This document shows, in pieces, positions 1 through 52,317 of a DNA stretch of 52,317 nt. The notes beneath the pieces are model-generated. The model saw only the letters and a program-made list of their open reading frames with translations, was not told the DNA's origin and did no database searches. This DNA is from a virus (lineage: Duplodnaviria > Caudoviricetes), in IMG/VR virus record IMGVR_UViG_3300021957_000053, positions 1-52,317 of that record; one strand, given 5' to 3'. Positions within the stretch are counted from its first letter, which is position 1. Each line of letters opens with the position of its first letter. The position numbers and the translations under genes are program-made.

Positions 1-142
1 AGAAGACATCGTAGCAATAGAACAACGTATGGGCAGGTTAGAAGACTCTGTGCAAAGTCAAGCAGTAGCACTTGCCCGTATTGACGAAAACATAAAAGCA
101 ATAAGATCATCAGTAGAAAAGATGGCAGACAGAAATGATTAA
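1..142 (+). CDS. 3' end of a small coiled-coil phage protein (partial)
   Basis: Open frame from position 2: EDIVAIEQRMGRLEDSVQSQAVALARIDENIKAIRSSVEKMADRND, TAA at 140-142; the start lies outside the window. Confidence 0.6.
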   Translation, partial: EDIVAIEQRMGRLEDSVQSQAVALARIDENIKAIRSSVEKMADRND

Positions 143-156
143 TAAGGTTTGCCATA

Positions 157-624
157 ATGATAGAAGTATTAGCTTTAGCAGGTGCAGTTACTAAAATAGC
201 TGGTGCAGTTAGTTCTGCAGTTAAAGCTGGTGGTGATGTAGCAGACTTACTGCCTCACTTTGGTAAGTTAGCTAAGTTAGAAGCTGACATAAGTATAGCT
301 GAACAGGGTAGGCACAAAGGCCCACTAGGTAGACTTACCTCATCTGAAGAAGAAGGCTTTGCAATTGCACAAGCTAAGATGAAACACAAGGAAGCACAGA
401 ACGAATTACGTGAAGTGTGTAGACTATACGGACCACCGGGCATGTGGGATCTTGTCGTAAAAGAGCAAGCTGCTGCTAGGGTTAGACAGAAAGAAGCACT
501 AGAGGCACAAGCTAAAGCAAGAGATAAATTGTTTTGGGGTTTATCTTTAACATTAGGTGTGATAATATTTGTAGGTGGTACGGCTGCAATGATCTGGGGT
601 CTTAACGAAGTAGTAAATGGATAG
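157..624 (+). CDS. Hypothetical phage membrane protein
   Basis: 155 aa with a C-terminal hydrophobic helix (LFWGLSLTLGVIIFVGGTAAMIW); co-oriented with the late arm. Confidence 0.7.
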   Translation: MIEVLALAGAVTKIAGAVSSAVKAGGDVADLLPHFGKLAKLEADISIAEQGRHKGPLGRLTSSEEEGFAIAQAKMKHKEAQNELREVCRLYGPPGMWDLVVKEQAAARVRQKEALEAQAKARDKLFWGLSLTLGVIIFVGGTAAMIWGLNEVVNG

Positions 625-635
625 GTATTAATATT

Positions 636-3600
636 ATGGGAATGACTAAAGAACAATTAGCTAAAGTAGAAAAATTAACTGCTGGTAATCCTGCAGCTAA
701 AGCTCGTATTGAGGCTGCTGCTAAAAAATTAATGCAATCCAAAGGTCTTATGAATAAAGGCGGTGTTGTAGCTTTTAATCAAGGTGGATCTTCACAGAGC
801 AATTATGCAGCTTATAGAAGTACTGAGGGTTATGAACCTCAAGAGGGAACGCAAGCTTATATAGATAAATATGGTCAAACCGAATCTACTAATGAAACAA
901 CAATTAATCCTAATAATTTACAAAATACTCAAGAAGATGTAACACAGCCTAATCAAACACTAGAAGATATGATGAAACGTAATATAGACACTGGTAAAAC
1001 AGATGTTAAAACAGGGGTTACTTTTGACAGTCCTTTTAAGGGCGATACTTACACAGAACAAAATATACCAGAAGGTTTTGATTATACTTCTTTTTGGGAA
1101 AATTTATCTGAAGAAGATAAACAAGAAGTTATACCTAACTATCAAGATTTTGGTGAAGGCGCTATAATTTCATCTATATTTGAAAGTATGGAAAATGATA
1201 CAGGCAGTAATTATTATAGTGAAAATACAAAAGAATATGTAGATAGATTAAAAAGTAAAGTTAAATCAACTATGCCCGTAGAGGAAAAATCTTTTACAGA
1301 AAATCTAGATACTTTACAAAGTGATTTATCTAGAGCAAGAGTTGATTTATCAAGCATGCCAAAAGGCGTAGCACCTCCTGCAGAAGATGAAATTGACACT
1401 AGGACACAAAAAGAAATAAACGACTATGCTGCGTATCAAGCTACTGCTGAAAATGTAAATAATTTAGAAGGTCAAGTATCTGTTGCGCAGCAAGCCGTAA
1501 GAACTTCTTCTGTTCCCGGAGCAAGTGAAGCTACAGCAATAGCAGCCTCAGATCCTATGTCTCTTGTCGCTACACAAGATGTAGAAAAAATTGGAGATCA
1601 AAGTGCTGAAGCTTTAGATAGTCAATTAATACCTATTGGTACAGGTATGGCCGGTAAATTAGATCCACAAAAGTTATTAGAAGATACTACAGCTGGTATG
1701 TCATTTGTAGGGGGTAACGGACCACGTTGGGATAGTAGTAAAAATAAATTCGTACTTAGTACTATGACTCCCGGAGAAGCGCTACAAGAATTTACAGCAG
1801 CTGAATTAATTCAAAAATATAAACCTGAGTTAAATGTAAATGATTATGTTACCGGACCTCAAGTTGATGTTAGTACCGTAGGAACTACAGCACAAGCAGA
1901 TGATCCTACTAAAACAGATGCAGCTACTTATGATGCGGATAAAGTTTCTACAAAAGTCTCAACAGAAGTAGATAAACTTAACCCTGCACAACTAGAGGAT
2001 TTAACTAAAAAAGTTGTAGCTCAAGGTATGCTACCAGAAGATTTAGCTCAACTAGATCTTGACCCTGCTCAAATAGAAAAAGTAAGAACAGTTGCAGATA
2101 TTGCAGATTTAGTTCTTACTGATGAACAGAAAGTAAAGGCAGCTACTTTAGCTAATAGTGGTATACCTTTACCTAAAGCTATTGAACAGGTTACAGATAA
2201 AACATTTGAAGCAAACCCTCAAAAATTTGAGAGTGCTACACCAGAAGCTCAAGCAGCAGTAGACTATGATCTGGGTGAAATTGAAGGTGTACAAAGTGTT
2301 GTAGATAAAGAGACTGAAATTGTAAATCCACAAGGATTAGATTTATCTCCTGAACAGTCAGAAGAAATTACTTCTGATTACCAATCTAGTTTAGAAGCAG
2401 TAACAGGTAAGGTAGAAAAAGGGGAAACTATAAATCCCGAAGATACTTATAATTTAACTCCAACTTCTATTGCAAGTATTAATAAAGAAAAAGTAGAAGA
2501 CCCTGCTACCATGACTGACTATCCTACTGCAGGTGGTGCTGATACTGACTATAGAAGTACCATTGAAGGTGCAAAAGGATCTGTTGGTGTAGATGAATTA
2601 ATAAATGCAGAAGCAATAGGTATTAATAAAGAAGTTGTTAATCAATCTGTATTTGCTATTGCTAAAACAATGGAAGAAGTTAATGAAGCAGCAGTAATGA
2701 AAGCTGCAACATTAAATCAGACTACCCTTGCAGAAGGTGTTGTAGGTGCAGTTAATCCTATGTCTACAGTTCAAGGCCAAATGTCTGAACTTATGAACCA
2801 GTTTAATGATGGTACACCAGCATGGGCTGCAGGGGCTATGAGGGCTGCTACAGCAGCTATGTCTGCTCGTGGGTTAGGTGGTAGCTCAATGGCAATGGCA
2901 GCTATCACACAGGCTGCTATTGAGTCTGCGTTACCAATTGCACAATCTGATGCTAAGTTCTATCAAGATATGGATATGACTAACCTTAGTAACCGTCAGG
3001 CTACTTCATTAGCTAATGCTGCAGCTTCTCAAGGTATAGAGCTTAGAAACCTTGATAATATGCAAGCAGCTGCATTAAAAAACAGTACTCAAGCTTTTGA
3101 TTTACAGTCGCAAAACTTAACCAACCTTCAAGAAACTGTACTGGCTAACTTAAATGTTAAAGCTTCAGTTCAAAATAAGTCATTAGATATTAATGCTCAA
3201 GCATCTATAGCTAATGCTGCTCGTTATGCAGAAATGAATAATATCAATTTAAATAACAAGCAACAGTCTTTACTTCAAGAGTCCTCAGAAAATTTACAGA
3301 TTGAACTCTCAGAATTAAGTAATGAACAGCAAGCAGCAATTTCTTCACTGCAAGTTAAAGCATCTTTAATGGGTCAAAACTTAAGCAATGAACAGCAAAT
3401 GGCTGTACTGGAGTCTACTCAAAACTTTGAAGCTGCTGAGTTTGATGCCTCAGCTAAACAACAAGCCTTTATGCAGGATGCTCAAGCTCAAGCTGCACTT
3501 GAAGGTAAGTCTATGGATATACGACAGCAGACAGCACTGTTTAATGCTAGTCGTATAGCTGAAGTAAATGATGTTAATCTTACTAATCAACAACAAGTTG

Positions 3601-4898
3601 CTTTACAAAAATCAACTGAAAGTCTTTCTATTGAAATAGAAAATCTCAATAGTCGTGAGTCTACTGCTCTTGCCAATGCACAACTTCGTGCTGCTTTGCA
3701 GGGTAAAGTTCTTGACAATAAACAACAGTCTGCTATACTAAATGCGGAAAGATATGCAGAAGCTAATAACATTAGCGTCACTAACGCACAACAAGCTGTT
3801 GTTCAAGAGTATGCTGCTCGTACTACAATGGAAGGTAAAGTACTAGATAATCAGCAACAAGCTGCAATATTTAATATCGCTAATCAAATACAAGAACGTG
3901 GGGTAGAGTTAAGTAATGAACAACAAGTAGAGTTATTTAATACTACTAATAACTTAGAGGTAGAAATGGCTAACCTCTCAAATAAACAACAGACTGCTCT
4001 CGCTAATGCACAGATTGATGCCGCTCTTAGAGGGCAGGAGTTATCTAATTTCCAGCAATCAAATGTTTTAAATGCTGCAAGAGTCAGTGAAATTGCTAAT
4101 ATTAACTTTACTACCGAACAACAAACAGCAATACAAAATTCTAAGTTAGCTCAATCATTTGATATAGAGAATCTTAATGCTGAACAGGCGTTATTACTTG
4201 CTGATGCTGCAGCTATGACTGCTATAGACATGTCTAATTTAGACAAAAGACAGCAAGCTCAGGTTCAAAATGCTCAAAACTTTTTACAATTAGATATGGC
4301 TAACTTAAACAATGAGCAACAGACTGCTATATTTAAGTCGCAACAAAACATCGGAGCTTTACTTTCTGATCAAGCTGCAGAAAATGCAAAGCTACAGTTT
4401 AATGCAGCATCTGAAAATCAAGTCAATCAATTCTTTGCAGATCTTTCTGCTAATGTTAATAAGTTTAACACAGAGCAAAAGAATGTAATTGCACAGTTTA
4501 ATGCAGGGGAAGAAAATGCTGGTGCTAAATTTGATGCTCAATTAGAATCTGCAAGACAGCAGTTTAATGCTAGTAATGAATTAGTAATTGAACAAGCTAA
4601 CACTAAGTGGAGACAGGATATAGTTACCTTAGATACTGCCGCACAGAATGATGCAAACGCTGCTGCTGCTACTATAGCGGCTAGTATTACTAGCTCAGTG
4701 TTAGATCAAATTTGGCAACGTGAACGTGATATGATGGACTATGCAGTAACTAGTTCAGAGAATGAAGCTGATAGAACTAATGCTATCATACTCCAAAAGT
4801 TAGCAGGTCAGTATAGCTTAGATGCTGCAGAATTAAGAGCAGAGTTAGAGGCTGACTCTCAAGTAGGTGCTGCTCTTTGGGATTTAGTTTTTGGTTAA
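636..4898 (+). CDS. Large internal virion / DNA ejection protein (putative)
   Basis: 1420 aa; the Q/N/A-rich helical C-terminal half has many NL(S/T/N)NxQQ repeats; located after the tail genes, where podovirus core proteins usually lie. Confidence 0.65.
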   Translation: MGMTKEQLAKVEKLTAGNPAAKARIEAAAKKLMQSKGLMNKGGVVAFNQGGSSQSNYAAYRSTEGYEPQEGTQAYIDKYGQTESTNETTINPNNLQNTQEDVTQPNQTLEDMMKRNIDTGKTDVKTGVTFDSPFKGDTYTEQNIPEGFDYTSFWENLSEEDKQEVIPNYQDFGEGAIISSIFESMENDTGSNYYSENTKEYVDRLKSKVKSTMPVEEKSFTENLDTLQSDLSRARVDLSSMPKGVAPPAEDEIDTRTQKEINDYAAYQATAENVNNLEGQVSVAQQAVRTSSVPGASEATAIAASDPMSLVATQDVEKIGDQSAEALDSQLIPIGTGMAGKLDPQKLLEDTTAGMSFVGGNGPRWDSSKNKFVLSTMTPGEALQEFTAAELIQKYKPELNVNDYVTGPQVDVSTVGTTAQADDPTKTDAATYDADKVSTKVSTEVDKLNPAQLEDLTKKVVAQGMLPEDLAQLDLDPAQIEKVRTVADIADLVLTDEQKVKAATLANSGIPLPKAIEQVTDKTFEANPQKFESATPEAQAAVDYDLGEIEGVQSVVDKETEIVNPQGLDLSPEQSEEITSDYQSSLEAVTGKVEKGETINPEDTYNLTPTSIASINKEKVEDPATMTDYPTAGGADTDYRSTIEGAKGSVGVDELINAEAIGINKEVVNQSVFAIAKTMEEVNEAAVMKAATLNQTTLAEGVVGAVNPMSTVQGQMSELMNQFNDGTPAWAAGAMRAATAAMSARGLGGSSMAMAAITQAAIESALPIAQSDAKFYQDMDMTNLSNRQATSLANAAASQGIELRNLDNMQAAALKNSTQAFDLQSQNLTNLQETVLANLNVKASVQNKSLDINAQASIANAARYAEMNNINLNNKQQSLLQESSENLQIELSELSNEQQAAISSLQVKASLMGQNLSNEQQMAVLESTQNFEAAEFDASAKQQAFMQDAQAQAALEGKSMDIRQQTALFNASRIAEVNDVNLTNQQQVALQKSTESLSIEIENLNSRESTALANAQLRAALQGKVLDNKQQSAILNAERYAEANNISVTNAQQAVVQEYAARTTMEGKVLDNQQQAAIFNIANQIQERGVELSNEQQVELFNTTNNLEVEMANLSNKQQTALANAQIDAALRGQELSNFQQSNVLNAARVSEIANINFTTEQQTAIQNSKLAQSFDIENLNAEQALLLADAAAMTAIDMSNLDKRQQAQVQNAQNFLQLDMANLNNEQQTAIFKSQQNIGALLSDQAAENAKLQFNAASENQVNQFFADLSANVNKFNTEQKNVIAQFNAGEENAGAKFDAQLESARQQFNASNELVIEQANTKWRQDIVTLDTAAQNDANAAAATIAASITSSVLDQIWQRERDMMDYAVTSSENEADRTNAIILQKLAGQYSLDAAELRAELEADSQVGAALWDLVFG

Positions 4899-4909
4899 GG
4901 GGATTAACA

Positions 4910-5704
4910 ATGGCTTTTGAGCTATATAAACAAAAAGACATAAAACGTTTTAGACAAAGACGTGCTGAATTTAACAGTAGCAAAGCTAGGCTAGGAACTA
5001 GAGCGAGTATTCAAGGCTCTAAATCTTCTACAGGTCTTATGCAACAAGAAATGAATGAGTACCTGTACCCAGAAACTAAACCGGAAACTAAAGATCCGGT
5101 TGAAACAACAATGTCTTGGGCTAGTTTCATAGAAGAAAATAGGTCTAAAATGCCTAAAGTAGAATCAAAAGATCCGGTAGTTAAGGATAAGATTCCTACG
5201 CCTAGATCTAGGGATCAAGGTGGTCTTGATCCAAGTCTAGATGAAAAATCTGCAGAATTATTTAAAGACCCTTATTTTAAAGAAACATTTGATAGGATGG
5301 TTAATAAGTATGATCAAGTAACTAAGTATGAACTACTAAGAGTTATAGACGGAGAATCTAGCATGGACCCTACAGCTAAGAATCCTGATTCAAATGCTTC
5401 CGGTTTGTTTCAGTTTATACCTAAGGTTGCTGCAGAGTTAGGGTTTACCCCAGAAGAAATTAGAGATATGCCAGCTTCTTCACAATTAAAACTTTATGAA
5501 AAGTATTTAGATAACTATGATTATGATGGTAGTGTAAGCTTAGGTATAATGCAAGCAGCACCAGCTAAAAGAAATGCATCTCCTGATACTGTTATTTATA
5601 AAAAGGGTTCCGCTGCTTGGAAACAAAATCCTGGGTGGAGGGATAAGAAAACTGGTAATATAACTAAAGCAAGTATTGATGCGTATTACAGGAGAAATAT
5701 GTAA
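4910..5704 (+). CDS. Virion-associated lytic transglycosylase (SLT/lysozyme-like fold)
   Basis: Motifs GESSMDPTAKNPDSNASGLFQF (catalytic Glu followed by GLxQ); ATG 4910 preferred over 4877 because it follows the upstream stop and a GGGG RBS. Confidence 0.8.
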   Translation: MAFELYKQKDIKRFRQRRAEFNSSKARLGTRASIQGSKSSTGLMQQEMNEYLYPETKPETKDPVETTMSWASFIEENRSKMPKVESKDPVVKDKIPTPRSRDQGGLDPSLDEKSAELFKDPYFKETFDRMVNKYDQVTKYELLRVIDGESSMDPTAKNPDSNASGLFQFIPKVAAELGFTPEEIRDMPASSQLKLYEKYLDNYDYDGSVSLGIMQAAPAKRNASPDTVIYKKGSAAWKQNPGWRDKKTGNITKASIDAYYRRNM

Positions 5705-6249
5705 TGAAAAGGTTTGAAGCACCAATACCCGGACAGTCATTAACTAAAACTCCCGGTAACTATCCTTGGGAAAAAGAACCTAAGTTAGTAGATGTCGATG
5801 AAGTAATTAAAGCACATCTAACTAAAATATCTGAAGAGGATTCTATAGATAACTTACTGTTTATTTTAGAGTCAGGTCTGCCAGTAAATATTTTAGTTGA
5901 AACTATTTTAACTACTGCTGTTAGTAAAGGATTACATACTGTAGACGTAAGTTTGATTGTCGCACCAGTGATTCATGAGTTTGTTGTAGACTTAGCCACT
6001 GATGCGGGGGTAAACTTTAAAGAGTTCTTTGAAGACCCTAGTATGACAGAGCAAGAAAAAAATAGAAAAGCTGACATATTAATTAAAAAATCTTTAGCTG
6101 CTACTCCTGATGAAGAAAAAGATTCTGGGTATGATATGTTAAAAGAACTTTCTGGTACGACAGAAGCAAAAGCTGAAGAGCCTGTAGAAGAACAACCTAT
6201 GAAAGAACAATCTAAAGGTCTAATGAGTAGAGGTACACAGAATGGTTAA
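5704..6249 (+). CDS. Hypothetical virion-associated protein
   Basis: 181 aa, N-terminal APIPGQSLT..PGNYPWE; translationally coupled to both neighbours. Confidence 0.7.
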   Translation: MKRFEAPIPGQSLTKTPGNYPWEKEPKLVDVDEVIKAHLTKISEEDSIDNLLFILESGLPVNILVETILTTAVSKGLHTVDVSLIVAPVIHEFVVDLATDAGVNFKEFFEDPSMTEQEKNRKADILIKKSLAATPDEEKDSGYDMLKELSGTTEAKAEEPVEEQPMKEQSKGLMSRGTQNG

Positions 6250-7189
6250 TTTAAGAGTTGCTGCAGGTGGAGCCGCTGCAAGATACCTACAAAAAGAAGA
6301 TGAAAGAGAAGCTTTTATTAGAGAGCTTAGTATGAAAAATAGACAGTACCTTTTAGAAACTGGTGCTCAAAAACTGCAAGACTTAAGGGATCGTAGGGAT
6401 GCTAAACTTTCTAAAATTAGTGTAGCTACAAGCTTAGGGTTTACAGAAGAAGCTGCTATTCTTTTAGATGCATCCGGTCAACTTGATAAACAAATATCAG
6501 AGCTTTCTAAACTTAGTGATGATAAAATTAACAAAGATAATATTAAAATGATTAGCGAACTTGTTGTAAATAAAGTAAATCCAGAATACAGAGCACAAGT
6601 ATTAGAATCATTTTTAACTTCTACTAATTTTGATGTATCAGAAATACAAGAACGATTTGGTAATGCTATCTTTAATGCTGCAGAAGGTAGTGTAGAAAAA
6701 GCAAGTAAGATTTTATCTGAAGCTCCATCAGGATCTTCTATGTCTATAGATAATTTTGATATTAGCTTTAGACCTACTAGACCTATGACCACTGAAGATT
6801 TAAATACTGCAAATAAAGCAATAGATAATATTATCCAAGCTAATTTTGGTAATCTTTATACTGGAGATGGTGAAACCTATCAGGGAGAAGACGCACCTGA
6901 AGTTGGTAGAATTAGAAATGAAATGATGGAAGTGTATAAAAATACTTGGAACACCGCTACATACACTGGCAATCCTATAGATATACTTTATAGTTTAGGT
7001 GATAGTATTTACCAACAAACAAGAAAACAAGGTAGGCCAGCAGCAGGAGTTGTTGTAACTCCTAATTGGCAGGATTTACCTGACTATAATCAACCACCAC
7101 CAACTGGAGGGGGATCTGATAATAGTGGTGCTGAAGAGGATTTAACCGATGAAAATCCTTATGAAAAAATATACCCTTTAAACCCATAA
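6242..7189 (+). CDS. Putative internal virion protein
   Basis: 315 aa; Ala/Gly-rich N-terminus followed by a charged helix; within the core-protein block. Confidence 0.6.
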   Translation: MVNLRVAAGGAAARYLQKEDEREAFIRELSMKNRQYLLETGAQKLQDLRDRRDAKLSKISVATSLGFTEEAAILLDASGQLDKQISELSKLSDDKINKDNIKMISELVVNKVNPEYRAQVLESFLTSTNFDVSEIQERFGNAIFNAAEGSVEKASKILSEAPSGSSMSIDNFDISFRPTRPMTTEDLNTANKAIDNIIQANFGNLYTGDGETYQGEDAPEVGRIRNEMMEVYKNTWNTATYTGNPIDILYSLGDSIYQQTRKQGRPAAGVVVTPNWQDLPDYNQPPPTGGGSDNSGAEEDLTDENPYEKIYPLNP

Positions 7190-7202
7190 AGTAAGGTTAA
7201 AT

Positions 7203-10200
7203 ATGACTTCTTATTTAGAAAACATAGAAGAAAAAAACTTTTTAGATTTAAAAGATAACTACGATTTTCAAGTAGATCTTGTTAAGTTTTTTTCTGGTGG
7301 CAGATATAAAATGTCTCGTGAAGAAATGGAGAAACAGGGTTTTGAAAACTTAACTCGTAAGTTTGCAGAACATATGAGGTTTCAAAGCTGGAATGATGCC
7401 ACTGCTTTAAAAGATTTAAACTATGTTAATAATAAAAAATTACCTCAGGGTGGTAAAGAATCTTTTGGTAATCTCTTACAGGCATGGGATAACTCTGAGG
7501 CTGCAGGTACTGGTGCTTGGAGTGGGTTAGGGGATTTCAGTGAGGCATTGATTAAATCTCCATCCACATACTTAGGTATGGGTAGCTTTGGTTTAGCTAA
7601 GGCTGGTGCTAAAGCTGCAACTAAAACTACACAAATATTAGTTAGAAAAAAACTAAAGGACTATTTTAGTAAACGGGTAGTAGCTAAAGGTATGGCTACT
7701 GGTGCAGTAACTGAAGGTGCTATCGGTGGAGTAACCTCTTACGGTGCAGGAGAGGTTCGTGAAGAGCTATTAAATCAAGAGTATACTACCTCTGATCTAA
7801 TTAAAGACACTGCTATTAATGCTGCTTTTGGTGCTGTTGGTGGCGGTGTTGGCGCTAAGATAACAGAAAAGAAAGCTATCAATGTAGAAGAGTTACTAAC
7901 AAAGCAAAAAGAATTAAATAAAAAGAACTCTTTAGAGGCAAGTAAAAAAGCAAATCAAAAAATTACCAGTACTAAACAAGAGTATAAGAGATTTGCAATA
8001 AACAAAACATTAGATATGGAAGCCACACTTGCAGCTAGAGCAGGTGATAAAGTAACTGGGGTAATTAAAGATCCGCTTGATCCTGAGAAGGTAAGTATGG
8101 GCCAGTCTATTTTAAACAGCATGCAAAATCCAGAAGTAAATGATGTATTTAGTTCTGGTTTAGATCTTACCACAATGAGATCTATTACTGCAGCAACTAT
8201 TGAGATAGCAGAGAAACTAGACCTAAAAGATAACGAAAGGATCACAACTGCTGTCGCTAACTCTATTAATAGTAAGACCTTAGATGTTACTAAATTAATA
8301 CCAGAAATTAGAGATAAGTATAATCTAACTAACGAACAATTTTCTTTAATATATTTAGCTGATCTATCTGCAGCAGGTAAAAAACTAGCCGAAGCATCTA
8401 AAATATCTAAAGCTGTCAGTAAGGTAGAGGCAGAAGCACCGTCAGAAATTATGGGAGATCTTACTAAACTTTCTAATAGGGGCTTATCAACCATTAATGA
8501 TGTACAAGCAGCAGAAATATCTGCTAATGTAATTAAAAACTCTGCTGGTCGTAGTAAAAGTATGGTAGCTTATAACTTTCTACAAGACTTAGATCAAATG
8601 CGTATTGCATTTATGACATCACAACCTGCTACAACAGCCCGTAACGTTACATCTACTGGATTACTAGCTGCAGTAGAGATTAGTGATGAGTTTTACCGTG
8701 GTTTGTACAGAACTATAACAGGTAAAGAAGGTGGGGGAATAGGTAACACAGTCCGTAACATGTCCTCTACTCTTCGTGGATTAAGTATGGACAGTGCAAC
8801 TGCACAGGTTGTTAGGGGCATGCTCCAAGAAGAAATGCCAGAAGCATATGCAAGAACATTTCATGATACACTAAGATCAGAAGTCTCAGGTCAAAGTCAA
8901 ACAGCTTTTGCTAAAGCAGGTAGGTTCGTTAATATTTTTAACACTGCCACTGATACTGTATTTAAAGAAGCAGCATTCTTTAGTAGTTTAGATAGACAGC
9001 TAAGAACTGCAGGTAATGAAACTGTTGGTACTAATGCAAGAGATTTTATCCTTAAAACAGGTAAACTTGATAAGCTTGATAAGTCTATGGTGGACAAAGC
9101 CCTTGATGATGCTAATAGATTTACAATGCAAAGAACTTATATGGATGATAAATCTTTATTCGGTCAAGGCGCAAGGATGGCATCTTCAGTGAATAAAAAG
9201 ATTCCCTTTCTTATGTCAGGAGCTTTAGGTGTACCTTTCCCAAGGTACGTAGCTAATCATATAGAAATGATTGCTGATTACACTCCGGGTTTAGGGGAGC
9301 TTGCTAAAAGATTTGAAAGTTCTTCAAGTTCAGACGCAGCATTTTCTTTTACAGGAGATCCATATAAATCTGTTGAAGATAGAAGAGTAAGGCAGTTTAC
9401 TGGCGCAGGTTTAATAGCTCTTGGCTACTATTTAGCTAGTACTAAAGAAGGTGAAATAAATTATAAGTCCATAGAAAATTCTATTAAAGGTGAGGCTGAT
9501 ATTGCTTCTTCGTTAGGGTTTATTATTGCACCAGTATTTATTGGAGATTTATTCTACAGATACAACCAAGGACTTGCTATGCCAGAAAGCATAACAAATG
9601 AGGCTCTGTCTGTTGCAGGTGGTTTAAATGATATGGGGTTTGATCTTAGTGGTATTAAAGAAGTTATAAATTCTTTTTCTGAAGGTGGTATAACTGAAGG
9701 GGCTTCAAAAATGGGAGGTAATATTTTATCAACATTTACCTATCCACTAACTCCACTAAGAGATTTACAAGGTCAGTTTAGTTATGAGTCTGCTGGTGCC
9801 CCTTACACCAGAAGCCTAGCTTCAAGTTTAGAAGAAGATAAAACAGAAGAAACATCTGGTATGTTTGCAGCGCAAGCTACAAGATTTTTACCTGATTATG
9901 ACTTTATACAATACACACAATCTTTTACTCGTAATGAAGGTAATGATATTGATTACTATAGTCCTTTTAATCCTATGCCTGTAGGCAAGATGAACCCTAT
10001 TGCAAAGACTTTCACTGGTGTAGCTGGTAGTCCAACACTTACTGGCATACAAAGGGAAATGAACAGACTTAATTTAGAAGAGTATAAACTCTATGGAAAC
10101 TCTAAAGTAAAAAATAATAATTTAGATTATGTAGTTAGGTACAGACTATCACAGGTTATGCATAAAAACTTTGAAGCTTGGAGAAAAGAAAAACTACCAC

Positions 10201-10583
10201 TTGGTTCAGAGGTAGAGAATAAAACTTATGATGAAATAGAATCAGTAGAATTAAAGAAAGAAATTTTTAAGGGGTTTATAGATCGTCAGGTGGAGCATCA
10301 AATAAAGAAAACAGAAGAATGGTTTGGCAGTCTTATAGGTCAAAGAAATAATATGAAAGCTAGGGGTTATATTCGTAATAACTATTTTCTGAAGATAGCA
10401 GAGCAAGGCGACAGGATATTTAACAAAGCCGCATCTGATTTAACAGGTAAGAAATTTAAAACCTCTAAAGAATATTTAGAGGACTCTGAAAGTATAGAAG
10501 AAGAACTAGAGAGACGCCAGAGTTTAATAGAAGCTGTAGGTAAACTAGAGACTAAAATCCCTAAGTTTCAACAAACCCCCTAG
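7203..10583 (+). CDS. Large internal virion protein (putative), last gene of the late arm
   Basis: 1126 aa, helical, with Gly/Ala-rich hydrophobic segments; terminal position is like that of T7 gp16-type ejection proteins. Confidence 0.65.
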   Translation: MTSYLENIEEKNFLDLKDNYDFQVDLVKFFSGGRYKMSREEMEKQGFENLTRKFAEHMRFQSWNDATALKDLNYVNNKKLPQGGKESFGNLLQAWDNSEAAGTGAWSGLGDFSEALIKSPSTYLGMGSFGLAKAGAKAATKTTQILVRKKLKDYFSKRVVAKGMATGAVTEGAIGGVTSYGAGEVREELLNQEYTTSDLIKDTAINAAFGAVGGGVGAKITEKKAINVEELLTKQKELNKKNSLEASKKANQKITSTKQEYKRFAINKTLDMEATLAARAGDKVTGVIKDPLDPEKVSMGQSILNSMQNPEVNDVFSSGLDLTTMRSITAATIEIAEKLDLKDNERITTAVANSINSKTLDVTKLIPEIRDKYNLTNEQFSLIYLADLSAAGKKLAEASKISKAVSKVEAEAPSEIMGDLTKLSNRGLSTINDVQAAEISANVIKNSAGRSKSMVAYNFLQDLDQMRIAFMTSQPATTARNVTSTGLLAAVEISDEFYRGLYRTITGKEGGGIGNTVRNMSSTLRGLSMDSATAQVVRGMLQEEMPEAYARTFHDTLRSEVSGQSQTAFAKAGRFVNIFNTATDTVFKEAAFFSSLDRQLRTAGNETVGTNARDFILKTGKLDKLDKSMVDKALDDANRFTMQRTYMDDKSLFGQGARMASSVNKKIPFLMSGALGVPFPRYVANHIEMIADYTPGLGELAKRFESSSSSDAAFSFTGDPYKSVEDRRVRQFTGAGLIALGYYLASTKEGEINYKSIENSIKGEADIASSLGFIIAPVFIGDLFYRYNQGLAMPESITNEALSVAGGLNDMGFDLSGIKEVINSFSEGGITEGASKMGGNILSTFTYPLTPLRDLQGQFSYESAGAPYTRSLASSLEEDKTEETSGMFAAQATRFLPDYDFIQYTQSFTRNEGNDIDYYSPFNPMPVGKMNPIAKTFTGVAGSPTLTGIQREMNRLNLEEYKLYGNSKVKNNNLDYVVRYRLSQVMHKNFEAWRKEKLPLGSEVENKTYDEIESVELKKEIFKGFIDRQVEHQIKKTEEWFGSLIGQRNNMKARGYIRNNYFLKIAEQGDRIFNKAASDLTGKKFKTSKEYLEDSESIEEELERRQSLIEAVGKLETKIPKFQQTP

Positions 10584-10783
10584 TCATCTTCACTTAACAT
10601 ATAGTCTGCCCATTCATATGCTGCTCTTTTAATATCAGACATTTGAGAGCCTTTGCTATTAACAAGCAACCCAGCTAGGGCTTGCCCAGCTAGGTAACGT
10701 CTTGCAGTTAAAGGCTTAGTATCTTTAGGGGTACGCTTATTCTGTACGTACTTCTTAGCTTCTGTTTCTAGTTTTGTTTTCAT
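10580..10783 (-). CDS. Hypothetical protein
   Basis: 67 aa with the RRYLAGQALAGLL...AYEWADYML pattern common in small phage proteins. Confidence 0.7.
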   Translation of the reverse strand: MKTKLETEAKKYVQNKRTPKDTKPLTARRYLAGQALAGLLVNSKGSQMSDIKRAAYEWADYMLSEDD

Positions 10784-10925
10784 TCTCTTTAACTTTTTCT
10801 AGATTGGAGAAATAAGCTTTGTTAAAACCAAACTCCCAATCACGATTATCTTTAGTATTAGGACGGTAGGGATTCCCTAACCGTCCTTTTTTAAATGCGT
10901 CCATACCTTTTTGAAAAGCATTCAT
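10755..10925 (-). CDS. Small protein with a ribosome-modulation-factor-like pattern (not in ORF track)
   Basis: Manual translation MNAFQKGMDAFKKGRLGNPYRPNTKDNRDWEFGFNKAYFSNLEKVKENENKTRNRS; overlaps both neighbours; A-F-x-x-G-x-x-A...G...NPY...W-x-x-G-F spacing. Confidence 0.55.
   Translation of the reverse strand: MNAFQKGMDAFKKGRLGNPYRPNTKDNRDWEFGFNKAYFSNLEKVKENENKTRNRS
10860..10892 (+). terminator. Rho-independent terminator for the late (+) arm
   Basis: AGGACGGT-AGGG-ATT-CCCT-A-ACCGTCCT followed by a T run. Confidence 0.6.
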
Positions 10926-11155
10926 TTATGGATCTCCTTCATAGTCTCTAACATTTTACGTAAGTACCATTCTGCTTTTTCCATATCTTCAACAGGCTTA
11001 CTTTTGTAACCGTGTCGATGCTGATACTTAATTAAGTTTCCATGACAGTAACCTTTAAACTCCTCTGGTGTTAGTACTTGTTTAATGTAGTCTATGCACT
11101 CCACTCCCTCACCTAGCTTATAGTGAGAGGGGTTGTTGACCGGATCATAACTCAT
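10922..11155 (-). CDS. DUF3310 family protein (T7 gp1.7-like)
   Basis: DPVNNPSHY...ECIDYI...GNLIKYQHR...K..VEDMEKAEWYL signature. Confidence 0.85.
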   Translation of the reverse strand: MSYDPVNNPSHYKLGEGVECIDYIKQVLTPEEFKGYCHGNLIKYQHRHGYKSKPVEDMEKAEWYLRKMLETMKEIHK

Positions 11156-11607
11156 TTGATTTCCACTAGCTCCGCTTCTGTGTAGGGGATGTGATAGAAC
11201 GTTTCATGTTGAGGCATTCTATGGTTTGGGCCTGTAGGTTTTTGGATACAGGCGTCTGTCATTTGAGTGCCACTAATCTTCCATGCTTTATTATAACTTT
11301 TATTAAAGACAAAGAAGTTTAAGTTATCTAAGTTGTCTTTATACTTTTCTACTAATCTTCGTTTACGTGCAGGTATTCTAACCTCTGCCCAATGGGTAGG
11401 CCAATCACCATTCCATTGTGCCTTACGTTCAGCTTCATGATAATGTGTAACCCCATTCTTTTCTGACTTAACATCTGCATAGTAGTCTTCAGTAGAACTA
11501 AGGATCGTATGTCCTTCAGCTTCTAAGTATTTGATAAGTGCTTCTTTAGATGGTGCGTCAACTTTGTCATAAACTTTTTTTCTGAAAGGTCTTACATATA
11601 CATCCAT
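11152..11607 (-). CDS. Hypothetical protein, possible PD-(D/E)XK nuclease fold
   Basis: ADV...HEAERK motif; ATG 11607 follows an AAGGAG RBS (the track gives 11658). Confidence 0.55.
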   Translation of the reverse strand: MDVYVRPFRKKVYDKVDAPSKEALIKYLEAEGHTILSSTEDYYADVKSEKNGVTHYHEAERKAQWNGDWPTHWAEVRIPARKRRLVEKYKDNLDNLNFFVFNKSYNKAWKISGTQMTDACIQKPTGPNHRMPQHETFYHIPYTEAELVEIK

Positions 11608-11635
11608 GATGTACTCCTTTGTGGTGAGATTTGAA

Positions 11636-11824
11636 TTATATACTCTTTGGTATCTCAAAGCAATAGGTATTTGCAGTTGAATCCGGTGAAGGTTTAGTGC
11701 TCACTAACCTCTCTTCCATTGTTATCGCTACCTTCATACATGTGTTGTAATCAGGAAACAAAGAATGAAAAGCTTGCACTTTCATATTACCTTGAAAGGT
11801 CATAATGAGCACTAAAACATACAT
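11636..11824 (-). CDS. Small hypothetical protein with hydrophobic N-terminus and two Cys
   Basis: 62 aa, coupled to the upstream ORF (TAATG). Confidence 0.6.
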   Translation of the reverse strand: MYVLVLIMTFQGNMKVQAFHSLFPDYNTCMKVAITMEERLVSTKPSPDSTANTYCFEIPKSI

Positions 11825-11916
11825 TAGAACAGACCTGACAGAACATCCACTGTCATTGGGATTACAACTTCTGCTACTACTATTGTACCTACTAGGAATG
11901 TCATTACTTCAAACAT
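11824..11916 (-). CDS. 30-aa hydrophobic peptide (not in ORF track)
   Basis: MFEVMTFLVGTIVVAEVVIPMTVDVLSGLF; AAGGAG RBS; fills the gap after the RNR gene exactly. Confidence 0.55.
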   Translation of the reverse strand: MFEVMTFLVGTIVVAEVVIPMTVDVLSGLF

Positions 11917-11926
11917 ATTTTTCTCC

Positions 11927-13846
11927 TTATGTTATGTCTACCATTTCACACACATCACCTGTACAGGCCATTGTCTGCATTGATACTGTGTTGTCTTCTT
12001 TTTCGTACTCTGAAAGCCCTGACCAATCAATAGCTTTAGGCATAGTCAATAGTACATTGCTGTAAGTATCACTGTCAACCTCTTGATAAGGTGCTTGTTG
12101 ATAGGTATGTTCATTGTATGGTAGAAATGACACACCTGACATTTCATCAAAGTATTTATAAACAAAGGCACCTACTTCAAACCACTCATCTTTCTTAACG
12201 TTAATTGTAACACTTGGTTTATGCTCACACCATGATCTCTGGTAGGACAACCACATTTCTAGTTGCTCAATAGCAGTCATGTCTGATGTAACGACAGAAC
12301 CTTTAGGTGATTGAATAGGGAAACTGAACACTGTTGTTTGATCTGGCTTCATAACACAAGGCTCACTGGGGATACCTTGATCTTTCATAAACTGTGTCAA
12401 CGGATCTTTATTATCACCACGCACAGTACGGATATAATAGGGACTGTGGCGAGCATGTATGCCACTGGCACTATCCACCAGTTGTGAGACTGTTCCCGAT
12501 GGTTTGCAGCATGTAATTGCAGTAGCCACAGGTATACCAAGACGGTCAGCCCATTCAGCATTAGTAGAAACACAGATCCTACGAAGATGTTCAAGAGTAT
12601 CCTCCAGTCCTTTATTCTTCTTGGTCATAAGAGGATTGTCCATTATCCCTGTGAGTGACACACCAAGCAGTCGTTCTTCTTCTGTATTTCTAGACCACAC
12701 CTTTCGCAAGTAGGGGAACTTAGTGTATGTGGATTGGATAGTTCCCAGAATTGTTGCCAGACGGACTTTTCGTTCAAGATCGTCAACACTGTCTGTTGCA
12801 CGGACAACAACCTCTGTAAGATTACAGAACTGATATGGACGCAGGATGATTTCACTGCAAGGATTAGTTCCAAACTCAAAGTCTGCATTACGCCTACCAT
12901 TCTTAGCAGCCTGTACCTTACTTGCTTGACGATTAAATACACCACGTTCTCCACTCCCTGACTCCACCAATGCCATCCACTCTCGCATGAATGATACAGC
13001 ATCTGGTTTTTCTGTATAGCTAACACTGTTATTAGCTAAGGCACGTTGTGGATCGTTTTCCCACCATGCACCTGACTTAGCATGGCGCATACGATCATCA
13101 CTAAGGTTACTCAAAGAGATCATAGCTGATCTACGTACTCCACCTACAACTACTACCTCACCAATCTTACACATAATGTCATGACACTCAATGCTAGATA
13201 GCTTACGTCCTTGTGAAGATTTGAAGGTATTAATTACAAAGTTAAACAGATCTACCAAAGGTGCTGGGCCAGATGCTCTACCACCAAACGTCTTTAGTTT
13301 AGCACCAGCAGGTCGAACTTTAGATACATCCCACTTGGGAATCTCACCACTGTAAAGGAGTGCAATCAATTGTCGAAGACCCTTAGCCCAAGCTTCCTTG
13401 GAGTCACCCACGACAACAGTAGTCTCACTGTCGAACAACTCAGGAACTTCTGGAAGCTTGCTGATGAACTGCCTCTCAACACTGAACCCGACACCAGTAC
13501 CACACAAGAGGACGAACATAGCCTCATCGAAGGACTTAGGGTCATCTACGGGTAAGTAGCTACAGTTATACATACAAGTGTTGTCACGGTTAGCAGCAGG
13601 ACCAGCAGTCATCATTGCTCTCATAGAAGGCATAACCTCTAAACCAAGAATAGCTTGTTCTATTTGTTGTGCTATCTCCATGTTGTCTTCACTAGCACCA
13701 CTATCAACTATAGGCTCAACCACATTATTCATGTAACGCCCTACTGTTTCATCCCATGACTCTCTTCGCCCTTCCTCTTCAAGCCATCGGGCATAACGTG
13801 AAGTGTGAATGAATGCTTGATAATCTGTTGGTAGGTAGTTATTCAT
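11927..13846 (-). CDS. nrdJ: Class II (adenosylcobalamin-dependent) ribonucleotide reductase
   Basis: PSMRAM, YNCSY, GTGVGFS, GGVRRSA, TNPCSEI (thiyl Cys), KPSGTVS and C-terminal CTGDVC motifs; no beta subunit gene in the window. Confidence 0.92.
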   Translation of the reverse strand: MNNYLPTDYQAFIHTSRYARWLEEEGRRESWDETVGRYMNNVVEPIVDSGASEDNMEIAQQIEQAILGLEVMPSMRAMMTAGPAANRDNTCMYNCSYLPVDDPKSFDEAMFVLLCGTGVGFSVERQFISKLPEVPELFDSETTVVVGDSKEAWAKGLRQLIALLYSGEIPKWDVSKVRPAGAKLKTFGGRASGPAPLVDLFNFVINTFKSSQGRKLSSIECHDIMCKIGEVVVVGGVRRSAMISLSNLSDDRMRHAKSGAWWENDPQRALANNSVSYTEKPDAVSFMREWMALVESGSGERGVFNRQASKVQAAKNGRRNADFEFGTNPCSEIILRPYQFCNLTEVVVRATDSVDDLERKVRLATILGTIQSTYTKFPYLRKVWSRNTEEERLLGVSLTGIMDNPLMTKKNKGLEDTLEHLRRICVSTNAEWADRLGIPVATAITCCKPSGTVSQLVDSASGIHARHSPYYIRTVRGDNKDPLTQFMKDQGIPSEPCVMKPDQTTVFSFPIQSPKGSVVTSDMTAIEQLEMWLSYQRSWCEHKPSVTINVKKDEWFEVGAFVYKYFDEMSGVSFLPYNEHTYQQAPYQEVDSDTYSNVLLTMPKAIDWSGLSEYEKEDNTVSMQTMACTGDVCEMVDIT

Positions 13847-14238
13847 CTATTGTCTCCGCTTCCCTTTAATACACCACGTTGTTCTCTATCGTCTAACTTT
13901 GCCATGTTCATCTCCATAACCTTACGTAGGTTACCCCCGAAGATGTTTGCCAAGGCTACTGTATAGAATAGTACATCACCCAACTCTTTTAATATATCTT
14001 CATCGCTGAATCTATTCTTATCACGAAAGAGTTTCTTTATCTTCTCAGATACCTCACCCGCTTCACCAGAGAGGCCAAGAGTATTTTCTATTAGACGATC
14101 CCGCCCTTTAGTTAATATCTTGTCCTCTACAAACTGGCTATAGAAACGAACCGGATCTTCATTGTAGTCTGGACTATTCTGAAACATATCAAAATAGCCA
14201 AACGCTTCTAGATCACTCCGATTGATCATCCTTATCAC
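13843..14238 (-). CDS. mazG: MazG-like nucleotide pyrophosphohydrolase
   Basis: LGLSGEAGEVSEKIKK...ELGDVLFY...NMAKLDDREQRGVLKGSGDNR. Confidence 0.88.
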   Translation of the reverse strand: MIRMINRSDLEAFGYFDMFQNSPDYNEDPVRFYSQFVEDKILTKGRDRLIENTLGLSGEAGEVSEKIKKLFRDKNRFSDEDILKELGDVLFYTVALANIFGGNLRKVMEMNMAKLDDREQRGVLKGSGDNR

Positions 14239-14419
14239 CTTCCAATGACTGTTTCAATTCATTCGTTTTCATTTGTTGAATTGCATTTACACATTGGATC
14301 ATGTGATTCAAAAGATTTGAAGAGTTAGATCCAAGATTCAAAAGGTTTAGAATCTCTTTCTGCTCATCATTCATGTCTTCAAGTTCATATTCTTTATCGT
14401 CTAATGTTAGTTTAGTCAT
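14213..14419 (-). CDS. Hypothetical protein
   Basis: 68 aa, coupled to neighbours. Confidence 0.65.
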   Translation of the reverse strand: MTKLTLDDKEYELEDMNDEQKEILNLLNLGSNSSNLLNHMIQCVNAIQQMKTNELKQSLEGDKDDQSE

Positions 14420-14594
14420 CTGTTTTTACCTCGCAGTTTGTTACAGTTATATCGTCTAAGTCATACAGGATATCCTGTATTAGTTCTTGAATCACATTCA
14501 AATTATATCTTGGATCTGACTCAAAAAAATTTGCATCTGGTTCTACCTTTATGTTGACAGTAACCTCATATCGGAAACCCCTAGTTATACTCAT
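14412..14594 (-). CDS. Hypothetical acidic protein
   Basis: 60 aa ORF filling the operon gap. Confidence 0.55.
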   Translation of the reverse strand: MSITRGFRYEVTVNIKVEPDANFFESDPRYNLNVIQELIQDILYDLDDITVTNCEVKTDD

Positions 14595-14611
14595 CTAAAA
14601 CCCCATGTCAA
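14578..14611 (-). promoter_or_regulatory. Sigma70-like promoter, TATAACTA class
   Basis: Minus strand TTGACA-N16-TATAACTAGGG, upstream of the MazG/RNR block. Confidence 0.65.
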
Positions 14612-14841
14612 TCTTCGATTTCAATTTCTATCGGATTAATATTCTTTTGAAAGTATTTAACCATCTCATAAGCATCGTTAAAAGTGTCAAAGAAATACTC
14701 CATAGAATCAATCTTACCATCCACCTCAATCTTGCATAGGTTGTAATGTACATCATCAAGATCGGGGTGATCAAAAGGATAAGGACCAGAGATAACATCC
14801 CAAATCTTTATCGGCTTATCTTGTATATCACTGTTTGTCAT
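14608..14841 (-). CDS. Hypothetical protein
   Basis: 77 aa ORF within the operon. Confidence 0.65.
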   Translation of the reverse strand: MTNSDIQDKPIKIWDVISGPYPFDHPDLDDVHYNLCKIEVDGKIDSMEYFFDTFNDAYEMVKYFQKNINPIEIEIED

Positions 14842-15178
14842 TGTTACCCCTAAGCAATTGTATGTAATGATCTAGTTCTGTTACTACTAACCATTTTTGT
14901 CTATCACCTCTGTAGAAAACAACAGGTGGATTCTTTGTATGATTGTTAGCTTGTTGCATCCACCCATACACAGTTTTTAAACCTGACTTCCTACGTTTAA
15001 CTTCTATTGATATGGGTATTAACTTACGTGCTGCAGGTGATAGTTGTATGTCTGCACCAGTATCACCCATAACTGTAGACTTAATATCATCAGGCTCAAG
15101 CTCAGGGAAGGCTTCTAGTAAAGCATCCCTGATCTCTTGCTGACCCAGCCTACCTTTTTGTTTGGCTGTCTTACTCAA
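14828..15178 (-). CDS. Holliday junction resolvase-like PD-(D/E)XK endonuclease
   Basis: AKQKGR...GADIQLS...SIEVKRR...PVVFYRGDR. Confidence 0.8.
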   Translation of the reverse strand: MSKTAKQKGRLGQQEIRDALLEAFPELEPDDIKSTVMGDTGADIQLSPAARKLIPISIEVKRRKSGLKTVYGWMQQANNHTKNPPVVFYRGDRQKWLVVTELDHYIQLLRGNNDKQ

Positions 15179-16029
15179 TCTATTAACTCCGGTACTTTTG
15201 GTTTCTTAACAACATCAATCAAGTACTCCTTACGTCCACCAGAATATTGAAACACCCTAGCTTCAGGCCAGCATATCTTTCGATACTCACAACCTGAACA
15301 AGCAAACGTAAGCTTAGTGTTTTCAGATGTGTCTGACTGAGGTATAGGTGCTATCCGTTCCTCTGGTAAATCACCTGACACAACCTCTTTTACTTTCTTA
15401 ACCTCTTGTTCTTTGTTTTTTAGCTCATCAGTGAAGTCATAGGTATCTAACACTAACTCGAAGTTATCTTTCTGTACGACAAGAAAAGCACCACGTTTTT
15501 TATCTGTTACAAGTGGATCATCTTTACCTGCATATACATACGAACTTAACTGACTGATGTAACCGTATGGATCATCATCACGCAGCACATGATTCTTAAA
15601 CTTCTGCATCCCATATCGTGACGCAGACTTAACATCTATTGTCACACCATCAATGACTGCATCCCTGTGACCCTTGATGCCATGAACAGACAGACGATCC
15701 TGCTCACCCTGTACATCATGTCCTGCTGCCCTTGCTAATGCAAGGACAAGAGTCTCTAAAAGATCCCCGTAAAAGAAAAGACCGAGTAACTGAGGCTTTA
15801 ATGGTGCAGCTTCTTCTGTTTTATTTATTCTATACCAAGTCTTTCTTTTACAGGGCGAACCCACAGAGGATAAACTTAAATACCCTCTGGGCTTCTGAGG
15901 TTCCTTGAATCTAGCTTCCGCTGTTTGAGCTATATTAGTTGCTAGATATTCTGTAATCGTCTTATCCCACCCACCCTTTCCTTCAATTACAGAATAAATA
16001 TCTTCGACTAATGTATTTATATTAGGCAT
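15175..16029 (-). CDS. Cas4/RecB-like PD-(D/E)XK exonuclease
   Basis: CKRKTWY, GHRDAVIDGVTIDVKS, QLSSY and C-terminal CSGCEYRKIC (Fe-S-type Cys pattern). Confidence 0.85.
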   Translation of the reverse strand: MPNINTLVEDIYSVIEGKGGWDKTITEYLATNIAQTAEARFKEPQKPRGYLSLSSVGSPCKRKTWYRINKTEEAAPLKPQLLGLFFYGDLLETLVLALARAAGHDVQGEQDRLSVHGIKGHRDAVIDGVTIDVKSASRYGMQKFKNHVLRDDDPYGYISQLSSYVYAGKDDPLVTDKKRGAFLVVQKDNFELVLDTYDFTDELKNKEQEVKKVKEVVSGDLPEERIAPIPQSDTSENTKLTFACSGCEYRKICWPEARVFQYSGGRKEYLIDVVKKPKVPELID

Positions 16030-16039
16030 AACCTACTCC

Positions 16040-16582
16040 TTAAAATGGAATTTCTTCTGAGACAAGTTCAGCTTCATTTACTACAGCGGCTGGTGGTACA
16101 CTACCTGATGTGATGTCCTTAGTGAAAGGATCAGGTCCAGATATCCCTGATGTACCATCAAACTCTACATGCTTCATAACCTTAACACGCTCAAGTCTTG
16201 TAGTCACAGTGCTGTACTGTTTGTTTTTGTAGATGTCTAACTCTACCAGAACCTCTGAACCATTACCAATGGGGCCATCACTATCGAAGTTCCAAGCGGT
16301 GCCATCTGGCTTGTACACTGCAGGTGCTCCACCATCCCAGTCATTGGGGGTTTCAAACTTACGTGTAAACTTGAAGGCACGTCCTCGTCCTTCTGGATCA
16401 TCCTTACCAGAGGACATACACCCTGATGCCTTAACACGGTCAGTGTTATCTTGATCAAGAATCATCTCAATCGTACACCGTCCATTAGTATCTTGCCACT
16501 GCCCTTGATACCCATCAAGATCACGGTTTTCTTCAAATACTTTTGCCCACTGAGCAATACCTGTTACTGTTATTTTAGCCAT
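16040..16582 (-). CDS. Single-stranded DNA-binding protein (T7 gp2.5-like)
   Basis: GIAQWAKV, IGNGS motifs; acidic tail ending in EEIPF; located next to the polymerase. Confidence 0.75.
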   Translation of the reverse strand: MAKITVTGIAQWAKVFEENRDLDGYQGQWQDTNGRCTIEMILDQDNTDRVKASGCMSSGKDDPEGRGRAFKFTRKFETPNDWDGGAPAVYKPDGTAWNFDSDGPIGNGSEVLVELDIYKNKQYSTVTTRLERVKVMKHVEFDGTSGISGPDPFTKDITSGSVPPAAVVNEAELVSEEIPF

Positions 16583-16611
16583 TCGCTAACTCCTTTAAAG
16601 ACTAGAATTGA

Positions 16612-16641
16612 ATTGTAGCATGTATTAAAAAGAACATGCAA
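16612..16641 (-). promoter_or_regulatory. Sigma70-like promoter, TGCTAC class
   Basis: Minus strand TTGCAT-N18-TACAAT with an extended -10 TG, in the polA/SSB intergenic gap. Confidence 0.55.
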
Positions 16642-16648
16642 GAACTTT

Positions 16649-18478
16649 TTAGTGTATCTCGGAATATTTATTTCCGAACTGCACATCAATACCTAAATCA
16701 ACATTAAGATTTAACTCCTTATTTAGTTTATTAATAGCATTAACAAGCCTACGTTGGTGATGTTCTTCATGACCTTTCTTAACAAGATTAATTGATTCAT
16801 CGTGAAACTGACCTACGATATTAGGTCTTGCTATACGGTAGTAAGCTACCCACTTATCAAAACAGTAAGCACCTGTAGATTGGTTGAGTGTAGAGAATAC
16901 ATCCTTCTCATATCGAAGAGTATGCCAGAACTTACTGACAGGATTTTGTACCCACATCTGTCCATTGATAAGCTTCACTTTCTTTAGGTTGTCTGCAGCA
17001 AACTCTGCGACAGACCAGTTACGTTCCCAGTATGCATTCAAAAGCTTCTTAGCTTCTTGTTCTGTCATACCAGTTTCTCTTGATAGTTTTGCTGCGCCAA
17101 CCCCATAGGTGGCTGAGTAATTAACTACTTTGTAGTTCTTTCGTAATGACTTCAAGTTGATTTCACCTGAATTATGTTTATCTATATCAGTCTGTGTAAC
17201 TGCACCAGCATGTTTAGCTAAGTCTAGGTGTGGATCAAATCCATCCTTTGACATCTCCTCTACGTACTTAGGGTCGTATGGTTTCATATAGTGTCGCTTG
17301 GTTGTATCTTCAAGTGATGTCATATCAGCACCACATAACACATAACCTTCTGGTGCTATGAGGCAACCACGTATTTCTTTACCCCAAGGTTTATCTATAC
17401 CCGGAAGATTTACTAAAGGCTTTTTGTGTTTGAATCTTAGTGTATTAGTAAGACCTTCAATCTCTGCCTTAACATAACCATTAACTTCACACTCTAACAT
17501 AACTTTAAAAATGCCAAGCCTGTGCTGAATAACTGTAAGGCCATCAAGCACACTGACCGTAGGGTTGGCATCAATCAACAACTTAACTGAGTTAGTAAGC
17601 TCACCATTCTTTCGTACTTGTGGAATCTTACGATCCTCAACAAACTTAAATGTACAAGGCTTCCAACCTAGATCAAACAGCCATGCCTTTACCTGATCAC
17701 TGGACTTAGGGTTAGGCTCTTCAACTCCTTTCACTATTTCTATTTCACCGATATAGTCAGAGGGATGCATATGCTCTAGAAGTAAAGCGTTCCATTCAGC
17801 ACCCTGTTTAGATAGTGATCCATCTTTCTTATGCATTACTTTTGGCTTTGACTTCTTTCTAAGCAAGGTACGCATAGGCATTACTGTTTTTAATTCAGTA
17901 ATCTTTTTATCTTGTTCAGCTTTTAGTTTATCTAAACAATTTTTAGCAAGATCAACGTCAAGTTTCCACCCACTCTCTTCTGCAGCATAAGCACATTTCA
18001 TTTTAAATGTAAGATACTGTAAGAATCTATCAAGGTTAGACTTGTCTTTGTAAACCATCATAAATCTTTGGATAAGATTTTCCCAAAGTCTTTTAGTTAT
18101 CTTAACATCTTCTTGACATCTATGTATGTACTCTTCTTGAGATAGGTTTACCCAATCAGTTATTTCTGGTTTGGGTACACCAAAGTCTTCGCCAAAAGAT
18201 TCAAGCCCATGCTTAGGTCTATCAGTATTAATTACCCATGACATAGGTAATGTATCATACAACTTAGCTTTAATCTTAATACCTAAGATCTTTTCTAATA
18301 ATGGTACATCATAACGTACAATGTTGTGACCTATCAAAACCTTTTGATTAAGCAGTATGTTTCTCATTGCATCATAGTCACTGGTAGAACCCATAGGGAT
18401 TCCACCTGTAGTGAACGACATGCAGTGTATTTTGGTGGCATCATCTAAGAGGCCATCAGCTTCTACATCAAATATCAT
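16649..18478 (-). CDS. polA: Family A DNA polymerase with 3'-5' exonuclease
   Basis: ExoI FDVEADG, GHNIVRYD, CQEDV; motif A GADMTSLE; motif B RKNYKVVNYSATYG; motif C QFHDE. Confidence 0.93.
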   Translation of the reverse strand: MIFDVEADGLLDDATKIHCMSFTTGGIPMGSTSDYDAMRNILLNQKVLIGHNIVRYDVPLLEKILGIKIKAKLYDTLPMSWVINTDRPKHGLESFGEDFGVPKPEITDWVNLSQEEYIHRCQEDVKITKRLWENLIQRFMMVYKDKSNLDRFLQYLTFKMKCAYAAEESGWKLDVDLAKNCLDKLKAEQDKKITELKTVMPMRTLLRKKSKPKVMHKKDGSLSKQGAEWNALLLEHMHPSDYIGEIEIVKGVEEPNPKSSDQVKAWLFDLGWKPCTFKFVEDRKIPQVRKNGELTNSVKLLIDANPTVSVLDGLTVIQHRLGIFKVMLECEVNGYVKAEIEGLTNTLRFKHKKPLVNLPGIDKPWGKEIRGCLIAPEGYVLCGADMTSLEDTTKRHYMKPYDPKYVEEMSKDGFDPHLDLAKHAGAVTQTDIDKHNSGEINLKSLRKNYKVVNYSATYGVGAAKLSRETGMTEQEAKKLLNAYWERNWSVAEFAADNLKKVKLINGQMWVQNPVSKFWHTLRYEKDVFSTLNQSTGAYCFDKWVAYYRIARPNIVGQFHDESINLVKKGHEEHHQRRLVNAINKLNKELNLNVDLGIDVQFGNKYSEIH

Positions 18479-20076
18479 TACGCCACCTGTGATTCTTGTG
18501 TAAACAAATCCTCTCTTAGTATGGTTGTTGTTGGATCGTAGTACACTGATCCAGCCCTACCTAACTTAGCAAAAGGTCTGTTCTTATCTACGATAAAGGT
18601 TGTTGTGTTCTGTTCTACTTCATCTTCACTTTCTGCTGTACGTTCTAGCTTGATGCATATGATCGCCTCTTCCTCAAGTGAAGCAGCATACTTGGTACGT
18701 CCATCATCATTGACCTGAGAGATAAAGATCACACCAATGTTTAACTCCTTAGCTAACTGAGCCATACGTGAGCCTAGTGTAGTCAGTGTACTGGTAGCAC
18801 CATCCACACCTGAGTTAGATAGGTAGGCTAGACGTTGTACATGGTCAATAAATATGTAGCCAGCACCATACACTGTAACAGCTAGACGTACATAGTCGAG
18901 CAACTTAAGTGGATCATCGTGTGACATCATCTCAAAGATAATTGTCTTCTCACCTTTGGTTGCAATCTTAGCAGCCTCAATGACGTTCTGCTCTGACACG
19001 TTGTTGTTGGCAGCATCCTCTTTAGTTCTGACGTTTACACCTAGATGATACGTAGCCATAGCACGGTAGGTGGTAGACTTCATCTCTTCCATGTGCAGCA
19101 TTGCTACTGATGTATCACCATTGTTGAGTAAGCCTGTCTCAAAGTATCTGATCACCTCAGTCTTACCAGTACCACGAGGGGCTTTGATGAATGTCAATCC
19201 ACCCTTAACCATACCACGAATCTTTTCATCCAAGCCAGTGTGACCTGTTGGTACGTACTCATATGGATTCTCATTCTTGATTGCTGCTTCTACATCAGCA
19301 TCAGAACAAAAGAAATTCTCTGGTGTGTAACGTTGTGGTGATCGTGCAGCCCACATAAGCTTCTCATGCTTACCTGTCTCAAGGAACTCATTAGCATCTT
19401 TACACTCTGTCATAGGCACATAGTAAAACTTTTCAGGGAATGCCTGATACAATTTATCAGCAGCCCTACGTCCAGCATCATCAAGCTCACCTGCATACAC
19501 AATCTCTTTGAATGATGATAAGTATTTTAAATTGTGCTTGATAAACTTCTCACCAATAGATGCAGAAGGTAAAGACTTTACAGGGAATGTCTTGCCAAGG
19601 ATCTGATACAAGCTGGCTGCATCGAACTCACCTTCTGTAAGATAGATACGTTTACCTGTACCAGCATTGAACTCAGGGCCAAACAGGTGGTTCATACCAA
19701 GACCACGATCTTTGACCCATGACTTTGATTTGTCATTACACATACGATATTTAATTGTATGCGGGTACTTGTATGCATACCGTACATCCTCACCATTCGG
19801 GCCAGTCTGTATTTGTATTCCATAAAGTTTGCATACATCAGTATCAATACCTCTGATGCCATCATACTTAACACCAGTGACTTGTATATTCTGTGGTTGG
19901 ATACGTTCTTTCAAGGGGTACTCCTGCTTAACCCAATCAAATGTGGTGGGCATGTTCTTCATTGGATATGCCCTACTGCATGAGTGACAGTGACCGTAGC
20001 CATCATCATTCCAATTGAATGCATCCGAAGAACTACAATCTTCATAGGGGCATGGTGAATGTGGATTATCTGACAT
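18478..20076 (-). CDS. T7 gp4-like primase-helicase
   Basis: N-terminal Zn finger (CPYEDC...CHSC), Toprim TEGEFDA and KDANE, Walker A APRGTGKT, FIDH, KNRPF. Confidence 0.92.
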   Translation of the reverse strand: MSDNPHSPCPYEDCSSSDAFNWNDDGYGHCHSCSRAYPMKNMPTTFDWVKQEYPLKERIQPQNIQVTGVKYDGIRGIDTDVCKLYGIQIQTGPNGEDVRYAYKYPHTIKYRMCNDKSKSWVKDRGLGMNHLFGPEFNAGTGKRIYLTEGEFDAASLYQILGKTFPVKSLPSASIGEKFIKHNLKYLSSFKEIVYAGELDDAGRRAADKLYQAFPEKFYYVPMTECKDANEFLETGKHEKLMWAARSPQRYTPENFFCSDADVEAAIKNENPYEYVPTGHTGLDEKIRGMVKGGLTFIKAPRGTGKTEVIRYFETGLLNNGDTSVAMLHMEEMKSTTYRAMATYHLGVNVRTKEDAANNNVSEQNVIEAAKIATKGEKTIIFEMMSHDDPLKLLDYVRLAVTVYGAGYIFIDHVQRLAYLSNSGVDGATSTLTTLGSRMAQLAKELNIGVIFISQVNDDGRTKYAASLEEEAIICIKLERTAESEDEVEQNTTTFIVDKNRPFAKLGRAGSVYYDPTTTILREDLFTQESQVA

Positions 20077-20206
20077 TTGTTTTTCCTTTAATAAAGGTTT
20101 TTAAACTTTTGAAACTGAAGTATAGCAGCCAAAGAGGGATGAATGCAATACTACCTACGACAACAGATAAGGAAATTATGTACGGTATGTACTCACTTGG
20201 TGACAA
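20066..20206 (-). CDS. Small single-TM protein (not in ORF track)
   Basis: TTG start after AGGA; MSPSEYIPYIISLSVVVGSIAFIPLWLLYFSFKSLKTFIKGKTNVR. Confidence 0.45.
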   Translation of the reverse strand: MSPSEYIPYIISLSVVVGSIAFIPLWLLYFSFKSLKTFIKGKTNVR

Positions 20207-20432
20207 AAGTCCTATTCCTTTGGGTAGATCTAGTTCGTTCTTCTTTTGTCATAGGTCTTATGTATCGTTCGTAATCTACTACAGTACCTGTGTTCCATCT
20301 TGTTGCCTCAGAATCTGCCTTTTCTTTTGTTTCAAATAAAAGAACCTCTGAATCGTAAGTCCAAGGGTTTTCCTTTCGTACTAAAGTATACTCACCTTTT
20401 TCTATCTCAATCTGAACTGCGTACATCTTCAC
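20193..20432 (-). CDS. Hypothetical protein
   Basis: 79 aa ORF with an AGGAG RBS. Confidence 0.65.
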   Translation of the reverse strand: MKMYAVQIEIEKGEYTLVRKENPWTYDSEVLLFETKEKADSEATRWNTGTVVDYERYIRPMTKEERTRSTQRNRTFVTK

Positions 20433-20580
20433 TCCTTTCTGATTCTAAACCAGCTTTAACTAAAGCTATAAACCCTGCGTTAAAGATAGCTGCGAATGTT
20501 TTAGGGTCACACTCTACTTGTAGTGTAGCACTACCATCTTCATGTTCTTCTACTTCTGTAATTTTAATTATGTCATTCAT
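20407..20580 (-). CDS. Hypothetical protein (not in ORF track)
   Basis: MNDIIKITEVEEHEDGSATLQVECD... 57 aa; AGGAG RBS; EHEDGSAT pattern common in phage proteins. Confidence 0.65.
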   Translation of the reverse strand: MNDIIKITEVEEHEDGSATLQVECDPKTFAAIFNAGFIALVKAGLESERSEDVRSSD

Positions 20581-20731
20581 TGTTTACTCCTATGCATGGT
20601 AATAATATAGATAGCTTGCAGTACTTTGGGTATTCATCATACGTCATAGCTATTAATACTGGTGGTGCAGCTATCAGTAAAGCTACAATAGCTGACGCCT
20701 TGATCGCACCGTTAATGTTACCTCTCATCAT
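20573..20731 (-). CDS. Small membrane protein (not in ORF track)
   Basis: MMRGNINGAIKASAIVALLIAAPPVLIAMTYDEYPKYCKLSILLPCIGVNNE; ATGA overlap with thyX. Confidence 0.55.
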   Translation of the reverse strand: MMRGNINGAIKASAIVALLIAAPPVLIAMTYDEYPKYCKLSILLPCIGVNNE

Positions 20732-21381
20732 TCATTCTCCCTTAATGCTTCCCATGATACAGGAAACAGCTTAGCCATTTCAGTGTCTATATATCCAGCT
20801 ACAACCTGTGTTTCGTACTGTGTGTCAGGCTTACAACGTAGGTTACACATGTCTGCAAATGCATCTAAGCTACCTGACCAGTACCACTCAGTGACCATGC
20901 TCTGTGGCAGTACCATACGTGCTTGCTCTGGACACACACCTGCTTCAAGCAATGTTTCATATTCATACAATGCTGATCTGTTAAACTCATGTGGAACTAG
21001 GTAAGGAACCTTAACTTCACCTGAACTTCCTTGTTTTATATCCTCTGCTCTACCACGCCATTCACTAGGCACATATAACTCAGGCTCAGTGTCCACATAC
21101 CTACGACTAATCTCATTCCATCGTAGGAACTTATGCTTGACTAGCTGTCTAGCTACAAACACTGGAGCCTTGACATGGAAGCTGGCAAAGCAATGCCCGA
21201 AGGGGCTGATGTGCTTGTGCTTGGCTAGGTAACGTATGAGCTTGGCATCCTTGTCTTTCAACTTAGGTGGACCCCATACGTCACTGGTATCCATTTCACT
21301 ACGCTTACCAAAGCTTACTCGTGCTGCATTAGCTACAGATAAGTCAGTACCCATGTGATCTATGTAAAACGTTTGTAACAT
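20728..21381 (-). CDS. thyX: FAD-dependent thymidylate synthase
   Basis: ANAARVSF, HISPFGH, ARQLVKH...NEISRRY, PEQARMVLPQ. Confidence 0.93.
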   Translation of the reverse strand: MLQTFYIDHMGTDLSVANAARVSFGKRSEMDTSDVWGPPKLKDKDAKLIRYLAKHKHISPFGHCFASFHVKAPVFVARQLVKHKFLRWNEISRRYVDTEPELYVPSEWRGRAEDIKQGSSGEVKVPYLVPHEFNRSALYEYETLLEAGVCPEQARMVLPQSMVTEWYWSGSLDAFADMCNLRCKPDTQYETQVVAGYIDTEMAKLFPVSWEALRENE

Positions 21382-22466
21382 TATTTCTTTCTCCTATCTA
21401 ATGCTGACTTAGCTGCAGCATAAGTATGTTTATGGTATGGATTTAGTGAAGAGATATTCTGATGTCCTGTCACTGACATAATAGCTAGATGATCTACCTC
21501 TGAGTCAATCATTTCTACTATAGCACTCTTCCTTAAATCTCCGACAAGTAAATTAGATGGTAGGTCTGCAGCTTCTTTTATTTGATTTGCTAATGATGAT
21601 ACCTGACCTACGTTTAATGGTCTGTAGGCACCATCTGATGGTCTCTGATGTGGTACTACGTAGTCTTGAAAGTCCCAATCTTTTTTCTGTTGAGTGAGCA
21701 TGTCCATGATCTCTTCAGAAATTGGTAGCTCAACTGTTGCTCCACGTTTAGTTTGTTTTATCTTTACCTTCTTCTCTTTAAAATTAATTGAAGACCACTT
21801 TAATAATCTTATATCGGTAGGTCTTTGTGCCCACTCATAGCACATCAGTACAATCAATCCTACATTACGCCAATCAAAATCAGTGAATGCAACATCAAGA
21901 AATTTTTCTACCTGTTCTTGCGTCCATGTTGTATCTCTTGTTTCATGTTTTCTTTTACGAACTTTAGACATAGGGTTATACTTAATTAAATCAATAGAGA
22001 TACAAAAATTTATTAGTAATGAAAAGATTCTTGAACACTGATTCCCTTTAGACACACTTACATCTTCACACCATTCTTCATAAGCCTCAGTACAATGCAT
22101 AGCAGTAAGGTCTTTAATCTTAACCTGACCTAACTTCCTACTACCAACACTTGTATTAGCAATAGCATTCATTGTGTTATCGTAAGTTCTTTGTGAGTTA
22201 TATGCTAACTGTTTAAAATGTGTAGTTGTTACATAGTATTTATAAATGTGTAGTATTGTAGAGTTAGGCCCAATGTTTCCTGCGACAATATCTCCACGTT
22301 TAAATGCTTCTACCTTTTCTATCAGCCTTGGTATCTCATACCTTGCTGCACGTCCATCTTTAAATGTTTGTCTTCGTGCAACACCAGCATCAATAGCATC
22401 TTGTGGTGGTGTAAATCTCCATACAGTACCAGTCTTTAAGTTTCCTTTCTTTGTATATTTATACAT
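21381..22466 (-). CDS. int: Tyrosine recombinase / phage integrase
   Basis: Catalytic set: AQRPTDI (R), QTKRG (K), GDLRKS (HxxR with H replaced), VTGHQN (H), LNPY (Y); N-terminal arm-binding/core-binding-like regions. Confidence 0.88.
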   Translation of the reverse strand: MYKYTKKGNLKTGTVWRFTPPQDAIDAGVARRQTFKDGRAARYEIPRLIEKVEAFKRGDIVAGNIGPNSTILHIYKYYVTTTHFKQLAYNSQRTYDNTMNAIANTSVGSRKLGQVKIKDLTAMHCTEAYEEWCEDVSVSKGNQCSRIFSLLINFCISIDLIKYNPMSKVRKRKHETRDTTWTQEQVEKFLDVAFTDFDWRNVGLIVLMCYEWAQRPTDIRLLKWSSINFKEKKVKIKQTKRGATVELPISEEIMDMLTQQKKDWDFQDYVVPHQRPSDGAYRPLNVGQVSSLANQIKEAADLPSNLLVGDLRKSAIVEMIDSEVDHLAIMSVTGHQNISSLNPYHKHTYAAAKSALDRRKK

Positions 22467-22502
22467 AATAATATTTAATCCTTATAGTAATACTTTAAAG
22501 TA

Positions 22503-22532
22503 AGAGTAGCATAGTAGGGTACTACAACGCAA
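22503..22532 (-). promoter_or_regulatory. Putative integrase promoter, TGCTAC class
   Basis: Minus strand TTGCGT-N18-TACTCT with an extended TG; followed by the palindrome TACTTTAAAGTA at 22491-22502. Confidence 0.5.
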
Positions 22533-22548
22533 CACCCTACTAAATTTA

Positions 22549-22746
22549 TTATCTGTAACCGTCATCTTTCCATGACATAACTTCTGCAATTTTTTCTATA
22601 TTGCATAGGGTTTTAATACATTCGTATATAGTTACAGTACAGTCTGCAAAAGATAGACTGTTAGCAACGTCTACACTATCCGAAAGTAGATCTTGATAGG
22701 TGGACGCTACTCTTTCATCCTTATGGATAACCTCTACATAATACAT
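22549..22746 (-). CDS. Hypothetical early protein
   Basis: 65 aa ORF in a tightly packed operon. Confidence 0.6.
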   Translation of the reverse strand: MYYVEVIHKDERVASTYQDLLSDSVDVANSLSFADCTVTIYECIKTLCNIEKIAEVMSWKDDGYR

Positions 22747-22750
22747 AACA

Positions 22751-23011
22751 CTAACGCTTACCCCCTTCTATCACAATTAGTTGTGGGTTCCTTGGTTTAG
22801 ATGTCAAAACATTTCTCAATTCTTCATACCTTTCTAAGTTATAGTCTCGCATTTTTATCACAGGCTCTGTGTCCATGATGTCAAAGACAGCATTGGGGAA
22901 TGCATCTTCTAGTTTCTCGCAGATAAGACTAGCACTTTCGATGGTCGAGCACCTCATTACGAGGCACTCTTCCAACTCATCAACATACATTTCTACTACA
23001 TAATAATCCAT
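22751..23011 (-). CDS. Hypothetical early protein
   Basis: 86 aa; C-terminal LIVIEGGK motif. Confidence 0.7.
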   Translation of the reverse strand: MDYYVVEMYVDELEECLVMRCSTIESASLICEKLEDAFPNAVFDIMDTEPVIKMRDYNLERYEELRNVLTSKPRNPQLIVIEGGKR

Positions 23012-23014
23012 GTA

Positions 23015-23233
23015 CTATCCTGCAAAGTGATACAGCTTACGTCCATAAGCATGGTTAATATATAAGGTACGTTTACCGAAGTGATAAGCATTCATAGTAT
23101 GAAGCGGCTCATACTTGAGCCAACCACGAGAGCTACGGCTACGTTTGCGATACAATCCTTTCTTACCTAAGAGATTGAAACGAAACCCTTTTGTTCCGTC
23201 ATTAAGTGGTTTAGTTGCAAAGATTACAAACAT
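23015..23233 (-). CDS. Hypothetical basic early protein
   Basis: ATG 23233 follows AAGGAG (the track extends to 23263). Confidence 0.65.
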   Translation of the reverse strand: MFVIFATKPLNDGTKGFRFNLLGKKGLYRKRSRSSRGWLKYEPLHTMNAYHFGKRTLYINHAYGRKLYHFAG

Positions 23234-23249
23234 ATTTAACTCCTTTAAA

Positions 23250-23528
23250 TTAATAAGACCCATGATAGGGATGAATGCAGAGGTGAGGAAATGCCATCCT
23301 CAAACTACCTTCTGCACTAGATATACTTCTAGCATCTTCTATCGTAATGTCAAACATTTCTCGAAGATTGCTTTCAGTTTCTTGTAGTGCATCGTAGGCA
23401 GACTTGATTGCTTTTACCTGCTCGTCTATTAAGTCATGGCATTTTTCTTCAAGATCTATTCTACGTGCTTCTCGTTTATCTGCCCACTCTTGATGGCTCT
23501 TTGTGATTTCTTCTGGAGTCATTGTCAT
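23250..23528 (-). CDS. Hypothetical coiled-coil early protein
   Basis: 92 aa; AAGGA RBS directly after a palindromic repeat. Confidence 0.7.
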   Translation of the reverse strand: MTMTPEEITKSHQEWADKREARRIDLEEKCHDLIDEQVKAIKSAYDALQETESNLREMFDITIEDARSISSAEGSLRMAFPHLCIHPYHGSY

Positions 23529-23561
23529 TTTAGTTCCTTTCCATTCTCGGAATTTCCGTGA

Positions 23562-24401
23562 TTAAGCTGCAAGTAAAAAACGATTGTCACTAACCCACTT
23601 GGATACCTCCTGTTCTCTACCCCACATTGAGGTAGCTTGTGTGTCATTACCTGTATTACGAAGATTAAATCCATTACGATCATCTGCATAAGTAGCATAG
23701 TTAGTAAAGGCAGAGTACAAGGCCCACTTGTTTTCACCTCTCATGCATGTCTCTGTACGGTACAGTTGATACATCTTCTTTGCCTTACGTTCTGATGGTA
23801 TCATTGCTTCTAGCAATGCCTCTACATCTACATCCTTGAGGCTAGTCTGTGCCCATGTTTTCATCTTGATGGCTTGCTCATAGAAGTCTGACCGTAGGTT
23901 AGACAGTTCATTTATGAACGAGCTAAGTGAGAAGTTAGAGGTGTTCTTTCTCCGAACTTTATCATGCTCACCACTGATGCACCCATTGGTGCAGAAGCTA
24001 TCAATAGCACCAAAGAATACTTGGTTACTACATGACCCATCAATACCATGTAATGATATAATACGGTTCTTTACCTCAGTCTGATGTCGATCAGTTTCTA
24101 TAACTGATTTCATACTAGGTAGTGTAATGTCGAGCATAGCCCAAGCACCACCACGAGCAGTCCTGAAGTTAAAGTCTGCACCATGTAAGTCACCCTCTTG
24201 TAACTCCTGAGTAGCAGTGTCTACGACATTACGAAAGAAGTCACCATGATTGGCACAAGTAAAGTCCTTGCCCACAATACCAAGGTATTCACCTGTATTA
24301 GTATTGATTACATACTTCTTATCTTTGAATTTAGTTTCCTCGAACTCTACTTCAAAGTCCAAGTGCTCTGGTACGAATGATGTTGTTGTATCAAAAGGCA
24401 T
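23562..24401 (-). CDS. DUF932 / TIGR03299-like phage protein
   Basis: YLGIVGKDF..NH, HGIDGS, FCTNG, NKWALYSAFTNYAT pattern. Confidence 0.75.
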   Translation of the reverse strand: MPFDTTTSFVPEHLDFEVEFEETKFKDKKYVINTNTGEYLGIVGKDFTCANHGDFFRNVVDTATQELQEGDLHGADFNFRTARGGAWAMLDITLPSMKSVIETDRHQTEVKNRIISLHGIDGSCSNQVFFGAIDSFCTNGCISGEHDKVRRKNTSNFSLSSFINELSNLRSDFYEQAIKMKTWAQTSLKDVDVEALLEAMIPSERKAKKMYQLYRTETCMRGENKWALYSAFTNYATYADDRNGFNLRNTGNDTQATSMWGREQEVSKWVSDNRFLLAA

Positions 24402-24402
24402 G

Positions 24403-24564
24403 TTATATCTCCATTTCTGTTATAAATTCTAAAGCTTCTTCTTCATCTGCACTTTCAGTGTAATACGCCCAGAGATCTTCTTGAACGTAATTAATTAACT
24501 GATCTATATCTAAACTGTCTGTCCATTTAGTTATAGCTTCTTCAAGTTTATCTTCGATATTCAT
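24403..24564 (-). CDS. Small highly acidic early protein
   Basis: ATG 24564 after AAGGAG; 53 aa with 17 D/E and 2 K (the track start at 24654 reads through the repeat). Confidence 0.7.
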   Translation of the reverse strand: MNIEDKLEEAITKWTDSLDIDQLINYVQEDLWAYYTESADEEEALEFITEMEI

Positions 24565-24596
24565 ATCGACTCCTTTCATTCTCGGAATTTCCGTGA

Positions 24597-25295
24597 TTAG
24601 TGTTCCGATAGATGCACAATCTGTGTGCGGTTGATAGTCTTTTGTGCAAAGCAACCTGCCTTGCAGTCCTTGCAGTGACCCTTGAGATCCTTGTGGGTCT
24701 TAGGGCATAGGAACATTCTTGTTCCATAGACAGGATCAGATGTCAAGTCATCATCACCATAGAACATAATATTCCAGTCATCATCAATCAACATCTTCCA
24801 TTCAGCCTTGCTGTTGGATGGGTCAAGTGATGCATTAATGGCACAGTTAGGTAGAGGCATAAGCTCTTTCTCAATCAGAGCTTTGAGGCGTGGGTTACGC
24901 CATGCTCTGGTAGGAATCCACCATGTAGTATCTGGATTAAGTAGGCACATAGTCTTGACACGGTACACATCAATCACATCTTTGAAGGCTTCGCCTCTAG
25001 TCATGTGACGAACACGACTAGTATCATACCGTTTACGACTAAAGAATTTAGTGAAGTCAGAGTTAGACTTGTTTAGTTTCTGCCAGATAGTCTCACATCT
25101 GTCATCACGTTTAGCCATGTTAGGGTACATCTTGTATAACTTAACGTTATAACAAGTGTCATCGCAGTAATCTGTACGGTGGTCACAAGAACCAGTGTGG
25201 TTCTCGGTATCATTTATCGGTCTGTCTGTTGCAGCCATGCCTATGTCGGCACAGTATCTGAATAGATCATTAAGTTCTTGTGTTGTTACAGTCAT
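24597..25295 (-). CDS. Cys-rich Gp88-like / radical-SAM-like Fe-S protein
   Basis: C-x6-C-x3-CY, RVRH..GE, WIPTR, ASLD and C-terminal CP..CxxC..C. Confidence 0.65.
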   Translation of the reverse strand: MTVTTQELNDLFRYCADIGMAATDRPINDTENHTGSCDHRTDYCDDTCYNVKLYKMYPNMAKRDDRCETIWQKLNKSNSDFTKFFSRKRYDTSRVRHMTRGEAFKDVIDVYRVKTMCLLNPDTTWWIPTRAWRNPRLKALIEKELMPLPNCAINASLDPSNSKAEWKMLIDDDWNIMFYGDDDLTSDPVYGTRMFLCPKTHKDLKGHCKDCKAGCFAQKTINRTQIVHLSEH

Positions 25296-25325
25296 TCTCG
25301 GAATCTCCGTGATTGGATGTTTCGT

Positions 25326-25718
25326 TTAAGTTCTGAATACCTTTATGACAGGTTTATTTTGTTTGTCAATATACAAATAAGCAACCTCGGCATGGTAGAT
25401 CGGCTCATCGTGCTCATCTACAAATGTGTTTGCATGGTATGGGTTATACCTGACACGTTCAAGCCTAGCTACATCATGAGGCAAGGCATAGTCAGGATCT
25501 TGAAACCATAGGTCAGCATCCACCTCAACCTCTTGAGGTCTGACAAATGCATGTACATTCTTGACTCTTTCATCTTGAGTCTTTGCCCACCCTGCAGGTT
25601 GCACTGCAAAGATAGGCTTGTGTGCTATGATACTATTAGTATGCCATTGCACCTTACCGTTTCTTTTCCTTACAGAAAAGACATGCTTGTGTAGGTTATA
25701 ATATATCTCGGTCTTCAT
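25326..25718 (-). CDS. Conserved hypothetical phage protein
   Basis: YYNLHK..FSV...KNVHAFV...YNPY...FV pattern; ATG 25718 after GGAG. Confidence 0.75.
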   Translation of the reverse strand: MKTEIYYNLHKHVFSVRKRNGKVQWHTNSIIAHKPIFAVQPAGWAKTQDERVKNVHAFVRPQEVEVDADLWFQDPDYALPHDVARLERVRYNPYHANTFVDEHDEPIYHAEVAYLYIDKQNKPVIKVFRT

Positions 25719-25747
25719 TTGATTCTCCATTCTCGGAATTTCCGTGA

Positions 25748-26146
25748 TTACAATTTGATGCAAAAGTCTAGCTCTCTTGCTAGTTCATGCCATCCAGTAG
25801 GCATACATAGGTACGCCTTGTTCTGCTGCAAGTGCACTATTATGTTACCCACAGATAGGCTAGTGTCACCCTTAGCAAGGGTGGTAACCTTAGCTTTACC
25901 ATATCCATTCCCTGCATCAAAGACAGCTTCCAATGGGTCAACAGACTCAGATAGCACACCCAGATGCAGGAACTTGGTTGGGTAATACATGTTATGAAAC
26001 AAAGCATCATTGACACTCTGTTCTGCAGACTTCTCATTGAGAAGCCTCAAATCAAAAGCAATCCTTGCTATCTCTGATTGAGGGTTCTCATTAATTATGT
26101 CATAGACTTCTGGTCTGAACTGATAGACGAGGTATGATCTGGACAT
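25748..26146 (-). CDS. Hypothetical protein with a YodL-like motif
   Basis: YLVYQ...LEAVF...SLSVGNIIV...YLC...GW. Confidence 0.55.
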   Translation of the reverse strand: MSRSYLVYQFRPEVYDIINENPQSEIARIAFDLRLLNEKSAEQSVNDALFHNMYYPTKFLHLGVLSESVDPLEAVFDAGNGYGKAKVTTLAKGDTSLSVGNIIVHLQQNKAYLCMPTGWHELARELDFCIKL

Positions 26147-26301
26147 TGGCTTAACTCCTTGTTGCCATGAATTTCCTTAGTTCTGTCACAGGATGAAACA
26201 GATGTCAAGGCTTTTGTTTTGAATAGCATTTGTCGATGCCATATAGACCGCCAATATTTGTCGGCACGTAAAGCAAACCTATCACGTTTGTTAATCTGCA
26301 T
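26095..26301 (-). CDS. Hypothetical basic early protein
   Basis: GGAGG RBS and coupling to the upstream ORF; 3' part overlaps the next gene. Confidence 0.45.
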   Translation of the reverse strand: MQINKRDRFALRADKYWRSIWHRQMLFKTKALTSVSSCDRTKEIHGNKELSQCPDHTSSISSDQKSMT

Positions 26302-26425
26302 CTTCCTCCTCCATATTTAAAAACATTTCTGAGCACACTTCGCATAGATCACCACACTCATATCCATTCCATTCTGTATAGTGCAGAACTTCCTCTTCGT
26401 CACCACAGTTTTCACATTTAGGCAT
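26291..26425 (-). CDS. Small acidic zinc-finger-like protein (not in ORF track)
   Basis: MPKCENCGDEEEVLHYTEWNGYECGDLCEVCSEMFLNMEEEDAD; CxxC...CxxC; GAGG RBS. Confidence 0.65.
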   Translation of the reverse strand: MPKCENCGDEEEVLHYTEWNGYECGDLCEVCSEMFLNMEEEDAD

Positions 26426-26428
26426 AGC

Positions 26429-26662
26429 TTAATCCTCATCTCCACACATGTTATCCCATTCTTCAGGGCTGATACCTGTCTTAATAAACTCACGTTGCTC
26501 GGCATCCAAGTCAGGCATTACATTCTGAATCAGTTCACCTGATTGTAGCCAGTATTCTATCTTACCCTGAGTCGTAGGTAAAACCATAGAGTTTACTCTA
26601 CCTGAAAGCATAGACTTCTTGTGAACAAATACTTTGTTCTCTGCAATGTGTTCTATCCGCAT
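26429..26662 (-). CDS. Conserved hypothetical phage protein
   Basis: GELIQNVMPDLDAEQREFIKTGISPEEWD pattern; AGGAG RBS after a repeat copy. Confidence 0.75.
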   Translation of the reverse strand: MRIEHIAENKVFVHKKSMLSGRVNSMVLPTTQGKIEYWLQSGELIQNVMPDLDAEQREFIKTGISPEEWDNMCGDED

Positions 26663-26808
26663 GTTATTCTCCTTTTCATTCTCGGATTTTCCGTGATTAG
26701 TTTTGCATTGTTAGGGAAACGTTTCAGTATCTTCGATACTTGGCGCATGTCACGACAAGTAAGATAAGAAAACATAAACCCTTCCTCATCATAGAAACAT
26801 ACACGCAT
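26653..26808 (-). CDS. Hypothetical small protein (not in ORF track)
   Basis: MRVCFYDEEGFMFSYLTCRDMRQVSKILKRFPNNAKLITENPRMKRRITCG; GGGGG RBS; reads through a repeat copy. Confidence 0.45.
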   Translation of the reverse strand: MRVCFYDEEGFMFSYLTCRDMRQVSKILKRFPNNAKLITENPRMKRRITCG

Positions 26809-26810
26809 GA

Positions 26811-26966
26811 TCACCCCCGATCAAAAGCTAAAACAGAAAGTAATATTACTACAGGTAGTAAGGATAATAATATTATAGGATTAATAGTAGTATAAGCTAC
26901 TATTAATAATATACTTGAAGTAGATATAAGTATTAATAACCAAGCAAGAAATAATATTACTGGCAT
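26811..26966 (-). CDS. Very hydrophobic two-TM early membrane protein
   Basis: MPVILFLAWLLILISTSSILLIVAYTTINPIILLSLLPVVILLSVLAFDRG; AAGGAG RBS; very AT-rich. Confidence 0.65.
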   Translation of the reverse strand: MPVILFLAWLLILISTSSILLIVAYTTINPIILLSLLPVVILLSVLAFDRG

Positions 26967-27047
26967 CGCATGATCTCCTTTGCCGCATGTCCACAAAAAA
27001 GTATTCTCGGAATTTCCGAGAACACCATTATACTTCTCTGAAGTATA

Positions 27048-27080
27048 AACAAAAAAAGCTCCCCGAAGGGAGCTTCTTTT
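27048..27080. terminator. Rho-independent terminator with a cUUCGg loop (minus strand, possibly bidirectional)
   Basis: AAGCTCCC-CGAA-GGGAGCTT flanked by an A run and a T run. Confidence 0.8.
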
Positions 27081-27264
27081 ATATTTCACCGAGAAAGATT
27101 AAACAATCTATAAAGCCTTCAGCTTTATGTTTGTTTATCCAAGAGTCACTCTCCTTTTTAAGGAGGACTGGTAAATCATATCTGTCGGTTATTAACCGAC
27201 CTTGATAGCAAAAACAGTATTCATTATCTGAATACTCTAAGATTTGAACTCCACTATATTCCAT
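27079..27264 (-). CDS. Hypothetical early protein
   Basis: 61 aa; GGAG RBS inside the motif AACTTAAATCGGAGATT. Confidence 0.6.
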   Translation of the reverse strand: MEYSGVQILEYSDNEYCFCYQGRLITDRYDLPVLLKKESDSWINKHKAEGFIDCLIFLGEI

Positions 27265-27311
27265 ATTTTAAATCTCCGATTTAAGTTGATCACGGAATTT
27301 CCGAGATTGAA

Positions 27312-27331
27312 TAGCCCCCCGAAGGGGGCTA
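27312..27331 (-). terminator. cUUCGg hairpin after the first early gene (terminator or stabiliser)
   Basis: TAGCCCCC-CGAA-GGGGGCTA; U tract is weak. Confidence 0.6.
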
Positions 27332-27337
27332 AATGAT

Positions 27338-27952
27338 TTACTTGAAGAGCTTTGCAAGCTCTTTTGCGAACTCAGATCTCTTAAAGCCTCCGGCTTGAAG
27401 AGCATCAAATACTTGCTCTGCAAGTTCCTTTTCGTTCTTGGCTATCACTGTCTCAAAGACAGTGTTCTTTAGCACTTCCTCAGCCTTATTAGGCTGCTCA
27501 GAAGCCTTCGGCTTGCCCTTCGAGGTGTTTCCTGCTGAAGAAGCTTTAGGCTTCTTACGAAGCTCAGGATGAGCTTCCAGAACAATCTTCCGTATCGAAG
27601 ATACGCCAAGTGCTGAAAGCTTACCAGCTTTGTTTAACTGTTGGACTTTAGTCCAATGGGTGGCAATCCACTTGGCATCATATTTATCAGCGGAGCTGAT
27701 GTTTTCATTCGACAAATCGGTTCCACCGATAAAAGAGCCGTAGGCTTTCTTGTCACCACCGAACAATGCTTCAATTTGAAGCAAGACATTACCGAGTTCT
27801 CGGTAAAGGTTAAGCTGATCCTCTTGGATCAGATAAAGCTTGTCATAACAAGCTACGGCATGGCTGATTCCATCAGTGATAGTGTAGGTCTTACGACCTA
27901 ATTTGAATTGGCTGTTCAATGTTACCGTAGGTAAAGTAGCTGAATTTGTCAT
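27338..27952 (-). CDS. First gene of the early arm, hypothetical
   Basis: 204 aa; GGAG RBS in AACTTAATCGGAGATT; own promoter upstream and hairpin downstream. Confidence 0.8.
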   Translation of the reverse strand: MTNSATLPTVTLNSQFKLGRKTYTITDGISHAVACYDKLYLIQEDQLNLYRELGNVLLQIEALFGGDKKAYGSFIGGTDLSNENISSADKYDAKWIATHWTKVQQLNKAGKLSALGVSSIRKIVLEAHPELRKKPKASSAGNTSKGKPKASEQPNKAEEVLKNTVFETVIAKNEKELAEQVFDALQAGGFKRSEFAKELAKLFK

Positions 27953-28011
27953 CGTTAATCTCCGATTAAGTTAAGGTTGCTGCCTCATCGATTTGCCGAT
28001 GAAGCCCTTAC

Positions 28012-28041
28012 TTTGTAGCACTATCCAAAATCGATTGTCAA
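28012..28041 (-). promoter_or_regulatory. Early sigma70-like promoter, TGCTAC class
   Basis: Minus strand TTGACA-N18-TACAAA with an extended TG. Confidence 0.6.
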
Positions 28042-28049
28042 GCCCTATT

Positions 28050-28352
28050 TAAACCCTAAAGGGTTTACCTATTCTCGGAAATTCCGAGATTGAACTTCCC
28101 CTTTAGGGGAAAAACTTCCCATCTTTTCCCAAGCATTATGCGAAAGAAAAAGCTATGCAGGTGATCCTGATCCCAAGCATGATCCCAACCGATTGAACCA
28201 TATTATGGTTTGACCATGATCTTGGTCTAAAGACCAAAGCCCTGTAATCCCCAAGAGATTACCTTGTAATCTGATAAAGGGAATCCCTTATTGTTTATAA
28301 AAACAATACATTTCAATGACTTGTCATTGATTCTTGTTGAATCCTACGGATT
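28050..28352. repeat. Cluster of about 10 unrelated short inverted repeats
   Basis: Examples: TAAACCCT-AA-AGGGTTTA, TTCCCCT-TT-AGGGGAA, AACCATA-T-TATGGTT, TTGGTCT-AA-AGACCAA, AGATTAC-CTT-GTAATCT, TCAATGAC-TT-GTCATTGA. Confidence 0.9.
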
Positions 28353-28699
28353 TACAGGCATGATCAAGCCCATCTAGGCTACGGGGGGCATGGGCCAGTG
28401 GGGGGTACGTAGATACTATATACACTCAATGACAGAGAGGGGTATTTTTAGTTGGTAACTACAATTATACCAGCCCATATATAGTATTCCCTAGTAAAAA
28501 CATAGGGTTAATCTAATTATTGGTACGAAAGTAAGTAGTCTATAATAGGATACTGGGGAGATATGTGAGATATGTTACAAAGTCTGTAACAATTTGTGAC
28601 CATATGGACTTATACTTTGTGGTAACTGGACTTACATAGAAATTTAATAGTGTTAAATAAATATTAAATTAATTTAAATATTATTTCTTACTTTTAGTC

Positions 28700-28727
28700 T
28701 TGACAAATATTCAAAGTGCGGTATAAT
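28700..28727 (+). promoter_or_regulatory. Consensus sigma70 promoter for the late arm
   Basis: TTGACA-N16-TATAAT. Confidence 0.7.
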
Positions 28728-28854
28728 ATACTTAAAGTATTACTTAGAGGGTACTTTAAGTATTAAATACTAATTATAATTATTAATAAATATTAATACT
28801 TAAAGAAATCCTTTAAGGATAGTGTAAATTTTTTGCTGTCGTAGGTAAAAAGTA

Positions 28855-28887
28855 TTGACTTCCCATTTTAAAGTAGTATAACTAAGG
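28855..28887 (+). promoter_or_regulatory. Sigma70-like promoter, TATAACTA class
   Basis: TTGACT-N16-TATAACTAAGG. Confidence 0.65.
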
Positions 28888-28895
28888 ACAATCAA

Positions 28896-29141
28896 TTGCC
28901 AAAAATGTATTCTTCCGATAATGTGCTAGAGGAATTTTATAAAGCTTTAGCTGATGAGGACGAGGGTAGACTCCGTAGAGTTCATATCCCACGTTCAGAT
29001 GTTTTTTATGTAAGAGAAAAAATATTTCAGGACACTGGCACTAAGTATTCTCTAGACAGAGTTGAAAGAGCTATGTATTTAGAGGGTCATCTTAGTGCCA
29101 GTGATGTTTTTGAACCTAGAAGAAAGAGGGAATGGGAATGA
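28896..29141 (+). CDS. Hypothetical protein, first gene of the late arm
   Basis: ORF of up to 81 aa (the start may be the downstream ATG at 28905). Confidence 0.7.
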   Translation: MPKMYSSDNVLEEFYKALADEDEGRLRRVHIPRSDVFYVREKIFQDTGTKYSLDRVERAMYLEGHLSASDVFEPRRKREWE

Positions 29142-29338
29142 CAGTAGCAATGGAACGTATTCTAGCTTGGAAGATAATGCCAAGACTAATGATGCTAGTA
29201 ATGACGGTTATGTATATTCGCTGTATTGAGTGGGCATTATCACAACCAGATCTATCTACACAGCAATCAGCATTAATATCGGTAGTTACTGGTGCTATGA
29301 CTGGGGCATTTGCTGTTTGGCTGAGTAACGAAAAATGA
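29138..29338 (+). CDS. Small two-TM membrane protein in the lysis cassette
   Basis: Two hydrophobic helices; ATGA overlaps on both sides. Confidence 0.7.
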   Translation: MTVAMERILAWKIMPRLMMLVMTVMYIRCIEWALSQPDLSTQQSALISVVTGAMTGAFAVWLSNEK

Positions 29339-29685
29339 TAGGTCAGATTCTAGGGGCAGTTGGTGGATTGGCTACCACTTACTTAGATGGTAAGGTAGCG
29401 GTACAAAAAGCCAATGCTGAAATTAAAGTCAAGCAAGCTACTGGTGAGATTGACTGGGACATTGAAGCTATTAAAGCTACACAAAACTCATGGAAAGATG
29501 AGTGGATTACATTACTATTTTCAATTCCACTGATTCTAGCATTTTGTGGTGATTGGGGTAATAGTATTGTCCAAGCTGGGTTTACTGCATTGGACAGTAT
29601 GCCAGCATGGTATCAATACTCACTAGGTGGGATTGTAAGCGCCAGTATTGGAATACGATCCGTATCTAAATTTTTTGGGAAGTGA
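29335..29685 (+). CDS. Putative 3-TM holin
   Basis: SWKDEW..LLFSIPLIL...GF..L..MPAWYQY...ASIGIR; directly upstream of the endolysin. Confidence 0.7.
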   Translation: MIGQILGAVGGLATTYLDGKVAVQKANAEIKVKQATGEIDWDIEAIKATQNSWKDEWITLLFSIPLILAFCGDWGNSIVQAGFTALDSMPAWYQYSLGGIVSASIGIRSVSKFFGK

Positions 29686-29688
29686 CAA

Positions 29689-30198
29689 ATGAAAAAAAAC
29701 TTTGACAAATGTTTATCAATGCTACTACATCATGAAGGTGGGTTTGTAAATCACCCTAAAGATCCGGGTGGTATGACTAACCTTGGTGTTACTAAGGCTG
29801 TCTACGATAAGTGGATTGGTCGTGAGTCTACTGAACAAGAGATGCGTGACTTAACTTTTATAGATGTAGCTCCTATTTATAAAAAGAACTATTGGGATAA
29901 GGTAAGAGGCGATGATCTTCCTAGCGGTGTTGACTGGTGTGCCTTTGACTGGGGAGTTAATTCTGGTTCTGGTCGTCCAGCTAAAGCTATACAACGTGCT
30001 GTGGGAGCAACAGCAGATGGGGCTATTGGTCCTATGACCTTACAAGCTGTTATGAATAAAGAACCTCAAATGATTATTGAAAGTGTTTTTAATCAACGTC
30101 AGAAGTTCTATGAGTCTTTACGTACCTTTGAAACTTTTGGTCGTGGTTGGACTAGACGAAATAAAGAAACACTAGACCAAGCGTTGAGTATGATTTGA
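29689..30198 (+). CDS. Endolysin, glycoside hydrolase family 108 with peptidoglycan-binding domain
   Basis: HEGGFVNHPKDPGGMTNLGVT, FDWGVNSG, DGAIGPMTL, FGRGWTRR. Confidence 0.92.
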   Translation: MKKNFDKCLSMLLHHEGGFVNHPKDPGGMTNLGVTKAVYDKWIGRESTEQEMRDLTFIDVAPIYKKNYWDKVRGDDLPSGVDWCAFDWGVNSGSGRPAKAIQRAVGATADGAIGPMTLQAVMNKEPQMIIESVFNQRQKFYESLRTFETFGRGWTRRNKETLDQALSMI

Positions 30199-30491
30199 TG
30201 AGTATACCTGAACGAGTTAAAACTAAGATGAAAGAAGAAGGTCTTAAGGGTGTAAACAAACCTAAGAAAACCCCTAGCCACCCTAAGAAGTCACACTGTG
30301 TTATGGCTAAAGAAGGTGACACCTATAAGTTTATTCGTTTTGGGCAGCAGGGTGTAAGTGGTGCTGGTAAGAATCCTAAGTCTGCAAAAGATAAAGCTCG
30401 TAAGAAAAGTTATTACGCTAGACATAATGCTCAGGACTCTAAGCCTAGCAAATTATCAGCTAGGTATTGGTCACATAAGGTAAAGTGGTAA
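30195..30491 (+). CDS. Small basic conserved phage protein
   Basis: IRFGQQG...ARKKSYYARH...SARYWSHKVKW. Confidence 0.8.
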   Translation: MMSIPERVKTKMKEEGLKGVNKPKKTPSHPKKSHCVMAKEGDTYKFIRFGQQGVSGAGKNPKSAKDKARKKSYYARHNAQDSKPSKLSARYWSHKVKW

Positions 30492-30733
30492 TGACCCTTA
30501 TCTCTCACTTTCCTTTACCCAGTATGCCATTCCAAACTCATGAGAATATTGTTTTTGAGAAGGCAGATAAAGATAGGTCTAGCAGAAATAACGAAGTAGA
30601 AGAGCCTAACAGGATTACCCCTGATACACCAGTAGAAGAGCTTAAGCTGGTTAATCAGATGTATGCCTATAACCCTAACCCAAACAAACTACGTACTCCA
30701 GATGGACAGATCGTAGACTTTATTATAGCTTAA
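30491..30733 (+). CDS. Hypothetical protein
   Basis: About 80 aa; TAATG coupling; ends GQIVDFIIA. Confidence 0.65.
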   Translation: MTLISHFPLPSMPFQTHENIVFEKADKDRSSRNNEVEEPNRITPDTPVEELKLVNQMYAYNPNPNKLRTPDGQIVDFIIA

Positions 30734-30744
30734 AGGAAAGTAAT

Positions 30745-30915
30745 ATGAATAACAAAATGAATCCCGGAATGAAAGCACTAAAGAAAAAAGCACCAGCAGT
30801 AGCAGCTAAGATGGGCTATAAGTATGGTGGTATGACTAAGAAAAAATCTGGTTACAACAAAGGTGGTATGGCTAACTGTGGTGCCTCTATGAAAGCTACA
30901 CAAGGAAATAAATAA
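30745..30915 (+). CDS. Small basic protein with two YxxGGM motifs (not in ORF track)
   Basis: MNNKMNPGMKALKKKAPAVAAKMGYKYGGMTKKKSGYNKGGMANCGASMKATQGNK; AAGGA RBS; TAATG coupling. Confidence 0.7.
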   Translation: MNNKMNPGMKALKKKAPAVAAKMGYKYGGMTKKKSGYNKGGMANCGASMKATQGNK

Positions 30916-31487
30916 TGGCTAGTTATAAAGATTATAAAAGTATTTCTGCTGCTAAAAAAGCAGGGTCTATGTACTATACAGATAAAAATGGAAAGAAAGC
31001 ACTGGCTGTAACTAAAGAGCAGTTAGATTCTTGGAAGAAAAAGAACAAAGGTAAGTTTAAAGGTTCTGCTCTTACTGCTTGGGCTAATGCTAAAGGTAAA
31101 AATCTTACAGATAAAAAACCTCCTGCTACAAAACCTAAAGCAAAACCTTCAACACCCGGTTCAAAACGTCCACCTAAACGACCTTTAGGTGCGCCAACCC
31201 TTAGAGAAAGAAATCCAATTAAAACTGAAACTCTTTTACCGGGATCAGATAAAACACTTGAAGATGTACTTAAGGATAGTGATAAAAAAAGTCCTAGCCG
31301 TGGTCCTTCAAAAAGACCTAGACGTAGCCCTTCCTCATTAACTCCGAATGAAAAGAAGTTACGAGATTGGAAAGCAGGGGAAAAGAATCTTTCCATGAAA
31401 GAACAGGGAAGACTTCGCAAATGGGCTTTACGTAATGATAAATCCGTACCAAAAGATTTATACAGTACTCCAGATAACTACAAATAA
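30915..31487 (+). CDS. Lys/Pro-rich basic protein
   Basis: 190 aa, very K-rich, with low-complexity SKRP repeats. Confidence 0.75.
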   Translation: MASYKDYKSISAAKKAGSMYYTDKNGKKALAVTKEQLDSWKKKNKGKFKGSALTAWANAKGKNLTDKKPPATKPKAKPSTPGSKRPPKRPLGAPTLRERNPIKTETLLPGSDKTLEDVLKDSDKKSPSRGPSKRPRRSPSSLTPNEKKLRDWKAGEKNLSMKEQGRLRKWALRNDKSVPKDLYSTPDNYK

Positions 31488-31859
31488 ATGCCTGTTTTAA
31501 ATAGCTCCAAGTTTCATACACAAGGGTACACTATTGCATCTACTTCGGCAGATGCTAGTGCTACCGTTGTGTATACCTGCCCTGCTAACTTTAGTGCTAT
31601 TACTAGGTATCTACACATTAGTAATAGTGCCACCTCTACTAAAAAAGTGTATGTGCAGTTTTACCATGCTGAAGATAATGCGTATCATTACATAGCTAAC
31701 GGACTTAGTATGGCAGGACATTCTGTAGTTAACCTAGTTAATGGTGGATACTTTAACTTACACTCAGGTGATAAGATTATGGTATATGGTGAGACTACAA
31801 ATACTATGGAAGTACTTGTTTCATTAGAAGAGTATTTTGACCCCAACAGAAATGCATAA
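31488..31859 (+). CDS. Small beta-rich hypothetical (possibly structural) protein
   Basis: VYTCPAN...LHSGDKI pattern. Confidence 0.75.
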   Translation: MPVLNSSKFHTQGYTIASTSADASATVVYTCPANFSAITRYLHISNSATSTKKVYVQFYHAEDNAYHYIANGLSMAGHSVVNLVNGGYFNLHSGDKIMVYGETTNTMEVLVSLEEYFDPNRNA

Positions 31860-31864
31860 CGGGG

Positions 31865-31895
31865 TTGCAATCTTATCTATAGTATGTTATAACTA
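31865..31895 (+). promoter_or_regulatory. Sigma70-like promoter, TATAACTA class
   Basis: TTGCAA-N17-TATAACTA. Confidence 0.6.
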
Positions 31896-31938
31896 AATAT
31901 GTAAAACTACTCCTGCACAAGATAAAAGGAGTGGTGCT

Positions 31939-32079
31939 ATGTTTAAGAAAATATTTAAAAAGATTCAAGAGAATCAACAACGAAGAGCAGACTATTGGAT
32001 ACTCATGAACTTGAGTGACAAGGAACTGCATGACATGGGAATTAGTCGTGGCGAAATCAGGCAAAAAATCTACAGTTAA
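31939..32079 (+). CDS. DUF1127 (YjiS-like) small protein (not in ORF track)
   Basis: MFKKIFKKIQENQQRRADYWILMNLSDKELHDMGISRGEIRQKIYS; L-x-x-LSDxELxDxGxxR signature; AGGAG RBS. Confidence 0.8.
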   Translation: MFKKIFKKIQENQQRRADYWILMNLSDKELHDMGISRGEIRQKIYS

Positions 32080-32233
32080 TGCAGCGGGTAATTATACTAA
32101 GCCTAGTATGCGTAAGCGCCTTGTTGCTTCCGTTAAAGCTGGAGGGAAAGGTGGAGCACCCGGACAATGGAGCGCCCGGAAAGCTCAAATGGTTGCAAAA
32201 CAATACAAGGCAAAAGGTGGAGGGTATAAGTAG
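32048..32233 (+). CDS. Small basic protein, DUF5872-like N-terminal part
   Basis: GTG start; NYTKPSMRKR...GGKGGAPGQWSARKAQMVAKQYKAKGGGY. Confidence 0.7.
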   Translation: MAKSGKKSTVNAAGNYTKPSMRKRLVASVKAGGKGGAPGQWSARKAQMVAKQYKAKGGGYK

Positions 32234-32385
32234 TGAAGGTAGATGCACCTAAAGGCTATCATTGGATGAAGCAAAAAGATGGTAGTTTAAAACTAATGAA
32301 ACATAAAGATAAGTTTGTACCTCATAAGGGTGCATCTCTCACTGCTAACTTTGCTGTACAAAAGAAACACGATGCCAAAAAGTAA
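32233..32385 (+). CDS. Small basic protein (not in ORF track)
   Basis: VKVDAPKGYHWMKQKDGSLKLMKHKDKFVPHKGASLTANFAVQKKHDAKK; coupled to neighbours. Confidence 0.65.
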   Translation: MKVDAPKGYHWMKQKDGSLKLMKHKDKFVPHKGASLTANFAVQKKHDAKK

Positions 32386-32632
32386 AAGTCAAAAAAGTTT
32401 AACAGCTTGGACTAAGCAGAAATGGAGAACCAAAAGTGGTAAACCATCAACGCAAGGTTCAAAGGCTACAGGCGAAAGGTATCTACCTGAGAAGGCTATT
32501 AAGTCTCTTAGTTCTTCTGAGTATGCCGCTACAACACGAGCAAAACGAAAAGGCACTAAGGCGGGTAAGCAGTTTGTGGCTCAACCTAAGAAAGTTAGAG
32601 CCAAAGTAAAACCGCATAGGAAAATCACATGA
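32372..32632 (+). CDS. Small basic protein, DUF5872-like C-terminal part
   Basis: QKSLTAWTKQKWRTKSGK...GERYLPEKAIKSLS..EYAATTRAKR...KQFVAQP. Confidence 0.7.
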   Translation: MPKSKSQKSLTAWTKQKWRTKSGKPSTQGSKATGERYLPEKAIKSLSSSEYAATTRAKRKGTKAGKQFVAQPKKVRAKVKPHRKIT

Positions 32633-32997
32633 GCCGTAATCTAACGGAAAAACAACAGAAGTTTCTTGATGTTCTATTTGAAGAAGCTCAAGGTAATTTA
32701 TCTCAAGCAAGAAAGATGGCTGGATATGCTGATACTGTCGCAACTTCAGCTATTGTAAATTCTTTACAAGATGAGATTGCAGAAAGAACTAAAAAGTTTA
32801 TTTCTTCTACTGCAGTTAAAGCTGCTTACTCTATGAAACAAATTATGGATAGCCCAACTGACTTGGGTAACAAAGAAAAAATGGCAGCAGCAAAAGATGT
32901 ATTAGATCGTAGTGGATTTAAAGCTTCAGATAAAGTAGAAGTATCTGCGTCTAACCCTTTATTTATTTTACCACCTAAAAATGAAGAAGATTTATAA
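32629..32997 (+). CDS. terS: Putative terminase small subunit
   Basis: LTEKQQKFLD...ARKMAGY HTH-like start; AAKDVLDRSG; upstream of TerL. Confidence 0.7.
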   Translation: MSRNLTEKQQKFLDVLFEEAQGNLSQARKMAGYADTVATSAIVNSLQDEIAERTKKFISSTAVKAAYSMKQIMDSPTDLGNKEKMAAAKDVLDRSGFKASDKVEVSASNPLFILPPKNEEDL

Positions 32998-33397
32998 GAC
33001 TTGGAAGTTACCTGCACCAAAGCAGGGAGAAGAGTTTGAATGGAGAAAAGTTGTACGAGTAGGCAGATTAGTTCCATTTGGCTATAGACAAGACCCTGAT
33101 GACTGTGATATACTATTACCTATCCCAAAAGAATTAGATCTTTTAGAGGAAGCTAAAAAGTACCTAAAGCAGTATAGTTATAGAGATGTAGCCGCTTGGT
33201 TAAGTGAGCAATCGGATCGGTACATATCTCACGTAGGGTTAATGAAAAGAGTTAAAAGTGAACAAAAGCGTAAGAGAGAAGCTGCAAACCAACGCTACCT
33301 CGCTGAAAAGTACAAAGCGGCCCTCGAAAAAGCGGAAAAGCTCGAAGCCGAAAGACTCGGTGGTAAAGGTATCAAGTCCAACTCAGCTACAATATGA
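32981..33397 (+). CDS. Hypothetical DNA-binding protein (recombinase-type HTH-like)
   Basis: VPFGY...SYRDVAAWL...ISHVGLMKR. Confidence 0.65.
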   Translation: MKKIYKTWKLPAPKQGEEFEWRKVVRVGRLVPFGYRQDPDDCDILLPIPKELDLLEEAKKYLKQYSYRDVAAWLSEQSDRYISHVGLMKRVKSEQKRKREAANQRYLAEKYKAALEKAEKLEAERLGGKGIKSNSATI

Positions 33398-34802
33398 AGA
33401 AGAATTTAATACTAATGAAGTTATTTTTGAACCTAACCCCGGTCCACAAACAGAATTTTTAGCTTCTACTGAACAAGAAGTATTATATGGGGGTTCAGCA
33501 GGTGGTGGTAAATCATACAGTTTAGTTGCTGACCCTGTACGTTATTTAAATAATCCTAATGCTAGAATGCTTTTAGTACGTAGGAGCACTGAAGAACTAA
33601 GAGAGCTTATTTCTGTATCTAAACAATTATACCCTAAAGCAATTCCCGGTATTAAGTTTATGGAAAGAGATAAGACTTGGGTAGCCCCTAGTGGTGCAAC
33701 TCTTTGGATGTCTTACCTAGACCGTGACGATGATGTTATGAGATATCAGGGTCAAGCATTTAATTGGATAGGTTTTGACGAACTTACACAGTGGCCTACA
33801 CCTTACCCTTGGAACTACATGAGGTCACGACTTAGGACAACAAGAGCTAGTGGACTACCCTTATATATGAGGGCAACTAGTAACCCCGGAGGTCCGGGAC
33901 ATCAATGGGTTAAAAAAATATTTATTGACCCTAATACTCCTAACGAATCATTTTGGGCTACGGATGCAGATAGTGGAGAAACAATTTGCTGGCCTAAAGG
34001 ACATAGCAGAGAAGGTGAGCCACTATTTAAACGTAGGTTTATACCTGCTACCTTATTCGATAATCCTTACCTAGCAGAAGATGGTATGTATGAGGCTAAT
34101 CTTCTGTCGTTACCTGAGCATCAGCGTAGGCAACTACTAGAAGGTGACTGGGATATTAATGAGGGGGCGGCATTCCCTGAGTTTAATAGGCGTATACATG
34201 TAGTAGAGCCTTTTGATATACCTAGTGGTTGGGCAAAGTTTAGGGCTTGCGACTATGGTTATGGTTCTCATACAGGGGTTGTATGGATTGCTGTTAGTCC
34301 ATCAGAACAATTAATAGTATATAGAGAACTATATGTAAGTAAAGTTATTGCATCTGATCTTGCGGATATGATACTTGAAATAGAAGATGAAGAAAAGATT
34401 CGCTATGGTGTTTTGGATAGTTCTTTATGGCATAAGCGTGGTGATACTGGGCCATCATTGGCTGAACAAATGATTATGAAAGGTTGCAGGTGGCGTCCTG
34501 CAGATAGATCTAAAGGTTCTCGTGTTGCTGGTAAAAATGAAATACATAGAAGACTTCAAGTTGATGAGTTTACTGAAGAACCAAGATTGGTATTTTTTAG
34601 TAACTGTACTAATACCATATCTCAATTACCTGCACTACCTCTTGATAAAAATAACCCAGAAGATGTAGATACAAATGCAGAAGATCATCTATACGATGCA
34701 CTTAGATATGGTGTTATGACAAGACCACGTAGTAGTTTATTTGATTACAATCCAGCTAGTAACACTGGCTTTCAGATTAGTGATCCAACTTTTGGATATT
34801 AA
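33258..34802 (+). CDS. terL: Terminase large subunit
   Basis: Walker A YGGSAGGGKS, Walker B IGFDE, ATSNPGG, nuclease DYGY and DHLYDALRY; exact start uncertain. Confidence 0.95.
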   Translation: MNKSVREKLQTNATSLKSTKRPSKKRKSSKPKDSVVKVSSPTQLQYEEEFNTNEVIFEPNPGPQTEFLASTEQEVLYGGSAGGGKSYSLVADPVRYLNNPNARMLLVRRSTEELRELISVSKQLYPKAIPGIKFMERDKTWVAPSGATLWMSYLDRDDDVMRYQGQAFNWIGFDELTQWPTPYPWNYMRSRLRTTRASGLPLYMRATSNPGGPGHQWVKKIFIDPNTPNESFWATDADSGETICWPKGHSREGEPLFKRRFIPATLFDNPYLAEDGMYEANLLSLPEHQRRQLLEGDWDINEGAAFPEFNRRIHVVEPFDIPSGWAKFRACDYGYGSHTGVVWIAVSPSEQLIVYRELYVSKVIASDLADMILEIEDEEKIRYGVLDSSLWHKRGDTGPSLAEQMIMKGCRWRPADRSKGSRVAGKNEIHRRLQVDEFTEEPRLVFFSNCTNTISQLPALPLDKNNPEDVDTNAEDHLYDALRYGVMTRPRSSLFDYNPASNTGFQISDPTFGY

Positions 34803-34811
34803 GGAAATATA

Positions 34812-36923
34812 ATGGAAGAAGAGTTTGAAGAAACAATAGATCTTGAAAGTTCTACTGCAATAGAAGATTCCAAAGAAAAAGATTATGATGATCCTTCTTC
34901 TGGAACTATTCTTAACTTTGTAAGAGAAAAATATTCAAAAGCATCTAATGCACGAGAGACAGAAGAAACTCGTTGGATACAAGCTTACAGAAATTATCGT
35001 GGTATCTATGGATCTGATGTACAATTTACTTCCACAGAAAAATCCAGAGTTTTTGTTAAAGTAACTAAAACAAAAGTACTTGCTGCCTATGGGCAAATTG
35101 TAGAGGTATTGTTTGGTAATAATAAATTTCCTATTACTGTTGATCCAACAACTTTACCAGAAGGTATTGCAGAGTCTGTTCACTTTGATCAAAATCCTGA
35201 AGCACAAAAAGCTGAAGCAAAAATAGAATTAGAACCGGGAGAGACCGCAAGATCTTTAAGGGATCGTATCGGAGGTTTAAAAAATAAACTAGCTTCAGTA
35301 GAAGATAAATTAAAAGAAGGTGCTGGTACAACTCCAAGTCAAATTACTTTTCATCCTGCAATGGTTGCAGCTAAAAAAATGGAAAAGAAAATACATGATC
35401 AACTAGAGGAATCTAATGCTAATAAACAACTTCGTGTAGCAGCATTTGAATGTGCTTTATTTGGTACTGGTATTATGAAAGGCCCATTTGCTGTAGATAA
35501 AGAGTATGCTAATTGGTCTGAGGATGGTGAGTATGCACCAACTATAAAGACAATACCTCAAACTTCTTCTGTATCTATTTGGAATTTTTATCCTGATCCT
35601 GATGCATCTAATATGGATGAAGCTGAGTATGTTGTTGAAAGACATAAAATGTCTCGTTCACAATTACGCTCTTTAAAGAAACGTCCTTTCTTTCGCTCAA
35701 ACAGTATTGACACTTCTATTTCTTTAGGTGAGTCTTATACTAAAGAGTGGTGGGAACAAGTAATGGAAGATGATGCTCAAGAGTCAAGAGCAGAACGTTT
35801 TGAAGTTTTAGAGTTTTGGGGTAATGTAGATACAGAAATTCTTGAGGGTCATGATATTGATATTCCAAGTGAGTTAAAAGACACTGATCAATTAAATGTA
35901 AATATTTGGGTTTGTAATGGTCAAGTACTTAGATTAGTTATGAACCCATTTACACCAACACTTATTCCATACTATGCTGTACCATATGAGGTAAGTCCTT
36001 ATAGTTTATTTGGTGTAGGTATTGCAGAGAATATGGATGATACACAAACTCTTATGAATGGTTTTATGCGTATGGCAGTAGATAATGCTGCTTTATCGGG
36101 TAATATGTTAATTGAAGTTGATGAAACTAACTTAGTACCGGGGCAGGACTTGTCTGTGTACCCCGGAAAAGTGTTCCGTAGACAAGGCGGTGCACCCGGA
36201 CAAGCCATTTTTGGTACTAAGTTTCCTAACGTATCTAACGAAAACATGCAAATGTTTGATAAAGCAAGGATATTAGCAGATGAGTCAACTGGATTTCCAT
36301 CTTTCGCACATGGTCAAACAGGGGTCAGTGGTGTTGGTCGTACTGCTTCTGGTATTAGTATGCTTATGTCTGCTGCCAACGGAAGCATTAGGAACGTTGT
36401 AAAGAATGTAGACGACTATTTACTCGGTCCTATAGCTAAAGCATTTTTTAATTTTAACATGCAGTTTAATTACGATGAAGAAATTAAAGGTGATTTAGAA
36501 GTAAAAGCTCGTGGCACTGAAAGTCTAATGGCTAATGAAGTACGTAGTCAAAGACTGATGCAATTCCTTGGTGTAGTGCAGAATCCTGTACTTGCTCCAT
36601 TTGCTAAGATGGACTATATCATACGTGAGATTGCTAAGTCTATGGATCTTGATCCTGATAAACTTACTAACTCTATGTCTGATGCTGCTGTTCAAGCTGA
36701 GATACTTAAAAAGTTTCAAGAGCAAAATCCACCTCCAGCACCACCTGAGGGTCAAGGCCCACCAACCCCACCGCAACCGGGAGCTAGTCCACAGGGACCA
36801 CCTGCGGGTGCTCAGGCTCAGGATACGTCAGGAGCAGGGGGAGGTACTATAGGAACTGGTACAGCCCCCCAGCCGGGAGAACAGGGCTTCTCAGGTAATA
36901 CTGGTGGGGCACCTGTACAGTGA
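34812..36923 (+). CDS. Portal protein
   Basis: 703 aa directly after TerL; ALFGTGIMKGP, FYPDP, RTASGISML; Pro/Gly-rich tail. Confidence 0.88.
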   Translation: MEEEFEETIDLESSTAIEDSKEKDYDDPSSGTILNFVREKYSKASNARETEETRWIQAYRNYRGIYGSDVQFTSTEKSRVFVKVTKTKVLAAYGQIVEVLFGNNKFPITVDPTTLPEGIAESVHFDQNPEAQKAEAKIELEPGETARSLRDRIGGLKNKLASVEDKLKEGAGTTPSQITFHPAMVAAKKMEKKIHDQLEESNANKQLRVAAFECALFGTGIMKGPFAVDKEYANWSEDGEYAPTIKTIPQTSSVSIWNFYPDPDASNMDEAEYVVERHKMSRSQLRSLKKRPFFRSNSIDTSISLGESYTKEWWEQVMEDDAQESRAERFEVLEFWGNVDTEILEGHDIDIPSELKDTDQLNVNIWVCNGQVLRLVMNPFTPTLIPYYAVPYEVSPYSLFGVGIAENMDDTQTLMNGFMRMAVDNAALSGNMLIEVDETNLVPGQDLSVYPGKVFRRQGGAPGQAIFGTKFPNVSNENMQMFDKARILADESTGFPSFAHGQTGVSGVGRTASGISMLMSAANGSIRNVVKNVDDYLLGPIAKAFFNFNMQFNYDEEIKGDLEVKARGTESLMANEVRSQRLMQFLGVVQNPVLAPFAKMDYIIREIAKSMDLDPDKLTNSMSDAAVQAEILKKFQEQNPPPAPPEGQGPPTPPQPGASPQGPPAGAQAQDTSGAGGGTIGTGTAPQPGEQGFSGNTGGAPVQ

Positions 36924-37114
36924 GCCAATTAAAGCTAGTCGTAAATAACAAACCTCAGTGGGATGCAATGCTGGAAGAAATTGACTTTCGCATTGCATTT
37001 ATACATAAACAAATGGAACAATACGATGACCCTGCAGAAATCTACAGGTTTCAAGGGGAGATTCGTGCATTAAGATCTTTAACTAAACTTAGGGATAAAG
37101 TTAATAATGGCTAG
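36920..37114 (+). CDS. Small conserved protein after the portal
   Basis: IYRFQGEIRALRSL; coupled on both sides. Confidence 0.75.
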   Translation: MSQLKLVVNNKPQWDAMLEEIDFRIAFIHKQMEQYDDPAEIYRFQGEIRALRSLTKLRDKVNNG

Positions 37115-40100
37115 TGTTGACGAACAAATGAAAAAAGGTATGGGCTATGGTGAACTAATCGTAGATAATATACTTGGCTTAGATAATGAGTATGAATCAT
37201 TTGGTGAAAAACTTGGCAAAGTTATTGATGAAGATGAGTTAAAATTTTTAAAGGATGCTGCAGTAGGAGTATACGAAGGGGCTAAGGAATTTATAACTAG
37301 CCCTGTAGAAACTACAAAAGAAGTTGTAACTAATATTAAAGACAGTGTACAAAGACTTGGTAGTGAAGATTTAGATACAAGACTACAAAATATGTATAGT
37401 GTATCATACGACCAAGCTACAGATCAACAGGTAAACTCTGCAAGAGAAGCTGTTATCGGTGATGCCATGACTGCATTAGAGTTAATTCCTGCAGCTAAAG
37501 CAGCAACAGTTACTGCAAAAGCAGCAAGTTCTGCTGTACCTAGTGGAGTTAAAGCTGATATAGTGGGTCAAACCAAAGCAGTCTTTGATGGTGACATGGA
37601 GTTTCTAAAAGGTACACCAACAGAACGTTCTGGTACTGTAGGTGTTGGTGCAGAAGTAGTTGGTCAAGATAATGTAAGTCTTGATGATATTAATGATTAT
37701 ATGGATTTAGAAGTACAACCTACTAAATCTAAAAAAGAAACAAATCCTTTAGTTAGAAGTGTAAATGCTAGTAATGTAGAGGTTCAAGCAGACTTAGCAG
37801 ATTTTCGTAGTTCTGTTTTAGGTTCTTTAGACAATCTTGCCATTGGTAAAGATGGTATGTCTGGCTTTCAAATCAAAAAGTTTTTAGAAAAGAGAGCACC
37901 GAAAATAAATAAAACAGAGTTGTATTGGTCAGGTCTTTTAGAAAACTTAGACGATAACAAAAAATATTCTAAACAACAATTAAAAACTCTTGCAGATAGA
38001 AATGTACCTAAAGTAGATATAGAAGTTCTTCGGAGTAATAAAACAAAATATCGTGGAGAACAAAGGGTAGTTTTTCAAAGCAACAATCCTAATGGAGATA
38101 TTATAAATCCTTTAGATAGTTATATAGAAATAATTCTTAGAAATAAAAACACTAAAGGCACTAAATATGATGCTGCTGATATGCATTTTTATTCGCCTGA
38201 AGGTGAAAATATTTTAGCTCATGTAAGAGGTAGTTTTGTAAAAACTGATGAAATTAAAGATTCAAATTTTCCAATAAAAGAAAAGTTTTTTATTGTTGAA
38301 GAACTACAAAGTGATGCTGTACAACAACACACAGTGGCAGATAAAGCAATTGCTAAAAAAATTAAAGAACAAGAAATATCTAAACCAACTTTAGGTGATA
38401 TAGGTCTTCACTATCAAACAGAGTTTGGTGATATAACTTTTTCTTATCACATGAAAGGTATTGATTTTACCGATAAGTTTGTAAACGATATGAATCGTTA
38501 CAATTATGACTTTAGATCTATAGGAGATCAAGACACTGCAGAACAAGCAGTAAACTTAGGTTTAACTAAGATCATAGATGATATAGCAAAGTTAAAAAGT
38601 GATTTTGTAGATGGTAATCGTACTAAAGATTCAATTGTATCTTTATTAAGTCAAGAATATGGCTTAAAAGAAAATTCTATTAAAAGAAGAAGTATAGAAG
38701 AATTAGATGAAGTTGATAATATTTTTGCAAATGTTTTAAGTGATTATGTTTTTGGTAAATCTGCTGCAAGAAAATTTAATAAAGAATATAATAATAAACT
38801 TAAAGAAGATTTAATAAATACTTTTAAAAGTATAAATATTACTGCTGGTATTGAAGAAGATTTAGTTCCAGCTAAACTTTCTGATACAATTAGAATGTCT
38901 TTGCTTGCTGTAATCAAAGAGTCTAAAGATAATGGTACAAATAAAATATATATTCCTACCCCTAAAGTTATAGCTAGAGCACATGATTTAAGTTTAGATG
39001 CCGCTAAGAATACTTATAGTGATGGTGTTAGAAAAGTTTTAAGGTCACTCAACAGTGAAACAAACGGTAAAATAAAATTTAAAAATAAAAATCCTGATAA
39101 TCTTATTTATTATGATGATATGAATGAAACAGGAATAGAAATAGATATTACAGATTTTGATTTACCAGATGATCCACAGTTTAGATTTGCCGAAGGAGGC
39201 GTAGTAAAAGATATGGATAACCAAATGAAAATGGCTCTTATGCAAGAGGGTGGATTACAAGACGATGGTATGAGTCAAGATCCTGTATCAGGTAATGAAA
39301 TACCTAATGGTTCTATGGCTAGTGAAGTTCGAGATGATATCCCTGCTCAATTATCTGAGGGTGAGTATGTTGTACCTGCTGATGTCGTTAGATTTTTTGG
39401 TGTAAAGTTTTTTGAAGATCTTCGTTCAGAAGCAAAAATGGGCTTGCAACAAATGGATAAAGATGGTAGGATAGGTGGTGAGCCAGTAGCTGTAACTGCT
39501 ATAATGGGTGCAGCACCTATTTCTGACGCAGAACTAGATCAACTTATTCAACAGGAACTAAGTCAAGAAGCTAAGCCAGCTATGGCTATGGGTGGTCTAA
39601 TGGCTAATCAGCAACCTACAATGCAACAGCAACAACCTATGATGCAACAGCAACAACCTATGATGCAACCTCAACCTAATCCGTATCAACAGCAACAACA
39701 AATGATGTACAATAAACCTACTATTAATATGAACAAAGGTGGTTTTATTTCTACTTCTATGGAGTCTCTTAGGGCTGGTTATGCTCCGGGAGGATCTGTA
39801 ACAGGATTTGATCCAAGTAAATATTCTTATGGTGGTACTGGTTCTGGTATGGGATCAGGTTTAAAGGTTATTCAATACGTTAATGATGCTGGAAATATTA
39901 GATGGTATACATTTATTGATGGTAAAATACAACCTCCCGGAACAAAAATACCTGCGGGTTATAAACCATCTGATCCTAGTTTAAATGCTCCACTGCCTGA
40001 AACTCCAGTAACACCTCCGCCTGATACTGGTGTAACTCCACCAGATTCAGGAGACAGAGATGACAAAGACGATGGTGGTGGTGGAAGTAAAGATCCGCAA

Positions 40101-40850
40101 GATCAAATAGAAGTTGACATGTCAAAAAAACTAAAAGAAGTTGATTGGGATGGAGATCTATTAGAACAAGCAAAAGGTTTTGTACAAGATAATCAAGGTC
40201 AAGACATATCTAAACTTGGCGGTGCTGCTGCATTACTAGGTGGACCCGGTGCTATTATAGGTGGTGTCATGGGTGTTGGCGGTAAAATAATGGAGCTTGA
40301 AGGTATTTCTAACGCTAGGGCTATGTCACTTATAGCAGAAGCCAGAGGAGATACAGAAGCTGCTAATAAAATTAATGAGTTTGTAGATTCTCATGTTAAA
40401 GCTAGAGGTGGACTAATAGATTTTGCAGATGGTTTTGTAGCTAAAGGAACAATGAGAGCTAATGACTTAGCTAAAGATTTTGGATTTGATAGCCTAGAGG
40501 ATGCAAAAGAAAATAAAGACGAATTTAACAAAACTTTTAAATCTAGAAAAACTGGATTTGTTGGTGTTATGGGGGATATGACAGCCCAAGAACGCAAAGC
40601 TATGGTTGATAAAGCAAATAAAGACGCTAAAGCTATACTTGATGCTAAAGCTGCTAAAGATAAAAAGTCTAGTGGTAGTAGTCGTGATGATGACTATAGT
40701 GCAGCAGATATGATGAGAGATCGATTAGATAGGATGTCTAAAGCTGAAGGACAATCTGGAGGTTTTCAAGGTAGTGTAACTAGTGGATCTGTTTACGCAG
40801 GAGGTAATAGGGCTAAAGGTGGATTAATGCTCAAGAAAAAAAATAAATAG
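37107..40850 (+). CDS. Large multidomain (polyvalent-like) protein
   Basis: 1247 aa; central HVR...EELQSD region; DDIPAQLSEGEYVVPADVVR domain; six hydrophobic/R-x-x-GG motifs; Q-rich repeat. Confidence 0.75.
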   Translation: MASVDEQMKKGMGYGELIVDNILGLDNEYESFGEKLGKVIDEDELKFLKDAAVGVYEGAKEFITSPVETTKEVVTNIKDSVQRLGSEDLDTRLQNMYSVSYDQATDQQVNSAREAVIGDAMTALELIPAAKAATVTAKAASSAVPSGVKADIVGQTKAVFDGDMEFLKGTPTERSGTVGVGAEVVGQDNVSLDDINDYMDLEVQPTKSKKETNPLVRSVNASNVEVQADLADFRSSVLGSLDNLAIGKDGMSGFQIKKFLEKRAPKINKTELYWSGLLENLDDNKKYSKQQLKTLADRNVPKVDIEVLRSNKTKYRGEQRVVFQSNNPNGDIINPLDSYIEIILRNKNTKGTKYDAADMHFYSPEGENILAHVRGSFVKTDEIKDSNFPIKEKFFIVEELQSDAVQQHTVADKAIAKKIKEQEISKPTLGDIGLHYQTEFGDITFSYHMKGIDFTDKFVNDMNRYNYDFRSIGDQDTAEQAVNLGLTKIIDDIAKLKSDFVDGNRTKDSIVSLLSQEYGLKENSIKRRSIEELDEVDNIFANVLSDYVFGKSAARKFNKEYNNKLKEDLINTFKSINITAGIEEDLVPAKLSDTIRMSLLAVIKESKDNGTNKIYIPTPKVIARAHDLSLDAAKNTYSDGVRKVLRSLNSETNGKIKFKNKNPDNLIYYDDMNETGIEIDITDFDLPDDPQFRFAEGGVVKDMDNQMKMALMQEGGLQDDGMSQDPVSGNEIPNGSMASEVRDDIPAQLSEGEYVVPADVVRFFGVKFFEDLRSEAKMGLQQMDKDGRIGGEPVAVTAIMGAAPISDAELDQLIQQELSQEAKPAMAMGGLMANQQPTMQQQQPMMQQQQPMMQPQPNPYQQQQQMMYNKPTINMNKGGFISTSMESLRAGYAPGGSVTGFDPSKYSYGGTGSGMGSGLKVIQYVNDAGNIRWYTFIDGKIQPPGTKIPAGYKPSDPSLNAPLPETPVTPPPDTGVTPPDSGDRDDKDDGGGGSKDPQDQIEVDMSKKLKEVDWDGDLLEQAKGFVQDNQGQDISKLGGAAALLGGPGAIIGGVMGVGGKIMELEGISNARAMSLIAEARGDTEAANKINEFVDSHVKARGGLIDFADGFVAKGTMRANDLAKDFGFDSLEDAKENKDEFNKTFKSRKTGFVGVMGDMTAQERKAMVDKANKDAKAILDAKAAKDKKSSGSSRDDDYSAADMMRDRLDRMSKAEGQSGGFQGSVTSGSVYAGGNRAKGGLMLKKKNK
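39621..39669 (+). repeat. 21-bp tandem repeat (MQQQQPM x2)
   Basis: ATGCAACAGCAACAACCTATG twice plus a partial third copy. Confidence 0.85.
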
Positions 40851-40927
40851 TACAGATTATTTAATAGGTATTCTATACTAGTAACGATAAGGCTACTCAG
40901 CTACGGCTGACCCCAACATAAAAGGAG

Positions 40928-41800
40928 ATGGATATGCCTGAACTAGCAGAGGTGGAAACACCAAAAACAGCAGGGTTTGTGAACCCTTCATACAGTAATC
41001 GTAATCGTAAACGGATTGAGGAAGAAGAAGAGGAATTAAAAAACTTTGAAGCAGACTCAAAAGAAGAAGTTGCCGAAGAAGAAACGACCGATACAGAAGA
41101 TAAAGAAGAGACGTTATCTAGAGAAGAAAAATCTTTTAAAAAAAGATATGGTGATCTTCGCAGACATATGAGCGAAAAAGAAAAAGAATGGAAAGAAAAA
41201 TTTGAAGGTCTTGAATCTCGTTTAGAAGATACGTCTATTATACCACCTAAGTCTGATGAAGACATTGCACAGTGGGCATCAAAGTATCCTGATGTAGCTG
41301 GAATAGTAGAAACTATTGCTACTAAAAAAGCACAGGAAATGTTTAGTAAGGCTGAACAACGATTAGAACAAATAGATGCTAAAGAAGCAGAGATGTCTAG
41401 AGCATCAGCGGAAGACACAATACGTAAAGCTCATTCTGATTTTGATAAACTAAGGCAGTCAGATAAGTTTCACGATTGGGTTGATGAACAACCTAAGTGG
41501 GTTCAAGATGCATTGTATGAAAATGCTGATGATCCTGATTCAGTAATACGTGTTATTGATCTTTATAAAGTTGATAACGGAATGACTAAGAGTGATTATG
41601 CTGCTAAACGTAGAGCGGCAGCAAGCACAGTTAAAAAAGGTTCTCGCACTAAACTTGATGCAGAAGAAACAAATGGTTCAATAAAAGAATCAGATGTAGC
41701 TAATATGTCTGCTAAAGAGTTTCAAAATCGAGAAGAAGAAATTACTAAAGCTATCCAGTCTGGTAAATTTATTTACGATATGTCTGGATCAGCACGGTAA
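40928..41800 (+). CDS. Capsid scaffolding protein (putative)
   Basis: Acidic, coiled-coil, FKKRYGDLRRH; immediately upstream of the capsid gene. Confidence 0.8.
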   Translation: MDMPELAEVETPKTAGFVNPSYSNRNRKRIEEEEEELKNFEADSKEEVAEEETTDTEDKEETLSREEKSFKKRYGDLRRHMSEKEKEWKEKFEGLESRLEDTSIIPPKSDEDIAQWASKYPDVAGIVETIATKKAQEMFSKAEQRLEQIDAKEAEMSRASAEDTIRKAHSDFDKLRQSDKFHDWVDEQPKWVQDALYENADDPDSVIRVIDLYKVDNGMTKSDYAAKRRAAASTVKKGSRTKLDAEETNGSIKESDVANMSAKEFQNREEEITKAIQSGKFIYDMSGSAR

Positions 41801-41807
41801 TATACTG

Positions 41808-41840
41808 TTGACAAATAAAAAACTAACAGTATAACTAGGG
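41808..41840 (+). promoter_or_regulatory. Capsid promoter, TATAACTA class
   Basis: TTGACA-N16-TATAACTAGGG. Confidence 0.7.
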
Positions 41841-42041
41841 AGTATAAAATAAAAGCCTCTTATGACTACCTTTTATTTTAACTCAATTTCTAACAAAGTC
41901 TAAACTATAAAGAACTACCTGTTCAAGTACAGGCCCGTATAACTAATGGTTGGCCGACTATTAGTCTTACGCACCCTAGAAAAGTAACAGCCTCTTATTG
42001 GTATTAGCTTTTAAATAAGCCAACTATCAGGAGGATTTATT
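41840..42041 (+). other. Long structured 5' leader of the capsid gene
   Basis: Hairpins at 41840-41884 and 41942-41965; AGCCTCTTAT at 41854 and 41989. Confidence 0.5.
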
Positions 42042-43115
42042 ATGGCTTTTACAACCGCATCTGGTTACGGGAACTTACCTAATGGTAATTTTAGCCCTGT
42101 AATCTATTCAAAAAAAGTACAGCTTGCTTTCCGTAAAGCAACTGTATGTGGTGACATCACCAACTCTGATTATTTTGGCGAAATTGCCGCTCAAGGCGAT
42201 ACCGTTAAAATTATTAAAGAACCTGAAATTTCCGTAAGCAGCTATGCTCGTGGTACACAAATTTCAGCACAAGATCTTGACGATGAAGATTTTTCTTTGG
42301 TCATTGATAAAGCTAACTATTTTGCTTTTAAAATGGACGATATTGAAGAAGCTCATAGTCACGTCAATTTTATGGATCTTGCAACCAACCGTGCAGCTTA
42401 TCGTTTGGCTGATCAACATGACCAAGAAGTTCTTGGCTATTTGTCAGGCTACAAGCAATCAGCTTTGCACACCGATGCAGATACAGTTAATGACCAAGTA
42501 AATGGTAGTAAAGCTGTAGTAACTGCTGGTTCTGATGAATTGCTAACTTCAATGAAACTCCGTAAGGATTCATTTGGCAACATCACAACAAGTTCTGCTG
42601 CGGATCACTCGATTCCAATTGCAGCACGTTTGCCGGGTGCAACTGCACTACCAACAGCAACAGCTTCACCAGCAATGGTTGTAGCTCGTATGGCTCGTTT
42701 GCTTGACCAACAACAAGTTGATAAGCAAGGTCGCTGGCTGGTCGTAGATCCAGTATTCATGGAAATCATGGCTGACGAAGATTCACGTCTTTTGAATGCA
42801 GATTACGGTGAGTCTGGTGCACTTCGTAATGGTTTGGTTCTCAACAACCTGCACGGCTTCCGTGTGTACTCTTCATCTAACCTACCTTCAGTAGGTACAG
42901 GTTCAGGTACAACAGGTTCCGCAAACCAAAACACTAACTATGGTGTTATCGTAGCTGGTCATGATTCTGCAGTAGCCACTGCCGAGCAGATCAACAAAAC
43001 TGAAACATATCGTGACCCTGACAGCTTCGCTGACATTGTTCGTGGTATGCATCTATATGGTAGGAAGATTCTTCGCCCTGAAGCAATCGTCACTGCCAAA
43101 TATAACGCAGCGTAA
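42042..43115 (+). CDS. Major capsid protein
   Basis: 357 aa; NFSPVIYSKK, GDTVKI, DSFADIVRGMHLYGRKILRPEA; AGGAGG RBS; codon usage typical of a highly expressed gene. Confidence 0.92.
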   Translation: MAFTTASGYGNLPNGNFSPVIYSKKVQLAFRKATVCGDITNSDYFGEIAAQGDTVKIIKEPEISVSSYARGTQISAQDLDDEDFSLVIDKANYFAFKMDDIEEAHSHVNFMDLATNRAAYRLADQHDQEVLGYLSGYKQSALHTDADTVNDQVNGSKAVVTAGSDELLTSMKLRKDSFGNITTSSAADHSIPIAARLPGATALPTATASPAMVVARMARLLDQQQVDKQGRWLVVDPVFMEIMADEDSRLLNADYGESGALRNGLVLNNLHGFRVYSSSNLPSVGTGSGTTGSANQNTNYGVIVAGHDSAVATAEQINKTETYRDPDSFADIVRGMHLYGRKILRPEAIVTAKYNAA

Positions 43116-43128
43116 GGGGAAATAAAAA

Positions 43129-43533
43129 ATGGCTTTACAAAACGTTAATGTTATTGAGGCAACTCTTGACTGTACAACAGTAACCGCAACTGGCGCTTAC
43201 TCAGTACTTACTATTCCTGCATACACAGTAGTTCTTGCTGCTGGTGTTGAAGTTACTGAAGCACTAACTGGTGCTTCTGCTTTAACTTTTGATGTAGGAA
43301 CTGGTGTTGATGATGACGAATGGGTAGCAGCTTATGCTATGGCTTCTAAAGCTGTAGGTGCTGTTGCTTCTTCAACTCCCGGTTTGTTTAATGCAGCCGC
43401 TGAAGACACCATTGATGTACAAGTTGATACTTTGACTGGTACAGTTACTGCAGGTAAACTTCGTGTTTGGGCAATCGTAGTAGATTGTGACGGACGTGAA
43501 GCAGAAGAAGTAGATCGTGATCTTCTTGCCTAA
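43129..43533 (+). CDS. Putative capsid decoration/cement protein
   Basis: 134 aa, beta-rich, co-transcribed with the capsid gene before a terminator. Confidence 0.6.
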   Translation: MALQNVNVIEATLDCTTVTATGAYSVLTIPAYTVVLAAGVEVTEALTGASALTFDVGTGVDDDEWVAAYAMASKAVGAVASSTPGLFNAAAEDTIDVQVDTLTGTVTAGKLRVWAIVVDCDGREAEEVDRDLLA

Positions 43534-43541
43534 AAAGTAAA

Positions 43542-43581
43542 GCTAAGGGGGCTGCTTAAAGTGGCCCTCTTAGTGTTTTTT
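43542..43581 (+). terminator. Rho-independent terminator after the capsid genes
   Basis: CTAAGGGGGCTGC-TTAAA-GTGGCCCTCTTAG followed by TGTTTTTT. Confidence 0.8.
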
Positions 43582-43596
43582 CTATAGGAAAATAAT

Positions 43597-44307
43597 ATGT
43601 CTACATTTGTACAACTTACCAATGAACTGCTAAGACGCTTAAATGAAGTGCCTCTGGATACAGCAGGTGATGGTTTTGATACAGTACGTAATGTGCAATC
43701 TGTAGCTAAAGATGCTATTAATAATAGCCTACGGCAAATATATCAAAGTGGTCAAGAATGGCCCTTTTTAAAAAATACATACACCCAAACACTAACAGCA
43801 GGAACTAGGTTATATAGTTTTCCTTCAGGATATTCTAGTGTTGATTGGGAAACATTTTATTTAAAAAAATTAACCTCTCAAGAAAATGAACCTAAAGTTC
43901 TTAAAGTTCTTTCTTATGAAGAGTATTTAAATAAGTATCGTCCTGTGGATGATAATGGAGATCAAACTAATGGAGACTCTGTACCTATTTTTGTTTATCA
44001 AACTTTTGGTGATCAATTTGGAATTACTCCAGTATCAAATGCTAGTTACGAAGTAGAATACATTTATTGGAGTGTCCCTTCTGATTTAAATAATTATGAT
44101 GATAGTTGTACAATTGCGGAAAGATTTGATCACATCATTGTTGATGGAGCTATGGCATATATGATGGCTTTTAGAAGTAACGACCAAAGCTCTGTTATGC
44201 ACCAACAAAAATTTGATGATGGTATTAAAACTATGAAAAGAGTTTTATTTGATGATGAATTACGTCTTAGATCAACGGTGATTGAAAGACCTAGATGGAC
44301 AATTTAA
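43597..44307 (+). CDS. Tail adaptor / tubular protein A-like
   Basis: FVQLTNELLRRLNE...WPF; located after the capsid genes. Confidence 0.7.
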   Translation: MSTFVQLTNELLRRLNEVPLDTAGDGFDTVRNVQSVAKDAINNSLRQIYQSGQEWPFLKNTYTQTLTAGTRLYSFPSGYSSVDWETFYLKKLTSQENEPKVLKVLSYEEYLNKYRPVDDNGDQTNGDSVPIFVYQTFGDQFGITPVSNASYEVEYIYWSVPSDLNNYDDSCTIAERFDHIIVDGAMAYMMAFRSNDQSSVMHQQKFDDGIKTMKRVLFDDELRLRSTVIERPRWTI

Positions 44308-45833
44308 AAACTAATATTACTGTTTGTAATGGCGGTCTTATTACTAATGTAGACCCACTAACACATGCCTCTGCTTTAGGTGGCAGTGCTTTACGTATGA
44401 TTAATTATGAGCCATCTTTATCGGGTGGCTATAGACGTATTAGCGGGTTTTCTAATGACTATGGCACTGTACCGGGCAATGGAGCTACGTTAGGTGTGCA
44501 TGTAAACGGTAATTTAAATGATGGTATTTTTGCTTGCAGAAAACCTGATTCTGGGTATAACTATTTACACAAGTGGAATAACTCTAGTTCCTCATGGGAT
44601 GCCATAACTTCTACAGGCAGTCCTACTATGGTAGGTGTAAGCCGTGTACGGTTTGCTGAGTATAACTGGACTGGTGAAGTACTACTTTTAACTGATGGCA
44701 TCAACCCTGCTGCTCTATATGATAGTACTAACTACACACAGATTACGCACACTAATGCACCTGACGATCCTAAGTTTGCAGAAGAGTTTGCTTCACATAT
44801 ATTCTTAGCTGGTGATTCAACAGAACCTTTTAATTTATTTTTTAGTGCCCCACTTAATCCTATTGATTTTAGTCCTGCTGCTGGTGCTGGTGTTATTAAT
44901 GTAGGTTTCACAATTACAAAAATTAAAAAGTTTCGTAATACATTATTTATTTTTGGTGCTAATAACATAAAAAAATTAACAGGTACTGATATTTCTAATT
45001 TTGCACTGGAAAATGTAACTTCAAATTTAGGTTGTGTTGCTCCTGACTCTGTGATAGAATTTGGTGGTGACTTACTTTTTTTAGGCCCAGATGGTATTAG
45101 ACCTATTTCAGGAACTGATCGTATTGGTGATATTGAATTAGCACCGGTATCTAAAGAAATACAAGATATTTTTGATAATTATTATTTATCAGAAACTATT
45201 GTAGATATTAGTATTGTTGCTATTCGTAAGAAATCTCAGTTTAGATTTTTCTTTAAGAATGATAGTTCATTATCTTTGATTGGTGCTATACGTAAAAGTC
45301 AAAATAAACAAAGTATATTTGAATATAGCCAGTTAATTGGCATTGAAGCTAACTGTGTAGCATCTGGTTACATTGGTCAGTTTGAACATGTAATACACGG
45401 TGATGGTTCAGGTAAGGTATTTAGGCAAGAAAAAGGACAATCTTTTAATGGAAGTGATATATTTAGTTTATATCAAACTCCTTATTTTTATATGGAAGAT
45501 CCAGAAATAAGAAAAATTATTTATAAAGTAGATACGTATTTAAAATCAGAGGGTAATACAGAAGTATTTGTTGGTCTATATTATGACTATGATGATGTGT
45601 ATTCTTTAAATCCAACTACATATAATTTTTCAACAGAAGGTGCTGCTGCTATTTATGGTACAGCTATATATGGTTCAGGTGATATTTTTGATGGCAATCC
45701 CTCACCTAAAGCTTTAACTAATGTATCTGGTTCTGGTAAATCTATATCAGTAAGTTATGTTACAAATAATCAAAATGCAAGCCATACAATTCAAGCCATT
45801 GCAATGACGTATGGTTTAGCAGATAGGAGATAA
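44295..45833 (+). CDS. Tail nozzle / stabilisation protein (beta-propeller)
   Basis: 512 aa, beta-rich; GCVAPDSV..FGGDLLFLGPDG. Confidence 0.7.
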   Translation: MDNLKTNITVCNGGLITNVDPLTHASALGGSALRMINYEPSLSGGYRRISGFSNDYGTVPGNGATLGVHVNGNLNDGIFACRKPDSGYNYLHKWNNSSSSWDAITSTGSPTMVGVSRVRFAEYNWTGEVLLLTDGINPAALYDSTNYTQITHTNAPDDPKFAEEFASHIFLAGDSTEPFNLFFSAPLNPIDFSPAAGAGVINVGFTITKIKKFRNTLFIFGANNIKKLTGTDISNFALENVTSNLGCVAPDSVIEFGGDLLFLGPDGIRPISGTDRIGDIELAPVSKEIQDIFDNYYLSETIVDISIVAIRKKSQFRFFFKNDSSLSLIGAIRKSQNKQSIFEYSQLIGIEANCVASGYIGQFEHVIHGDGSGKVFRQEKGQSFNGSDIFSLYQTPYFYMEDPEIRKIIYKVDTYLKSEGNTEVFVGLYYDYDDVYSLNPTTYNFSTEGAAAIYGTAIYGSGDIFDGNPSPKALTNVSGSGKSISVSYVTNNQNASHTIQAIAMTYGLADRR

Positions 45834-45836
45834 ACC

Positions 45837-48800
45837 GTGGCAGGTTACGTAAGACAATCTACAGCAGATATTATTCCCACAGCTACAGTTCGTGCTGCAC
45901 CAATTAATGCTGAATACAATGCACTTCGTGATGCCTTTGCTGCATCAGGTGGACACAAGCACGATGGTACAACAGGTGAGGGTGAGTATGTACCTCTCAT
46001 AGCTGACTTAGATGCTCTCAATAAAGTTGTCATTAATACAACAAACAATCGCATAGGCTTTTTTGTCGAAGTATCTAGCTCTGCAGTAGAGCAAGTACGC
46101 ATTCAAGATGGTGCAGTAGTTCCAGTAACAGATAACGATATTGACTTAGGTACATCTTCACTAGAGTTCAAAGACTTGCACTTAGATGGTACAGCTTACA
46201 TTGACACACTAGCGGTACACCAGTCTGCTACTATTACATCTAACCTTACAGTAAATGGTAATACTACACTAGGTAATGCTGCCAGTGACACTATTACGTT
46301 TACAGGTGATGTAGCCTCTCATATTCTTCCTTCTACTGATTCTACATATGATTTAGGTTCCTCTGATTCTGAGTGGCGTAACTTGTATATTGATGGAACA
46401 GCTAATGTAGATGCTTTAGTTGCTGATAGCGCTTATATAAGCTCAGGTACTATTAATAACACAGTTATTGGTGGAACTACAGCAGCGGCTGCAGATTTTA
46501 CTACAATGGATGCTTCAGGTAACGTTACCGTAGGTGGTACGTTGGGTGTAACTGGCGCTACTACAATGTCTAGCACATTGGGTGTAACAGGCAATAGTAC
46601 TGTTGGTGGTACTCTTGGTGTAACTGGTTTGTCTACACTTGCTACTGTTGACATCAATGGCGGTAATATAGATGCAACAGCTATTGGCTCAAGTACTGCA
46701 TCAAGTGCTGTATTTACTAACCTTACAGCTTCCGGTACAGTAAACTTTGCAGGTGCTACTGTATCTAACTTAGGTTCAGTTACTACTGCAGCTATTGGTG
46801 GTGGTACTATTAATAACTCTGTAATTGGTGGCTCTACCCCTGCAGCTATTACAGGTACAACCATTACATCTAACAGTGGCTTTACTGGTAATTTAAACGG
46901 CAATGTAACAGGTGATGTAACAGGTGATTTAACAGGTAATGTTACGTCTACAGGTAACTCTACACTAAACAATTTAACTGTTAATGGTACGCTAGATGTA
47001 ACTAACACTACTATTGAAAACGTATCTGACCCCACTACTGCACAACAGGCTGCAACAAAAGCTTATGTAGATGGTGAGATCACTAGTCTTATTGGTGGCG
47101 CACCCGGTGCTCTTGATACGCTAAACGAATTAGCTGCAGCTATTAATGATGATCAAAACGTATACACTACTCTAACTACTAGCATTGCTACTAAGCTACC
47201 TAAAGCGGGTGGTACAATGAGTGGTGAGATTGCTATGGGTGACAACAAGATTACAGGTCTTGCTACACCTACATCTAACGCTGATGCAGCTACAAAACTC
47301 TATGTAGACAATCAAACTACACAGGCTGAGACTTATGCTGCTAATGCCCTAGCAAGTCAGAACGCTGCTGCCGCTTCATATGATGCATTTGATGATCGTT
47401 ACTTAGGTGCTAAGTCTAGTAATCCTACCGTAGATAATGATGGCAATGCTTTGATTACAGGTGCCTTGTACTTTGATAGTACTAATGGTGTTATGAAAGT
47501 GTACAACGGTAGTGAGTGGGCTAATGCTTCATCATCAGTTGAAGGTGTAAAGGCTAACTTTTATTATACAGCAACTAATGCTCAGACAGTATTCTCAGGA
47601 TCAGACGATAATAGTAATACTCTTGTAGTAGATCAAGTAGGTCTTGTTAATGTCTACATGAATGGTGTACGTCTACACGAGGATGACTATACAATCTCTG
47701 CAGGTGGTAACAGTGTAACGTTAGCTACAGGTGCAGCTACTGGGGATCTTATTTATTTAGAAGTGTTTGGTAACTTTACTGGTCAGTCTGGCGCAGAGGT
47801 AGCTATCACTGGTGGTAGTATTACAGGCTTAAGTGCCTTAGGTGTAGCTGGTAATGCTTCTTTCGGTGACAATAATAAAGCCATCTTCGGTGCTGGATCT
47901 GACCTACAAATTTACCATGATGGGTCTAATAGTTTTATTGTAGATAGCGGCACTGGCCTTTTAGCAATTAGAGGCTCAACCGCTGTAGCATTGCAAGGCA
48001 CTAACGGTGAAAACGCTGTAATAGCAAGCGAAAATGGTGCTGTAGACTTACGTTACGACAATAGCACAAAACTCACCACCACAAGCACAGGTGTAGACAT
48101 CACTGGGACTTTGACCAGCGATGGGCTGACTGTTAAAAATCCAAACGTATCTGGTGAGCAAGTTATATTTAAAATTGAAAATGCAGCTAACACAGGAACG
48201 ATTGGGCAGATTACTTATAACCAGACTGATGACTCAATGGCCATAAGTAACGAAAGCACTGGAATTTTACGTTTTGATACTACAGCAATAGAACGCATGC
48301 GCATCACATCAGCGGGTAACTTGCTGGTGGGTAAGACTTCAGCAGATACTTACAATAATACAAATGGTATTGAGTTACAGGCTAGTGGTTTATTAACGGC
48401 AACAAGAGCTGGCATTGCACAAATACTTAATCGTGAAGATAGTGACGGCAACATTGCAGTGTTCCGCAAAGACGGCACCACTGTGGGGAGTATTAGTAGT
48501 CGCAGCGGTAATGCTATAGTAATAGCAAGTGAAGGTAAATCTGGTATTAACTTTGGCTCTACATCAATTAATCCTTGGCTCAACGGATCAATAACAAATG
48601 GTACTGTGGATTTTGGTCAAAATGCTCATCGCTTCAAAGACCTCTACCTGTCTGGCGGTGTATACCTATCTAACGCTACCACTTCCTCTTTTGCTCAAGT
48701 GTCATCAAATATTTTCCAACTTGGAACATCTACGAGTGACCCATTTGCGTTCTACACCAACAACTCAGAAGCCATGCGCATTGACAGCAGCGGCAATGTT

Positions 48801-50552
48801 GGGATTGGGACGGATTCGCCTAATAGACAGCTTTCCGTAAATGACTACTCCGGAAATGGTACGTTAAGCATAAATGCTGCCTCAAGCGGTGCAAGCACTA
48901 TGTACTTTGCTGATGGCGCTACTGGAACTGATGTCTATTCAGGTTTTATTCAATATAACCATAGTAACAACGCTATGCAGTTTGCTACTAATGGCGGTAA
49001 CGAACGCATGCGCATCGACAGCAGCGGCAATGTTGGGATTGGTGCTTCAACTGTTATAGGTAAACTTCACGTTGATGATAGTTCTGGGGCAACCATGACT
49101 CTTACCAGAACATCAGGCGCAACATCTGGTAATTTAGGTAAGTTACGATTTGGTAATACAAATGTAGATAGTGCTCTTGCGTCTATTGTAGCAATTCAAG
49201 ATGGTGCAACAGACAACAGTGCAATAACTTTTGGAACTCAAAGTAGTGGTGCAGCAGAAGCAGAAGCCATGCGCATCTCGTCAGCGGGTGATCTGGAACT
49301 AATCCAAAGCAATAACCTTTACTGGAAGCACCAAGGCGGTGGAACTATAAGGGCTGGTATTACTGCCGACAGTTCTGACAATCTTACGTTTTCAACAGGT
49401 TCATCTGACAGCACTGCGATGACGATAGACGGAAGCGGTCGGGTGGGAATTGGCTCAGCCCCTAACAGTGGCTGGCGTAATGACATAGCAGATCAAATAG
49501 TTTTAATGCTTGGCACTGAGGCTACTCTTTTCTCAGATGCAGGAGTAACAACTGCACTTATAAACAATGCGAAAATAAATAATGGCGATGCGTTTGTGAA
49601 TATATCTACAAGAGGGGCTTCTCAGTATTTCCAATATGAAGGGGCGCATAAGTGGTATACCGCAGCTTCTGCTAGTGCAGGGTCAAATATAAACACCGAA
49701 ATGACCTCCCCAAAAATGACACTGGATATAAGCGGTAACTTGCTGGTGGGTAAGACTGCTTTAGGTATAGGCACCGCAGGGCATATGTTAGCGGCAGATG
49801 GTTATACTGAGTTTACTAGAACAGCCACATCAACATCAACAGGTAGCGCACTTAATGTTGGGCGTAATAGCTATGATGGCACACTAGCTACTTTCTGGAA
49901 AGACGGCACCGCTGTGGGGAGTATTGGGGTTAGTGGCAATGACTTTTATGTTGCGGGTTCTGCAAGCAATATTGCAGGTGCATATTTTGCAAACAGTAAA
50001 ATAATGCCGATGAAATCAGGCGCTACATCTGATAATACGATTGATTTAGGTACTAGCAGTAAGCGCTTCAAAAACCTCTATCTCTCTGGCGGTGTAGTCT
50101 TTGATGCAGTTGCAGGAAATGCAACGAGCAATACTCTTGATGACTATGAGGAGGGTACGTGGCGGCCAACCATGACTGCTGGAAGCACTAACGTAACCTT
50201 GGATCATCAAGACACAGTTCAAGGTGTATATACAAAAATTGGGCGTCTAGTTACCTTACACATGGAAGTTGATATTAGCAATTTAAACGGTGGAACTGGT
50301 ATTATAAACATAGGCGGTCTACCTTTTACTGTTTCAAATCATCTTGTACCTACAGGAATTGAAGCTAGTGGCTCGGTTGGTTATTTTGCAGGGTGGTCAA
50401 ACAATGTTATAAACGTAGGAATATATGCAGGTTCAGATACTAAATTGCAATTGCAAAAATTAACTGCTGCTGCAATTAATCCCACAGATGTTAATGGTAA
50501 TGATATAGGCACTGGTGAATTTAGAGCAACAATTACTTATTTTTCAGGATAA
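45837..50552 (+). CDS. Tail fibre protein 1
   Basis: 1571 aa, G/T/S-rich; LDTLNELAAA and DAATKxYVD fibre motifs; repeated MRIDSSGNVGIG; C-terminal LDDYEEGTW...YTKIGR domain. Confidence 0.88.
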   Translation: MAGYVRQSTADIIPTATVRAAPINAEYNALRDAFAASGGHKHDGTTGEGEYVPLIADLDALNKVVINTTNNRIGFFVEVSSSAVEQVRIQDGAVVPVTDNDIDLGTSSLEFKDLHLDGTAYIDTLAVHQSATITSNLTVNGNTTLGNAASDTITFTGDVASHILPSTDSTYDLGSSDSEWRNLYIDGTANVDALVADSAYISSGTINNTVIGGTTAAAADFTTMDASGNVTVGGTLGVTGATTMSSTLGVTGNSTVGGTLGVTGLSTLATVDINGGNIDATAIGSSTASSAVFTNLTASGTVNFAGATVSNLGSVTTAAIGGGTINNSVIGGSTPAAITGTTITSNSGFTGNLNGNVTGDVTGDLTGNVTSTGNSTLNNLTVNGTLDVTNTTIENVSDPTTAQQAATKAYVDGEITSLIGGAPGALDTLNELAAAINDDQNVYTTLTTSIATKLPKAGGTMSGEIAMGDNKITGLATPTSNADAATKLYVDNQTTQAETYAANALASQNAAAASYDAFDDRYLGAKSSNPTVDNDGNALITGALYFDSTNGVMKVYNGSEWANASSSVEGVKANFYYTATNAQTVFSGSDDNSNTLVVDQVGLVNVYMNGVRLHEDDYTISAGGNSVTLATGAATGDLIYLEVFGNFTGQSGAEVAITGGSITGLSALGVAGNASFGDNNKAIFGAGSDLQIYHDGSNSFIVDSGTGLLAIRGSTAVALQGTNGENAVIASENGAVDLRYDNSTKLTTTSTGVDITGTLTSDGLTVKNPNVSGEQVIFKIENAANTGTIGQITYNQTDDSMAISNESTGILRFDTTAIERMRITSAGNLLVGKTSADTYNNTNGIELQASGLLTATRAGIAQILNREDSDGNIAVFRKDGTTVGSISSRSGNAIVIASEGKSGINFGSTSINPWLNGSITNGTVDFGQNAHRFKDLYLSGGVYLSNATTSSFAQVSSNIFQLGTSTSDPFAFYTNNSEAMRIDSSGNVGIGTDSPNRQLSVNDYSGNGTLSINAASSGASTMYFADGATGTDVYSGFIQYNHSNNAMQFATNGGNERMRIDSSGNVGIGASTVIGKLHVDDSSGATMTLTRTSGATSGNLGKLRFGNTNVDSALASIVAIQDGATDNSAITFGTQSSGAAEAEAMRISSAGDLELIQSNNLYWKHQGGGTIRAGITADSSDNLTFSTGSSDSTAMTIDGSGRVGIGSAPNSGWRNDIADQIVLMLGTEATLFSDAGVTTALINNAKINNGDAFVNISTRGASQYFQYEGAHKWYTAASASAGSNINTEMTSPKMTLDISGNLLVGKTALGIGTAGHMLAADGYTEFTRTATSTSTGSALNVGRNSYDGTLATFWKDGTAVGSIGVSGNDFYVAGSASNIAGAYFANSKIMPMKSGATSDNTIDLGTSSKRFKNLYLSGGVVFDAVAGNATSNTLDDYEEGTWRPTMTAGSTNVTLDHQDTVQGVYTKIGRLVTLHMEVDISNLNGGTGIINIGGLPFTVSNHLVPTGIEASGSVGYFAGWSNNVINVGIYAGSDTKLQLQKLTAAAINPTDVNGNDIGTGEFRATITYFSG

Positions 50553-50603
50553 CCCACTGCATAGCTTTGGGTAGGACAGTCCAACCATCACAGGAGATAA
50601 ACG

Positions 50604-50855
50604 ATGGCACTAACAGAAACACAAGTTGAAGACAAAATAGAGATCGTAGGCGACTACAAGCACATACAAGTGCGTACAGCCACGGTTATTAAGCGTGATG
50701 GCACAGAGATCAGCCGTGGCTTCTCACGCCATGTCATTGCACCAGATGCAGACATTACAGGTGAAAGCACAGAGGTGCAAGCCATCTGTAACGCAGTTCA
50801 CACAGACGAAATTAAAGCAGCCTATGCTGCACACTTAGCAGCACAAGGAGAATAA
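50604..50855 (+). CDS. Small fibre-associated protein (possible chaperone)
   Basis: 83 aa; AGGAG RBS; follows the fibre gene. Confidence 0.7.
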   Translation: MALTETQVEDKIEIVGDYKHIQVRTATVIKRDGTEISRGFSRHVIAPDADITGESTEVQAICNAVHTDEIKAAYAAHLAAQGE

Positions 50856-50857
50856 CA

Positions 50858-51169
50858 ATGGCTGTAACTTACACTTGGACTATTCCAACAACAGAACGTA
50901 CATTAGCAGATGGTGGTGTGACAGTAGCACACTGGCGTTGCGCAGGAGTAGAAGGTGACAACAGTGCATCTTCTTATGGTACAGCAGGTTTTACACCTGA
51001 TGCATCAGCAGATGGCTTTGTAGCCTATGACAGTTTAGCTGAAGCAGATGTACTTGCTTGGGTATGGGGTCAAAGCGAAACATGGAAAGCTGATGTAGAA
51101 GCATCTATTGCATCTAAGATTGATGCACTAGCTAACCCAACTAGTGCTGCTGGCACACCGTGGGCTTAA
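50858..51169 (+). CDS. Small fibre-associated hypothetical protein
   Basis: 103 aa; YTWTI...AHWRC...VLAWV...PW. Confidence 0.7.
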   Translation: MAVTYTWTIPTTERTLADGGVTVAHWRCAGVEGDNSASSYGTAGFTPDASADGFVAYDSLAEADVLAWVWGQSETWKADVEASIASKIDALANPTSAAGTPWA

Positions 51170-51201
51170 GCTAAACAGATATATAAAGGATCACTGGCAC
51201 A

Positions 51202-52317
51202 ATGACTAAAGCAAGAGAAATAGCAGAACTAGGGCAGAAGCTAACTGTTGATGCCAGTGGTAATATGGAGTTCGCAGGAGACTTAGAGCTAGGTGATAAC
51301 AACAAAGCTATCTTTGGCGCTGGGTCTGACCTACAGATTTACCATGATGGCAGTCATTCTTACATCAAGGACGTAGGCACTGGAAACTTAAATATCCAAT
51401 CAAACGGTGTTGGGGTTGTAATAGCGGATACATCTGCATCTGATTTGGCTGTGTTTAATACAACAAGTGGCGTTGTTACTCTTTATAAATCAGGCTCTCA
51501 AAAACTCGCCACCACCTCCACAGGTGTAGACATCACAGGCACTATCAACAGCGATGGGCTGACTGTGGATACAAACACACTGCACGTTGATGCAACGAAT
51601 AATCGGGTTGGGATTGGCACAGATTCGCCATCAGCCCCCCTACATCTTGTTGGTAGTGCTTTAGTTGGTGTGAATGACTTTGGCGCATATGATAAAGATG
51701 ATGCTAATTTACTTATCAGTAATGGCAATAATGGAACTTCAATATTACTACACGATGGGTCAGGTGCATATCATTCAGGTTTAGTTAAATATGATACGAA
51801 TGTAATGAGTTTGGGTTTGAATAACTCTAACGATACTAACAGTATTCTTACATCTAAAGCTTTAAATATCACATCTACTGGTGTTGGGATTGGGGTTACG
51901 CCTCAAACCGATTGGACTTCTACAATCACCGCACTTCAAATAGGCCCTCAGTCTGTGTTTAGGGCTGGTGCTACGGAATATACCGATGCAACCTTTATGG
52001 GTACAAACGTAAAACAAATATCTGGTACAAACAAATACATAGAAACTGGAGCTGCAACTGAATACTACCAGCAAGGCGGTGTACACTTTTGGAATTACGC
52101 AGCATCTGGCACTGCTGGTAATACGATTTCGTTTAGTGAAGCCATGCGCATCGACAGCAGCGGTAACTTGCTGGTGGGGGCTACAAGCTCTACTGGGGGT
52201 GGTAGGCTGGAACTTAAAGGTTCTGGAACTGGTGCGTATGTTCCGACTGGCTACAATGGTAATAACGTCAATTCTGTTCGTATAACCTCTGGGGGATCTC
52301 CCAGCACTTCGGATACC
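51202..52317 (+). CDS. Tail fibre protein 2 (runs off the window; not in ORF track)
   Basis: ATG 51202 after AAGGA; MTKAREIAELG...GDNNKAIFGAGSDLQIYHDG...; shares modules with fibre 1. Confidence 0.85.
   Translation, partial: MTKAREIAELGQKLTVDASGNMEFAGDLELGDNNKAIFGAGSDLQIYHDGSHSYIKDVGTGNLNIQSNGVGVVIADTSASDLAVFNTTSGVVTLYKSGSQKLATTSTGVDITGTINSDGLTVDTNTLHVDATNNRVGIGTDSPSAPLHLVGSALVGVNDFGAYDKDDANLLISNGNNGTSILLHDGSGAYHSGLVKYDTNVMSLGLNNSNDTNSILTSKALNITSTGVGIGVTPQTDWTSTITALQIGPQSVFRAGATEYTDATFMGTNVKQISGTNKYIETGAATEYYQQGGVHFWNYAASGTAGNTISFSEAMRIDSSGNLLVGATSSTGGGRLELKGSGTGAYVPTGYNGNNVNSVRITSGGSPSTSDT

What the first reader, a model, noticed from the sequence alone, without database searches (positions are those of the whole stretch)
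23542..28094. Eight 17-bp palindromes divide the early region into gene cassettes upstream of a tyrosine recombinase
Seen: the core TCTCGGAA-w-TTCCGWGA occurs at about 23542, 24577, 25293, 25728, 26677, 27003, 27288 (inverted) and 28071, and I noticed it nowhere else. On the coding strand four copies read TAA-TCACGGAAA(T/A)TCCGAGA-ATG followed by a purine-rich RBS. In three of them (23562, 24597, 25748) the TAA is the real stop codon of the upstream gene. The repeats therefore separate blocks of 1-4 small accessory genes, and the array ends about 1.1 kb upstream of the co-oriented integrase. Inference, competing models: (a) recombination joints for gain, loss or shuffling of early gene cassettes, integron-like if Int-driven or homology-driven as proposed for T4-type PeSL elements; (b) multiple operators for a dimeric protein, analogous to mycobacteriophage stoperators; (c) RNA processing hairpins; (d) loading or decoy sites on first-injected DNA. 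The 1-bp centre suits a dimeric DNA-binding protein better than a classical tyrosine recombinase core site, which has a 6-8 bp spacer.
Basis: partly seen in the sequence, partly recalled or inferred. Interest (0 to 1): 0.88.

Follow-up and report, generated by a model that had tools for sequence, protein, structure and literature searches.

The report
Operator array in phage early region
Eight copies of a 17-base palindrome in the early genes of an uncultured marine phage are most likely docking sites for a phage-made dimeric DNA-binding regulator, a layout shared with lineage-specific variants by a whole family of ocean phages, rather than joints for shuffling gene cassettes.

Summary
Eight copies of TCWCGGA-N3-TCCGWGA lie at 23545-28089 and nowhere else in the 52,317-base virus record (0.02 expected by chance). 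Ten related IMG/VR records carry 6-8 copies each, at the same gene junctions. In 78 copies, 12 positions are practically invariant. Positions 3 and 15 are always A or T, in all four combinations, which fits double-stranded DNA read by a symmetric dimer better than a hairpin.

The sites always accompany the first early gene, f0 (27338-27952, no known family). In 57 f0-bearing contigs, 261 sites of the general form NNW[C/T]GGA-N3-TCC[G/A]WNN lie from the f0 promoter region onward. None lie on the other side. The outer bases differ by lineage. f0 is predicted to form a homodimer.

Best reading (0.55): an operator, stoperator-like array that controls early transcription, with f0 as the likely binder. 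The cassette-recombination model is not supported. Gene order is collinear, no copy has mixed flanks, and insertions break at start codons or ribosome-binding sites, not inside the motif. There are no experimental data, no cultured relative and no recognisable DNA-binding fold in f0. This is a new variant of a known kind.

The parts
28073..28089 (.). M1, a perfect palindrome TCTCGGAAATTCCGAGA. It lies 31 nt upstream of a TTGACA box on the - strand and sits between two 16-nt hairpin palindromes.
   Evidence: An equivalent copy lies within 260 nt upstream of f0 in 42 of 54 f0 loci.
28012..28041 (-). Putative leftward early promoter: -35 TTGACA (28036-28041), 18-nt spacer, -10 TACAAA (28012-28017).
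   Evidence: Read by eye. The scan does not list it, because the -10 lacks T at position 6. The TTGACA box is conserved in relatives (flanks). This part is inferred.
27338..27952 (-). f0, the first early gene (204 aa). It is the candidate dimeric binder of the motif and belongs to no known family.
27312..27331 (-). GC-rich hairpin with a TTCG loop directly after f0 and 5 nt before M2; terminator-like but with a poor T-run.
   Evidence: Read. Not listed.
27290..27306 (.). M2, lying 25 nt upstream of the start of the 61-aa gene f1 (27079-27264).
27049..27082 (-). Intrinsic-terminator-like hairpin (15 pairs, TTCG loop, T7 run) after f1.
27005..27021 (.). M3, a perfect palindrome. TATAAT lies 5 nt upstream and a T-run follows on the - strand, so the scan flags it as terminator-like.
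26680..26696 (.). M4 (centre AAAA on the coding strand). It lies inside the 3' end of the small ORF f10 and 17 nt upstream of the f8 start.
25731..25747 (.). M5, between the stop of the 132-aa ORF (25748-26146) and the L5 gp82-like gene (25326-25727).
25296..25312 (.). M6 (GGAG in the centre). It abuts the ATG of the GP88-like 232-aa gene.
24580..24596 (.). M7, the first 17 nt of a 184-b unit (motif plus a 53-aa ORF, 24413-24596). The unit is present in 3 of 11 genomes. It is absent, with no motif left behind, in 6 of 11.
23545..23561 (.). M8, between the stop of the DUF932 gene (23562-24401) and the 92-aa gene (23250-23528). It is the last copy, 1,079 b before Int.

Best explanation
The eight palindromes are operators on double-stranded DNA for a symmetric dimer of a phage-encoded protein. 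Each monomer reads a half-site TC-W-CGGA, and the two half-sites are separated by a 3-bp centre that is not read. The most likely binder is f0, the product of the first leftward gene (27338-27952). Its gene is bracketed by M1 and M2. f0 is made first from the leftward promoter. As it accumulates it occupies M1 (upstream of its own promoter), M2 and M3 (just after the terminators that follow f0 and f1), and M4-M8 (in the short gaps between early genes). There it shuts down or gates host RNA polymerase along the early operon, by autoregulation at M1 and by roadblock or enhanced termination at the internal sites. In logic this resembles mycobacteriophage stoperators. What is shown: the sites, their invariance, their symmetry, their confinement to the early arm, their linkage to f0 across lineages with lineage-specific variants, and a predicted f0 homodimer. 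What is inferred: that f0 is the binder, that binding represses rather than activates, and whether the switch serves lytic timing or lysogenic immunity. My odds that f0 is the binder, given that the sites are protein operators, are about 0.6.
For: (1) The sites are real and confined: 8 of 8 copies lie in 4.5 kb of the early arm against 0.02 expected. In 10 of 10 related records examined, 6-8 copies per record all lie in the homologous region, with 0 for the reversed control. (2) In 78 copies from 11 genomes whose flanking DNA is 65-95% identical, positions 1, 2, 4-7, 11-14, 16 and 17 are invariant in at least 76 of 78. Positions 3 and 15 are A or T in 78 of 78, in the combinations AA 47, TA 11, TT 10 and AT 10. 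That means 57 of 78 would be mispaired in a hairpin. W-only positions without covariation suit readout of duplex DNA. (3) As RNA, the commonest form folds at only -3.3 kcal/mol, against -8.6 for the perfect palindrome. (4) M1 lies upstream of the conserved TTGACA box. In other lineages a copy lies inside the f0 coding sequence. 43 of 148 unique sites have no ribosome-binding site plus start within 70 nt downstream. These copies are hard to explain at the RNA or translation level. (5) Linkage to f0: in 57 IMG/VR loci found with the f0 profile, 261 generalised sites lie from the f0 promoter region downstream (305,547 b) and 0 lie on the other side (313,694 b). 50 of 57 loci have at least 2 sites. 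42 of 54 have one within 260 nt upstream of f0. The 2 loci with no such site carry the same half-site with a 4-nt centre. The early regions of CRP-345 and HMO-2011 have no f0 homologue by BLASTP and 0 sites. (6) Site variants follow lineage: TCWCGGA, TCATGGA, TGWCGGA and YTTCGGA. In the one lineage with a TGGA core throughout (L066), the otherwise conserved f0 segment LGVSSIRK reads LTPSRIRQ. (7) f0 is the only early protein of the window detected in all 31 loci with at least 6.5 kb downstream; the next best are f4 and Int at 27 of 31 and f2 at 26 of 31. f0's presence there is by construction. (8) f0 homodimer prediction: ipSAE 0.63 (three runs: 0.59, 0.73, 0.63) against a best control of 0.00. 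Partner pLDDT was at least 71 and the runs shared at least 60% of contacts. The mark was reached by 20 of 30 proteins solved as pairs and 1 of 23 solved as single chains; these counts hold only roughly because my own alignment was used. (9) In several lineages M2- and M3-type copies sit within about 25 nt after intrinsic-terminator-like hairpins. That position suits a roadblock.
Against: f0 has no recognisable DNA-binding domain. There were 0 Pfam or PHROG families. A per-member scan of 32 homologues gave only weak, scattered hits. Foldseek found nothing at E <= 0.001 in PDB or BFVD. The best VIA Z was 5.7, with KorB and Spo0J at 4.4-4.5, which is within noise for helical proteins. The f0 loci were retrieved with f0 itself, so the linkage is partly by construction, and only two f0-less relatives served as negative controls. 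Two f0 subtypes that are about 44% identical share the same motif. L082 and L092 mix CGGA and TGGA half-sites while keeping Lys at the position that is Gln in L066. L104 has an E-type f0 with a B-type site. Protein-site covariation is therefore weak and confounded by phylogeny. No fixed spacing to -35 or -10 elements was found relative to a mirror control, so the regulatory output, repression or activation, is not shown. 103 of 148 unique sites lie 10-39 nt before a start codon that follows a Shine-Dalgarno sequence, which would also suit a translational operator. A host factor as the binder is not excluded.
Confidence: 0.55

Rival explanations
1. Recombination joints. The motif would be the crossover site for gain, loss or shuffling of early gene cassettes, driven either by Int in an integron-like way or by short homology as proposed for T4 PeSL elements.
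For: Gene content between sites varies among 11 genomes. By my hand count, 7 of 12 distinct indel or replacement events in the array have an edge within 25 nt of a motif. A 184-b unit [M7 plus a 53-aa ORF] is present or absent as a block that starts exactly at the motif. In one genome (L047) a 21-nt patch, CTTAA plus the motif, replaces sequence conserved in the other 10 genomes inside the GP88-like gene, with the frame kept. That looks like short-patch conversion from another copy.
Against: Gene order is collinear in all 11 genomes. 0 of 78 copies pair flanks from different sites. Where [M7 plus ORF] is absent, no motif remains, and inserts after M4 and M6 bring no second motif. Neither outcome is what motif-by-motif recombination would leave. 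Crossovers fall in repeated Shine-Dalgarno sequence (AAAAGGAGAAT), at ATG or at TAA. 8 of 12 gene starts in the array carry a motif, so 7 of 12 events near a motif is no enrichment. At least 5 more indels lie downstream of M8 where there is no motif. Scans for M1/M5 and M1/M8 chimeric junctions gave 0 hits in viral contigs and 6 canonical M1 sites in metagenome contigs. A 3-bp centre between 7-bp arms leaves no room for a 6-8-bp tyrosine-recombinase overlap region (established knowledge). Two array-bearing loci of one lineage (L075 and L081) show no Int within 7.5 kb.
Confidence: 0.1
2. An RNA-level element. On the polycistronic early mRNA, the hairpin just upstream of each ribosome-binding site would be a translational operator, a processing site or a stabiliser bound by a phage protein.
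For: 103 of 148 unique sites lie 10-39 nt upstream of a start codon preceded by a Shine-Dalgarno sequence, and 39 of 148 directly abut a stop triplet. Positions 2 and 16 change together between lineages (C-G, G-C, T-A), as base pairing would also predict. M3 plus its T-run is flagged as terminator-like. RNA-library contigs span M5, M7 and M8, so the sites may be transcribed, although DNA carry-over is not excluded.
Against: 57 of 78 copies carry an A-A or T-T mismatch at positions 3 and 15, which leaves a 4-bp stem of -3.3 kcal/mol. W-only without pairing is not what a stem would select. M1 lies upstream of the promoter box. Some copies lie inside coding sequence, far from any ribosome-binding site. 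No Rfam family matched in 20000-30000 at E <= 0.1.
Confidence: 0.12
3. Centromere-like, silencing or origin sites. The array would be a set of ParB/KorB-type or iteron-type sites, bound by f0 for partition, replication initiation or spreading-type silencing rather than classical operator control.
For: There are multiple dispersed palindromes bound by one protein. f0 has weak fold similarity to the KorB DNA-binding domain (1r71, Z 4.4, rmsd 3.9, 88 residues aligned) and to Spo0J (1vz0, Z 4.5). An invariant basic linker, SAGNTSKGK, lies in a segment predicted to be disordered.
Against: Those Z values are within the noise stated for helical models. No ParB N-terminal domain and no ParA partner appeared in the Pfam or PHROG scans I ran. 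The phage carries an integrase, not a plasmid-prophage module. The sites track gene junctions rather than forming one cluster.
Confidence: 0.08
4. Sites for a host factor, or decoy or loading sites on the first DNA to enter the cell, unrelated to f0.
For: The binder has not been identified. The array lies beside the large non-coding region with strong promoters. In one record with direct terminal repeats the array starts 300 b from the record's end.
Against: The outer bases of the site differ between phage lineages together with the f0 lineage. A two-site pattern found nothing in 185,579 species genomes. Ends of assembled circular contigs are arbitrary, and other complete records have the array in the middle.
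Confidence: 0.07

Closest known systems
Stoperators of Cluster A mycobacteriophages (L5 gp71-type immunity repressor)
   Same: One phage protein is proposed to bind many copies of one short site. The sites lie at a promoter and in short intergenic spaces of an operon, where they would halt initiation and elongation. (Passages of PMC9283540 were read.) The copy number per kilobase and the stop-to-site-to-RBS placement are alike.
   Different: Stoperators are asymmetric 13-mers bound by a monomer. More than 20 of them are spread over the genome, and they work in only one orientation. Here the sites are 17-bp palindromes, which implies a dimer. There are 6-11 per genome, only in the early arm. 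The candidate protein has no detected relation to any known repressor family.
Lambda-type 17-bp operators for CI/Cro dimers
   Same: The site is 17 bp long with twofold symmetry about a central base pair, and a dimeric protein is implied (recalled textbook knowledge).
   Different: There is no tandem triple operator overlapping divergent promoters. There is no HTH_3 or S24 repressor. The sites are dispersed inside an operon.
KorB O_B operators of IncP plasmids
   Same: A dozen identical palindromes are dispersed over a replicon, at varying distances from promoters, and are bound by one dimeric protein that represses at a distance (recalled).
   Different: KorB is a ParB-family protein. f0 shows only noise-level fold similarity to it (Z 4.4) and no ParB domain. 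This is a phage early operon, not a plasmid backbone.
T4-type PeSL elements and integron attC sites
   Same: Short repeated elements lie between small accessory genes in a region whose gene content varies between relatives.
   Different: No sigma-70 promoter sits at a fixed distance from the sites. The element is 17 bp rather than about 50 bp or 57-141 bp. No exchange uses the repeat as its crossover.

Membership tests
Mycobacteriophage stoperator system | Asymmetric 13-mer site whose orientation follows the direction of transcription | tested here: not met
   The sites are 17-bp palindromes. Only the W positions 3 and 15 are asymmetric, and they flip between orthologous copies. The defining feature is taken from PMC9283540 passages.
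Mycobacteriophage stoperator system | Sites at a promoter and in short intergenic spaces of transcribed operons | tested here: met
   M1 lies upstream of the leftward -35 box. M2-M8 lie in or at the edge of gaps between early genes.
Mycobacteriophage stoperator system | More than 20 sites spread over the genome | tested here: not met
   There are 8 sites in 4.5 kb of a 52-kb record and none elsewhere. Relatives have 6-8, and other lineages have up to 11.
Mycobacteriophage stoperator system | Monomeric gp71-family repressor | tested here: inconclusive
   f0 hit no Pfam or PHROG family and is predicted to be a homodimer. It was not compared directly with gp71.
Mycobacteriophage stoperator system | Bound repressor halts elongating RNA polymerase | not testable with these tools
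   This needs in vitro transcription or reporter assays.
Integron (attC cassette array) | attC sites of 57-141 bp with R/L boxes, one per cassette | tested here: not met
   The repeat is 17 bp. Inserted ORFs after M4 and M6 carry no second copy. The attC features are recalled.
Integron (attC cassette array) | Cassette order and content reshuffled between relatives by site-by-site recombination | tested here: not met
   All 11 genomes are collinear, and 0 of 78 copies have mixed flanks. No chimeric junctions were found.
Integron (attC cassette array) | IntI-type integrase next to attI and Pc | tested here: inconclusive
   Int matches PF00589 only. The IntI-specific insertion was not examined. 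Int lies downstream of the array and is co-oriented with it.
T4-type PeSL | Early sigma-70 promoter plus stem-loop as one unit of about 50 bp | tested here: not met
   The promoter scan is at chance level in 22000-28950: 22 found against 22.4 expected. -35 and -10 elements show no fixed spacing to 148 sites.
Lambda-type CI/Cro operators | 17-bp pseudo-palindrome with a central base pair | tested here: met
Lambda-type CI/Cro operators | HTH (HTH_3/Cro) repressor and tandem operators at divergent promoters | tested here: not met
   No such domain was found in the 30 early and adjacent ORFs scanned with Pfam. The sites are 285-1,035 b apart.
ParB/KorB-type operator or parS sets | ParB-family binder (N-terminal CTPase domain plus HTH) | tested here: inconclusive
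   There was no Pfam hit. KorB at Z 4.4 and Spo0J at Z 4.5 are within noise.

The most novel reading that the evidence does not exclude
A new family of dimeric phage regulators (f0) and its own 17-bp palindromic operators form a stoperator-like array. The system has diversified into lineage-specific site variants across a large group of uncultured marine podoviruses related to HMO-2011 and CRP phages. New operator copies would be seeded by short-patch conversion of a 21-23-nt unit (TAA plus motif), even into coding sequence. The regulatory sites would then spread through the hyperplastic early region like a small mobile element, and would incidentally mark where new genes settle.
Probability: 0.3. 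Interest if true: 0.75.

Novelty: new variant of a known kind. Interest (0 to 1): 0.6.

Why it matters
Phages related to HMO-2011 and CRP are reported to be among the most abundant viruses in the ocean (recalled; the title of the HMO-2011 paper). How they time their early genes, or keep a prophage silent, is unknown, because they carry no recognisable repressor. This finding offers a concrete, testable regulon: one protein family and one site family. It has natural specificity variants (TC, TG or YT outer bases; CGGA or TGGA cores; 3- or 4-nt centres) that could be used to map a new DNA-recognition mode. It also widens the stoperator idea from asymmetric monomer sites in actinophages to symmetric dimer sites in marine podoviruses. 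The system is so far seen only in uncultured contigs. It appeared in 0 of 50,697 GenBank phage records with three f0 queries.

Tried and rejected
- Sequencing runs. Only Logan contigs of RNA libraries were available, so no RNA starts, ends or strand could be read. The 'joints' from 25749/25750 to 28094, 28281 or 26836 have 20-31 letters on the shorter side and sit on the repeated motif. I treat them as alignment artefacts of the repeat, not as recombinants.
- Chimeric-junction scans. The viral contigs gave 0 hits. The metagenome contigs gave 6 hits, all canonical M1 sites whose flank happens to read CCAT.
- Search for a prophage or host. A two-site pattern found nothing in genome contigs. The f0 profile found one 4,151-b contig in a Patescibacteria-labelled MAG, probably a binned phage fragment. 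No tRNA genes were found.
- Fold of f0. Foldseek against PDB and BFVD and VIA-wide gave nothing above noise. The solved-structure profile search gave one hit at E 0.88. The ESM Atlas nearest named cluster was DUF3102 at 0.93 with 150 shared features, which is only a lead. The per-member Pfam scan did not confirm it.
- Pfam scan of ten distant f0-profile hits. No known domain covers the matched part.
- N4-type hairpin promoter or another phage RNA polymerase promoter. No RNA polymerase was found among the large ORFs by Pfam or PHROGs. The large ORFs are structural or unassigned. The idea was dropped.
- Promoter-element reading of the motif (GAGAAT as a -10). There is no consistent -35, and there is too little room before the ribosome-binding site.
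- A second TGGA-core contig (L119). Its record has no f0 within reach, because the contig ends there. The K-to-Q covariation therefore rests on one lineage.
- Literature. Four searches gave listings with no description of these repeats. Supplements were not consulted.

Full report
**1. The observation.**
The pattern TCTCGGAAWTTCCGWGA, with up to 2 mismatches, matches 16 times. These are 8 sites read on both strands, against 0.02 expected from 100 dinucleotide-preserving shuffles. The looser TCNCGGANNNTCCGNGA finds the same 8 sites and no others. The window is a whole IMG/VR virus record of 52,317 b, 94% complete by CheckV. It holds nothing else like the motif, and the reversed control pattern gives 0.

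The sites are at 23545, 24580, 25296, 25731, 26680, 27005, 27290 and 28073. I call them M8 to M1, numbered along the direction of transcription, which runs leftward on the - strand. On the coding strand, four copies read TAA-TCACGGAAA(T/A)TCCGAGA-ATG and one reads CAA-...-ATG. For three copies the TAA is the stop of the upstream ORF. One correction: M4 lies inside the 3' end of a conserved small ORF.

**2. The setting.**
The window is a podovirus-like genome with two divergent arms that meet at a non-coding region of about 800 b (28090-28896).

- The leftward arm starts with a 204-aa ORF, f0 (27338-27952). It continues through small ORFs: an L5 gp82-like protein, a GP88-like protein and a DUF932 protein. 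Then come a tyrosine integrase, ThyX, a primase-helicase, a family A DNA polymerase and a class II ribonucleotide reductase.
- The rightward arm starts with membrane proteins and a GH108 endolysin. It then carries terminase, portal, capsid and tail genes.
- The closest named phages are Roseobacter phages CRP-345, CRP-1 and CRP-6 and Puniceispirillum phage HMO-2011.
- No phage RNA polymerase was found.
- The rightward arm has a perfect TTGACA-16-TATAAT promoter at 28700-28727, so the host polymerase is presumably used.

**3. Relatives.**
An exact-pattern scan of IMG/VR gave 34 loci. About 15 contigs held 2-6 exact copies. In 10 of 10 such records examined in full, there were 6-8 copies within one mismatch. 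All lay in one stretch of about 5 kb, and the control gave 0. I fetched these regions and oriented them.

The copies sit at the same junctions in every genome:

M1 - f0 - M2 - f1 - M3 - f9 f10 - M4 - [variable small ORFs] - M5 - gp82-like - M6 - [f37] GP88-like - [M7 f38] - DUF932 - M8 - f12 f4 f5 f6 - Int

**4. What the 78 copies say.**
Positions 1, 2, 4-7, 11-14, 16 and 17 are the same in at least 76 of 78 copies, although the surrounding DNA is only 65-95% identical. Positions 3 and 15 are A or T in all 78 and never G or C. All four combinations occur: AA 47, TA 11, TT 10 and AT 10. Orthologous copies flip between them. The three central bases vary.

A stem would select for pairing at positions 3 and 15, yet 57 of 78 copies are mispaired. 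The commonest form folds as RNA at only -3.3 kcal/mol, against -8.6 for the perfect palindrome. 'A or T, either way round' is what readout of duplex DNA tolerates; this rests on established knowledge of minor-groove degeneracy and is an inference here. I therefore read the site as two half-sites TC-W-CGGA for a symmetric dimer, with a 3-bp spacer.

**5. The cassette model.**
The content between sites does differ among genomes. But three lines of evidence go against the motif as a crossover site.

- (i) Gene order is collinear, and none of the 78 copies combines the left flank of one site with the right flank of another.
- (ii) The junctions show where the breaks fall.
  - The 184-b unit [M7 plus a 53-aa ORF] is present in the window, L041 and L050. 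It is absent in L042-L047, where the upstream TAA runs straight into the next gene's Shine-Dalgarno sequence and no motif is left.
  - The ORF f37 is inserted after the ATG that follows M6, without bringing a second motif.
  - The inserts after M4 have their crossover in a repeated AAAAGGAGAAT ribosome-binding sequence.
  - Motif-by-motif recombination would leave one motif after a deletion and two around an insertion. Neither is seen.
- (iii) I reduced the pairwise gaps (282 rows) by hand to 12 distinct events inside the array. Seven have an edge within 25 nt of a motif. But 8 of the 12 gene starts there carry a motif, so this is no enrichment. At least 5 further indels lie beyond M8 at junctions with no motif.

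Scans for chimeric junctions of M1 with M5 or M8 found none. The 'joints' in RNA-library contigs have only 20-31 letters on one side and sit on the repeat, so they are artefacts.

One observation keeps a door open. In L047, a 21-nt patch (CTTAA plus 16 of 17 motif bases) replaces a stretch that is nearly identical in the other 10 genomes, inside the GP88-like gene. The reading frame is kept. This looks like short-patch conversion from another copy. The motif may therefore spread by recombination even if it is not a cassette joint.

**6. The link to f0.**
f0 has no Pfam or PHROG family. It has 133 homologues in the 5.8-billion-protein set, all unnamed metagenome proteins. It has 132 cluster representatives in the 1.84-billion library.

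With the f0 alignment I fetched 57 IMG/VR loci. In them a generalised site, NNW[C/T]GGA-N3-TCC[G/A]WNN with arms matching in at least 6 of 7 positions, occurs 261 times.

- All 261 lie from the f0 promoter region downstream (305,547 b). None lies in the 313,694 b on the other side.
- 50 of 57 loci have at least two sites.
- 42 of 54 loci have one within 260 nt upstream of f0.
- The window's own chance expectation for the generalised site is 0.08.
- The two loci with no such site carry the same half-site with a 4-nt centre.

The outer bases differ by lineage:

| Lineage | Half-site |
|---|---|
| The window's group and a GC-centred group | TCWCGGA |
| One lineage (L066) | TCATGGA |
| Three groups | TGWCGGA |
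| One group | YTTCGGA |

In some groups the palindrome extends to about 23 bp. Copy number reaches 11 in 6.7 kb. In two groups a copy lies inside f0 itself, where it encodes the conserved peptide TDGPS.

The early regions of CRP-345 and HMO-2011 start with unrelated first genes and have 0 such sites. CRP-345 instead has six copies of a different palindrome, TGTCCAACGTTGGACA, with a control count of 1.

Among the window's early proteins, only f0 is detected in all 31 loci with at least 6.5 kb downstream; f4 and Int reach 27 and f2 reaches 26. f0's presence there is by construction.

**7. Is f0 a plausible binder?**
The AlphaFold model (pLDDT 76) shows an N-terminal beta-hairpin, six helices, a disordered basic linker that contains the invariant SAGNTSKGK, and a two-helix C-terminal domain. 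A homodimer is predicted with ipSAE 0.63 against 0.00 for the best of three controls. Partner pLDDT was at least 71 and the runs shared at least 60% of contacts. The mark was reached by 20 of 30 proteins solved as pairs and by 1 of 23 solved as single chains; this holds only roughly with my own alignment.

No solved or predicted viral structure matches above noise.

The segment LG(V/A)S(S/A)(I/V)RK is conserved in all lineages with a CGGA core. It reads LTPSRIRQ in the one lineage whose sites all have a TGGA core. A Lys-to-Gln change alongside a G-to-A change would fit textbook recognition rules (recalled). But L082 and L092 mix CGGA and TGGA half-sites while keeping Lys. L104 pairs one f0 type with another group's site. 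A second TGGA contig ends before f0. Covariation is therefore suggestive only.

**8. How it probably works.**
- M1 lies 21-31 nt upstream of a conserved TTGACA box. The 10-nt difference between relatives keeps it on the same face of the helix.
- f0 and f1 are each followed by a hairpin with a TTCG loop, and then within 5-30 nt by M2 or M3. The same order, terminator then site then ribosome-binding site, recurs in other lineages.
- M4-M8 fill the gaps between stop codons and ribosome-binding sites.
- No sigma-70 element sits at a fixed distance from the sites. The 17-25 nt between a site and the start codon leave no room for a promoter downstream of it.

The simplest reading is that f0, made first, binds all the sites. 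It would autoregulate at M1. It would block or terminate polymerase at the internal sites, switching the early arm off or keeping it silent.

Whether this serves lytic timing or lysogenic immunity is open. The phage has an integrase. But no prophage copy was found in 185,579 species genomes, apart from one 4-kb MAG contig. No cultured phage among 50,697 GenBank records has an f0 homologue, with three queries.

**9. Comparison with known systems.**
The logic is closest to the stoperators of Cluster A mycobacteriophages. There, one repressor binds sites at promoters and in short intergenic spaces and silences elongation (PMC9283540, passages read). The defining features of that family are not met here. 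Those are asymmetric 13-mers, a monomeric repressor, more than 20 sites across the genome, and dependence on orientation. The geometry is that of lambda-type 17-bp operators. The dispersal recalls KorB O_B sites (both recalled). It is not an integron and not a PeSL array.

Four literature searches listed no paper that describes these repeats. I read listings only, apart from the passages of PMC9283540.

**10. Verdict.**
I rate this a new variant of a known kind, namely a symmetric, early-arm-restricted, stoperator-like operator array coupled to an uncharacterised protein family and widespread in uncultured marine podoviruses. Confidence in the operator reading is 0.55. Given that reading, my odds that f0 is the binder are about 0.6. 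Interest is 0.6.

Noticed in passing
L047 (G007) oriented coordinates 4569-4590; homologous to window about 25035-25060: A 21-nt patch (CTTAA plus 16 of 17 motif bases) sits inside the GP88-like gene of one relative. It replaces a stretch that is almost identical in the other 10 genomes, and the reading frame is kept (KSNSD becomes HGNSE). It looks like short-patch gene conversion from another motif copy.
   Followed up: partly
L086 7456, L090 7456, L114 7417, L082 6289 and others (inside the f0 homologue): In the TG-type lineages one motif copy lies inside the f0 coding sequence and encodes the conserved linker peptide (A)TDGPS. That peptide may be conserved because of the DNA site.
   Followed up: partly
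window 28050-28066 and 28096-28111: Two 16-nt hairpin palindromes (AAACCCTAAAGGGTTT and TTCCCCTTTAGGGGAA) flank M1 at 6 nt on each side. Relatives keep them with compensatory changes (CCC/GGG becomes CTC/GAG). Their function is unknown.
   Followed up: no
window 28090-28896: An 800-b non-coding region lies between the two arms. It contains GATC-rich repeats (TGATCC-like, about 28160-28225), a perfect rightward TTGACA-16-TATAAT at 28700-28727, and a second promoter-like TTGACT...TATAAC near 28856-28885. No tRNA gene and no Rfam family were found there.
   Followed up: partly
L051 (Roseobacter phage CRP-345, MZ892990.1) record positions 383, 1042, 2131, 7078, 14468, 54484: This relative has no f0 homologue and carries six copies of a different 16-bp palindrome, TGTCCAACGTTGGACA (up to 2 mismatches; control 1), mostly in its early region. 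It may be a parallel system with another binder.
   Followed up: partly
f0 residues 139-147 (window about 27512-27538): SAGN(T/V)SKGK is invariant or nearly so across f0 homologues down to about 30% identity. Yet it lies in a linker predicted to be disordered (pLDDT below 50). It could be a short linear motif or a DNA-contacting arm.
   Followed up: no
window 26653-26814: The small conserved ORF f10 reads through M4 (LITENPR is encoded by the motif). In L043 the W15=T form of the motif creates its stop codon.
   Followed up: yes
L155 (JBMYTV010000019.1, 4,151 b): The only f0 homologue in 185,579 species genomes (82% identity) is on a short contig of a MAG labelled Patescibacteria. It is probably a phage fragment binned by mistake and not evidence of the host.
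   Followed up: no
L086, L114, L108, L098, L085, L082: 15-35 nt upstream of M1: A conserved TGATTCGTT(C/T)T element precedes M1 in several distant lineages. A CGCATAATGC palindrome lies between M1 and the -35 box there, but upstream of M1 in the window (about 28137-28146).
   Followed up: no
window 23562-25727: Three motif-flanked genes belong to families first named from mycobacteriophage L5's right arm or related elements: Phage_L5_gp82 (E 9.8e-20), GP88 (E 3.9e-06) and DUF932 (E 2.1e-09). Their functions are unknown.
   Followed up: no
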